64,000 nt of DNA, taken from Eledone cirrhosa (taxonomy: Eukaryota). The notes beneath the pieces were generated by a model, which did not search any database, was not told the origin of the DNA, and saw only the letters and a program-made list of their open reading frames with translations. Location of the stretch: positions 360,406,001 through 360,470,000 of the forward strand of contig OZ024743.1 of assembly GCA_964016885.1 (NCBI GenBank), written 5' to 3'. The position numbers and the translations under genes are program-made. Below, piece by piece: positions 1-64,000 of this stretch. Position 1 is the first letter of the stretch. Every line of letters begins with the position of its first letter.

Positions 1-363
1 TCAGCTGCCCACTTGATGTAAACGTTGTCAGAAAAATACAGGAGAAGGAGGACATCTACGGACCATTGATGAGGAGTTTACAAATCCAGTATCCAAGATA
101 CACCTTTAGCTTCATACCCATCATTATTGGAGCTATGGGTTATATACCAACCCGCTTGGACCAAAGTATGATTGAACTTGGATTTGCGGACATAGAGCGC
201 AGCTCCCTAATTTATAGTCTACAAATGGCTGCGATAGCTGGCACCTTCAAAATTTGCAAAACATTCTTGCGATTCAAGGGATGACAATTTCTTTTCTTTT
301 ACAAACTTGCCACCAGGAAGGTTGCCGGTCAAAAAAAATATACTCGAAATTAAGAGAAAGAGA

Positions 364-365
<2 letters not shown>
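1..365 (+). mobile_element. 3' end of an RLE-type (R4/Dong/CRE-like) non-LTR retrotransposon, cut by window start
   Basis: ORF ending at 284 reads ...SCPLDVNVVRKIQEKEDIYGPL...FIPIIIGAMG...; this matches the C-terminal restriction-like endonuclease pattern (K..KY..L ... PI+IGA+G). Short 3' UTR, then (TACA)n. Confidence 0.75.

Positions 366-420
<55 letters not shown>
365..420. repeat. (TACA)n microsatellite between two convergent LINE 3' ends
   Basis: Direct reading of the sequence. Confidence 0.95.
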
Positions 421-712
421 TGATGGCTGCAAACTCTGCCAAGAGTATTGCAATCGCTTGTCAGATTCAGATGTGTGACACTCGGATATGGCTTTTCAAG
501 CCTGCTAGAGACGTGCACTCCTTCCCACATTGACGACAACTATGGATCTCCCTAGCTTGAGATCCTGCATCAGGTTGCCCGTGAACCCTCACAACACTGT
601 GGAGATCATAGTTCACTGGTTCTCTTTGAACATGGCTGCAACTATGGCTCCTGAGACCAGATTTGCTCAAGCAAATCTTTCTACACTCAGGGCACTTCAA
701 TTCAATGGAGAC
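420..712 (-). mobile_element. 3' fragment of an RTE-like LINE with two C2H2-type zinc fingers
   Basis: ORF 467..760(-) contains CPECRKICLSKSGLRSHSCSH and CRQCGKECTSLAGLKSHIRVSH. It ends in GCAGCCATCA + (TGTA)n; the same terminus recurs at about 1419. The RTE at 2395-3760 ends in a similar degenerate finger. Confidence 0.55.
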
Positions 713-985
713 ACATATATATATATATAGTGTAGTGAAAAATGAGAAGATTATATGCAAAGTTGGTAGAGCACTCAGTTGAAAGCATGAGTTGAGTATA
801 GAGTTAATTTTACAACAATTACCAATCCATAGTTGAGAGCATGTGTTTTACTTAAAAAGGATTATCAACTCATGTATGGTTAGGTGTGGCTTTATGTCTA
901 CTTAGCAGTTCAATGACAACATTGATCAGGGTATGTGGATGTTGAATTATCAATTATAATTGGTATCAGACTTGAAAAATAAATT

Positions 986-1072
986 GAAATTATGTGCTGG
1001 GGTTAATATAATGAAATTATGAGCTGGGGTTAATATGATGAAATTAAAATACTGGGGTTGATCTAATGAAAT
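986..1072. repeat. Three diverged ~27-bp tandem units (GAAATTATGxGCTGGGGTTAATATxAT)
   Basis: Direct reading of the sequence. Confidence 0.7.
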
Positions 1073-1869
1073 AAATCTCTCCAAGTGGTGCCCTAGCTTC
1101 ACCAAAGTCAAATGATTAAACCAGCGAAAAAAAAAAAAAAAAAGCCCAAATTGAAAGCTGTGTAGTTTTGGAAATGATTGATGGGAAAATCAGGCATAAA
1201 AACAATATTAATGATGATTTGTTTTGTTACCCAGCAGCAACAGAAAGAAACTAAAGTTAAATAGTAGATATCAAGTTTTCTAAGTTTCAACATAAACTAT
1301 CAGTTTCAAAAGCATGTGATATGTTATATAACATATCAAGTTGGTAACTATACATACGTACATACATACATACATACATACATACATACATACATACATA
1401 CATACATACATACATACATGATGGCTGCCCCCTCGTTATCGAGTTTTGCCATTGCACGATATAACATTATTAGTAATTATCAATTAATGCTATTGTGCAA
1501 TGCCTGTACGTGAAGATTTTCTTTTTATGAGGAAAGACTGTGCTCTGAGCCAATTCCACTCTCTGAGTGACAGTAGTTATAACTCGTAAAGAAGTAACGA
1601 TCAACATCATTGGTAACTACTGATTATTTTATGTCGGAGTTATCCCAGTTTCCTGAGTTGCCTTCTAGAAGAATGCCCTGACAATGTCTAGGGGTCCTTC
1701 ATTCCAGTGGTTTAACCGCGCGATCGGGTATCCAGCCGGATTATTTCTATGTCCCCGCGAATATATACACATATGTATACATATGTATATACATATTTAT
1801 ATTTTTGGATGGTCGTTGACTCATGAGTTCTTCCGCCCTTTGTCAGGTTTTTTTTGTTGTTTTTTTCAT

Positions 1870-2395
1870 GCAGGGTGTCGAAAATCACCCTCCTCACCAA
1901 GAGATAGGGATGCAGGCAAAACACCTAGACGTTACAACAAATGCAGACTGCAGGATTAACATCGGACATTCCACCCATGTCATAAGCAGCTCTCAAAATA
2001 TGTCCTCACGTTATTATCTACCTATGTGGTATGATGTAGTGGCCAATCCGTTGATACGATAGCCCCGACAATAAACATATTGATATTTACAGCTGTGTAG
2101 AAGACATACACATACATAATATGAAAGAGTACTGGTGGAATGTTTCAGTCAAAACCCCAATAAAATGCAAGCATAATATGCCATATATAATGATATGTGA
2201 TAGGGAAAAGAAAGCAGGCACAGTTGTGGAAGTTAGCTACCCAAAAGATGCCAATATAATATTAAAGCTTAACCAAAAGGAGGATATATATGCACAACTA
2301 ATGAGGAATCTGCAGATACTCCACCCTGACCATAGCTTCAGATTTATACCCGTGATTATTGGCGCCTTGGGATATGTTAGTAACTGCCTCACACT
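1870..2395 (+). pseudogene. Degenerate zinc-knuckle + RLE fragment of an RLE-type LINE (related to 1-365)
   Basis: NKCRL...HVISS..MSSRYYLPM.YDVVA (decayed CCHC/RHD region), then KCKHNMPYIMICDREKK..VVEVSYP...KEDIYAQLMRNLQ..FRFIPVIIGALG. Confidence 0.75.
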
Positions 2396-3760
2396 TGCAC
2401 AAACACGACCTGGTCTACGTAAAACGAATAAGATGATCGTCTGTGCGAAACAACTCCTGCAGTAGGCACGTGAATAGCAGCAACCACTTTTCATCTTCTC
2501 CTGTAACCTTTGCAAAGACTTCGACAAGGTTTACGAACCGGCAATGTGGTTTGTGCTGCTTCGATTTGGCTGGCCCGATCACTTCGTCGACCTCATCATC
2601 GCGCTCCATGATTGCATGGTAGGACGCGTCGGCACGCAGAATGAACTCTCCGAACCAATCCCCTCCACTGGGGCATACAAGAGGAGTGCTGTCTGGCTCC
2701 AGCCTGGTGGGGACATGCGCTATCACCTGGACGGTGGATTCTTCAGAATGGTGCATCTGAGATCCAAAGCTAGAACAGCACAAAGTAGTCTCAAGAATTT
2801 AGAGTACGCAGATGACAATACTAACGCAACCTCCTCTGTTGCCGACATGCAGCACTGGTCGACTCCTCTCTGAGACGTGAATGTGGACAATACGAAGATA
2901 CTTGCAGGGCCTGTTCTTGGACAAGAAACACCAGAAGTTGTCACCAACATGAGGGACACGCTTTTGAAAATTGCCAACGACTTTTAATATCTCGACATCA
3001 CGCTCTCCCAGTCCGGAATATGCGAAAGAAACATTAACCACATTATCAAATCCGTTCATTCGGCTTTCGGAAGACTCAGCGAGCGCATATTCAACAGCCA
3101 CGGGCTCTCGCTCCGAATGAAACTTACGCTGTTCCATGATGTTGTCATCCCCACTTTGTTCTATGCTTTTGAGGTATGGACCCTGTTTTGAAAACGCCCC
3201 AAAAAGCTTGTGCGTTTCCAACAAGCTAAGCCTCGGCAGATCCCCCACAACAAATGGCAGGAACGTCGCACCAACAACGCATTCCTCAATCGCTCGGGTA
3301 TGCAGAGCATTGAAGCAGTCATCCTCAAGCATCGCCTCTGGTGGTCCGAACATGCCACCTAAATAGGCCCTTCATCACACTCACGGACTATCCTCTGCAT
3401 CGTTTTCGCCAAAGGTAAACGATATCATGGAGCCCCAGAGGGCAGATTCAAAGATCAACTGAAGTTGTCCCTCCTTCAAGCCATAATCAGCCTTAACAAC
3501 TAAGAAACAGACGCCACCGACCGTCCATAATGGTAAAGAGCAATTCATTTTGTTTTTCCACTTTCGAGGAAAAGAGAAGGACTAAAGAAGGTTTTTAAAA
3601 GAAGGCAACGCAAGGGCTGGCAACTTATGCCAAGAACATCACTCACCCTGCCATGTGATCAAGGCTCGAGATTGTTCCACTCCCGACTTGGCGTTCTCAG
3701 TTGTGTCAGGTGCAAGCATCGTGGAGGCGCCAGATGAACCAATGGTGCCGATGACGAGGA
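2395..3760 (+). pseudogene. Degenerate 5'-truncated RTE-clade LINE (RT and C-terminus)
   Basis: Frameshifted RT motifs: MIVCAKQLLQ (DMIFxARQLQ-like), FAKTFDKV, LRFGWPDHFVDLIIALHD, LEYADD, SAFGRLSERIF, and a terminal degenerate C2H2. Confidence 0.8.
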
Positions 3761-4904
3761 TCTTTTGACTGCGGTAATTCTAAAGTACTTGTCTTTTGTT
3801 GAACTGGAAAGAATCATTAGATGTTAAATACACACACACACGCTCACACACACATACACACACCACACACACACACATATATATATATACACACACACAT
3901 AAGCAATGGTCTTCCGCCCAATTTGTGTCAATCGAATACTATTAACAAGGCAATGGTTAGTATAAGACGCTACCCATGTTGCATGGAGGTGGGTTTTATT
4001 CCAACATTTCAATCGTACCCTAGGGCGTCCCAGTAAGCCCTGGGTGTCAGTATCAACCATATTGATGACCTCTCCTTTAGTATTTTATGAGATAAATTAT
4101 CTGAAACCTGAGATTTCTTTTCTGGGTGTCAACATAATTTGTATAGTTACTCATAGTCTAAGAGAGTTTTCAATGATTTTGAATAGTGGTTTGCCAGAAA
4201 ATTGTAAGTGTAAATTTTGAAAAAATAATCTATTTTTGGATGAACAATGAAGCATAAAAAAGTACATTATTCCGACATCTTCTGTTGCATTGACATCATT
4301 TAAAGAGAAAAGCAAAACAGGTAAAATATAGTAAAATAAAATAATATTTATGAAAATAAAATCAACACCGTTTTCCATCAGCGACTAGTCATTCTTTTAG
4401 AAAAGAAAACTAGTGGTTTTTTTTCTGTTTTGCTCTATTCATTTTTGTTTTATGTTATTGGAGAAATTATAGTTTCTTTCTTTTACTTTTATACCGAAAT
4501 TTCCCCTTGACAGCTCTCAACCATCAACATTATTTTTTAGTGAGTAATTTAACTGAAACAACTATTTCAGGACACTTTTCATGTAAATAACACAATTTAC
4601 AAGTCAATAATATGAACTAAGCTAAAAAGCCATTTTCTTGTTATGTACCACAATTTCTTTCTCTATTCGGTAGGTTTAGTGATTTGAGGAAACAAAATAT
4701 AGGAAATTATTTGAACAAAAGGAGTATATACAATTCATTTCAGCAAAAATCAACAACAACAACAACAACAACAAAATCATAATGATATAGTTCTCCTCTC
4801 GCGAGACCTGTCTTAACGTTGTTTCAAATGTACAGGAATTTAATTGAATACAAAGGTATTGCGAACGATGCCTCTCAAAAACAACGGGCCAGTGTATTAT
4901 TTTT

Positions 4905-5116
4905 GTCAGTATCAATAGACCGTCAGACACCATGCTTTGCAGTATAGAGTTATGGCCTTTACGTTCTGAGTTCAAATCCCGCCGCGGCTAACTTTGCCTT
5001 TAATCCTTACGGGGTCGATAAAATATTGCACCAGTAATGCCCTGGGGTAATTGTTGGCCTTGTGCAAAAAGTAGAAACATTATTATTATGATTATTATTA
5101 TTATCATTATTATTAT
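4905..5116 (+). mobile_element. tRNA-derived SINE, family A
   Basis: B-box-like GAGTTCAAATCC, central GCCTTTxATCCTTACGGGGTCGATAAAAT, 3' GGCCTTGTGC..AGTAGAAAC + (ATT)n. Nine or more copies in the window. Confidence 0.85.
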
Positions 5117-5537
5117 TTTCAATTTCTTTATATTTTTTTGTTTCTACTTCATGTTTTATATTTCTTTTATTACTGACATTGTCTTATGTTCGGTTATTCA
5201 CCCCAAATTCTAGGTGTCTGCTTCAAGATTACCCGCCATTATTCTTCTGTGTGTCTTACTTTTCGATAGGACCATCACTCATATCTCTATCATTTGGAAT
5301 ATTTATGATTATAAAGGTGTGGGAGGTTGCGGTGGTCTCGAGGGTATTAGCAAGAGGTCATTGACCAGAGACTCCATTTCCCTTTCAGCCGTTAGCCTGC
5401 GCCAGGTACTGTTGGCAACAATTTTATAATATTCGTCAATGGACTTTTTTGTTTTTACGACGGAATTTCTCATCATGCCACAGTAAGATGTCACTGCCCG
5501 TGATGTCAGCAACGGAGGGAAATGGTAGAAGTGTGGG

Positions 5538-5653
<116 letters not shown>

Positions 5654-5859
5654 GTAAGTGGTGCACTAGCCGCCAAAAGATATGATACAGTTATATCTGT
5701 ATAGATACAGAACGCATAACCCACACTGCATCAACGTGTATAAGTATATACTCATATATAATTTGTAGGCAGGTACACATGCCAGGAAATACGAATACCC
5801 CTGTAACTGACAGCAGACCTCGTGTATTCCTAATAATGTCAGCCAGGTCATAAGACGAC

Positions 5860-7340
5860 TACAAGAGAGATACAGTAGACAATTTCAGGGCCATAACTCT
5901 GTTAAACACAGAGTTTAAGATTTGTGCCCAGCTGCTAGCGAAGAGGTGGGGGATTGTCTTCGAGTGTTTAGTGGAGGAGGCGCAAACTTGCATAATCCTG
6001 ACCTGGTCAACGCACGACATCTTCCAGCTCGTGGTATACATCATAGAGAGGTTAGGTTGTAACCCTGGCTTCGGTTGGGCTCTGAGCAATTTAGATCAAT
6101 CGCAAAATTTCGATAGGTTCAACCATCCTTCCATACTTAGAAGCTGCCCACAAGGCAGCTGGCGTTGGTCCCACGTTCAGAGTCTGAAATGCAAATCGGG
6201 ATCTGCTCAGTGGTAAACCATAATGGCCATCTTTCGGAACCCTTTCAGATCTCCCGATCGGTCGGTCAAGCGTGCCCTCTCTTCCCCCGTCTGTATGTAT
6301 TTACTGTCAAGCCTTTACTACGGAAGATGGAGCTGTTGCAGGGCATCTCACTCGAACTGGGACACGGAAGAGCCGTGTCGGCATACGTGGGTGACATCAC
6401 CGTGATATTGTCGAACATGTCGGAAATCGAAGTCGTCGGTACCCCCTTAGAGAAATAGTGGACGGGAGCAACAACTAAATCGGGAAAAGTTGGTGGGCTT
6501 GCAGCTCGGCACCAGGAGAGGCAAGTCCGTGCCGTCCAACAGCGTCGTCGGGCGCTGCAGTGAGAGACCTATAAAGTTGCTCGGTTTTGTTTGGGCCAGA
6601 CATCCAGGTGGATAAGAATTGGGACGAGGTGACAATCAGGGTAGCCACTTCCCGAGAAATGGGTCAATAGGAAGCTTTCCCTGAAATGTCGGTAAAGGTG
6701 GTGAAGGCGTACATCGCGTCCGCCATATACCACCGCCTGACCGTCGAGCCTTGGCCTCGCTGGCGCCTCGCCAAACATATGGAGTTTTGTCAACAGCTGT
6801 TATCGCATGTGGGAAGGATCGGTCTATCGGACGAGTCAATAGTGAAAATCACCCCACTGCCTTCTTTTGGCCGAGAAGAGCAGGCAGTTTTCCTCTGTAT
6901 GAGAGCTGTGGCGAAAGAGGCTTTGTGGTGGAAGCGACTGAAAAGCCAAGCCCTCGTCAACTTATTCAAGTTCCACTTGGAAAGGAGGATAAGGGTGGAG
7001 AGAGAAATGCTTTCCTTCAGAACATTTTTTAAAAGGTGGGTGAATGTTGCGAGGATGGCTCTTGTGAACCGAACCACTCTGAACATGCTCCTGTAGGCTG
7101 GAAAGATGGAGGAAAAGAGGGGTACCCCCATAGGGAGCTCTTGGAGAGGAGAGTGGGTTGGGATTTGGGGGTTTTCTAACGTTACCCCTACGCGGTATCC
7201 CCCTACCCCCTATTGGGGATTTCTGTTGTTGATTTTTTTTGTTTTGTTCATTTTTCACTCATATTATCGTAAAACCCCACTCTCCCCGACTTATGCATTG
7301 TCTTCTATGTTCGGCACTTGTAACCAACAATAAGAAAATC
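5860..7340 (+). pseudogene. Degenerate, internally deleted 3' part of a Tx1/L1-clade LINE (relative of 34574-40380)
   Basis: DNFRAITLLNTEFKI, EEAQTCII, LDQSQNFDRFNH, RSVGQACPL, SAYVGDITV, AVAKEALWWKRLK; colinear with ORF2 of the element at 34574-40380. Confidence 0.85.
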
Positions 7341-7346
7341 ATTATT

Positions 7347-7534
7347 GTGGATTGGCAGTATAGGAAGGTGTCAGACACCATGCTTTTCAGCGTAGAGTTA
7401 TGTCCCTTTACGTTCTGGGGTCAAATCCCACCGATGTTCGCTTTGCTGCTCATCCTTACGGGGTCGATTACATAAAGCAACAGTAATGCACTGGGGTAAT
7501 TCCTGGACTTGTGCCAACAGTAGAAACAATTATT
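7347..7534 (+). mobile_element. tRNA-derived SINE, family A
   Basis: GTGGATTGGCAGTAT head, TCAAATCCC, CATCCTTACGGGGTCGAT core, TAGAAACAATTATT end. Confidence 0.85.
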
Positions 7535-7549
7535 TTGAGCACCCTACTT

Positions 7550-7725
7550 CGCGGCATAGATTTACACCCCTTTACGTTATGAGTTCAAATCCCACCGAAG
7601 TTAACTTTGCCTTTCATCCTTACAGAGTATAAAAATTATACGCACTTGGTTCAATTTAATCGACATTCCCCTCCCCCAAAAATTGCCGGCCTTGTGCCTA
7701 AATCAGAAACCATCATTATTATTAT
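7550..7725 (+). mobile_element. 5'-truncated SINE, family A (longer 3' variant)
   Basis: GAGTTCAAATCCCACCGAAGTTAACTTTGCCTTTCATCC ... GGCCTTGTGCCTAAATCAGAAAC. Confidence 0.75.
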
Positions 7726-8103
7726 TTCTTTTTTGTTTTATTAATATTGTTTTCATTACAACTAATACTTCTGCTGATGCCACTACTATTTTCTAAACGA
7801 ATTACTAAAACAATTGCTACTATTTTGGCATATTTCGTTTGTGTATATGTATGTGTATATGTTTGTGTGGGTGTGCGTATATGTGTATGTATATGTATAG
7901 ATATGGCAACATGATTGAATCTGTTATTTTTATTTCAAAACATTTTGCCGATTCTGGTCTGGCCGTCTCTTCAATCTTTCTAATTTCTCTTACTTTATTC
8001 TGATAAAGGGCTAGCGTCCGAAACATTAAGGCAATCTTCCTAAGCGATAAAATAATACATTCTTTACATTTAATGTACCGTTAGTGCTGCTATTTCTGTT
8101 TAC

Positions 8104-8160
<57 letters not shown>

Positions 8161-8216
8161 TTATATATATATATACTGTATATATAGATATATATATATA
8201 TATATATACTGTATAT

Positions 8217-8262
<46 letters not shown>

Positions 8263-8271
8263 TTATATATT

Positions 8272-8304
<33 letters not shown>

Positions 8305-8574
8305 CCTATCTTTTGAAATTCTTCTCCACTTAAAGAATTATCTCCGTGTCTTGCAATACCTCTTCCCTACATCTCCACCTCCTACACACACGGTCTAACC
8401 CACTACTTGATAATTGCTACTGTCTCGCTACTGCCTTTCTCAACTTCAGAGAAATCTATAAATATCAACGACTTACAGTGACACCCAGCATTCCTGATAA
8501 TTTCATACGAAGGTAACATTTCTAGTCCTGTAGAAGCCATTTCTGTATTAGATATATACATATATACATACATA

Positions 8575-8732
8575 CATGGACAAACTGGAAGAGGAAGACC
8601 AAGGTTAACGTATGCTGATGCCCTAAGGACAGACACTGGTCTATTGGAGACGCAGGATATGGCAGCAGTAATGAGGGACAGAGACCGCTGGAGAGAACTC
8701 GTCCATGGATCTCGGGAATTTTACCCGCCCTA

Positions 8733-8733
<1 letters not shown>
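8575..8733 (+). mobile_element. Short 3'-terminal fragment of an RTE-clade LINE within (TA)n
   Basis: Translates HGQTGRGRPRLTYADALRTDTGLLETQDMAAVMRDRDRWRELV..stop, the typical GRP...DR..W RTE C-terminus. Followed by (TA)n at 8735-8792. Confidence 0.8.
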
Positions 8734-8797
<64 letters not shown>

Positions 8798-8932
8798 TAA
8801 CAGATTAAAGTTTAAGCAAAGATACGCTGGATCTTCTGAAACTAAAAAAATCAATCTGTAAACGCAGAAGTAAATATTTCGAAAAAGTTGCAACCGAAGG
8901 AAAACAGTTAGACGATAATTTGCTTCGGCGAT

Positions 8933-9200
8933 ACGTTTTCTGGCAATGAACGCTAAAAAGCGAATATAATACGTCATTATTTGGAGCGGAGATAACAATT
9001 ACACGCAAAGACAAAACCACGTTTATGGTATAAAATAAGTCGTAGACAAATATTCTAATGTAGGTGGTTCGTGGAGACGTTCCCTGGCAATGAACGGAAA
9101 AAAGCGAAGATAATACATCATTTTGTGGACGCTGAGAACAATTACACGCAAAGACAAAGCCAAGCTTATGTTATAAATGAAGTCGTAGACTAATATTCTA
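8933..9200. repeat. Diverged tandem duplication, period ~145 bp
   Basis: ACGTT..CTGGCAATGAACG..AAAAAGCGAA...ACAATTACACGCAAAGACAAA...AAGTCGTAGAC.AATATTCTA at 8933 and 9078. Confidence 0.85.
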
Positions 9201-9863
9201 TTTAGGAAACCGAATGATTCTCGGCTTCAGAGTTAAGAATAATGTAAATAAATTACAGAGATTATGCAAATCAACAATAATTAAATATATACATACACGC
9301 ATCCAAATACGTACACACACATGCATACGCGAAAACACCCTCCATGGTATGCATATACAAGCACGTACACAAAAATACGCGCAACATATGTACCCTTACG
9401 CATACGGACATGTATACACCAAATACACATAAAACATATAATATATATATATATATATGTGTGTGTGCATGTATACATACAATTATATAAACTTATATAA
9501 ATATACACACATAAATACGTATATAACGCACGCGCACACACACCTACAGGTAAATACACATATGTTCGCTAAACGACGTCAACCAAAACACGAAGTAAAC
9601 CCTACATACGTGCAAACCCGCCTACACGCACAAACGCAAAATACACATATACACATAACCATATACACATGTACCAGTATTTGTAATATAATATAATATA
9701 TACACCTATAACAAATAGAAGCAAATATGCGTACGAGAAAGTATACGTACCTTTACAAAACATACGGGTAATATATACTTACCTATACACATAAGTAATG
9801 GTATAAACATAAAATATACTTAGCTACCACATGAAGACGTAAATGATCCGCGTATTGTTCGTA

Positions 9864-10547
9864 CTATCCGTTAGGGTATAATGTGGGGCTGTAATACAGG
9901 AAAGTTTTATGCAATTTATGTTTACAAGCCGGAATTGCCTCACATTTTTTGTTTAAGATGTAGTCATTGACGTAGAGTATTTCCAGGGCCTCAGCGGCGC
10001 AGAGGTCGCATTGTCTTTTATTTTCGTAATAGCATCTAGCCCTAGCTAGGATCTCCCAGTGTAACCTATATTGGGTGTGGGTGTCTTTTAGACTCCAGAT
10101 ATAAGCTGAAAGTGACGTCATATTCCTTCTTAAAGCGTTAAGAAAAGAATGGGTGTGCATGTAAAGACGCTGCTTGAATCTATTGGTGGTTAACCCTGTG
10201 TAGGCCCTACGGGACGTGGGTGTTTCGACCTTACATTTGAAGACAATGTTACTGGAGAGGAATTTCCCGGATAGGGCGCAGTCAACCCGATTCCTACAAT
10301 TACAGTTAGTACTTGCTACAGGGTTGCACCTGTTCCTGCGGATAGGTGATTTAGCGAAATATGAAGCAGTGATGTTATGTGCAAGGTTAGGAGTCGTAGA
10401 GTAAGACATTTAATGGTATTTCTATTAAAAATGTTATTATATTTATGTGCTGGGGGAAATGCTTCTTAATAAGGGAGAGAAAGATCTTAGCTAATGGTGT
10501 GGCCACCTCCATACTATTAGGTGGGTTATACCATATAACGCGTCGGG

Positions 10548-10548
<1 letters not shown>
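9864..10548 (-). pseudogene. Penelope-like element 3' part: linker + GIY-YIG endonuclease (frameshifted, 5' truncated at (TA)n)
   Basis: RRVIWYNPP...FLSLIKKHFP, then SYSTTPNL..CNCRNRVDCALSGKF..IVFKCKV..YTGLT..FKQRLYMH..WEILARA..CDLC..E..LNKK. Confidence 0.85.
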
Positions 10549-10590
<42 letters not shown>

Positions 10591-10640
10591 CTGTAAAAAA
10601 TGAAATTTCATTTCTCACTCTTAGTACGGCTGATACTTAA

Positions 10641-10995
10641 ATATAAGTATGTATACGTACATACATATATGTATACAGACGTACAGTAGTATGTGTAACC
10701 ATACATACATGTACATATATATATATATATGTACGTATGGGTTTACCGAACATTTATTATAATGTTCGGTTTGTTTGTAAACAAACTGCCCGAATTAAGC
10801 CGTACAGAGTGAGGAATGAAATTCGATGGTTGCCGAACACTCTACGGCTTAATTCGGGCTGTTTGTTTACAAACAAACCGAACATTATAATAAATGCTCG
10901 GTAAACCCATACGTACATATATATATGTCTACATGTATTTATGATTATACATACTACTGTACGTCAGTATATATATATGTGTGTACGTATACATA

Positions 10996-11002
<7 letters not shown>
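10641..11002. repeat. Fold-back inverted repeat, ~165-bp arms, ~26-nt spacer
   Basis: 10641-10811 is the reverse complement of 10838-11002 (e.g. GTACGTATGGGTTTACCGAACATTTATTATAATGTTCGGTTTGTTTGTAAACAAAC / GTTTGTTTACAAACAAACCGAACATTATAATAAATGCTCGGTAAACCCATACGTAC). Confidence 0.9.
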
Positions 11003-11043
<41 letters not shown>

Positions 11044-11099
11044 AACGTGGTATCGAATAAGTGTTTTGAGAATTTAGCTTTTTGACTGTCTCAAACATT

Positions 11100-11290
11100 T
11101 CGATTGGTATCTGCTATACTGAGGCTAGAACTTCTTTAACGGCATAGGTACGTCCCTTTACGTGCTGAATTCAAATCCCGCCGAAGTTCGCTTTGACATT
11201 CACTCTTACGGGGTCGACAAAATAAAGTACCTGTAATGCACTGGGGTCAATTAAATCGATATTTCCGTGTCCGCAAAATTGTTTTCCGTG
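11100..11290 (+). mobile_element. tRNA-derived SINE, family A (diverged)
   Basis: GAATTCAAATCCCGCCGAAG, CTTACGGGGTCGACAAAATAAAGTACC, GCACTGGGGTCAATTAAATCGA. Confidence 0.75.
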
Positions 11291-11302
11291 TCAAAAACCA
11301 TC

Positions 11303-11471
<169 letters not shown>

Positions 11472-14400
11472 GGCCCTGGAGGCACGAGGTTTAAAAGATG
11501 ACCTCAACAACCTTCATAATTCATACTAGCTTTCCCTGTAATTTACTTCATCTTAATTTAGACCATATGTGTAACTGGTATGTTCTAGTGTATGATTTAT
11601 TATAGAACTGCTACCACATATTACTTGAGTGCTGATTTTGATGTCGCTCTACAAGTTATAAGTACGGATATTTGAATATTTATTCTGTGTTCTTAAATCT
11701 AATTCGTGATTATTTTTGGTGCAGTTTAAGATTCGTTTCAGTACATTTCCCTCAAACTGGTACTAAGTTATGAGTTTATTGTCTATTGTATTTACGTGTT
11801 GTCAAGCTCTCTTTCTAAAACTATATTTTATGTTTTGTGTTTAATTTCTTAACATATCGATTGTTAGTTATATTTACTTCAATATGCGTCACCTCACCTC
11901 GTTTCGATAAAATCGACTGCTGAACGATATTAAATCTAATCTTTTAAATAGAAACTTAATGACAAATATTGTTTGGTGCACTTGTTTAGTGCACTTTTTT
12001 CAGTTTCTTTAAATATGTGCTAATACTTTTTGTTTCGTACTGGTATCTTTCTAATTCCAATAAATAGTGAAAACTTTAAATGTTTTCTTGTTTGTTTCAT
12101 ACGTAAATATTAGCATTATCTGGCTGAATATTTAAATATATTGCTTCGCAATCGTGAAACCTTGTGTTCGGTCTCGATGCAGAACAAATGGCTGCACGAT
12201 AGCCTAGTTTAACCAAGGGCATTTGAGTGAATTTGGCTAGACGGAAACATTCATAGCGACAAATACAATAAGAAGACCAATGGAGCAATAATTTATTTCT
12301 AAAATATCCTGCATATGTCCTTAATGAATTTTTTTTTTCAAGGCCTTAAAATATCCGTTTGAAATACTATCATTTTTTACTGAGTAGCTTTAGATCAGCT
12401 TTGATCGAAGGGAAATGTGATATCCCAAACACACAGTTTACCATGCACTGGATAATTGCATGGGGTACAGTGTTGAACTTTAGACATTTTTAATAATCCT
12501 TACTCACCTAGTTTATTCCTGTTATTTTTGTTGTTGAGACACAGATTAGACCTGGAAAATGCGTTCAAATCGTTACCAACACTTCTTTTTTATACATGCA
12601 GTATCTAATTGTCAATGTCAAAATGTGTCTAGCTATGTTGAAGACGAGCATGTGCAATTTGAACGATATTTGGCTACTATTTCTAGCAGGTCGATTGACC
12701 ACCAATAGGCCTTTCACTTGGGCACGAACAATGAACTTATACGTGGTTTTCCAGCCTGTTAAAGACTGCATGCAAATATCCCGGATATAAACACATCACT
12801 ATCTTACGTAGGTAATGCATTAATTAGAAATGTCTTACGTACCAATAAAATGAGGGGATTGTTTGGTTTGGAGTGTATTCGATCTGTTTGCCTGTTGTTG
12901 TTATTGCTGAAACTAATTATTCCAATGGCACACAGGTAGTTGATTAAACGATGTATGGTCCACAAACCAATTGTTTCATTTATACAATAAATCCATCTAG
13001 CGAGATATTTGGTGTAGTATAACTCCATTCTCGATTCATTGTTGGACATGCACAGATTTTGTTGATGGCCAGAGTGGCAGCGGACAAGATTTACTCACTC
13101 AGAATATGACTGTTGCTGCTCAATATTTATAGAAGCTGTTGCGCATCCAAAAACCAATAATCGTAGAGAGTGAATCTAAAGACGTTGCAGCTATTTTTAG
13201 GTATACAACCTAACCTCCGGTGGATGCTCTCCCATGTTGTCTCCCCGAAATCTCCATTAAATTCTCTTCTAACTCTTGACAGTTGTTTTAATTCATGTAG
13301 TTTTCATTGGCGTGCGGCGTCATATTTTGTTATGATATATCTGTTAGGAGTGCAGCTGTTTCCGAATGCACATGTTTGTGATTGAACGATAATATATATG
13401 TGTGTGGAGTGTGTGTATGTTAGACCCATGTGGGTTTTGAAATGAGTGTTCAATTTGATTTAGTCAACACATAGCTTACTTATGGAATTGACGTAAACGT
13501 GGGTGATCGTTCTAAAATAGGTGCACTCACAACGTAGAACTCAAATATATTTTGTGTGACAGAAAGAGGCAAGACTCAGTTAAAATTATTTTGCTAGCTG
13601 AGGAGAAACATAAAATAAAGTATTTTGCTCAAGGGTGAAAAGCATTATTGGAATTGAAACTCATTGTCTTGGGATAGTAAGTCGAACTTCCTAACCTCTA
13701 AACGACACACATCCAGATAACTGCAACATTCTTTTAAGGCGTTATAATTAAGTATGGACCGTTTGGTTCCACTTAAAATTATAGCCCCACAATCTGTGGT
13801 GTGCTCATATAAAAACTATCTGACCCTCTGCGGGTGATTCTTCAATTTTATATTTATATTTTATAACGAATTTGAAATGATTCCTATTTTGTGTCCTTTG
13901 TAGTCTATTATCATTTGTAATGAGAGGATTGACAATATTAATGAAGGGTCTAATTTATTGTTCTACCTTACAGTATATATCTATTGAGTTTGATTTTAAT
14001 AGGACCAAGTATATGAAAAGATGATTGCACAGTTGATACTGAACCCTCGATATCTTGCAAGAGTGACTTTGGAGAAAACAAAACAGAGCGGAAACTTGAC
14101 GCAAACACATACATATATACATATATATGTAAATATATATATATATATTGGATGATATACATATCTTCTGATGAATTTCCAATTATCGATTAAAGGTGTT
14201 TATAATTTTCTCGAATGTTTACATGCCTACATTTTGGATATGTCTATATATTCATACACGTTGGCGCAGTCTCCGTTACAAATTCTGTATTTATACAGAA
14301 ATAATTATATATGCATATATAAGCACGCACACACACGTACACGCACGCATACAGCCGCACACACGCACATGAACATACACACGTATATATATATATATAT

Positions 14401-15124
14401 ATAATATATGCGCATAATTCATGTGTGCGCGTCTGTATCTTGTGATGGAATATTTCAATGAAAGCTATAAACATTGGCTACAAAGCCGATAAATGAGAGG
14501 TTTCTAGTCAAAGTACATTCCGATATTTGTAACGCTCGAGTTGCGAAATGCTCTTTATCACTGTTGCTATCGTAAATGCGATGAATCATTTACTAGTCCA
14601 CTGAAAATTTGGAATTAATGATGCGTTTCTCTTCCAAATGCATTATATATATATATATATATATAACATATACTTGTAAGTAATTTTGATTTGTTTACTA
14701 TCTATTCTTATTGTCAATGTTGTTGACATGTGTGTAAATGACAGTATGTATGTTCCTCCTGTATATGATACGTTTATGTGCTAAGATTCATGGCTAGATT
14801 TATTACTATTACGATGATATTTTCTAGAGACCTTTTTGATTTTATCAAAATATAGCTTCCGACTCAATATTACTTCACTTTCTCCTGTATCCATTTTACT
14901 GCCCTCTTTCACTTATACGCCCTCTTCTCGTTTAAAGCCAAACGATATACCTCTCCCGCTACATCCCGCCATCCATTCAACAATTATTACTTTACCAATG
15001 CTCCCTTTTTTACAACATCAACAGCATGAAATTTACTTCACTTCCCGTTAAGCAAACTGCATCAAACTCGTCAGTCCTGGAGTACCTGATATGGTAGTGA
15101 TTAAAATATTAAAATTCCTTCTTA

Positions 15125-15372
15125 AGCGCATAAGCTCATCAAACCGGAGCTTATCCAGATGCAATAAATTCATAAGTAAATGGGAGTCAAGAAATCGCAT
15201 TGAACGATACGCCAGTCCATCGTAAAGTTAATCTCCAACTGGTGCTTATAATGGTTTGTAGCATTGTGGTGCCTAGCGGCAGGTAATTATAAAATGCTCA
15301 GCCCAGTATGGGATCGTACTCATGACATAATGACCGTGAAACCAACACTTTCATATTTTTAACCCCGTGCCT
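15125..15372 (-). mobile_element. Diverged tRNA-derived SINE, second family
   Basis: Plus strand GGGATCGTACTCATGAC...CCAACAC..TTAACC is a reverse tRNA-like head; body has CCGGAGCTTATCC...ACGCCAGTCCATCG. Recognised by pattern only. Confidence 0.45.
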
Positions 15373-15615
15373 TCATAACAAATGTATAATGTTTGCACTC
15401 TTACTGAATAAAACAGAAACATGCGCCACCAAATGTTCTGAGAGATTTACTTCCATTTCTCTGTTCCGTGTCCAAGTTCTGTAGAAGAAGGAGAAGTATT
15501 TTAGATATAAACAATTGATATACTCCTATTTTTGGTGTTTGTTTGCTAAATATTTAAAAGCTTCAAATAGAAATCTATTTTAAATTACATTATATTAACT
15601 TAGTTATTAACTTAG

Positions 15616-15799
15616 GGCGGTGGGTTGGCAGTATCGGTAGAGGGTCGGATGCCAGGCTTTCCAGCATAGTTACGTCCCTTTACGATCTGAGTTCAAATCC
15701 CGCCGAGGTTGACTTTGCCTTTCATCCTTACGGGGTCGATAAAATAAAGTACCAGTAATGCACTGGGTGATTGCTGGCCTTGTGCCTAAATTAGAAACA
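15616..15799 (+). mobile_element. tRNA-derived SINE, family A, full length with TSD
   Basis: A-box-like TGGCAGTATCGG and B-box GAGTTCAAATCC; flanked by direct repeat TATTAACTTAG (15605-15615 and after 15800). Confidence 0.9.
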
Positions 15800-16831
15800 A
15801 TTATATTAACTTAGTTTCACGCTAAATTGTTTACGTTTAGCTCCCAAATGAAATACATTAAAACCCGCCTAACGTTAAAGTGACCCTGAAATCCTTCACC
15901 CCATGTTGACCTATCTTGAAATCATTGAAATGAATGAAGGCATCGATCTCCAAGAATATACTACAATGTATTATATCTCTACGTATCACCCTGCAACAAT
16001 CCTATTTCCTAGAAACGTATTAAGTCGATCATCCCTCCCAGTGTTCTATCCCTCTCACCTCTTTTTCTCTGATACTCACATTATATATGTATACATTTTA
16101 AACATTTACACGCACCTATATATATGTATATATGTCTATGTGTGTGTACGTGTATGTCTGTTTATATGCATATACATACACACACATATATATACATATA
16201 TATGTGTGCGCGTGTGTGTGTGTGTGTCTGTGTCTGTTTGTGTGTATTTAATGAACCGTGATCCGTTTTACTTTAGATTAAATACAAAAGCGTAGAATAA
16301 TTAGACCCTTGTTGTTTTGTATCTGTATTTGTAATCCATAACAACATTTATCTAAAATGGATATCTTATTAAGTATGTATGCAGATATTTACATATTTAC
16401 AGAAGATGAAATCCTCCATGAATAGCTACTCGGCTTTCGGAACCTCTACATTTCATATAAATTTCCAGCATGTGTACCCCCTTCCCCTCAAAAAGGAAAA
16501 AACTACTGAACCATTTACAAAAATATAAATATACGCATTTTAAAAAGCACTCTAGAATATAAATGAAACACATTTATTTATTTATTGATGTAGTAAATGT
16601 TATTGTCTAATACTTTTACCCCTCAACATGACCTTTAGTATTCTATCATATCTTTGTCGCCAATCCAGAATATTTTGAATTTCGTTTCGAAATTAGCCCC
16701 CCACCTCCATAAAAAAAGAGATTCTTTTGTCAATGAAACTTTATTTCTTCAGAACTGAATAATTCCATCAGTCAAAAGACTTTCTAAAATTACAAATGTA
16801 TTTAATATCAGCAGTCTAATCAATATTGTTC

Positions 16832-16887
<56 letters not shown>

Positions 16888-17871
16888 CACACATAAACAT
16901 CACACCATATATATATATGTGTGTGTGTTTGTCTCTCTGTGTGTGTGTGTGTATATTTATATATATATATATATATGGTGTGCTGTTTGTCTACATGTAC
17001 GTATGCATGCACGTATGATAGTCTAAGGGATATGTTTTCATCTGCATTTGCCAAAACTAAATTTAGATTAATGTAATTATCACGAATCGTCTTATTTGCT
17101 TTTAATAGTAGCTTATTTACCATCAATCTAATCACAATCAACATATCACTCCTCAGTTTTCGTATATTTCCATCTCTGCCATTTCAATATACTACAAAAA
17201 ACTAAAGCTCAATATTCCCCTGTCAATTACTATTCTACATTTATGGCTCCTTCAGGTCTTTTGTTTCTTTGTTGCACTGTCTGGACTGAGCAATAAACAA
17301 CTGAATAGAGAGAAAACTAAGAATTAAAGGAAAAAATCTGATTTTGTTTTTCCATCCATTCATCATTTGTAACTTCGATATGATGTAGTATCCCATTGAA
17401 TCTGTTATCAGATCTGCGATTTCTGACACATGGGTCATTTTCACGTGCAGTATTTCTACTAAACCATGTTTTAGCATCTAAATTAATATTTAAATTTAAC
17501 AGCGAGGAGGGGTGCAGAAATAACTGATATCGATATGCCAAATGCGATATTACCTGGCAAAATTCCTACAACCATATGGTTCTCATGAGAAAGTATTAAA
17601 CTACATAATTAAGATAGTACTAATCAATAGTGCTAATTCTGTTGAGGGACTGCTGAACTTGAATTTAGACAAGTATACTAACATGTGTTATACTATTGCG
17701 TACTCCTAAATTATTACAATGATCTGTAGTACCAACCAACTGCACTGCATATTATTCCGTTCCGATAGCTCCAGGTTATCTGACTCAATAATACAATTAA
17801 TCTCAAAGTATGATACTGCGTGAAGGTCTCTACGCACCATGTCGAATTTGTTTACATTTACCATATATATT

Positions 17872-20072
17872 CTTCTTCTTCTTCTTCTTCTTCTTCTTCA
17901 CCCACTTATTTCCTGAGACATTATAACCACATGTCGAAAGAATCGGAGCTGTTATCTTTTAATTCGTAGTAGTAGCGCCTCTAACTGGAGTGACTCTCTG
18001 ATTTCCAAGCTACGCACTCTATCGCGTAACGTTACTCCAGAAAACCTTTTCGGCCGCTTGTATTCGTGATCGTATTTTTTCAGTCATTACCCATGATTCA
18101 TAGGGAAGGGATGACACGAGTGGCTTTTACACCCACTTCCCTTCTAATTACTCAATGCTGAAGCTGGCGCATTACTGCACCAGCTTCTGCAATTATTGCC
18201 CTTAATTCAGCCTCATGCCTGCCATCACTTGTGAACACGGCTCCAGGATAATTTAACTACGCTATTTGTTTCAATGGCACTCTATCAACATGTAGAATGC
18301 ACTGCGCAGGCTTCCTTGAGAGGACAAATGTCTCAGGAAAGCAGCACTGTCGTCTGCAAATTCCAGTCGACTGATTTTACACCCGCCAGTCATGTTACCA
18401 CCTCCAACCCAGCTGCGCATGTCGAACCTGTTCATATAAATAATGAACAGGTGAGATGACAGTACAAAATGTTTGGCGGAGCCCGTATCCCACATCGAAT
18501 GGTTTCGATTTAGCACCATTTATCCAATCACAATTACAATCAGAGCAGCAACCTCCTGTAGAACCTTCCACAACGGGTCCATAGGAACGCAGTCATATGC
18601 GTTTTCAAGGCGGACAACACAAGAATATGCATCTTGGCTACACTCCTACGGTTTCTCGAAGACCTGACGCAGTGTGAATATTATTCGGCTGTACTGCGTC
18701 CGGCGCAAAAGCCACACTGTTCATCAGCTAGCTTGGACTCGACAATCTCCCTGCCTCTCTTTGCCAGACACTTAGCGTAGACATTACCGGGGATGCTTTC
18801 TCTCCCTCGCGAAGAAGCACCTCTCTCAAGAAAGAGAAACCCCATACACGTTCTTGATAGCAGGCGTGGAAAGAGACTTCTGATTACGAAGTCGCTGGGT
18901 CTGCCAGAATATTTATTTGCCGATCTGAAGTCGGATCCCAGCTTAACAGGAAAGTCGTAACTGTCCCATGTCGTAACTTTAGTCCCTACCTCAATTATTC
19001 TTGCCTGATTGTACCGAGTGAATGAACAATGAGTTATTTCCAAGCCAAGCTTTTTAAGCCTCCTTAATTGCTTGGATGGCATCTTTGACCTTCTGATTGA
19101 AGGAAAGGGTCCTGCCATCCGGCGCCACAACAATCCACTTTCGCTCTCTGTAATTAACTGCTGAAGCAGAGAATGTCCACTCTGTCTCAACAACCTCAGT
19201 TTGCTCATGGAGTTCTCTTAATTCGGATGTAATTGTATCAGCATACCTAGTCGTGCATTTATTCCCCAATGCTTCTCAGTTTATCCTGTTGGTCGCTCTG
19301 GACCTATCAGTTTTGTGGGCTTCCTTGGCTTTAAAATCAAATTGCAGATAACCCTTCTCTTAACAGGAACATCCAACACAGGATCAAAGAGGTCAGAGAC
19401 AATAACAAAATCATTAATCATCCCTGTCCTTGATTCTCCTTATACCATGTATATTTATGGATGTCTCTGAGCTGGAAAAAGGTGATCATAATAAAGAGTC
19501 CATTGCTAGTACAAAAGTCTAATAAGGCATTCCCTTCGTATTTAGATCGGGTTCGTCATTCCTTCCAATCACTCCTTTCCATTTCAGGTCGTACGTGCCA
19601 ACATGTGCATTGAAGTCTCACATTAGGATATAAGACTCAGTCTTAACTACATTTAATGCTGCAGTGACTTCATCAAAGAAGGATCACTATTCGTACTTCT
19701 TGTTTGGAGCATACATTTGCAGCACCCACAGAGACATGTCTTTCAACCAAAGATTCAAGAGGCAAATCTTTCCTCCTAACGGGATCCAGTCGATTACACA
19801 TTCTGACAGCCGGGGGATGTGAATATCCTCATTCCTCCCGCCTGTGCAGCCATTTCTGGCACCATAATTGAAAAGTGGAGTTTCATCCTCCATCCAAACA
19901 ATATCTGGGCCAGGGAACTTTGTTGAGGAAACCTCGACTATATCTATCCGGTAGCATCTAGTCTTTTCCACTAATGCCTGCTCCTATCATGTAAGGGTTG
20001 TGAAGATCCAGATTGCAACTGCTAAGTTTTGCTCCCTTCCGGACCCTGTTTGGGGTCTCGGGATCCGCAAAC

Positions 20073-20080
<8 letters not shown>
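17872..20080 (-). pseudogene. Degenerate RTE-clade LINE (APE + RT) with (GAA)n tail
   Basis: APE: IDIVEVSSTK, VLQMYAPN, DFNAHVG. RT: EQCGFCAGRST, LFIIYMN, LEFADD, ESWVMTEKIRSRIQAAE. (TTC)n on the plus strand at 17872-17899 is the 3' tail. Confidence 0.85.
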
Positions 20081-20119
<39 letters not shown>

Positions 20120-20338
20120 AGGAAAAGTCATCGGTATGTCACTAGTTTTTGCAGAATGAGATGGAGACTGCAATATATGTTTCCAAAATAGCCCTTTAAT
20201 TGTAGTGTGGCAAGCAAAATTTATTGTTGCAGCTAAATCAGAATGTAATCCCAATATTTGTTTTAATTTCTCAAATTTGTTTGTTTAGTTAAGATATATT
20301 GTTTCATAACGGTGCAGTATTGGTCTCACTTTGTTCTG

Positions 20339-20408
<70 letters not shown>

Positions 20409-22526
20409 ATATTAACCCGGCTAAATAATTTGTTTGGATTTCTATATAAAAGCTTTGTTTAACTATTAACATGTAAGTAGGTAGTTTTGCTTAATACTTC
20501 AATTAGTCAGTATTGCAAAGTTCCCTAATGATGTGACTGAAGATATTTTTGCTGTAGATATAACTAATTTACGGAGTAGATATTGTAGTTGTCGCTGGCT
20601 AGAAAGTGTTTTCAACTAATTCTAAAATGCTAATGACTTTCATTAATACAATTTCCCTGAAATGCAGGTTAAATTAAATGATCTATTGTGATCCTGTGCG
20701 GCTGCTCATGTATATTCTACAATTCTGATATTCTCCTTGTTGCCAGTTGCATAGAAGTTGCCTATATACGAGAATGTGTTTACCTATCCTTTTATATCCT
20801 TGATAATTATGTTTTATTGCCTTAGTTGGATAGTTAAAACACTTGCTTATACACATTAGTTTCGTGTGAACACTTCAGTATGGATTATTTCTTGAACTAG
20901 GCTAAACATCATAGCTCAAGAATGATTTAACTGCTGGGTCTGAGATTTTAACTACTGGTATAACTGAACATATATTACACACCGATGATCAGAAACAGTA
21001 AATGCACTTCATGATTTTATTTTTTTACGATAGTGCCTGCCATAATCACATAGACTTCGAGATTGGTGAACTTGATTCGATTTATTTTCAGTTTGCACAT
21101 CAGAAATTCAACATCTTGGTACACGTTGGCGACTAGAGAACTGCCAATTGTTTATGGTATTTTGGAGCATAAGAATCAAATTAAATGGTTAGTGCCACGA
21201 TATGAATGACAGAGAAAAGACTGGAGCCTATATCGAATAGTTCTCGATGACTGTGTATTCAACCAGTGTATGTTGTATTTGGAGCACAACTAATAGAACG
21301 TAGGTATTACATCTGTAATGATGAGAGAGTGCTTGTCATCAATAGGATGACTTTCTTTTGGATGCATTATATAATATAGAGAGCAGCAGCACACTTATTG
21401 AGGATGTACCGAAGTAGAGATTGCTTAAAAATTGTAATTGATCAGCAACCGATCAAAACTGAATTATTTTCTGGCACTTAACGAGAAATGTAGTCATCAG
21501 TGTTTACGCTTAACTAATTCATATACGTGCAGTCGCTAGGAAAATTCATCATATACTGTGTAACCGTAATTTGGGGATTTACTAATTGCATGTTTCCAAG
21601 ATGAGAGAGGTTGAAATATAAAATTGTTTCCTGTTATATGAGCAGTAATTGTATGTTTCTGTCATTGAAAGTAATTAGTTAATCATGAATTTATAGGAGG
21701 ATGTTATCAAGATCTCAGTTAAGAGGAATGTTTGGATTACAGTATCTAGCGTGGATGCAGAATCCAAATGTCTGTGGAAATGTTATCACAATGACAGCAA
21801 AATTATCGTCAAGATAAAGTCCCAAAGGTATATGGTACTTGCCTAAACATTGTGGCAAACTAGTTTCAATAGAACGGGTGTCAAAGGAAGCCGACACATT
21901 GTGGAAAGAGATTATCTGGTTTGAAGAGTCTAAGCGTATAGAGAAAAGACGAATAAAGCTCATAAGAGAATCGTTTTGATAGGATTTTCTCATTGGGTGT
22001 ATTAACGATTTCTTTCTGGAAAACACTGGAGACACGTTTAATTTCACAACAAAGCTAAAGTTAGCGAAATGTGTTCAGATTTAATGTAATTATTGAGGTT
22101 TTAAACCAATGTCTGAGGCTAACTAATACCGTGTGAAAATAGTCTAACAATATTTACACATGCTATCATTACTATTTCAGGACGGTGTCTTTATCTAACA
22201 TCTTATGTGATCTATCAATGATTTTACAGAATAGATTGTATATTTTCTATCATACCAATTGCAAATTAGAATAAGATTCACATTCCTTAACTGCTTAAAT
22301 ATGTCTTAATTCAACAACTTTAGGAACGTGTAATCTATATAACTTTTCAATCCGATTTTACTAACATTAAAATCATTAGCAATTGCTACTTCCTTAATTA
22401 GCGCGCTGTTCTCAGTTGTACAAAATAAACTGCCAGGTTCAGTATGTACTATTTGTAAGCTAATATTTAATTGCATTTTCCCATTTTAATTTCCAAAGAT
22501 ATGCGGGCATTATTATAACTATCACA

Positions 22527-22711
22527 GCGGTGGATTGGAAGTATCGGTAGAGAGTCGGACACCATGCTTTGAAGCATAGAGTTACGTCCCTTTATGATCT
22601 GAGTTCAAATCCCGCCGAGTTTAACTTTGCCTTTCATCCTTACGGGGTCGATAAGATAACGTACCAGTAATACACTGGTTAATTGTTGGCCTTGTGCCAA
22701 AAGTAGAAACA
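22527..22711 (+). mobile_element. tRNA-derived SINE, family A, full length with TSD
   Basis: Flanked by the 20-nt direct repeat ATTATAACTATCACAGCGGT (22512-22531 and 22712-22731; the last 5 nt overlap the SINE head). Confidence 0.92.
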
Positions 22712-24654
22712 ATTATAACTATCACAGCGGTTGATCTTGGAATAGGGGCAGTTGGATGTCTTCGGTGAGACAATGACTATCTGGGATCTGCCCTAATCAT
22801 TACGGCTTTGGGTTCCTCTTTCAGGGGGATTGGATGGTTGTAAGATACAGTGGGATACGTTTAGTGATGATCAAAATCTTGGTCCCGCCTGTATGTCTTT
22901 TTCGTGGTATTAGTGTCTTTGCTGGGAATTTTCAGGGCATTGGAGCGCACTCCATACAAAATATTCATATTTGTATATGTGGACAATATTCAAGTCTTGG
23001 AATAAAGACATTGAAAAATCGTTTTAGTCGCTACGATTGTGGGGAGAGTCCTGCAGTTAACGGGAGCATACTGTAACGGCATCAAGCCAGTAGCCCTGGA
23101 AAGTCACATCTTAAGGCACAAGCCTATGTGTGAAGAAGGTGTATGCCTCCGCAACGAGAGTTTTGTTTAGGGTTTAGGTATCCAGTCTAAAAAAAATCCG
23201 GAAAGAATCCGCATTCAATAAGGAAAACTGACCGAAAAATGGGATAAGAGACAACTTTCCATGTACAAGTACGTAGTTAATGTCTATATCATTTCAATAC
23301 TATATTACCTCTTAACAATTCCGCCTTTTCCCATAGGTTATTTGAACAAATGTGTGCGTATAAGGATTTGTTGTTTACTTGGTCCATCTGATGCCAACGC
23401 CGACTACAAATTTATATTGGGGTATCAATTACAGCTGCAAAAAAGTTGAAAGCTTATATTCAAACGACGAAGGGGCCATATTCAAACGACGAAGGGGCCA
23501 TATTTCTAAAACATTGAAATGAAAAATATTTGGAAATAATATTTGACTACAGAAAGATGTGTAATGATAGGAGTGTGGGAGGTAAAGAAAGAAGTAAGGA
23601 GGATATTAAAAAATAACAATCTCACATTTACCGAAAATTGTCACCTTATTCTTTGATAGTAACACCCCAACATCCATCATTTCTATTCACCCTATCACAA
23701 CCACCACCACCACCACCTGTGAATTTGCTTACAGACTTTTCTCTCGGAATTCGTGGACAGAGGAATACAAACGCCTATATTGCCACAATAATTAATTATT
23801 ACCCCAATAACGGGCTTTGACCCACATTTTATACGTTCAGATCGCATTTTACATTTATCTCCAATGGATATATTCTACTGCTCTTTAAGTTTTCCAAGCA
23901 TGAAACCGTACGGCATCAGGGCTGACAATGTTCCTAGTTAGCACTAGATCTCGGGGAGAATGATGAGGTATGGAACTGTCACCAGTCGTATCTCTTCTAT
24001 GTGCACTGAAACTTACGAACTTTCTCCTCCGTTAATTTAACATCGACAATTGCTGATATGAAAATTTATGTTGCTCGGCTGTTATAGCATGTAGGACGAA
24101 TTGGGTTTTCAGTATTCTGCCTTCCTTAGTTACGGAGCGGGAGGCAAGTTTGTTATTCCTGATTTCTATGAAACACTTAAATAGTGATCTCTATCTGTCT
24201 GGCAAAATTGTCATCAAGTATCACACAAAAAGGTGTTAGGGTAGAAAGGAGCTACTGCCGCAAGAACATATGCTAACTGGTGTGTTTGAATCACGAAATT
24301 CGCACGAATAAGAGAGACCTAGTCTTTATATCTACCGTGAATATTTTGCCTAGAATACGCCAAATATCTATGTCGTGTAGTTAGCGGGCTTCAATTTCTT
24401 TTCTCGTTAGTGGTTTCTAGCTTGTAGCACAGACGTTCATTTGTATATCTTGCGATTGAAATTATAATAGTTTTATTTTAATGTTGCATTGCGTTTTGTT
24501 CCTTTGCAAATTATTGCAACTGTGCACATCAGGCGATTGTTTTAACTATTTTGCATACATAAATAATTGTATTATTATTATTATTATTGTTTATGCTTAT
24601 GTTCCTATTATAATAATATGATAATAATAATTATTATTATCATTATTATTAATG

Positions 24655-25110
24655 ATGGTCGATCGGCAGAATTTCATTTCGAGCCGAGCACTATGGACAC
24701 ATTCCAGAAATACTTCGCTTGGCAAGAGGTTGTATGGTGGACCAGACTAAAGGGACTGAAGAGAAATGCTTCCTCATCAACGGCAAATCCCTCATCAACT
24801 CCTTCAAGTTTCATCTGGAAAGGAAGGTGAGGGTGTAGAGAGAAGTGCTTCACACCCACCCCCCAGTCCATTTGTTAAAAGGTGGATGAACGTGGCGAGA
24901 ATGGTCCATGTGAGTGGGCGTACTCTGACCATGCGCCTATAAGCTGGCTAATTTGATGAGGAGAGGGATTCTCTCCCCGGGTCCCCTAGAAGCGCTGGGT
25001 GGTTCAGGATTGGTGGGGTACCTGAGTCACCCCTGCGTCGTCCATCCATCTGTTGGGGAATTTATTTTGCTATATTTATGCATAGTTTATTTTATATATT
25101 TTTTATATCT
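24655..25110 (+). pseudogene. 3' fragment of a Tx1-like LINE following (ATT)n
   Basis: MDTFQKYFAWQ joined to EVVWWTRLKGLK; FVKRWMNVARM; homologous to 39620-40260 with an internal deletion. Confidence 0.8.
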
Positions 25111-25169
25111 TCATTGTTAAATTAGTCTTGCCATTGTGCACTTTAATGGAAAGTTTGTTGGAATGACTA

Positions 25170-25452
25170 TCAAGCCGCTAGGACGTGTCGGAGGGTTCTT
25201 GCTGTTCCCAGCAAGCATGCCTTTTGCAGTGTTCTTAAAGACGGGGCTGGACTAAACTTATTTAACCATCCCTGAAAACTCTTTGAGATAGTACCTAGTG
25301 CTCTTATGGCAATGGAGACGACCTTGATCTCATGGCAGTTCCAAATCCTTTTTAACTCCCACTTTAAATCCTTGTATCGGTTAATTTTCTCCCTCTCCGT
25401 TTCTTGCACTCTCGTGTCAAAGGAGCAGGCTACATCTACAATCAGGCACAAT
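25170..25452 (-). pseudogene. 3' fragment of an older R4/Dong-like LINE
   Basis: CLIVDVACSFDTRVQETEREKINRYKDLKWELKRIW...KACLLGTARTLRHVL, a diverged copy of the C-terminus of the 1130-aa ORF. Confidence 0.9.
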
Positions 25453-25454
25453 CT

Positions 25455-28400
25455 TTATTATTATTATTATTATTGTTATTGTTATTCCTTGAATCTCAGT
25501 CATTGATGTTGGTTAACTGGAAAGTCCGTTGGATTGAATATCAAGCCACTACCTGCAGCCTCAGATATTCAGGACGTATCGGAGGGTTCTTGCTGTTCCA
25601 AGCAAACATGCCTTTTGAAGCGTTCCAAAAAGCGTGAAGGGGCCGATTTTCTTTAACCATCCCTGGAAACCTTTGGAGATAGTCCCCAGTGCGCCTATGA
25701 CAATCGGGATCACTTTGACTTCATGGCAGTTCCAAATCCTTTTCACCTCCCACTTTAGGTCCTGGTATCGGTTAATTTTCTCCCTCTCCTTCTCTTGCAC
25801 TCTCGTGTCGAACGGGCAGGCCACATCCACAATCAGGCACGATCTTTTTTCTTTGTCCACAACCACCAGGTCAGGTCTATTGTGTTCCAGTTTTTTGTCC
25901 GTCTGTATCCTAAAATCCCACAGTACCTTCACCTGACTGTTCTCCATCACCGCCTCTGGCCTATGCTCATACCATTTCTCAGAATGTGGTAGATTGTTTA
26001 CTTTGCACAGGTGCCAGTGGATCACCCTGCCCATCACATCGTGTCTCCAGCCCTTATAGTGGGTCTGGGCTAGGTGTTTACACTCGGACACAATGTGATC
26101 CACAGTCTCCTCTCTCTCTCCACAGATCCTGCACAGTGGGCTAGCCTCCTCCTTGTAGATATGGTACTTCAACCACTTCGTTTTGAGGGCCTGCTCCTGC
26201 GCAGCCATTAGCATTCCTTCTGTAGCCTTTTTGAGGTCTCCTCTTCTCAACCAGTTCCATGTCTGTGGATCTCTAAATTCAGTTTTCTCAAAGAAGGTAC
26301 TATGAAGGGATTTTCCCTTAAGGCTGCTCTTCCTCCTTGATGTTATTTCCTCCTTGATGTTATTTCCTCCTTGGACATCCCCTGGCCTACTGTCCCCTCC
26401 TTCAGTACAGCTCTGAGCATTGGCTCCTTACTATAGGTCACGTATTTGTATAGGTTGTTTTTCTCCATCTGAACACAGTCCTCTATGCTGATAAGACCTC
26501 TTCCACCCTCAGATCTCCTTAGGTAGAGTCTATCGACATCACTCCTCTTGTGGAACATGTTGTAGATAGTCAATAGCTTCCTAGTCTTCCTATCCATTTC
26601 TTTTTGTTCAGCAACATTCCATCTCAGAATTCCCGCACTGTACCTAATAATAGACACAGCTCGGGAATTTACTGCGCTTATGGCATTTCTGCTGTTCAGA
26701 TGTGACTTCAATACGCTCCTTACTCTCCGAATGTATTCAGTTCTTAACAATTCCTTCATTTTTTTGTTCTTTATGCCATCAGCCTCCAGAACGCCCAAAT
26801 ACTTGTATCCTTCCTCAGAGTCAATTTCCTTTATCATCTCACCTGTTGGTATCTGGATCCCGTTACTTCTGCTCAACCTACCCCTCCTCATCACAATGAC
26901 TCCACATTTACAAATACCAAACTGCATACATATATCACTGCTGAAAATACGGACAGTGTCAACAAGCACATCCAACTCCTTCTCACTTTTCCCGAAGAGC
27001 TTAAGATCGTCCATGAAGAGGAGGTGATTGATGGTAAGCTCTCCCCTTCCCAACTTGTATCCTGCTCTCACTTTTCGCAGCATAATGGTCATGGGCATCA
27101 GGGCAAGGACAAACAACAGAGGGGACAGGCTATCTTCCTGGAAGATACCTCTCTTGATCTTCACGCTTCCCAAGGATACTCCAGTTGATGTCAACTCTGT
27201 CTCCCAGGACCCCATACTCCTGCCTAGCAACTGTCTGATGTTATCTGCCACCCTGAAGATCTCCAGGCTTTTGGTGATCCAAGAATGAGGCACCATGTCA
27301 AATGCCTTTCTGTAGTCTATCCATCCCATGGCAAGATCAGTGTGTCTCCTCCTGCAATTCCCCATTACCATCTTATCAATAAGTAACTGGTCCTTTGTAC
27401 CACGTGACTTCTTTCGGCATCCTTTCTGTTCATCCGGTAACAAGTTGTTTGTGTGGAGGTAATGGTAGATTTCCTCAGACACAATGCTCGTCAACAGTTT
27501 CCACATTACGGACAGACATATGATAGGTCTATAGTTGGTAACATCATTACCCTTGATTCGGTCTTTCATTATCAGAACTGTGGTACCTTTTGTCAACCAC
27601 TCTGGCACCTCACCCGACACCAAGCAGTCATTGAACGTGGCCGTCAGCTTCGGGTGGAGGGATATTAAATGTTTAATTCAATACCCCTTCACACCATCTG
27701 GGCCTGGTGATTTCCAGTTGGTTAGTTTTTTGGCTTGCCCCTTAAGAGTTTCAACTGTGATACTCAAATCAGTCTGTTGCTGTGCCTGCTCACCGATCTC
27801 CCTCTGTACTGTCTCAATCCACCCTGCCTGGGCATTGTGTCTAACATCCTGCTCCCATATTCCTCTCCAGAATGTTTTAGCTTGTTCCGCCCCAGGGATC
27901 AAGTCGTTGCCTCTTTCTTTCCCCTCAAGCTGTCCAAACAGCATCTTCTGGTTGTTGTCGAACATGCGGTTCTGTTTATACTGACTGACTCTGTTCTCGT
28001 ATCGCCTGATTTTGGCACTCTTTGCTACAATGCGTTGCTTCAATTCCTCTATGATAATATTTAGCTTTTTACTCCTAGTTTTGTATTTTATTTCCAGTCT
28101 ATTTTTAGTGCCTATGTTTTTTAGTGTCCCATTCAGTAGTGACTCAAGCTTTCCTATGTCATTTCTCATTTCCCCGATTTGCCCACTCAGTCGCTTCTTC
28201 CACCACGGCTCTGCTCTTTCTTGTCTGTTGTTTCCTCTCGCTTTTATACCAAGTAGTTTCCTCACCGTATTTGCTGTTGCTTTGAGGATATTGTTGCACT
28301 GGTGAAGACTCCTCGCCTCAAGGTATGGGATGACTTTGTTTACCTTAGCTGTTGTTTCTTTTAACTTTTTCCTGTCTACAAATCTTAGGTTCATAGGTCT

Positions 28401-30040
28401 CCCACTATCATTGTTCAACTCATCTACCACTAAATTTAGGATGTCAACCGAATCTTGTCCTAGCCCGTCAGCATTCATCTCCTCAGTGGCCGTATCTCTG
28501 TTCCAGGTATTATTTATCTCAGTATTCAGATCATTGTCTGCTTCGGGTGGTTCCTCCGTTCTCAGGACCTCCTCACCTTCATTTCCCGCCGGCTCGCTTG
28601 TCTGGCATACTACACCCGCCATCTCCAAGCCATTCTCTCTGCTCAGTTCCTCCAGTTCCAGCTCGCTTATCCACCCATTAGTTCTTATTACCCGAGCCTG
28701 CCCGGCCAATTTTTGTTCATCTAATTTAAATAAACCAATCTCGTTCCAGATGTTATGCATCCGTCTCCTGTAGCCCCTCTCCTTGGGGTTACTTTTCAGG
28801 TAGCATTGCATAACAGTTCTATTCAATTCTTTCGTCCAGTTGGTTCTGGCCCCTTTCCTTCTTCTTCTTCCTCCAACATCAGCAGTATTTGGTTGACAGT
28901 CAGGTTCCTGCTGCTGAGCCAGGGGGCACCTGTTGGGTGAGAGTCTGTCACATGACGTTCTAGTCTCCATTTCACCGTTATTCGAACTGTTTATGTTCGA
29001 TATTTAAACACTCTTATCGAGGATTGGCGAATGTATGGTTACATAGCCATCTGTGGATCCGCCATCCCACTTGGCCCTTGTGTGGCATTATCACCACGCT
29101 GTATACGAACACACATAAACAAACAAACACACGGGCAGAAAGGGCCCCAAAAATGAATAAGCATAAGTTTCATTGTAATGTAGTATTCGAATGTCTGACT
29201 TAGTTTTTGTTTTTTAAGTTTTACTTTTTCCCCCCTCTTCTCTGTCCGTCCGCCTTCTTCTCTCTTCATTCTTATTTTTTTAACGTTTTTGGGGTTTCTT
29301 TTTTTGTTTTTGTTTTTCTCTGTTTGTTTTTCGCGTTTTTTGCTGTTGTTGCTGTGCTGCTTTGGTTTTGTTGTTTGTTTTTTCTTTTTTCTTTTGAGTC
29401 TATCTATATATTTTGATGCCTTCCTCTTTGTTAGTAGTAGGAATTCTATAATGTGGAAGTGGCAGCCAGCAGAGACTGGCGGCGTTGGCGATACTGAGAC
29501 AGTGGTGGTGGTGATGTCGATACCGAGGCAGTGGTGGCGGTGATGCGACCGTATTACTGTAGTGATGGTGCTGTAGCGGTGGCAGCAGCAGTGAAGGAGT
29601 CAAGGGGTGGTGGCGGCGGTGATGGGATAGTGGTGGTAATGATGGCCGTAGTGAGCGGTGGTGGTGAAGGTGAAAATGCTGTTGTGTTTAGTGTACACAG
29701 ATGATGGGGTGGGTGGTGTATCTAGTTTCTGGTGTTGGTGAGTTTAGCTGTCCTATATAGTGTAGCCAGAGGAGAGGAGGGGGGGGGGGGGTTTCTTCTT
29801 CTTCCATTTATAGCCATTTTTTTTTTTTGGATATACAGTGTACAATACAAAGTTGAATATTTGAATATTTGAGCCTTATAACAATATATTTTGGGTCCGA
29901 ATTTTTTGGGGCTCAAGCCGGGTGCTTTACGTAGCATTTGTACTAAGAGTTGTTATTTCACAAATGATTTAAATATGTTAAAAATTCAAAACTTACGGGA
30001 GCGATTTCATGACCTCCGTCACCTCGTGCGTCTTCTTCCC
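25455..30040 (-). mobile_element. R4/Dong-like RLE non-LTR retrotransposon, copy 1 (ORF 25561-28970 disrupted)
   Basis: Colinear with copy 2. TGG>TGA stop at 27678 and a 17-nt duplication frameshift near 26340-26373. (TAA)n tail at 25455-25485. Confidence 0.93.
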
Positions 30041-33000
30041 TATTATTATTATTATTATTATTATTATTGTTATTCCTTGAATCTCAGTCATTGATGTTGG
30101 TTAACTGGAAAGTCCGTTGGATTGAATATCAAGCCACTACCTGCAGCCTCAGATATTCAGGACGTATCGGAGGGTTCTTGCCGTTCCAAGCAAGCATGCC
30201 TTTTGAAGCGTTCCAAAAAGCGTGAAGGGGCCGATTTTCTTTAACCATCCCTGGAAACTTTTGGAGATAGTCCCCAGTGCGCCTATGACAATCGGGATCA
30301 CTTTGACTTCATGGCAGTTCCAAATCATTTTCACCTCCCACTTTAGGTCCTGGTATCGGTTAATTTTCCCCCTCTCCTTCTCTTGCACTCTCGTGTCGAA
30401 CGGGCAGGCCACATCCACAATCAGACACGATCTTTTTTCTTTGTCCACAACCACCAGGTCAGGTCTATTGTGTTCCAGTTTTTTGTCCGTCTGTATCTTA
30501 AAATCCCACAGCACCTTCACCTGATTGTTCTCCATCACCGCCTCTGGCCTATGCTCATACCATTTCTCAGAATGTGGTAAATTGTTTACTTTGCACAGGT
30601 GCCAGTGGATCACCCTGCCCATCACATCGTGTCTCCAGCCCTTATAGTGGGTCTGGGCTAGGTGTTTACACTCGGACACAATGTGAGCCACAGTCTCCTC
30701 TCTCTCTCCACAGATCCTGCACAGTGGGCTAGCCTCCTCCTTGTAAATATGGTGCTTCAACCACTTCGTTTTGAGGGCCTGCTCCTGCGCAGCCATTAGC
30801 ATTCCTTCTGTAGCCTTTTTGAGGTCTCCTCTACTCAACCAGTTCCATGTCTGTGGATCTCTAAATTCAGTTTTCTCAAAGAAGGTACTATGAAGGGATT
30901 TTCCCTTAAGGCTGCTCTTCCTCCTTGATGTTATTTCCTCCTTGGACATCCCCTGGCCTACTGTCCCCTCCTTCAGTACAGTTCTGAGCATTGGTTCCTT
31001 ACTATAGGTCACGTATTTGTATAGGTTGTTTTTCTCCATCTGAACACAGTCCTCTATGCTGATAAGACCTCTTCCACCCTCAGATCTCCTTAGGTAGAGT
31101 CTATCGACATCACTCCTCTTGTGGAACATGTTGTAGATAGTCAATAGCTTCCTAGTCTTCCTATCCATTTCTTTTTGTTCAGCAACATTCCATCTCAGAA
31201 TTCCCGCACTGTACCTAATAATAGACACAGCTCGGGAATTTACTGCGCTTATGGCATTTCTGCTGTTCAGATGTGACTTCAATACGCTCCTTACTCTCCG
31301 AATGTATTCAGTTCTTAACAATTCCTTCATTTTTTTGTTCTTTATGCCATCAGCCTCCAGAACGCCCAAATACTTGTATCCTTCCTCAGAGTCAATTTCC
31401 TTTATCATCTCACCTGTTGGTATCTGGATCCCGTTACTTCTGCTCAACCTACCCCTCCTCATCACAATGACTCCACATTTACAAATACCGAACTGCATAC
31501 ATATATCACTGCTGAAAATACGGACAGTGTCAACAAGCACATCCAACTCCTTCTCACTTTTCCCGAAGAGCTTAAGATCGTCCATGAAGAGGAGGTGATT
31601 GATGGTAAGCTCTCCCCTTCCCAACTTGTATCCTGCTCTCACTTTTCGCAGCATAATGGTCAAGGGCATCAGGGCAAGGACAAACAACAGAGGAGACAGG
31701 CTATCTTCCTGGAAGATACCTCTCTTGATCTTCACGCTTCCCAAGGATACTCCAGTTGATGTCAACTCTGTCTCCCAGGACCCCATACTCCTGCCTAGCA
31801 ACTGTCTGATGTTATCTGCCACCCTGAAGATCTCCAGGCTTTTGGTGATCCAAGAATGAGGCACCATGTCAAATGCCTTTCTGTAGTCTATCCATCCCAT
31901 GGCAAGATCAGTGTGTCTCCTCCTGCAATTCCCCATTACCATCTTATCAATAAGTAACTGGTCCTTTGTACCACGTGACTTCTTTCGGCATCCTTTCTGT
32001 TCATCCGGTAACAAGTTGTTTGTGTGGAGGTAATGGTAGATTTCCTCAGACACAATGCTCGTCAACAGTTTCCACATTACGGACAGACATATGATAGGTC
32101 TATAGTTGGTAACATCATTACCCTTGATTCGGTCTTTCATTATCAGAACTGTGGTACCTTTTGTCAACCACTCTGGCACCTCACCCGACACCAAGCAGTC
32201 ATTGAACGTGGCCGTCAGCTTCGGGTGGAGGGATATTAAATGTTTAATCCAATACCCCTGCACACCATCTGGGCCTGGTGATTTCCAGTTGGTTAGTTTT
32301 TTGGCCTGCCCCTTAAGAGTTTCAACTGTGATACTCAAATCACTTTGTTGTTGTGCCTGCTCACCGATCTCCCTCTGTACTGTCTCAATCCACCCTGCCT
32401 GGACATTATGTCTAACATCCTGCTCCCATATTCCTCTCCAGAATGTTTTAGTTTGCTCCGCCTCAGGGATCAAGTCGTTGCCTCTTTCTTTCCCCTCAAG
32501 CTGTCCAAACAGCATCTTCTGGTTGTTGTCGAACATGCGGTTCTGTTTATACTGACTGACTCTGTTCTCGTATCGCCTGATTTTTGCACTCTTTGCTACA
32601 ATGCGTTGCTTCAGTTCCTCTATGATAATATTTAGCTTTTTCCTCCTAGTGTGGTATTTTATTTCCAGTCTATTTTTAGTGCCTATGTTTTTTAGTGTCC
32701 CATTCAGTAGTGACTCAAGCTTTCCTATGTCATTTCTCATTTCCCCGATTTGCCCACTCAGTCGCTTCTTCCACCACGGCTCTGCTCTTTCTTGTCTGTT
32801 GTTTCCTCTCGCTTTTATACCAAGTAGTTTCCTCACCGTATTTGCTGTTGCTTTGAGGATATTGTTGCACTGGTGAAGGCTCCTCGCCTCAAGGTATGGG
32901 ATGACTTTGTTTACCTTAGCTGTTGTTTCTTTTAACTTTTTCCTGTCTACAAATCTTAGGTTCATAGGTCTCCCACTATCATTGTTCAATTCATCTACCA

Positions 33001-34503
33001 CTAAATTTAGGATGTCAACCGAATCTTGTCCTAGCCCGTCAGCATTCATCTCCTCAGTGGCCGTATCTCTGTTCCAGGTATTATTTATCTCAGTATTCAG
33101 ATCATTGTCTGCTTCGGGTGGTTCCTCCGTTCTCAGGACCTCTTCACCTTCATTTCTCACTGGCTCGCTTGTCTGGCATACTACACCCGCCATCTCCAAG
33201 CCATTCTCTCTGCTCAGTTCCTCCAGTTCCAGCTCGCTTATCCACCTATTAGTTCTTATTACCCGAGCCTGCCCGGCCAATTTTTGTTCATCTAATTTAA
33301 ATAAACCAATCTCGTTCCAAATGTTATGCATCCGTCTCCTGTAGCCCCTCTCCTTGGGGTTACTTTTCAGGTAACATTGCATAACAGTTCTATTCAATTC
33401 TTTCGTCCAGTTGGTTCTGGCCCCTTTCCTTCTTCTTCTTCCTCCAACATCAGCAGTATTTGGTTGACAGTCAGGTTCCTGCTGCTGAGCCAGGGGGCAC
33501 CTGTTGGGTGAGAGTCTGTCACATGACATTCTAGTCTCCATTTCACCGTTATTCGAACTGTTTATGTTCGATATTTAAACACTCTTATCGAGGATTGGCG
33601 AATGTATGGTTACATAGCCATCTGTGGATCCGCCATTCCACTTGGCCCTTGTGTGGCATTATCACCACGCTGTATACGAACACACATAAACAAACAAACA
33701 CACAGGCAGAAAGGACCCCAAAAATGAATAAGCATAAGTTTCATTGTAATGTAGTGTTCGAATGTCTGACTTAGTTTTTGTTTTTTAAGTTTTAGTTTTC
33801 CCCCCTCTTCTCTGTCCGTCCGCCTGCTTCTCTCTTCATTCTTATTTTCTTTACGTTTTTTGGGGTTTTTTTTTGTTTTTGTTTTTCTCTGTTTGTTTTT
33901 CTCGTTTTTTGCTGTTGTTGCTGTGCTGCTTTGGTTTTGTTGTTTGTTTTTTCTTTTTTGTTTTGAGTCTATCTATATATTTTGATGCCTTCCTCTTTTT
34001 TAGCAGTAGGGATTCTATACTGTGGTGGCAGCAGCCAGCTGGGAGAGTGGTGGAATGGCGGCGGTAGCGATACTGAGACAGTGGTGGTGGTGATGTCGAT
34101 ACCGAGGCAGTGGTGGCGGTGATGTGACCGTATTACTGTAGTGATGGTGCTGTAGCGGTGGTAGCAGTGAAGGAGTGAAGGGTGGTGGCGGCGGTGATGG
34201 GATAATGGTGGTAATGATGGCCGTAGTGAGCGGTGGTGGTGAAAATGCCGTTATCTGGCTGTTGTGTTTAGTGTACACATGTGATGGGGTGGGTGGTGTA
34301 TCTAGTTTCTGGTGTTGGTGAGTTTGGCTGTTCTATATAGTGTAGACAGAGGAGGGGGGGGTGTTCTTCTTCCATTTATAGCCATTTTCTTTTTTGGATA
34401 TACAGTGTACAATACAAAGTTGAATATTTGAATATTTGAGCCTTATAACAATATATTTTGGGTCCGAATTTTTTGGGGCTCAAGCCGGGTGCTTTACGTG
34501 TGC
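30041..34503 (-). mobile_element. R4/Dong-like RLE non-LTR retrotransposon, copy 2
   Basis: Single long ORF with RT, CCHC and RLE; (TAA)n tail at 30041-30073; 5' end abuts (ATT)n at 34504-34573. Confidence 0.95.
30149..33541 (-). CDS. Retrotransposon polyprotein: reverse transcriptase, CCHC zinc knuckle, restriction-like endonuclease (1130 aa)
   Basis: KSPGPDG, YRPIICL, EQKGC, WIDYRKAFDMVPH, IFQEDSLSP, HLLFMDDLK, YKYLG, CRIC-x8-H-x4-C, RHD, RPD-x12-D. Confidence 0.95.
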   Translation of the reverse strand: METRMSCDRLSPNRCPLAQQQEPDCQPNTADVGGRRRRKGARTNWTKELNRTVMQCYLKSNPKERGYRRRMHNIWNEIGLFKLDEQKLAGQARVIRTNRWISELELEELSRENGLEMAGVVCQTSEPVRNEGEEVLRTEEPPEADNDLNTEINNTWNRDTATEEMNADGLGQDSVDILNLVVDELNNDSGRPMNLRFVDRKKLKETTAKVNKVIPYLEARSLHQCNNILKATANTVRKLLGIKARGNNRQERAEPWWKKRLSGQIGEMRNDIGKLESLLNGTLKNIGTKNRLEIKYHTRRKKLNIIIEELKQRIVAKSAKIRRYENRVSQYKQNRMFDNNQKMLFGQLEGKERGNDLIPEAEQTKTFWRGIWEQDVRHNVQAGWIETVQREIGEQAQQQSDLSITVETLKGQAKKLTNWKSPGPDGVQGYWIKHLISLHPKLTATFNDCLVSGEVPEWLTKGTTVLIMKDRIKGNDVTNYRPIICLSVMWKLLTSIVSEEIYHYLHTNNLLPDEQKGCRKKSRGTKDQLLIDKMVMGNCRRRHTDLAMGWIDYRKAFDMVPHSWITKSLEIFRVADNIRQLLGRSMGSWETELTSTGVSLGSVKIKRGIFQEDSLSPLLFVLALMPLTIMLRKVRAGYKLGRGELTINHLLFMDDLKLFGKSEKELDVLVDTVRIFSSDICMQFGICKCGVIVMRRGRLSRSNGIQIPTGEMIKEIDSEEGYKYLGVLEADGIKNKKMKELLRTEYIRRVRSVLKSHLNSRNAISAVNSRAVSIIRYSAGILRWNVAEQKEMDRKTRKLLTIYNMFHKRSDVDRLYLRRSEGGRGLISIEDCVQMEKNNLYKYVTYSKEPMLRTVLKEGTVGQGMSKEEITSRRKSSLKGKSLHSTFFEKTEFRDPQTWNWLSRGDLKKATEGMLMAAQEQALKTKWLKHHIYKEEASPLCRICGEREETVAHIVSECKHLAQTHYKGWRHDVMGRVIHWHLCKVNNLPHSEKWYEHRPEAVMENNQVKVLWDFKIQTDKKLEHNRPDLVVVDKEKRSCLIVDVACPFDTRVQEKERGKINRYQDLKWEVKMIWNCHEVKVIPIVIGALGTISKSFQGWLKKIGPFTLFGTLQKACLLGTARTLRYVLNI

Positions 34504-34573
<70 letters not shown>
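34504..34573. repeat. (ATT)n microsatellite separating back-to-back LINE 5' ends
   Basis: Direct reading of the sequence. Confidence 0.95.
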
Positions 34574-34792
34574 GGCGACCTACGTAGTAAATCGTATCAT
34601 CGTGAGCTCCGCAAAGGTTTGTTATTTATTTTCAGTTGTTTAAAATTGTCATTTATGGAAAATGTTTAGTGTTAACTGTATATTGTGCACATACATTGAT
34701 TTCTGAAAAGAACACTCAAAAATATTGGGGCCTTGAGCCCAAAATTTAAACTTTTTATAATTATCAAACAAAACAAATTTCTTTGAAAAATC

Positions 34793-36755
34793 ATGGAAGA
34801 CTCAGACTCACCCCTTCCTCACAAACTAACACTCAACACCGACACCACTATTGTAAATATTACTACATTTGCCGACACTAAAAATATAAGCAGATGCAAT
34901 ATTTTAAATTTATCTCAGCCAGATATTCATTTCCCGCCATTACCAAATACTGCAGGTGTTAAAGCCCCCCCCCCCCCCCCCCACCACCACCACAGCGACA
35001 ACAGAAACAAAAGGAAACAATAAATTAACTCGTGATATCGAAACAAATTCAACCAAAATGAACTCTTCCACACCGAACACCGCTGACGCCACCACCACCA
35101 CAACTGAAACTAAAATTAACAATAACAAAAATAACGATAACAACAACAGCAACAATGAAATTAAGAAAACTACCCTGAGTTTTGCCAGAGTGGCAAAAAC
35201 GTACGTAGCGATCCAGGTAACTTAGGAGGAATTAGAAGAAGCCAAAAGAATGGTAAAGAAAGATGGTTACAGCGTCAGCCTCGCCCCTCCCACCTAATAA
35301 AATGGAGCATCGTCGCCTATGCTCCGTGTCTTATCGGATAATTAACATAAAATCGCGCCGAGTGGACGCGCATCCGAGTCCCAAATCCAAAAAGCTCTGG
35401 GACATGTGTGGGCAAAAAAAACACACATCAGACGTGGGCAGAAATATGGAACCGTGGACGTGTTCTTTGAAACACCACAGGAGGCCAGAGAACACTCCAT
35501 GGCCCCATTAAGAAGTGTCGACTTCACACTCGGCCCAAGCTATTGTGGCCAGAGACTTGTGAAGATTAGTGTGACCCACGTTCCACCGGCCATCGAAATT
35601 CCCTGGTTAATGGCTGCCGCCCTCGCCGGCATCGAGGCCAACACCAAGATAATCGAAATAGCGAAAGAAAAGCAGGAGAACTGGTCCGGATCTGGGATGG
35701 AGCTGCTGATACAAGCGGACCATAAAAGCATTGAGGAGATCCCAGAGGTAATAGACCTCACTGACGGCAGCCACCTCACCGTAATCGTCGAGGGCAGAAG
35801 GCATAGGTGTGTCGTTTGTGGTGAAGGAACCCACCTAAGGGCTTTCTGCCCTCAGGCTAAAAGGTTGAGGCCACCTCTCTTACCCACCCCAGTAACTCAA
35901 CCTTCAACACCACCAGCAGCAGAAATGGCAGCAACAACTGTAGCAGCAACAACAGAAGCAACGTAACAGCAACAACCCCAGCAACAGTAGCAAAACCAAC
36001 ACCACCATCACCCAACGCGCCAGAACTGGCACCAGCGCCTACACCATCCACCACGCCACAACCAAAACCAACGCCTGTGGATGATTATCCACTCCCCGAC
36101 TTATCGCAACTGGAGACAGATTGTAACAACGAAGAGTGGGAAACGGTATCAGGAAAAAAGAAAAACAGAAACCCCCCCCAAAAAAAAAATTCTCTTCCTT
36201 CCCCCTTCAAAAACAAAATACAGAGGAAAACAAATAAATTATCAAACAAAAAAATTAGGACAGATATGCCACCATCCACACCAGCATCACCAACCCCATC
36301 ACCACAAACACCAACACCATCACCATCATTAACCACACACCACCATCACCAACACCACAAAATTCACCAAAAAGCGTAACAGAAACAAACCCACAACAAA
36401 CGCAAACAAAACAACCAAAACGATACACACTACATGGCATTAAATTTGAACAACAACCAATTATTACACTGCATGCAACACAACACCAGCATCACAGAAA
36501 AAGACTACACAACAACCCAAAAGTTAACACCACCTCCACACATACAAATCACTCGCATCACACAGAAAACGTACACAACACTAAAACAAAAATTCCCCCA
36601 AAACATCGGAGACTTCCGACAAACACTCTCCAGGAGGATTTATAAGGACATCCTTCCGGAGGAGGCCACAAGCAGTGAAAAGGATGGAGAAACCATCCTT
36701 CCTCTACGAGAAGTAAGGAAAGTGGTCTTTCCCATCTTTTCCACTCCATTTCAAC
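34793..36755 (+). pseudogene. Tx1-like ORF1 (RRM-like region, CCHC knuckle, P/T-rich linkers), frameshifted
   Basis: LSFARVAK, YGTVDVFFETPQEA, VIVEGRRHRCVVCGEGTHLRAFC (C-x2-C-x4-H-x4-C), EEWETVSGKKK. Confidence 0.8.
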
Positions 36756-39700
36756 ATGACCTCACTCAGAATAGGCAGCATAAATGCTCGTGGCTTGCGG
36801 TCGTCATGGAAGCAGGGCCACCTTCTCAACGACCACAGGTCACTAAACATACATGTAGTGGCCATCAGCGAGACCAGAATCTCCGAAGCACGGGCCTTCG
36901 CACCGATCTTCGGCCGCTACGATGTGTACGCATCTCCCACCCGTCCGGGATTAGGGGAGGAGTTGCTGTGCTTTTTCGGAGAGGTTTGGATCTCGCCATA
37001 CGGTCCATCTTCCTGGACCCAGAAGGTAAGTTGGTGGTGCTAGACGTGGCCAGCGGAGACGGGCAAGCTTTCAGACTAGTGTCCGTTTATGCCCCGACAG
37101 GAGCAGGGCGGCCGGGTTTCTTCCGGCGTCTGGAGACCTTTCTTGGAACGTCCCGCTCTTTAGTGTTAGTGGGCGACTGGAACGGGATCTTAGATGCACG
37201 CTGGGACTGTGTGGGATTAGCGGATAGGGGAGGAGGGTGCAAGAGTCTTACCAACCTGCTCAGGTGTTTTGAACTGTCTGACAGGTACCGATTGGATGTC
37301 CCGAATGTGCCAATGTGGACTTGAACAAATCGTATAAGGTCATCCAGATCATATCTAGATAGAGTATTTTGTAGAGAAATAAATAGGTCTAGCATAGGCT
37401 GTCCACAATTCAAGATAGTCAGCTACACGGACCACAAATTCGTGATCTGTGTGCTTGACTTAGATAGGCTTCATAGGCGAGGACCCGGCTACTGGAAGCT
37501 AAACGCATCCTTCCAGCGCGCAAGGCCTACAGAGACCGGATTAGCGAACTAGTTAAGCGGGCGTTGACGGGGGCCATCGTCAACAACAAGTGGTGGTTTG
37601 CTCTGAAAAGAGCAATTTGAATAGAGTCCATTAGGTTTAGTAAGGCTTTACCAATAGAGAAATATAGAGCAGAGGGAGAATTAGTTAGAAAATTAGACGA
37701 GGCGCTTAGCAAAGGCATCGCGACCGACGTACTTGCGGCGAAATTGGCCCTTGACCAATTCTCCAATGCAAAGCACGAAGGCTGCGTTGTCAGACCTAGG
37801 GTCCGCGCTCTCAGACACGAGGGGACGAAAGCCGTTCAATGGGCCCGAGTGCGGAGGCGCGTCGTGGCAACAAAGCCACGATTCGGTCTTTGGTGGACCA
37901 CGACGGGCGCAAGCTACTCGATCCCGGGCAAATGTGTGAAGCTTTTCAGCGACACGTCGCTCAGCTGTTCGGGGGCAGCGGCGGGCCGGATCGAGGGATG
38001 GACTTTAGTGTCTACCTCGACGGACTGCCGCGGTTCTCGGCCACTCAGGCGGAGTGTTGCGAAAAGCCGATAACAGCCGCTGAAGTACGGGAGGCAATGA
38101 CTGGCTGCACAAGGGATAAATCGCCTGGTTTGGATGGTCTGCCCTATGAACTTTACGTACAGATGCCCTCTTGTTCGGAGGCCCCTTGGCGGACGTCTAC
38201 TGCAACTGGCAACAGAACGGGAGAATTTCCAGCTCTGTGACCTGAGGAGCTGTGGCGCTGCTGAGAAAGGATCCGAACAAGGGGGATAACATAGATAATT
38301 TCAGGCCCATAAGATTTTGGCCAAGGTGCTAGCAAAGAGGTTGGCGCTTGTCGTTGGTGGTCTGGCGGAAGAGGCGCAGACATGCGCCATTCCCGACAGA
38401 TCCATCCACGACAACCTCCACCTCATGCGATACATCGTAGAGAGGGTAGCTAGGGAACCTGGCACGGGTGGGTCCTTGATCAATTTAGATCAGTCGAAAG
38501 CTTTCGATAGGGTCGACCATCGTTACTTAGCGGCAGTCCTGAGGGCGGCTGGCTTTGGGCCCGTCTTCAGAGGCTAGATCGCTGCCATGCACAGCGACAT
38601 CTGCTCTGTGGTGACAGTGAACGGTCAGCTTTCGGAACCGTTTAACATCATGCGCTCGGTCCGCCAAGGATGTCCCCTCTCGTCCCTCTTGTACGTATTG
38701 ACTCTCGCGCTATTACTGCACAAACTGGAGACGTTGAGGGGGGTCCCACGCGAACTAGGATGTGGAAGATCCGTGTCAGCATATGCGGACGATGTCACCG
38801 TAGTGGTGTCGAACGCCAAACACATCGAGGCGATCGGCACTACACTAAGAGAATACGAAGCGGTGACAGGAGCAATGATCAACCAGGAAAAGTCAGTGGG
38901 TCTGCAGCTCGGCACCCGGAGAGGCAGGTCCATGCCGTACAACAGCGTCGACGGGTGCTGGACGGACGGACCGGTTAAATTGCTCGGGGTCTGGTTCGGT
39001 CCGGATCTCCAGACGGACAAAAACTGGGACTAGGTGACGACCAGAGTGGCTTCTCTCACCCAGAAATGGGCCGAGAGGAAGCTATCCCTGAAAGGTCGAG
39101 CGGAGGTGGCTAACGCGTACATCGCGTCAGTCATCTAATACCGCCTGACTGTCGTACCTAAGCACCGCCTGACTAGGCTGGAGCGATTGCTCTTTCGCTT
39201 TTTGTGGAAGGGACGAGCTCCGATGGTCAGGCGATCCATCTGCTGTCAACACCCGCTACGTGGAGAGCTGGGAATGCCGTGGCTGATGATGCGCAGACAC
39301 GCGCTCAGGCTACGACATGTCCACCTCTTCCTCGACGGTGATCAGGTGTTGTCGCCGTTTGCTAGACGCGCCCTTCCCCAGCTCGTCTCCTTGACGGAGC
39401 AGCAGTCCTGGGTCAAACGAAGACCGAGAATGTCCGCTTGAAAACTGAAATGTCTTCAGGCGCTCACAGCCATCGACCAATCGGGCAATGTGATCGGTGG
39501 AAACTCCACCTTGGCGTTCTATAGAGGATTAGTGGAGGGGAAGAGCGACGACGTACTTGGGGAAACTCTATGCGTCGACGAAAATCAACTAGCCAATCTC
39601 TTCGAAAGAACTTTCGGGCCGGGGCCTATTGACAACTTCCAGAAATCCCTGGCCTGGCAGTGCTACCGAGTAGCTTTGCCAGTTCGGGATAAACTCTACA

Positions 39701-40126
39701 GGCATGGAGGTGCCGTCAGCCGGGCATGTCCGAGATGCACGCAGAGCGACGAAACCGACCTGCACGTACTCGTCCAGTGTCCGAGCATTGCTGACTTCTG
39801 GGTTTATGTCGAACACCTGCTGTCGCGTGTGGGAGGGATCCAGCTATCAGCTGAGTCCATCGTGAGCATTGCCCCGCCCTCTTCCTTTAGCCGGGAAGGG
39901 TAGGCAGTTTTTATCTGTCTGGTGGCCATGGCGAAAGAGATAGTATGGTGGACACGTTTGAAAGGGCTGAAGACGAGCACTTACCTCTTCGGTGATGCCC
40001 TGATTAACTTTTTCTATTTCATGGGTAGAAAGGGAAGTGTTCTCTTCCCAGCATTTTGTTGAAAGATGGGTGAGAGAGGCAAGAATGGCCCGAGTGAATG
40101 GGTCTACTCTGAGTATGTGTCTGTAA
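36756..40126 (+). pseudogene. Tx1-like ORF2 (APE endonuclease + RT + zinc finger), multiple stops and frameshifts
   Basis: SINARGL, ISET, SVYAP, VGDWN, YLDRVF, TDH, YWKLN, KSPGLDGLP, LDQSKAFDRVDH, VRQGCPLS, AYADD, CPRC-x8-H-x3-C. Confidence 0.93.
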
Positions 40127-40383
40127 ATTAAAGGTGGAAAACTGGCAGAAGGCACTTGCCCGGGTGGTCAGGGTCACTGTGGCCTTTTAATGGGCTTTCT
40201 CCACAAATGTCTCTCGGAAGTCTCCCCCCTATTGGGGAATTTTTCATTATTATTTTTATTACATCCTCTGTGTTTTTACACGCAGAAATGCCCATTTGTA
40301 CCGTCCTGTTTTGTTCTGTACTGTCCTTAATGTCTACTTTATGTAAACCCTTGTGGTTAATAAAGAAAGCATTATTATTAGTA

Positions 40384-40518
40384 TCCCGCCGAGGTTGACC
40401 TTGCCTTTCATCCTTACCGGGTCGATAAAATAAAGTACCAGTAATACACTGGTTAATTGCTGGCCTTGTACCTAAAAGTAGAAACATTTATTATTATTAT
40501 TATCATTATTATTATTAT
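40384..40518 (+). mobile_element. SINE family A, 3' half with (ATT)n tail
   Basis: ATCCCGCCGAGGTTGACCTTGCCTTTCATCC...AGTAGAAAC. Confidence 0.85.
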
Positions 40519-40724
40519 TGGTGGATTGGCAGTATTGGTAGAGGGTTGGACGCCATGCTTTGACGTATAGAGTTACAGCCCTTGCCTTTCTGAGTTCAAA
40601 TCCCACCGAGGTTAACTTTGCCTCTCATCCTTACGGGGTCGATAAAATAAAGTACAGTAATGCACTGGGTAATTGCTGGCCTTGTGCCTAACCTAGAAAC
40701 AATTATTATTATTATTATTATTAT
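40519..40724 (+). mobile_element. SINE family A, full length, directly after the previous copy's tail
   Basis: GGTGGATTGGCAGTATTGG head, GAGTTCAAATCC, (ATT)n tail. Confidence 0.9.
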
Positions 40725-40912
40725 CGCTGAATGGCAAGTGTAACGTCGGACAACATACCCTGAACCAATTTTCGGCCCTTAGATTAAATCAAACCAAATC
40801 AAATATCAGCTGGAGATTTGGATCGATTTATTTGAATATATCGCCCTTTCTTAAAGTATGTCCTTGAACTTCTGTCAGTGAACATAATAATTTTTAATAT
40901 TAGTAGTCGTCA

Positions 40913-41131
40913 AGGATGGTGGATTGGCAGAATTGGTAGAGCGTCGGCCACCATCCCCTTAGCGACATAGAGTTACGGCCCTTTACATTATGAGTTCAAA
41001 TACCGCTGGGGTTAGATTTGCCTTTCATCCTTACGGAGTCGATAGAATAAAGTACCAGTCATACGCTGAGGTCGATTTAATCGACTTGCCCTCGCCCAAA
41101 AATTGGCTGGCCTTATTCCTAAAGGAGAGAC
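40913..41131 (+). mobile_element. SINE family A (long 3' variant) with 17-bp TSD
   Basis: AATATTAGTAGTCGTCA at 40896-40912 and 41132-41148. Confidence 0.92.
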
Positions 41132-42799
41132 AATATTAGTAGTCGTCATTTTATTACTAGTTTGTGTTTTCTTGTAATTTTATTAGAAGTAGTATGTCAC
41201 CTATATTCTTCTCGCTTATTTCGATGCTTTTCTACTAAAATTTTGCTAGGGTCAAAATGGTCTACCATTGTTTCTTGATTCGGTAACATAAGTACTGTGA
41301 ATATATAAGGGCTAATAATATAGACTATCACCTCTCCCCTCAGGAAATCGGCCCAGCTAGCAAAAATAAAATTTCAGCATTATTAATACCACTGTTTGTG
41401 TGTCTCTCTCTTTGTTCACCCCAACAGTTGCTATTGGTCGGCGCTGTTTGAATAATGAATAAAATTATCTCTTTTATTTCTATATTACCGATAGTTGGTT
41501 GCGGGGAATGTGCAGAGAAGTCACAAGACCTTTAATCCCATTGCAATAAATGATGTCTTTATATTAGTATCTGTCTGACAATTATGTATATGTTGAATAG
41601 AATCGGATGACATTGTAGCGTCGAAATCCGCCGGGAAATTGGCTGTGGAATATTGATTGCTTAATAATAATTTCAGCTTTGCTAAACTTCTCTCTCCATG
41701 ACTACTGACTTTTTATCATAATGGAACACTTGAAGGTGAACCAGACTGGGTTATAATCTGTGGGCTTTTACGATTTCAATTTCTACTCTTATGATCATAT
41801 CTCTATCAAGTAAGAGAGTGTAAAGAGTGGGCAGTAGAGAGAGAGAGAGAGGCGGGAGATAGGGGGAGAAAGGGAGAGAGAGAAAGAGATAAAATAGAGA
41901 GTGATGGAGAGAAAAACATAGATAGGAATAAGTCACTATGATATTGAGTAACACTTTAGAAAAAAAAAAGATTTGGACACACTGAAGGAAAGACTATCGT
42001 GTTTATCTAACATCAATCTTTCTAATGTTTTCTGTTTTGTCTTACGAAGAACAACGTTATTGTGCTAGGAAACGCGGCAATAGGAATAGCTATAAATCAT
42101 CTTACAGTAATTACATATGTTCGGGTAAATATATATATATATATTATATATATATGTATATATATATATATATATGCAACGTATATCCTTATGTGCAAAC
42201 AGATGGGATGACAATTGAGAAAGAAAAAAAAAATTATAAATGTTTTCCTTTGATACTGGTCTTACTGTGGTCGCGTAAAGTGAAGCCCCAATGAACATCT
42301 ACACAAATATATCTCACCACTGCAATATATTACATATGTTATAATTAAATAGTTGTTAGTAATTTTGGATGGGGAAATCAGACAGCTTTTTCTGAAGGCA
42401 ATTAAGCATACAATTTATAAGCAGGTTAATAGCGACAGTGGTCAGAATATGGACAAAAAATATTACAGAGGAGGCATTTGAAAAGAGATTTTATTCATGA
42501 AATATATTTACATACTGATTATAATGATGGTATTGAATGTGTATAATAAATTCATAGAATATAGTTAATCAAATACGTATGTGTATATCTTTATTTATCC
42601 ACGTATCCATTTATGTAATTAAAAGTACATAAGTAAATACATGCAATACATACGAGGGAATTATTCATACAAGCAAAATCCCACATACATACAGGTACAG
42701 CGACATATAGGACGGCTTTCTATCGAGAGCATTGCATTTTCCGGTCTGTAAACAAACAGTGTTGAACAAACGAACAACGATGGTTGCTAGACACTACGG

Positions 42800-42866
<67 letters not shown>

Positions 42867-42870
42867 TAGC

Positions 42871-43794
42871 GCATCCTAGCGCGTCTCACAAACTTACACC
42901 ACTAAACATAGCAGCCAGGTTTATTTGACATTTGAAATAGCTCAACAAATTAACGGAGCCGAATATATCAAAGGTATATATTGAGTTAGGAACTCCTAAT
43001 AATCTCTTACAACAAAATAGCTCTAAGAAAGAGATATTTCCGAGCCGTATATTATAACAGAATATAAAAGAAAAACGAACAAAGATATATACATAAATGT
43101 GTTCAAATGGTAAGGGACCAGATTCGCTAAGGTGAAAAGAATGCTAACTATAGACAATTGGGTTTGCTTGTCTCAATTTAAGAAAGAATCAAGAAAATAA
43201 ATACAAACCGGAATTGTGGTAACTACCAATCACCCAGACAATTTGTTGTTGTTTCGCAATGTTAATTGTGAATATAATTACCAATTCAAGCTCATCAGTG
43301 GATGATGAATCGGTATCCTAGACACTTCTAAGTATATTAAAACACTGAATAGTGTGCTCTATATAATAGCGCACATGGCATCCTAGCGCGTCTCACAAAC
43401 TTACACCACTAAACATAGCAGCCAGGTTTAATCGACATTTGAAATAGCTCAACAAATTAACGGAGCCGAATATATCAAAGGTATATTTTCAGTTAGGAAC
43501 TCAAAATAATCTCTTACAACAAAATAGCTCTAAGAAAGAGATATTTTCGAGCCGTATATTATAACAGAATATAAAAGAAAAACGAACAAAGATATATACA
43601 TAAACGTGTTCAAATCTTAAGGGACCAGATTCGCTAAGGTGAAAAGAATACTAACTATAGACAATTGGGTTTGCTTGTCTCAATTTAAGAAAGAATCATG
43701 AAAATAAATACAAACCGGAATTGTGGTAACTACCAATCACCCAGACAATTTGTTGTTGTTTCGCAATGTTAATTGTGAATAGAATTACCAATTG
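42871..43794 (-). mobile_element. Non-coding hammerhead-bearing tandem element, 507-bp unit x ~1.8 (retrozyme-like)
   Basis: GCATCCTAGCGCGTCTCAC at 42871 and 43378; (TA)n adjacent on the left and about 60 nt beyond the right end; no ORF. Confidence 0.85.
43229..43306 (-). ncRNA. Type I hammerhead ribozyme (full stem III)
   Basis: Minus strand ATCATCCA-CTGATGA-GC..GC-GAAA-CAA-caacaaa-TTG-TC-TGGGTGAT; stems I, II and III pair and the cleavage triplet is GUC. Confidence 0.85.
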
Positions 43795-43853
43795 AAGGTC
43801 ACTTTCTTTTTCTTTGACTTTTTCTTTTTCTTTTTCTTTTATATTCTGTTATA

Positions 43854-43922
<69 letters not shown>

Positions 43923-43927
<5 letters not shown>

Positions 43928-44145
43928 AACTGGAGTATATATAAGAAGACATTAAAAGATGGTTCAAAAAGTTCCATATATTTTAATATACGCATTTCAA
44001 AAACAAATATCATCCCGGGATTTTTACCATCTTTTAATTTCTTCTTATATATACTCCAGTTCAATAAACTTTTGAGTGCTACTTATCCGATATATCGATA
44101 TATGCGTAGTTTTATTGTTCTACAATAATACTCACATCCTACACA
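43923..44145. mobile_element. Small fold-back remnant of the same family as 49385-49758
   Basis: TATTGAACTGGAGTATATATAAGAAG / CTTCTTATATATACTCCAGTTCAATA inverted arms; partial hammerhead GCATTTCAAAAACAAATATCAT; 44067-44145 is the reverse-complement homologue of 49385-49455. Confidence 0.75.
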
Positions 44146-44296
44146 CACATATATATATTTATATATATATATATTGTTATATATCTGTGTGTGTATGTGC
44201 ATATATATAGTCGCCTATGTCAAAATGGAAAGGTCGACGCAAAATACTAAAAATTGTAATATATGCATGCTTGCATACAGAAACACACACGCACAC

Positions 44297-44395
<99 letters not shown>

Positions 44396-44663
44396 TGTAT
44401 CCTATATATACACATATACTTATATATATATATATATATATATACAATTAAGTTAAAGTGTACATCTACATATGTATACGGAAGTATTAGTATGCATATA
44501 AATACACACATGTATACATATGTACATGTACTCAGCTTTTCACTAGACACTTTACAGTGAGTGTCAGCTAGTCTGTATGTAACCACACAGACGGACCGGG
44601 TTTTAGAGTCATACGGGTTTTCAAGGAAACACATTTCCTCTATTCTCCAGAGGGCCAGACAGG

Positions 44664-44708
44664 AATATTGAACTAGTTTCGATGTTATTACATCTCATCA
44701 GCAATATT
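44664..44708 (-). ncRNA. Minimal type I hammerhead ribozyme, unit 1 (GUU site)
   Basis: AATATTG-CTGATGA-GATGT aata ACATC-GAAA-CTAG-TT-CAATATT; palindromic stem III ACTAGT. Confidence 0.85.
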
Positions 44709-45132
44709 TACCCATCTTCCGGCTTCTCTGGAGAATTGTAAAAGCACATATCGTTATATGCTTTTTCTATGAAAATTAGTAGTGGGTAGACTAATTTGCA
44801 TAGAACGTGAGTCATTGTACGCACCGGTTCAGCGGAAACGATAAAAACAAATAACGAAACGAAATTAAATTTCGTTTCGCTTCTAACTCACTTTTGTATG
44901 ACTGACGCTTAAACAATTAAGTTAAAGTGTACATCTACATATGTATACGGAAGTATTAGTATGCATATAAATACACACATGTATACATATGTACATGTAC
45001 TCAGCTTTTCACTAGACACTTTACAGTGAGTGTCAGCTAGTCTGTATGTAACCACACAGACGGACCGGGTTTTAGAGTCATACGGGTTTTCAAGGAAACA
45101 CATTTCCTCTATTCTCCAGAGGGCCAGACAGG

Positions 45133-45177
45133 AATATTGAACTAGTTTCGATGTTATTACATCTCATCAGCAATATT
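45133..45177 (-). ncRNA. Minimal type I hammerhead ribozyme, unit 2 (GUU site)
   Basis: Same sequence as unit 1. Confidence 0.85.
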
Positions 45178-45601
45178 TACCCATCTTCCGGCTTCTCTGG
45201 AGAATTGTAAAAGCACATATCGTTATATGCTTTTTCTATGAAAATTAGTAGTGGGTAGACTAATTTGCATAGAACGTGAGTCATTGTACGCACCGGTTCA
45301 GCGGAAACGATAAAAACAAATAACGAAACGAAATTAAATTTCGTTTCGCTTCTAACTCACTTTTGTATGACTGACGCTTAAACAATTAAGTTAAAGTGTA
45401 CATCTACATATGTATACGGAAGTATTAGTATGCATATAAATACACACATGTATACATATGTACATGTACTCAGCTTTTCACTAGACACTTTACAGTGAGT
45501 GTCAGCTAGTCTGTATGTAACCACACAGACGGACCGGGTTTTAGAGTCATACGGGTTTTCAAGGAAACACATTTCCTCTATTCTCCAGAGGGCCAGACAG
45601 G

Positions 45602-45646
45602 AATATTGGACTAGTTTCGATGTTATTACATCTCATCAGCAATATT
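45602..45646 (-). ncRNA. Minimal type I hammerhead ribozyme, unit 3 (canonical GUC site)
   Basis: As unit 1, but G at plus-strand 45609 gives GAAACTAGTC. Confidence 0.9.
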
Positions 45647-46005
45647 TACCCATCTTCCGGCTTCTCTGGAGAATTGTAAAAGCACATATCGTTATATGCT
45701 TTTTCTATGAAAATTAGTAGTGGGTAGACTAATTTGCATAGAACCTGAGTCATTGTACGCACCGGTTCAGCGGAAACGATAAAAACAAATAACGAAACGA
45801 AATTAAATTTCGTTTCGCTTCTAACTCACTTTTGTATGACTGACGCTTAAACAATTAAGTTAAAGTGTACATCTACATATGTATACAGAAGTATTAGTAT
45901 GCATATAAATACACACATGTATATATATATATGTATGTATCCTGAGGATCCGCATAAGGTGAAACCTTTGTTCTCGGTTTGGTGAACTAACTGTTGTGGA
46001 ACTAC

Positions 46006-46051
<46 letters not shown>

Positions 46052-46662
46052 AGGTTATAGTTCACTTGAAGCATTGTGTAATGAGGTATAAACGTTTGAA
46101 TATGTGTAATAAAGCCAAAACAATGCAGGTATGGACATAGAAAAAAGAATGCAATTGTAAAAGATATTGTTGACAATTCGTCCTTTACCTTAGATTTATT
46201 TAAATGTCCTTAATTTTCGAGATAATATCTCTTCTTCAGATGGAAATAAAGGTCTCAAACCAGCGTTCTAAATATCTTGCCAAGCCATGCTAACAGAAAA
46301 TAGTATAGAGTATCTGTTTATCTCTAATGACAAAGAGTTAAAATTAGGTGGATAAAGAGTAGTCTCCCTTTAAAAGGGGTTTGTTTAGGTTTTTTTTAAA
46401 TTTTTTTAAATTTTTTATATTTTATATACATGCCTGTATAAGTGTGTGGGAGAATGCATGAAGGTGTAAGTATGTGAGTGTGTGTGTGTGAGTGTGAAAA
46501 GATAAGTCTATTCGTAAATGTGGGGGATAGGTGTTATCTGGTGTTAGAACTGGTTATGTGTGTGTATGTGTGAGAGAGAATAAGTGGAGGTGTAAGCGTG
46601 TGTGTGTGCGCGTGCGTGTGTGTGTGTGGGGGGGGGGGGTAAATATGGGGCTAGATGCCCTA

Positions 46663-49005
46663 TCAGGTTATAAATTGGGTGTTGAGTTCTTGTCTATTAT
46701 TGAATGGTGGTTGTGTTTTATCTATAATTAGTGCTTCCTTAATTCTAAGATTGCCGAGGTTTCTTTCCTTAGTTTCTATCCTAACTGTTATGTTTTTGTC
46801 GGTGTTTTTGCATTTAGCTAGGTGTTTCTTAAATGAGGAAGCGTTAGTATTGAGGTGTTCTTTTATTCTTATGTGGAGTGGTCTGGTGGTGCTACCTACG
46901 TAGAAGTTGTTGCATTTGTCACACTCTAGTCTGTATACGACGTAAGCCTGGTGGCATAGGTCTGTGTCGTTGATGGGGCAGTTGGCTAGTCTGCAGCAGT
47001 TGTCATGTCTGGTGGAGTGTCTCTTGGCCAGCCGTCCGCGCAGAGAAGGACCCGAGTGGGCCAGTTGGATATCCAGTCCCTCTCGTCTGATGGCTCTGCG
47101 GATGGCTGTTGTTGTTTCTTCACTGAAGTCTGGGAGCTTCAGGAAGCAAGTGTTAGTGCCTCGGGTGTGGTGTCCTCTGTTCTTTCTGGCACGGTTTGTG
47201 GTGGATGTCGTGTATCCGTTCAGTTTGAGTACTTCCAGGAGATGTGTGGTGTGTGTGTCTCGGTCTCTAGCGTCGGTGCATTTGTTCCGGATACGTGCCA
47301 GTTCGTTCCTTATGTATCCGAACTTGGCACCGAGTGGGAGGTCCGATCTGAAATGTACGAACAGGTCCCTGCTGGCGGCTTTTTTATAGAAGCAGGTGTG
47401 GATGCTGCCTTCCTCTGTTACCCTGAGTTGGAAGTCCAGTAGGGATAGGGATCCGCGGTCATCGGGGTGTTCCATGCTGAACTTTATACTGGCGTCCATG
47501 CTGGAGAATGTTGTGTATATTTTATCTGCCTCCTCACGGGATGATGTAAGGATGAGTATGTCATCTACATATCGGGTGAAGAAGGCATGGGAATGGCAGA
47601 TGTTGAGGGCTCGGCATTCTAGCTGGCTCATGTAGGTGATGGCCAGCAGGCCCGATAGGCTGGATCCCATGGGTAATCCTGTTGTCTGTCTGTATGTGTG
47701 GTGGTGGAAGGTGAAGTACGTGTTGTCTACTGTGAAGGACAAAAGCTGGTGTATGTCCGTCGGGTGGAGGCCGTAGCAGTGAATGTCCTCTGCGACCACG
47801 CAGTCCGTCAATAAATCGACAGCTGGATGAGCGGGGACTGTAGTGTAGAGGGAGACAACGTCGAGGCTGAAAGCGTATTTATTTAGTTTAAGTTGTTCTG
47901 GCTGGAGTTGGTGTAGTCTACGTATAACTTCGTCGGAGCTACTGACATGCCCGGGAAAGGTGGAGAGTAGAGGCTTGAGGACCTGGGAGAGGAGCCAGGA
48001 AATTTTGTATAGGGGTCCTTCTATGCTAGAGACGATGGGTCTTATTTGCGTCTTAGTACTATTCTTGTGCGTCTTGATGAGGTGGTAGAAAGTGGGCAGT
48101 CTGCTATTTCTAGTGGTGTAGTTGAGCTTAACTTTATTTGGGAGTTGTCTTCTCCTACAGATATCGAACCAAATGGAGTTGGTCTGTTTTTCGATCTGGG
48201 CTGCGGTCATGTCCGGGATCACTGTGTATAATTCACTGTCGCTTAGGTGTTCAAAGGCTAGGTTATTGTATGTGGCTTGAGAGATGACGCAAGACTCTTT
48301 ACCTTTGTCGGATGGTAAGTATATAAGTTCCCTATTCCGTAGGTTCTTCAGTGCGAGTTGTTGTGTCGTGGAGAGGTTTGGGGCTATCTTCTTCTGTTTC
48401 CGTAAGATGTTAAATACGGAATGTTTTAGTCTCGAGAGTTTTTCTTCAAGCTCGCGGTTGGCAGGCGGTAGACAGAGTGGGCGATCTAGTTGGTATATCG
48501 GGAATCTGGGTTTGATGGATTCCGTGGTGTTGTTGTCGAAAGTCGATATCCATTTTAGTTGGTAGGCAGCCCGACAGAAATTCGTTTCTATGTCGAGCCA
48601 TATTTTGTCGTCCAGTCTCTGTTTCAATATGAACTTGGGACCCAGGCTGAGGAGGTCTAATTCCTCTCGGGAGAGGGATCCTGTCAAGTCTGTGACGAGG
48701 TGTTTTGCGTCAGGTGTGTTGTTGGTCGGGGCGCCGCTAGGTTCGGTGTTGGTACCGTCTTGTTCGCCTCTGTTGGTGTTTAGAGTTGGGATGTTGTTAA
48801 GACAGTTGGCCGTCCTGAGTTTGAGAAATGTTTGCGTTAGACGTATTTTCTCGTAATCTCGGCGGTGGTGGTATGACCTGTCTATAGTGGCGGAGATGAT
48901 TCTGGACAGAGGTTCTGGGGTTTCAGCGAGTTGTGGTACAAGGCTGGAAATAGTCCGTATGTGATGTAGCGTGCGGTGTAGGTGTTGTATGAGTTTTCTT
49001 AAAAC
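46663..49005 (-). CDS. Penelope-like reverse transcriptase + GIY-YIG endonuclease (5' truncated at the inversion junction)
   Basis: LSLGPKF, PSDKG, LIKTHK, RPIVS, SLDVVSLYT, GLPMGSSLS, RYVDDI, LLDF, VVYRLECDKCNNFYVGSTTRPLHIRIKEH. By manual translation the frame stays open upstream of the listed start (48687) to about 49005. Confidence 0.9.
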   Translation of the reverse strand, partial: VLRKLIQHLHRTLHHIRTISSLVPQLAETPEPLSRIISATIDRSYHHRRDYEKIRLTQTFLKLRTANCLNNIPTLNTNRGEQDGTNTEPSGAPTNNTPDAKHLVTDLTGSLSREELDLLSLGPKFILKQRLDDKIWLDIETNFCRAAYQLKWISTFDNNTTESIKPRFPIYQLDRPLCLPPANRELEEKLSRLKHSVFNILRKQKKIAPNLSTTQQLALKNLRNRELIYLPSDKGKESCVISQATYNNLAFEHLSDSELYTVIPDMTAAQIEKQTNSIWFDICRRRQLPNKVKLNYTTRNSRLPTFYHLIKTHKNSTKTQIRPIVSSIEGPLYKISWLLSQVLKPLLSTFPGHVSSSDEVIRRLHQLQPEQLKLNKYAFSLDVVSLYTTVPAHPAVDLLTDCVVAEDIHCYGLHPTDIHQLLSFTVDNTYFTFHHHTYRQTTGLPMGSSLSGLLAITYMSQLECRALNICHSHAFFTRYVDDILILTSSREEADKIYTTFSSMDASIKFSMEHPDDRGSLSLLDFQLRVTEEGSIHTCFYKKAASRDLFVHFRSDLPLGAKFGYIRNELARIRNKCTDARDRDTHTTHLLEVLKLNGYTTSTTNRARKNRGHHTRGTNTCFLKLPDFSEETTTAIRRAIRREGLDIQLAHSGPSLRGRLAKRHSTRHDNCCRLANCPINDTDLCHQAYVVYRLECDKCNNFYVGSTTRPLHIRIKEHLNTNASSFKKHLAKCKNTDKNITVRIETKERNLGNLRIKEALIIDKTQPPFNNRQELNTQFIT

Positions 49006-49151
49006 CCCTAAACAAACCCCTTTTAAAGGGAGACTACTCTTTATCCACCTAATTTTAACTCTTTCACATTAGAGACAGAACAGATACTCTATACTATTTC
49101 CTGTCAGCATGGCTTGGCAAGATATTTAGAACGCTGGTTTGAGACCTTTAT

Positions 49152-49190
49152 TTCCCTCTGAAGAAGAGATATTATCTCGAAAATTAAGGA
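49152..49190 (+). ncRNA. Hammerhead-like motif in the Penelope pseudo-LTR (inverted twin at ~46207-46245)
   Basis: CTGAAGA-A-GAGAT att ATCTC-GAAA-ATTA-AGG; stem II is clear, stems I and III are weak. Confidence 0.5.
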
Positions 49191-49304
49191 CATTTCAATA
49201 AATCTAAGGTAAAGGACGAATTGTCAACAATATCTTTTACAATTGCATTCTTTTTTTCTATTTCCATACCTGCATTGTTTTGGCTTTATTACACATATTC
49301 AAAT

Positions 49305-49388
<84 letters not shown>

Positions 49389-49512
49389 AGGAGGTGAGTT
49401 TTATTGTAGTGCAATAAAGCAATGCAGATATCGAATAAGAAGCACTCTACAGTTTGTAGGACTGGTGTATACATAATGTATAAGATCAAAAGATGGTTAA
49501 AAGAGTTCCATG

Positions 49513-49583
49513 TATTTTATTATGCGCATTTCAAAAACAAATATCATCATGCAATAACATTTGTGTTTTCATCAGATAAAATA
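49513..49583 (-). ncRNA. Minimal type I hammerhead ribozyme (left arm)
   Basis: Reverse complement of 49648-49718. Confidence 0.8.
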
Positions 49584-49647
49584 GGAAGACATGATATGAA
49601 GTTTAAAAACACTTACAAGTGTTTTTAACCTTCATATCATGTCTTCC

Positions 49648-49718
49648 TATTTTATCTGATGAAAACACAAATGTTATTGCATGATGATATTTGTTTTTGA
49701 AATGCGCATAATAAAATA
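49648..49718 (+). ncRNA. Minimal type I hammerhead ribozyme (right arm)
   Basis: TATTTTAT-CTGATGA-AAAC..CAAATGTTAT..ATGATATTTG.TTTT-GAAA-TGCGCA-TA-ATAAAATA; 8-bp stem I, palindromic ATGCGCAT stem III, AUA site. Confidence 0.8.
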
Positions 49719-49755
49719 CATGGAACTCTTTTAACCATCTTTTGATCTTATACAT

Positions 49756-49837
<82 letters not shown>

Positions 49838-50029
49838 TAAATCTACCAAAATTTTACGGTAGTGTCCAATCCGTATGAAGAACTCAATGTAATGCGGATA
49901 TCATGAAAAGAAGAGGTGCATTCAAAAATCACTTTCGGTGAAATATAAACGGAAAACAGAGTCAAGATAAATTATTAAAAAAATAAGGAATAAACAAAGA
50001 AACAGTTCCTTATATTAAACAAAAAAAGT

Positions 50030-50170
50030 TCATTATTTTACGATCGTTTCTAGGACATATATGTGTTAGAATTGGTATGCATATTCAAAAGATCTATGTA
50101 CAAAATTATACAAACTATCAGAGTGAATATACATACCTTCACATATATATGCTGTCTTCAGAAATAATGA
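50030..50170 (-). ncRNA. Hammerhead ribozyme candidate with very long stem II (left arm)
   Basis: Reverse complement of 53765-53905. Confidence 0.65.
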
Positions 50171-50425
50171 TGCTTGTTTATTGATAATAACAACAATTCA
50201 AAATAATAGGTCTGTTTGGGAACAGATTTTAAATAGACCAATGAAATAAAGATTGAGATACATACAAATTTATCAAGAAAATACAGTTAGGTGTGTATAT
50301 ATGTATGTAAATACGCTCACAGATGTGCATAAAAGTGTATGCTCATATGTATACGTATAGTGAAAAAGTGTATGTAAATATAAAATTTAGGGCTAAAGTA
50401 TCTGTATGTCTGTAATCAACAGACA

Positions 50426-50471
<46 letters not shown>

Positions 50472-50924
50472 AGTATATGAATATTGAGGCGCTCAAATAA
50501 ACACGCCCACACACACTTACATTTAGATGCGGAAGTAAAAGAGGTAAGGGAGTATAGTAATTAAAGGAAAGTGTCAATCTCGACATACTTATAAAAATGT
50601 ATCAATAAATTAGAAAAAAAAAATAAATAAAAAATAAATAAAAAAATGTTTTTTATAGAAGGAAAAAACTCAAGAAAAGAAGACAAAAAAAGACAAAAAA
50701 GGTGGAGGGGGGTACGTACATACACAGACACGCATGTCTCACAAAAGAAACAAAAAAACATAAAAGAGACACATAAAATACACACGCACATTTACACATA
50801 CATACGTTCGATACGTACATACATACACACACACATACAATACTTACACTCACGCATATTGACCTGTTTGTATGCACACACATAAAAATAAGTAAAACAT
50901 ATACCCATACATATAAATATTCAC

Positions 50925-50961
<37 letters not shown>

Positions 50962-51094
50962 TACCCATGTATATATACAACCACACACACACTCAGATAT
51001 ACATATATATAGACATACACACACATATATACACAGTCAGACACATATACACATATATACACATACATACACACATCTCTACACATACATATAC

Positions 51095-51153
<59 letters not shown>

Positions 51154-52930
51154 TACATATGTATTTTTATACTCACATACAAACACACATACATACATAC
51201 ACACTTACATACACATACACACATCCACGCTTACATATACATATAATTATTGGGGGGGGGTGAAGGGGGATTAAATTTATTAGTGGGAAATAGTAAATAT
51301 ACATACACACTTACATACACATCCATACATCCACGCTTACATATACATATAATTATTGGGGGGGGGTGAAGGGGGATTAAATTTAATAGTGGGAAATAGT
51401 AAATATATAGGTTTCAAGGAACATAGAATACTAACCTGCTGTTAAAGCTTTATATGTGTTTACTTAGTGGTATCTGTTTTATGAAATGGTATTTGTAAGA
51501 AGGAAAGCCAAATTATGTATTTTAATATAAGTAGAATATTAATTATAGTTTAACTAAAATAAAAATAGTTAATATATTAATTTCTATGGTGTATACTAAT
51601 TAGGTTTATAATATTTAAAGCGGAATTTTGAAGTTAAACAGTAGTAGAGTATTAATTATAGCATAACTAAATTAAAAATAATTACATATATTTACATGAT
51701 GGTATCAATTTTAGGAAATGAATTTTGTAAGAGGGAAAGCCAAATTAAGTAGTTCATCGGTAGTAGATTATTAATTATAGGTTAACTAAAATAAAAATTA
51801 TATATTAATTTCTATAGTATATGTTAATTAGGTTTATATTATTTAAAGCAGAATTTTGTATTTTATCTATAGTATAATTTTAATTATAGGTTAACTAAAT
51901 TAAAATGAATCTATATATTAATTTGTAAAGTATATATTAATTAGGTATATATTTAAAAGTTTTTCTCAGTTTATGATTACACGATATTTTGCATTTCATC
52001 TGTATTAGAATTTTAATTATAAGTTAACTAAATTAAAATTATAGGTTAACTAAATTCAAATTAAATTATATATTAATTTCTAAATTGTATATTAATTAGG
52101 TTTATAATATTAAAAAGTTTTTCTCCGTTTTTAATTACACGATATTTTGTAAATATATAGATTAATTTTAATTTAGTTAACATATAATTAAAATTCTACT
52201 ATAGATAAAATACAAAATTCTGCTTTAAATATTATAAACCTAATTAACATATACTATAGAAATTAATATATAATTTTTATTTTAGTTAACCTATAATTAA
52301 TAATCTACTACCGATGAACTACTTAATTTGGCTTTCCCTCTTACAAAATTCATTTCCTAAAATTGATACCATCATGTAAATATATGTAATTATTTTTAAT
52401 TTAGTTATGCTATAATTAATACTCTACTACTGTTTAACTTCAAAATTCCGCTTTAAATATTATAAACCTAATTAGTATACACCTTAGAAATTAATATATT
52501 GACTATTTTTATTTTAGTTAACCTATAATTAATATTCTACTTATATTAAAAAACATAATTTGGCTTTCCTTCTTACAAATACCATTTCCTAAAACAGTTA
52601 CACTAAGTAAACACATATAAAGCTTTAACTGCAGTTTAGTATTCTATGTTCCTTGAAACCTATATATTTACTATTTCCCACTAATAAATTTAATCCCCCT
52701 TCACCCGCCCCCAATAATTATATGTATATGTAAGCGTGGATGTGTGTATGTGTATGTAAGCGTGTATGTATATTTATTATTTCCCACTAATAAATTTAAT
52801 CCCCCTTCACCCCCCCCCCAATAATTATATGTATATGTAAGCGTGGATGTGTGTATGTGTATGTAAGTGTGTATGTATGTATGTGTGTTTGTATGTGAGT
52901 ATAAAAATACATATGTATGCATATATATGT

Positions 52931-52986
<56 letters not shown>

Positions 52987-53091
52987 GTATATGTATGTGT
53001 AGAGATGTGTGTATGTATGTGTATATATGTGTGTGTATGTCTATATATATGTATGTCTGAGTGTGTGTGTGGTTGTATATATACATGGGTA

Positions 53092-53123
<32 letters not shown>

Positions 53124-53439
53124 GGTGTATATTTATATGTATGAGTATATGTTTTACTTATTTTTATGGGTGCATACAAACAGGTCAATATGCGTGAGTG
53201 TAAGTATGTGTATGTGTGTGTGTATGTATGTACGTATCGAACGTATGGATGTGTAAATGTAAAATTTTTTATTTATTTTTTATTTTTTTTTTTTTCTAAT
53301 TTATTGATACATTTTTATAAGTATGTCGAGATTGACACTTTCCTTTAATTACTATACTCCCTTACCTCTTTTACTTCCGCATCTAAATGTAAGTGTGTGT
53401 GGGCGTGTTTACTTGAGCGCCTCAATATTCATATACTTA

Positions 53440-53509
<70 letters not shown>

Positions 53510-53764
53510 TGTCTGTTGATTACAGACATACAGATACTTTAGCCCTAAATTTTATATTTACATACACTTTTTCACTATACGTATGCATATGAGCATACAC
53601 TTTTATGCACATCTGTGAGCGTATTTACATACATATATACACACCTAACTGTATTTTCTTGATAAATTTTTATGTATCTCAATCTTTATTTCATTGGTCT
53701 ATTTAAAATCTGTTCCCAAACAGACCTATTATTTTGAATTGTTGTTATTATCAATAAACAAGCA

Positions 53765-53905
53765 TCATTATTTCTGAAGACAGCATATATATGTGAAGGT
53801 ATGTATATTCACTCAGATAGTTTGTATAATTTTGTACATAGATCTTTTGAATATGCATACCAATTCTAACACATATATGTCCTAGAAACGATCGTAAAAT
53901 AATGA
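53765..53905 (+). ncRNA. Hammerhead ribozyme candidate with very long stem II (right arm)
   Basis: TCATTATTT-CTGAAGA-[104 nt, CATATATATGTG..CACATATATG]-GAAA-CGATCG-TA-AAATAATGA; perfect 9-bp stem I, palindromic ACGATCGT, GUA site; the stem II closing pair is a C-A mismatch. Confidence 0.65.
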
Positions 53906-53962
53906 ACTTTTTTTGTTTAATATAAGGAACTGTTTCTTTGTTTATTCATTATTTTTTTAATA

Positions 53963-54950
<988 letters not shown>

Positions 54951-55024
54951 ACTCTCTCTCTCTCCCTATATATGTGTGTGTGTTTATATATATATATATA
55001 CACACACACTCACACACACACACA

Positions 55025-55070
<46 letters not shown>

Positions 55071-55182
55071 TTATATACCTGAATTATTGTTGGCATGTTA
55101 CCTACATTAATTTTATTTTCATTTATATATTTATACTCGGTGTTTTCCTTGAGGGCTACTAATATTTGTGACTAATCCCAGT

Positions 55183-55947
55183 TATTATAACAGAATATAA
55201 AAGAAAAACGAACGGAGCCGAATATAACAGAATATAAAAGAAAAACGAACACAGATATATACATATATGTGTTTAAATCGCAAGGGACCAGATTCGCTAA
55301 GGTGAAAAGAATACTAACTATAGACAATAGGGTTTTCCTGTCTCAATTTAAGAAAGAATCAAGAAAATAAATACAAACCGGAATTGTGGTAACTACCAAT
55401 CATCCAGTCAGCTTGGTGCTGTTTCGCAATACTAATTAATTGTGAATAGAAATACCAATTCTTGCTCATCAGTGAGTGACAAATTAGACACTTCTAACCA
55501 TATTAAAGGACTGAATAGTGTGCTATACATAATAACGCACATGGTATCTTAGCGTGTCACACAAACTTACACCACTAAAAATAGCAGCCAGGTTTATTCA
55601 ACATTTGAAATAGCGCAACACATTAACGGAGCCGAATATATCAAAGGTATATATAGGTATATATCAAATACCTTTGATATATATATTTGTCACCCACTGA
55701 TGACCAAAAATTGAGATTTCTATTCACAATTAATTAGTATTACGAACAGCACCAAGGCGACTGGCTGATTGGTAGTTACCACAATTCCGGTTTGTATTTA
55801 TTTTCTTGATTTTTGTTTAAATTGAGACAGGCAAACCCTATTGTCTATAGTTAGTATTCTTTTCGCCTTAGCGAATCTGATCCCTTGCGATTTCAACACA
55901 TATATGTATATATCTGTGTTCGTTTTTCTTTTATATTCAATTATAAT
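55183..55947. mobile_element. Second copy of the 507-bp family: circularly permuted, with an inverted partial copy
   Basis: 55183-55653 matches 43050-43377 then 42871-42980; 55669-55947 is inverted; hammerheads at 55409-55480(-) and 55689-55769(+) both have GAC at the cleavage triplet. Confidence 0.85.
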
Positions 55948-56012
55948 ATGTATATATATATATGTACATATATGTATATATATATATGTATATATATGTA
56001 TATATATATATG

Positions 56013-56081
<69 letters not shown>

Positions 56082-56124
56082 GCATATATATATATATATA
56101 TATATATAGATATAGATATCAATA

Positions 56125-56169
<45 letters not shown>

Positions 56170-56173
<4 letters not shown>

Positions 56174-56472
56174 ATATTAAATAAATGGAAACTATATTTA
56201 TAAAACCATATTTATTTTATTATATATATTTCAAGGGTACCAAGACAACATTGGTACGCTTTCATCAAATAAAATACAAAGTTTTTTTTATAAAATGAGA
56301 CATGCCCATGAAAATCATACCTTATCGGTTGGAAATTCACTGGATAGTGGAAATATATTAGGTATTTTTCAAACTTATGTGTGAATATGCAAATGAATAT
56401 GTAAATAATTGAAAACAACCGTTCATTTAATGGACTATGGAGAGAGAGGGAGAGAGAGAGAGAGAGAGAAAT

Positions 56473-56503
<31 letters not shown>

Positions 56504-57093
56504 AGAGATAATAGGAGAATGATAAAAAATAGTGAGAGAGAGAAGAAAGAAACAAGAGAAGATTAGTAAAACTCATATAACGTTAATATGGGGGAAATAT
56601 ATTCAAGTTATATATCTTAATAGTACGTGTACATCATGTTATAGATAATTGTTCAAATGAGTTATGAGGGATATTGGTTTTGTATTTAATGTAAATAAAT
56701 AATAAGTTAAATTAAATTAAATTAATTAAGTTAATAAGAATATTTATATTTATATTATTTAAAATGGGAAGATACGGAAAAACTCAGGTTTAATTTATTT
56801 ATTCGTTAGCGTGAGACTATTAAGTCAAAATAAGTATAGATGTTGAAAGATACATTTAGCCAGAATCAGTTAGTGGTTATAAATCTATAGTAAAATGTTG
56901 AAAAAATATTGATAAAGTATTGAAAAAATATTGAAAAATTATTGAAAAATTTGAGAAAAAAAAAAAAAAAAAATTAGAAATATTAAAAATTCATCCGATG
57001 AAAGCGTACCAATGTTGTCTTGGTACCCTTGAAATATATATAATAAAATAAATATGGTTTTATAAATATAGTTTCCATTTATTTAATAACATT
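56170..57093. mobile_element. Fold-back element with ~100-bp inverted termini containing variant hammerheads
   Basis: 56170-56267 is the reverse complement of 56997-57093. Minus strand 56213-56276 reads TATTTTAT-TTGATGA-AAG.GTACCAA..TTGGTAC.CTT-GAAA-TATATA-TA-ATAAAATA. Confidence 0.8.
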
Positions 57094-57204
57094 TAATATT
57101 TACTCCAGTTATTGTTGAGTGCTCTAAATCAGTTATAATCATTTATATATATTTGTCGGACTTCCAACAAATTAATACACCTTCTACTTATATATATATA
57201 TATA

Positions 57205-57394
57205 GTAAAAAGTATGACCCCGACGGCAGAGCTCAAGCCGTTTCCACGGCTATTTCTGGTCCAGAAATAGCCGTCGAAACGGCTTGAGCTCTGCCGTTGT
57301 GGTCATACGTTTTCCTATTACCCAATCTACTACCCTAAGTATTGAGTACTCTGGTGCGTTATGGTCCATCTGCTTCCTTACCAGAATTCCTTCG

Positions 57395-57397
<3 letters not shown>
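57205..57397. mobile_element. Hairpin element carrying the 3' half of a hammerhead
   Basis: Near-perfect palindrome 57205-57315 centred on TCTG-GTC-CAGA; GTC-GAAA-CGGC..GCCG-TT; (TA)n flanks. Confidence 0.75.
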
Positions 57398-57453
<56 letters not shown>

Positions 57454-57698
57454 TACACGGGTTTGTATGATTGTGTATAGAAGATTATATTAATAAAAGG
57501 AATTCCAACTTTGATTTAATCGTTTTATTTACAATCCTTTAAACTTTTAATGATATTATAATGAAATACTATGGTAGAATATTAAATGTTAAGTGTTAAT
57601 TGAACAAGTATTGTCATGCTTTCGCAATCTTCCGGTTCATATTCAGTGGTGTCAGTCAAGTTTGCAATTTTCAATTTTATACACCCCCACCCCCACAT

Positions 57699-57739
<41 letters not shown>

Positions 57740-57742
<3 letters not shown>

Positions 57743-57884
57743 CGAAGGAAATGTGGTAAGGAACCAGGTGGACCATAACGCACCAAAGTACTCAATACTT
57801 AGGGTAGTAGAGTGGGTAATAGGAACAAAGTACAGAATTAGCCGTCGAAACGGCTTGAGCTCAGCCGTCGGGGTCTTACTTGTT

Positions 57885-57888
<4 letters not shown>
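57740..57888. mobile_element. Second rearranged copy of the 57205 family
   Basis: 57740-57825 is the reverse complement of 57310-57397, then GCCGTC-GAAA-CGGC ttgagctca GCCG-TC-GGGGTC; (TA)n flanks. Confidence 0.75.
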
Positions 57889-57940
<52 letters not shown>

Positions 57941-58396
57941 TATATATATATGTATAGAAACTAGTCTATTGTGATCTAAGTACCTGCGGATTGATTGTCA
58001 ATGACAGAGTAGTGAAACTGAAACCGCTGTTCTTCATTCTAAATGAGACTGAAATATATGTGACATGTTCACAGAAAAACAGAGTGAAACATAATTTTTT
58101 CATTGCGAAAAATATTTTTATATTGATAGCGAAGCTCTCATATATTTATTGTATATAAAAGTCTAGTATACACATTCATGTACATATTTATATATATATA
58201 TATATATACACACCCACACACACCGCTGCTCACACACACACATGCGCCCGCTCACAACACACACACACACATATATATATGTATATGTATTTATATTACG
58301 TTTTTAGCTGCGATAATGCACCTGTAGTCTAGTTTTATACAGCTCTCTCTCTCATTGCTGTTAGATGAACGTACACTGAAATATATGTATATACAC

Positions 58397-58477
<81 letters not shown>

Positions 58478-59169
58478 GAGGGGACTGTGTGTGTTAGTTT
58501 ATATCTCTACCTGCGTTTAGGCAAATAAAGTGTTGTTGAGCTTTTGAAAATATAAATGTGGGATCAAAGAAATTTCGTAATTCTGAATGTTATCCATAAC
58601 ATCAGGTGTTCGTACTTTATGGTCGAGAAATTACTTTATAAAATCCTTTGGAAAACACACATTCCAAATGATAGAGTCATATTTCCATACTTAATGACCA
58701 TTTACCAATGTACAGGTCATAGATGAGGTAAAAATCTATTACCAGATTTATTATTCCAAAAAGTAACATGTCGAATAGATATAGTCGACAAAACTATTTA
58801 TATCTCTTATTTTTCCACACAAACTATCATCACTAACTTTATTTTCCCTTTCTTTCTACACAGGCTGGTACAGTTATATATGCATATGTGAGCATATGTA
58901 TAGAGAGAGCGAGAAAGTGAGAGAAAGCGAGAGAGACAGAGAAATAGATAGATAGATAAATAAATAGATAGATAGTATATTCGGTAGTTCAGCTAGGAAG
59001 TGATGAAATCTGACTTTTTTAACAGTGCTTGTATTGGCTTCCATCTCAAATAGAAAAATCGCTTTAACGACTACAAAGAAAAAGTAGCTAGCTTGTGGTT
59101 CACAGGGAACACATCATTAAGAAGAAAAATCTCAGAAAATAAATTCAATTAATCTGGTCTAGATCAATT

Positions 59170-60420
59170 CAGAACAAATTTTGCTTCATGAGCACAGTGA
59201 TTAAAGTAGATGAGGCGTCCATTTAATCAGCTTTTCCCTGGATCTAGTTGTTAGAGTATAGTCCACTTCTCCGAGTTACACAGCAGGCACAATTTCGACC
59301 CATTGGCGTAGGAGGTGGGTGTCTTCAGTATTCTCCATATATTGGAGAACACTGTGCCGTTATCTTGAAGTTCTACACATAGTTCCCGAGCACAGAGGTA
59401 TGTATTCTGTCAGGATGTCTAAATGTTTTTTCGTGGTCAAAGAAACGGTTTTTGAACTGGTGCTCAGAGATTCCTATATCAGTCCAGGCTTCAGTTTGAA
59501 GGTTCTGGTTTGTGGAGGTCACTTCTGCTTCATATATTACCGCATGTGTTTTGCTCTGTTGATCTACGGGCATGCTTTTGGCGTTCTGCATGGTAAGGTA
59601 GAAGTATTTTGCGCTTGTTGGTGATCTGGGATTTCCTGATTTTGGTACAAGAGTAGACTATTTTCAACGGTTGAATATTTACCGGTATCTATGGCCTATA
59701 GGCAAGTGAAAATCTAAGAGGCTAGTCATTTTATTTCTACCTACATTAGTTTTCACGTGAATGCTGGCGTGAGCCACTCGACGGATTTATGTGCAGATTT
59801 GTTCTTGCTAGATATAGGCGGTGATCTGGAGAGTAAGAAATTCTCCCGGAGATGCAATGTTACTTATGGCTGAGTTATAGTAGGGGCTGCCCTCTATTGC
59901 TAGAAGATGGGTTGCATACCCTCCTGTTGATATTATTAATGAGATTTCAAAAATCTATAGGGGATGACTACAGTCCTTATGAATATACCTAAAGTTTTCA
60001 CTGAGTTTGTGGAATGGTATGTTTGTGTATGTACTTACGTCTAAATTAGCATCTAGAAAGTTAACCCTGGTGAGTTTGGTTGTGATGGTCATTTTTAATT
60101 CTAGATTGTTGAAGGTAGTAATCAAATATTTTCTAAAAGTGTCGAAGTCATGGCTATTGACAGCCTATCATCACGATATAGGCCCATATGGAAGTCAAGG
60201 AATGTTTACATAGTGTGTTTAAGATAAAATGGCCCACCAAATCGCATATATTCGCACTGTCAAATGACCTCATTAAACTATAGAATAGGTCACTGTTTCG
60301 TGGATTTCTTTATCCAGGTGTCCTCATTAGTGAAGATGAGGGTTTTCCTAGAGTGGGATATTACTAATCGTTCTAACTCGTATGTATTGGTGAAGCCATA
60401 TTTTTTTCATGACAGGCTGA
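59170..60420 (-). pseudogene. Degenerate Penelope-like element (RT remnant + GIY-YIG), same type as 9864-10548
   Basis: ICDLVGHFIL, TRVNFLDANLD, YIHKDC.HP, VIYEAEVT..DIGISEHQFKNRFFDHEKTF, WRILK..SY....LCLLCNSEK..IL. Confidence 0.8.
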
Positions 60421-60638
60421 TGGATTTGAGACAAATAGACAGACGAAACGTAAGCACATTTTCGTTTCACTGTTGTCACTTATACTTAACTCGTCCTATC
60501 GACTGAAAGCTCGAAATCTTTGGATATTTATACGAAATTTGTTCTACACTATATATATAAACAGAGAGAGTGATAGAGAGTGAGAGAGAGAGAGAGGGAG
60601 AGAGAGAGAGGGAGAGAGAGAGAGAGAGAGGGAGAGAG

Positions 60639-60698
<60 letters not shown>

Positions 60699-61292
60699 TG
60701 TGTGAGGGAGAGAGAGAATATAATGATAATATGGCTATATATATGGTGTGGGTGCGTTTTATTTTACCTATTGACTAGACTTTCAAAGATATGTCAAGAA
60801 ACATTGATATGTTGAAACGGTTACAATAAATTTCTGTTTTAATATGTATAAATTATTAATTATTTTCTAAAACTTGAGGCTACAAATTATTTAAATCTTC
60901 CTGAGCTTTATAAGAGCGCCAGGGGGAACAAAAATGTGATAAATATATATCTAAACTATTCACCAACATATTCTCTTCCGTAGCTAATGCTTGAAGCCTT
61001 TCAATAATATATTTTTGAAATTGTCATTTTCTTTTTATGAGTTTATATTTGTGTACATTTCACCGTTAAGCGAGAGTGTCCAAGGGAAATATACGCTTTT
61101 AATATATTTTCTGAAGTATATTTGATATATAAGCTTTGTTTTTAGATCGATGTGTAACTGATATTTGATGGCAACTATTCGTAGTGTTCCGTTTTCTAAT
61201 AATTGATTCTATCAAAGGTATAACGTTAAAAATTCGAGATTAAAGGTTTTGTCCCTAAATTGACCCAAATTATTGCACAATACCAATGAAGA

Positions 61293-61370
61293 ACTGGGGT
61301 CGATTTAATCAACTTTGTCCTTCCTTTTACATTACTGCCTTTGTGCCGAAAGTAGAAACATTTATCATTA
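61293..61370 (+). mobile_element. SINE family A, 3' fragment
   Basis: ACTGGGGTCGATTTAATC...CTTTGTGCCGAAAGTAGAAAC. Confidence 0.6.
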
Positions 61371-62623
61371 TAACATATATCCAACATTACATTGTTTCCT
61401 ATTGAAGTTTTGAAACTCTAATATCAAGTTTATAGATTAGTGTCTCCATATCGTTTCAAAGCCAATTAAAGCATATAATGTATTCGCTCTTTGATTTTTT
61501 CTAATTAATAAAATATCACTCTACATAATATCATATTGAGATAGTCCTTCATTGGTTGATAAAATAAAGTACTACTAAAGTTAATTTCATATCTTAATCC
61601 GACTCCTCAGATTTCTGGCCTCGTTCCTGCTTTAGGAACAATTGGCAGAATCGATAGTGCGGCAAACAAAGTATATTGCGGTATTTACTTAAAGCTGAGT
61701 TTAATTTTGCCTACAATTCTTTCGGTGTCGAAATATATAGTAGAAACCTTTCTGGTCCAGTGCTTAGTTAGTGACAATGATCATATAGGAGAAGATCAAA
61801 TATAAACCAGAATAAATGTGCCCGGAAACATAATAATTTGTTCAAAATATCAATAATTTGACATAAAAGTATAAAATAAAAGAGAAACAGGATATATATG
61901 AATTTTGAACGCATCAGAAGATATGTTTGAAAAACACAGGAAGATTAAATTCTATATGAAAAGAATGACGCCAGATGATGCACATATATCTTTATTTACG
62001 CTATTGAGCATCGTATTTGAAGTCCTTGACATTCAAAACTCCAGTCGACCTGATTGTCAAACATATCGGATATTATTCTCATCACTATAATAAAAAAATA
62101 TATACATAATTATCTTATTCGAATATAGGAAGTTCTAGGGGAGCTGTATTAAAATAAAGGCTTACGCCTTCTAGAGGTAATCTAATAGTACCACGTAACT
62201 ATATGATAAATATTTCGCTATTAATAGTTTTATATAAAATTAGATGAGAGGTGGTGGACAAACCATGTAAACAGCAAATATAAACGGGAGGAATTTTAGT
62301 TGTAGATTATGCTAAACAATAGGTAGAATGAGGAGAGATCAAATACACAGATACAAACACATACACATACACACCACGGATATATATATATATATATATA
62401 TTAGAAAGTGCATTTTTTTTTTTTTCTTTACAAAATGAAAAATAACCGAGGTGTCCTACACGAGCGAAAGTATAAAGAAAAAAAAATGAAATCGAAAATG
62501 CAACTGGATTCTTATTTTAAAATATATATATATATTTATTTTGTTCCATTATCGGTTTCGCAGTTCTTCTGCTTTTCAAAAGTAGAGTTGAGATGGTGGG
62601 TCTGTGGTTTTTCTCATATATAT

Positions 62624-63316
62624 ATATAAATGAAAATATAGAAATTATTGTGAGCAAGAGGCCAACAGTATTTCATAATTTATAAGTGACTATAACGTCA
62701 AAATGGAAAATAATTAACGTAAGATATGGGAAAATAATTCAAACTCAATTTTTAAAAAATCAAGACAGATTTTATCCACAGATTTTGTGAAATCTAGGGA
62801 AAAAACCAACAGAATAAAATAAAGCTTAAATACTCATCCTTCAATTTGGAAAAACTACAAATGCTCTATATAGTCTTAAAAAGACTATTTCACGGTTGGA
62901 ATCGTTCCTCAGTAGAGCTCAAAGTCGATAACCCATATACTGCCAAAATATGCCAAAAAGGGAATTTAAAAGCAGGCTAGTTCACCTCGTGCGGAATTAT
63001 AAAAATAAACACACATGGAGAGACATGGCTGGTGACGTCAGAATGAGACGAATATCTATTTACAAGTAACAGCAGTCAAAAACATTCCGAAACATCTCTA
63101 CAAAATGTAAGGAGTTCAGCAAAATAGCAATATTATCGCGGTTTTTAAAAAGAAAAGACCGGGATTAGTCACAAATAATTTTAAGCACTCTAGGAAAAAT
63201 TTCGAGTATAAATATAAATGAAAATATAGAAATTATTGTGAGCAAGAAGCAAACAGTATTTCATAATATATAAGTGACTATAACGTCAACATGGAAAATA
63301 ATTAACGTAAGATATA
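62624..63316 (-). mobile_element. Non-coding hammerhead-bearing element, 588-bp unit with ~105-bp terminal direct repeat
   Basis: TGAAAATATAGAAATTATTGTGAGCAAGA at 62631 and 63219; short (TA)n on both sides. Confidence 0.85.
62863..62918 (-). ncRNA. Type I hammerhead ribozyme (full stem III)
   Basis: GCTCTA-CTGAGGA-ACG attccaac CGT-GAAA-TAGTC tttttaa GACTA-TA-TAGAGC; all three stems are Watson-Crick paired; AUA site. Confidence 0.88.
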
Positions 63317-63654
63317 TATATATATATAGGAAAACAGGGAGAAAGAGACGATTATTAAGAAGAAAAATATATTTTTTTCCTTTTTTATTTCTTTCTCTCT
63401 TTTTTCTGGGTTAGAAAATGATGAAAACGAAATGTTTTACTTTGTGTGAAGTGTTAAGGTATTAGTTGATTTATTTGTTATTTAACAATGGCATTTATTC
63501 ATTTATTTATATATGTAATAATTGTCTATTACCGGTTTCAGCATTTTTATGCATTATCAAATGATAGTGATATGTATTAGTGTGGTGTCACACATGTTAA
63601 AGAGAAGGTGCAGAAAGAATAATGTTATTTACAAACAAGGTTTATGAAGTGAAA

Positions 63655-63799
63655 AGAAAAAAGAAAAAAGAAAAATGAAAAAAGAAAAGATGAAAAAAGA
63701 AAAAAAGAAAAAAGAAAAAAGAAAAAAGAAAAAAAGAAAAAAGAAAAAAGAAAAAAGAAAAAAGAAAAAAGAAAAAAGAAAAAAGAAAAAAGAAAAAAG
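63655..63799. repeat. (GAAAAAA)n heptamer repeat
   Basis: Direct reading of the sequence. Confidence 0.9.
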
Positions 63800-64000
63800 G
63801 TAAAAAAAAGGGCGTAATGCAGAGCGTAAAAGTCAATGTGAAAGAAAAAATAATGTTATTTACAGGCATAGTTCATGAAGTTAAGCAGATCAAAATGTGT
63901 TAATATAGCAAGAGTGCTTAGTTGATCCATGGAGGCAAATGGTGGACTGATTTCCCTTTTGATATGATTTCCCTTTTTAGAGAGTTAATATGCAGGGGAA

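What the first reader, a model, noticed from the sequence alone, without database searches (positions are those of the whole stretch)
42871..43794. 507-bp unit with a full hammerhead, present elsewhere in a circularly permuted phase
Seen: the order here is A-B-C-HHR-D-A-B-C (stopping inside the second ribozyme), while the copy at 55183 runs C-HHR-D-A across the same D/A junction. Inference: different start phases on one cyclic unit are what reverse transcription of a circular or concatemeric RNA would give.
Basis: partly seen in the sequence, partly recalled or inferred. Interest (0 to 1): 0.75.

Follow-up and report, generated by a model that had tools for sequence, protein, structure and literature searches.

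The report
Two-start retrozyme hitch-hiking on Hydra Penelope
This is one copy of a non-coding 507-base repeat with a hammerhead ribozyme motif, scattered through a large animal genome; its copies end at two fixed sites that carry the same short signal as an abundant Penelope-type jumping gene, which likely copies the repeat from a probably circular RNA into both sides of a DNA break.

Summary
The 507-bp unit, the minus-strand type I hammerhead (GUC at 43239-43237) and the second locus at 55183 are real. It is a dispersed non-LTR retrozyme family (about 3,200 first-look candidates) with sister families of about 500-550 bp. Phase is not freely permuted: 94 of 105 insertions end 3' at one of two sites 85 nt apart, abutting (TA)n. 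5' ends are random, and 61 of 105 carry an inverted arm. Where both outer ends lie at those sites, 34 of 37 use opposite sites. The focal copy's 3' end is an outlier. The cyclic-template idea survives: 30 of 30 copies read through the ribozyme cut, and units of one insertion share variants. No coding element has this unit as its pLTR. An abundant Hydra-clade Penelope family has no alignable sequence but shows GCTC...GAGC just beyond both of its own two ends (89 nt apart), so it is the likely mobiliser. Circle versus uncleaved tandem RNA, cleavage and expression are untested. The class is published; this scan reported the same pattern on other DNA of this genome.

The parts
42802..42864 (.). 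(TA)n target tract at the element's 3' side
42863..42882 (-). 10-nt stutter (two copies) at the 3' end of the main arm; atypical start at about circle position 364
   Evidence: slipped initiation is inferred
42873..43794 (-). Main arm, 1.8 units of the 507-nt non-coding unit
   Evidence: 403 of 417 identical
42938..42963 (-). Start site S2 (42963; family 3' end) and CGGCTC...GAGCTA signal 2; repeated at 43445-43470
   Evidence: loose ends into (TA)n at 42963 in 20 and 21 contigs of one sample
43018..43048 (-). Start site S1 (43048; family 3' end) and CGGCTC...GAGCTA signal 1; repeated at 43525-43555
43229..43306 (-). Complete type I hammerhead motif with long stem II; predicted cut after GUC (43239-43237)
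   Evidence: cleavage untested
43736..43794 (-). 5'-truncated second hammerhead (lacks CUGAUGA and the 5' strand of stem I)
43795..43822 (.). T-rich filler between the arms
43823..43858 (+). Short inverted arm whose outer end is S1
43850..43925 (.). (TA)n target tract at the other side
55183..55654 (-). Second family copy, 3' end at S1 with a short rearranged duplication; ribozyme triplet GAC
55668..55680 (+). Very short inverted piece ending at S2 and running into TA
   Evidence: read by eye
55690..55949 (+). Opposite-strand arm or adjoining insertion, circle 439 to 188 (S1), then (TA)n
9864..10409 (-). 5'-truncated copy of the Hydra-clade Penelope family proposed as mobiliser (endonuclease end)

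Best explanation
This is a truncated copy of a non-autonomous, hammerhead-bearing retroelement (non-LTR retrozyme) whose copies end at two fixed sites next to (TA)n, and which is likely mobilised in trans by a Hydra-clade Penelope-like element copying a cyclic, probably circular, RNA. Shown: the 507-nt non-coding cyclic unit; two 3' end sites 85 nt apart, each 1-3 nt before GCTC...GAGC; random 5' ends; inverted second arms using the other site; read-through of the ribozyme cut; shared variants within an insertion; the same signal beyond both ends of the Hydra family. Inferred: a rare copy with two ribozymes is transcribed, self-cleaves and is ligated into a circle; the Hydra protein binds the twin signals, cuts both strands of (TA)n and primes one cDNA from each cut, one at S1 and one at S2; the cDNAs stop at random and are joined head to head. 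The focal copy has one complete ribozyme and is probably a dead end.
For: 3' ends at S1/S2 in 94 of 105 insertions; opposite sites in 34 of 37 two-armed ones, Fisher p 2e-7. 5' ends uniform in the ribozyme-selected sample, Rayleigh p 0.59; (TA) beyond the 3' end in 27 of 29. 0 of 30 stop at the cut; 2 of 105 5' ends near it versus 3.7 expected. Diagnostic-site agreement is 311 of 354 between tandem units and 364 of 397 between arms, against 0.53 between insertions. GCTC occurs only twice in the unit, once after each site; TA tracts without it are rarely used. Sister families keep the homologous sites and signal. The Hydra family has two ends 89 nt apart, each followed by TTGCTC or TTGGCTC. Papers: PMC11167929 (two internal start sites, both strands cut and extended), PMC8557442 (inverted 5' copy, one-sided tail, (TA)n, Hydra motifs), PMC7229834 (retrozyme circRNAs).
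Against: No RNA-level data for this family. The catalytic fold is not the predicted minimum and Rfam misses it. No compensatory change supports the signal hairpins (0 of 16 pairs); their pairing probability is high for signal 1 in families A-C (0.89-1.0) but low for signal 2 in A (0.15) and for both in Hydra (0.25, 0.28). The Hydra link rests on a short motif and geometry, with no alignable sequence. No A>G strand excess (103 versus 163 T>C, ratio 0.92). A few insertions have discordant units (L026 8 of 13, L008 14 of 19). 24 of 61 two-armed insertions have an end at neither site. PMC11167929 found uncleaved RNA to be the main substrate in vitro. Only five coding Penelope families were examined.
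Confidence: 0.7

Rival explanations
1. Same non-autonomous Penelope parasite, but the template is an uncleaved linear read-through transcript of a tandem copy; length is restored by template jumps, and the ribozyme is incidental.
For: PMC11167929: ribozyme mutants insert normally in vitro. The predicted fold is not catalytic. Family C, which has the longest array seen (4 units), has a C-A mismatch in stem I in 25 of 32 ribozymes. Read-through and within-insertion agreement fit this model too.
Against: Each new copy ends before the signal it started from, so a linear-only lineage must shorten each generation (inference). Only 8 of 105 arms span two ribozymes. Core and pairing are kept across families whose stems differ.
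Confidence: 0.17
2. The unit is the pseudo-LTR (solo or duplicated) of a coding Penelope element not yet found.
For: In Xenopus 24 of 57 retrozyme families match repeat-database elements, 21 of 22 of them Penelope termini (10.64898/2026.07.22.740005). The cyclic order ribozyme, S1, tail, S2 is the same as in the Hydra element.
Against: All long arms wrap in the 507 register. Penelope protein hits lie near 24 of 186 loci but come from several families in mixed positions. No alignment to the flanks of five coding families.
Confidence: 0.05
3. It is mobilised by a different Penelope family (Neptune-, Poseidon- or Naiad-like); the Hydra signal match is coincidence or old shared ancestry.
For: Several coding families in this genome also sit in (TA)n; the shared motif is short.
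Against: GCTC within 4 nt after both ends has a chance of about 1e-4. The ends read by eye for the other four families lack it.
Confidence: 0.07
4. A DNA-level satellite or fold-back element spread by recombination, or an assembly artefact.
For: No RNA evidence and no editing asymmetry.
Against: Fixed 3' and random 5' ends, asymmetric arms and dispersal over many contigs. Contigs of public runs (one sample, possibly the assembly's own) show the S2-(TA)n junction.
Confidence: 0.01

Closest known systems
Metazoan non-LTR retrozymes (Cervera and de la Pena 2020, PMC7229834, passages read; Li, Clavereau and Pollet 2026, 10.64898/2026.07.22.740005, parts 1-3 of 5 read)
   Same: Non-coding, AT-rich (34% GC) head-to-tail unit with one type I hammerhead; coexists with Penelope elements; unit length is within the 51-972 bp range of the preprint.
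   Different: Mostly dispersed two-armed insertions of 0.5-2 units rather than arrays; long stem II that Rfam misses; no alignable homology to a coding pLTR (unlike 24 of 57 Xenopus families); end sites and a candidate partner are mapped. Circular RNA and cleavage are not shown here.
Penelope-like element insertions (Craig et al. 2021, PMC8557442, passages and section 11; Frangieh et al. 2024, PMC11167929, parts 1-2 of 4)
   Same: 5' truncation, partial tandems, inverted 5' copy, a tail at one end defined by two internal start sites, (TA)n targets.
   Different: No ORF; the tail is 78-85 nt, not 30-40; each start site is followed by a duplicated signal; the ends merge with the TA target, whereas the Anolis element starts without target homology.
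Hydra-clade Penelope family of this genome (709-aa ORF, e.g. L275, L276)
   Same: Two ends 89 nt apart, each followed by GCTC...GAGC; (TA)n targets; a hammerhead-like motif upstream of site 1.
   Different: Coding, about 3.3 kb; its ribozyme-like core reads CAGAAGA and lies 29 nt rather than 189 nt before site 1; otherwise not alignable.

Membership tests
Non-LTR retrozyme | Type I hammerhead in each unit | tested here: met
   54 of 75 distinct family-A ribozymes have an intact core, triplet and 4-bp stem I. Motif level only.
Non-LTR retrozyme | Head-to-tail non-coding units, low GC, no LTR/PBS/PPT layout | tested here: met
   (no ORF of 100 aa inside the unit). PBS/PPT were not searched separately.
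Non-LTR retrozyme | Two consecutive complete ribozymes (active copy, Li et al. criterion) | tested here: not met
   The focal locus has one; 4 of 105 family arms have two intact by pattern. Met by the family, not by this copy.
Non-LTR retrozyme | Self-cleavage and circular RNA in vivo | not testable with these tools
   Needs RNA data or assays.
Penelope-type insertion | Fixed 3' ends at two sites (tail) and 5' truncation | tested here: met
Penelope-type insertion | Inverted 5'-truncated copy and microsatellite target | tested here: met
   61 of 105; 27 of 29 abut TA.
pLTR of an autonomous Penelope element | Joined to an RT/GIY-YIG ORF or its 3' UTR | tested here: not met
   sample of 186 loci, not the whole genome.
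Hydra clade (candidate partner) | DKT, CxCX5C linker, CxxC and CxH near the C-terminus (PMC8557442 section 11) | tested here: met
   7 of 7 long ORFs; RT core aligns to a Neptune-like RT at E 7e-5; atlas neighbours carry GIY-YIG and RVT_1.
Hydra clade (candidate partner) | RWK motif; placement in an RT tree | tested here: inconclusive
   RWK is absent in 7 of 7; RWR is seen instead. No tree was built; Pfam gives no relevant hit.

The most novel reading that the evidence does not exclude
A superfamily of circular ribozyme RNAs parasitises a Hydra Penelope enzyme through nothing but two tiny duplicated start signals. A dimeric enzyme on one RNA circle primes both ends of a (TA)n break, one subunit per signal. 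That would explain in one rule the one-sided tail and the inverted terminal copy of Penelope elements, and give a minimal cis-signal for loading any RNA on such an enzyme.
Probability: 0.4. Interest if true: 0.72.

Novelty: new variant of a known kind. Interest (0 to 1): 0.5.

Why it matters
Animal retrozymes are proposed to be copied from circles by Penelope enzymes, and the origin of Penelope's tail and inverted copies is called undefined in PMC8557442. This family gives a named candidate enzyme, two mapped start sites, a short shared signal and a one-site-per-end rule, all testable in the published in vitro assay format. In the papers found by five searches and the parts read, I saw no retrozyme matched to a partner by a shared start signal. 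bioRxiv supplements were closed and subscription papers were not searched. The class itself is published, and this scan noted the same pattern in other families of this genome.

Tried and rejected
RNA runs: no RNA holder listed. The depth drop near 43240 in contigs of X1/X3 suggested copies ending at the ribozyme cut; rejected, because 0 of 30 genomic copies stop there and the loose ends there read as variant ribozyme stems. RNA-editing scars: no A>G asymmetry among rare changes. Free permutation: rejected. TA microhomology alone as the end rule: longer TA tracts at circle 139-152, 256-262 and 377-386 are rarely used. Three 5' ends at 376 lie next to a common short repeat; in two of them the unit resumes beyond it, so it looks inserted into the unit. 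The Poseidon-like element at 46663-49068 and three Neptune-like families as owners: no alignment; three scores slightly above shuffles (39 vs 31, 37 vs 34, 36 vs 27) were not inspected. The family-B tally was contaminated by mis-parsed family-A rows and is not used; one search is. Family-B ends (18 of 20 at the two sites) are biased because the query ended at S2. An alternating-unit pattern in the 4-unit array rests on 2 of 21 sites and is not claimed. The bacterial promoter scan is irrelevant; the promoter is unknown. PDB and Pfam gave nothing for the Hydra protein. A by-sequence look-up of earlier findings returned nothing.

Full report
Observation. The window lies in a 3.0-Gb genome (G000:C4) rich in (TA)n; earlier scan notes call it a cephalopod, which I did not test. 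42871-43287 repeats 507 bp later at 403 of 417 positions. The minus strand has a type I hammerhead motif: CUGAUGA, a 36-nt stem II region, GAAAC, stem III, GUC at plus 43239-43237, and an 8-bp stem I. The repeat stops at 43794 inside the second ribozyme. A T-rich filler and a 38-nt inverted piece (43823-43858) follow, and (TA)n lies on both sides. The 55.2-55.9 kb locus has a minus-strand arm and a plus-strand arm; its minus-strand ribozyme has GAC in place of GUC. Rfam does not recognise the focal ribozyme, and the catalytic fold is not the predicted minimum, so activity is open.

Family. The unit gave 3,155 first-look candidates, of which 40 were scored. Exact patterns gave 156, 532 and 353 hits with 0 in the reversed controls. 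I numbered the circle from the first base after GUC. In 29 loci chosen only by the ribozyme pattern (30 fetched, one duplicate dropped), 27 3' ends fall at 180-190 or 270-275, 5' ends are uniform (Rayleigh p 0.59), 27 abut TA and 14 have an inverted arm. Over 105 non-redundant insertions from 121 entries, 46 end at S1, 48 at S2 and 11 elsewhere, the focal copy among the last. 61 have an inverted outer arm. In 37 both outer ends lie at S1 or S2, and 34 of these use opposite sites (Fisher p 2e-7); the other 24 have at least one end elsewhere. Mean identity to the majority is 92.7%.

Template. All 30 copies anchored just after the cut extend at least 36 nt upstream of the anchor, through the ribozyme, and 2 of 105 5' ends lie near the cut against 3.7 expected. 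A cut linear monomer is therefore not the template. 46 of 105 arms exceed one unit; the longest is 1,078 nt. At 25 diagnostic sites, tandem units of one insertion agree at 311 of 354, the two arms at 364 of 397, and different insertions at 0.53; the background within insertions is 0.95. One RNA lineage usually gave both units and both arms, with a few exceptions. This fits a circle or an uncleaved homogeneous tandem. I favour the circle by inference: each copy ends just before the signal it started from, so linear copying alone shortens the lineage, and only 8 of 105 arms span two ribozymes (4 intact). No RNA data were obtained, and there is no A>G asymmetry.

Start signal and sister families. 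Both sites are followed within 1-3 nt by CGGCTC and then GAGCTA; GCTC occurs nowhere else in the unit. Family B (67% identical) and family C (period about 549, up to four units) end at the homologous sites. A pattern for signal 1 has 2,726 exact hits, and both signals recur with variable loops in 41 distinct internal units (the pattern selects for them). Family B has different bases in stems I and III of the ribozyme with pairing kept. Within family A one stem III pair is A-U in 34 and G-C in 30 of 75, possibly one event. The signal hairpins are predictions only: no compensatory change and mixed pairing probabilities.

Partner. No coding element owns the unit: Penelope protein hits near 24 of 186 loci come from several families in mixed positions, and flanks of five coding families do not align. 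An earlier scan note (e1-8805697) pointed to Hydra-type elements, so I tested the family whose remnant lies at window 9864-10409 (62,706 first-look candidates). Seven of seven long ORFs carry DKT, CxCX5C, CxxC, CxH and YRDD, as described for Hydra in PMC8557442 section 11; RWK reads RWR. The RT core aligns weakly to a Neptune-like RT. Of 73 distinct ends, 51 were classed as stopping at a first site and 22 as running through a tail to a second (regex classes, a few misfiled). The first site is followed by TTGCTC...GAGC. 419 copies continue past the second site into GCTC (the pattern required it), and 15 of 15 fetched read TTGGCTCC, mostly followed by CTCGGTTGAGC and then the start codon. The sites are 89 nt apart against 85 here. 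By eye, 9 of 11 Hydra loci with an end on each strand pair a tailed with an untailed end (not verified as single insertions). The chance of GCTC within 4 nt after both ends is about 1e-4.

Mechanism. Most likely (0.7), a rare two-ribozyme copy yields a circular RNA. A Hydra-type protein cuts both strands of (TA)n and starts one cDNA at S1 and one at S2; the cDNAs stop at random and are joined head to head. PMC11167929 shows two internal start sites, cutting and extension of both strands and a predicted dimer for an Anolis element, but also that uncleaved RNA was its main substrate. The linear-tandem rival therefore keeps 0.17. The focal copy started off-site with a 10-nt stutter and has one whole ribozyme, so it is probably a dead end.

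Comparison and verdict. It works like, and meets the sequence-level definition of, a non-LTR retrozyme (PMC7229834, passages; 10.64898/2026.07.22.740005, parts 1-3 of 5). It has the Penelope insertion footprint (PMC8557442, passages and section 11). It is not the pLTR of a coding element in the sample examined. PMC6962438 (two passages) lists 235 hammerheads in giant squid without analysis there. What is added is the two-site, one-per-end rule and a partner linked by signal rather than homology. Earlier notes of this scan report the same on other DNA of this genome; they are not independent support. New variant of a known kind; interest 0.5.

Noticed in passing
window 44444-45928: A 469-bp unit x3.2 (99% identical) with a second, unrelated minus-strand minimal hammerhead (palindromic stem III; GUC in one unit, GUU in two; sub-threshold Rfam HH9). 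Another retrozyme family; its 3' end has no GCTC.
   Followed up: partly
window 46663-49068 (-), repeats 46141-46318 and 49079-49256: Penelope element with an open 801-aa frame (RVT_1 plus GIY-YIG), an inverted pLTR and its own CUGAAGA hammerhead-like motif; unrelated to the 507-bp unit.
   Followed up: partly
window 49468-49763: 147-nt perfect fold-back with a hammerhead-like motif (triplet AUA) on each arm; looks like another two-armed insertion.
   Followed up: no
window 49967-53968: Nested near-perfect inverted repeats forming a palindrome of about 4 kb.
   Followed up: no
window 30149-33574 (-) and 25561-29003 (-): Two tandem copies of a non-LTR element; one has an open 1,141-aa frame with RVT_1.
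   Followed up: no
window 62869-62912 (-): Isolated hammerhead-like motif (CUGAGGA...GAAA, 6-bp stem I, 7-bp stem III, triplet AUA).
   Followed up: no
L262 (G000:C3:4976145-4978245): Four-unit array of family C (549 bp, units 98% alike); family C ribozymes mostly have a C-A mismatch in stem I.
   Followed up: partly
L276:1705-1790: The Hydra family's hammerhead-like motif has CAGAAGA in place of CUGANGA, 29 nt before its first end site.
   Followed up: no
L099, L100, L022: A common short repeat ending in (ATT)n sits at circle 376-381 in three loci; in L099 and L100 the unit resumes beyond it.
   Followed up: no
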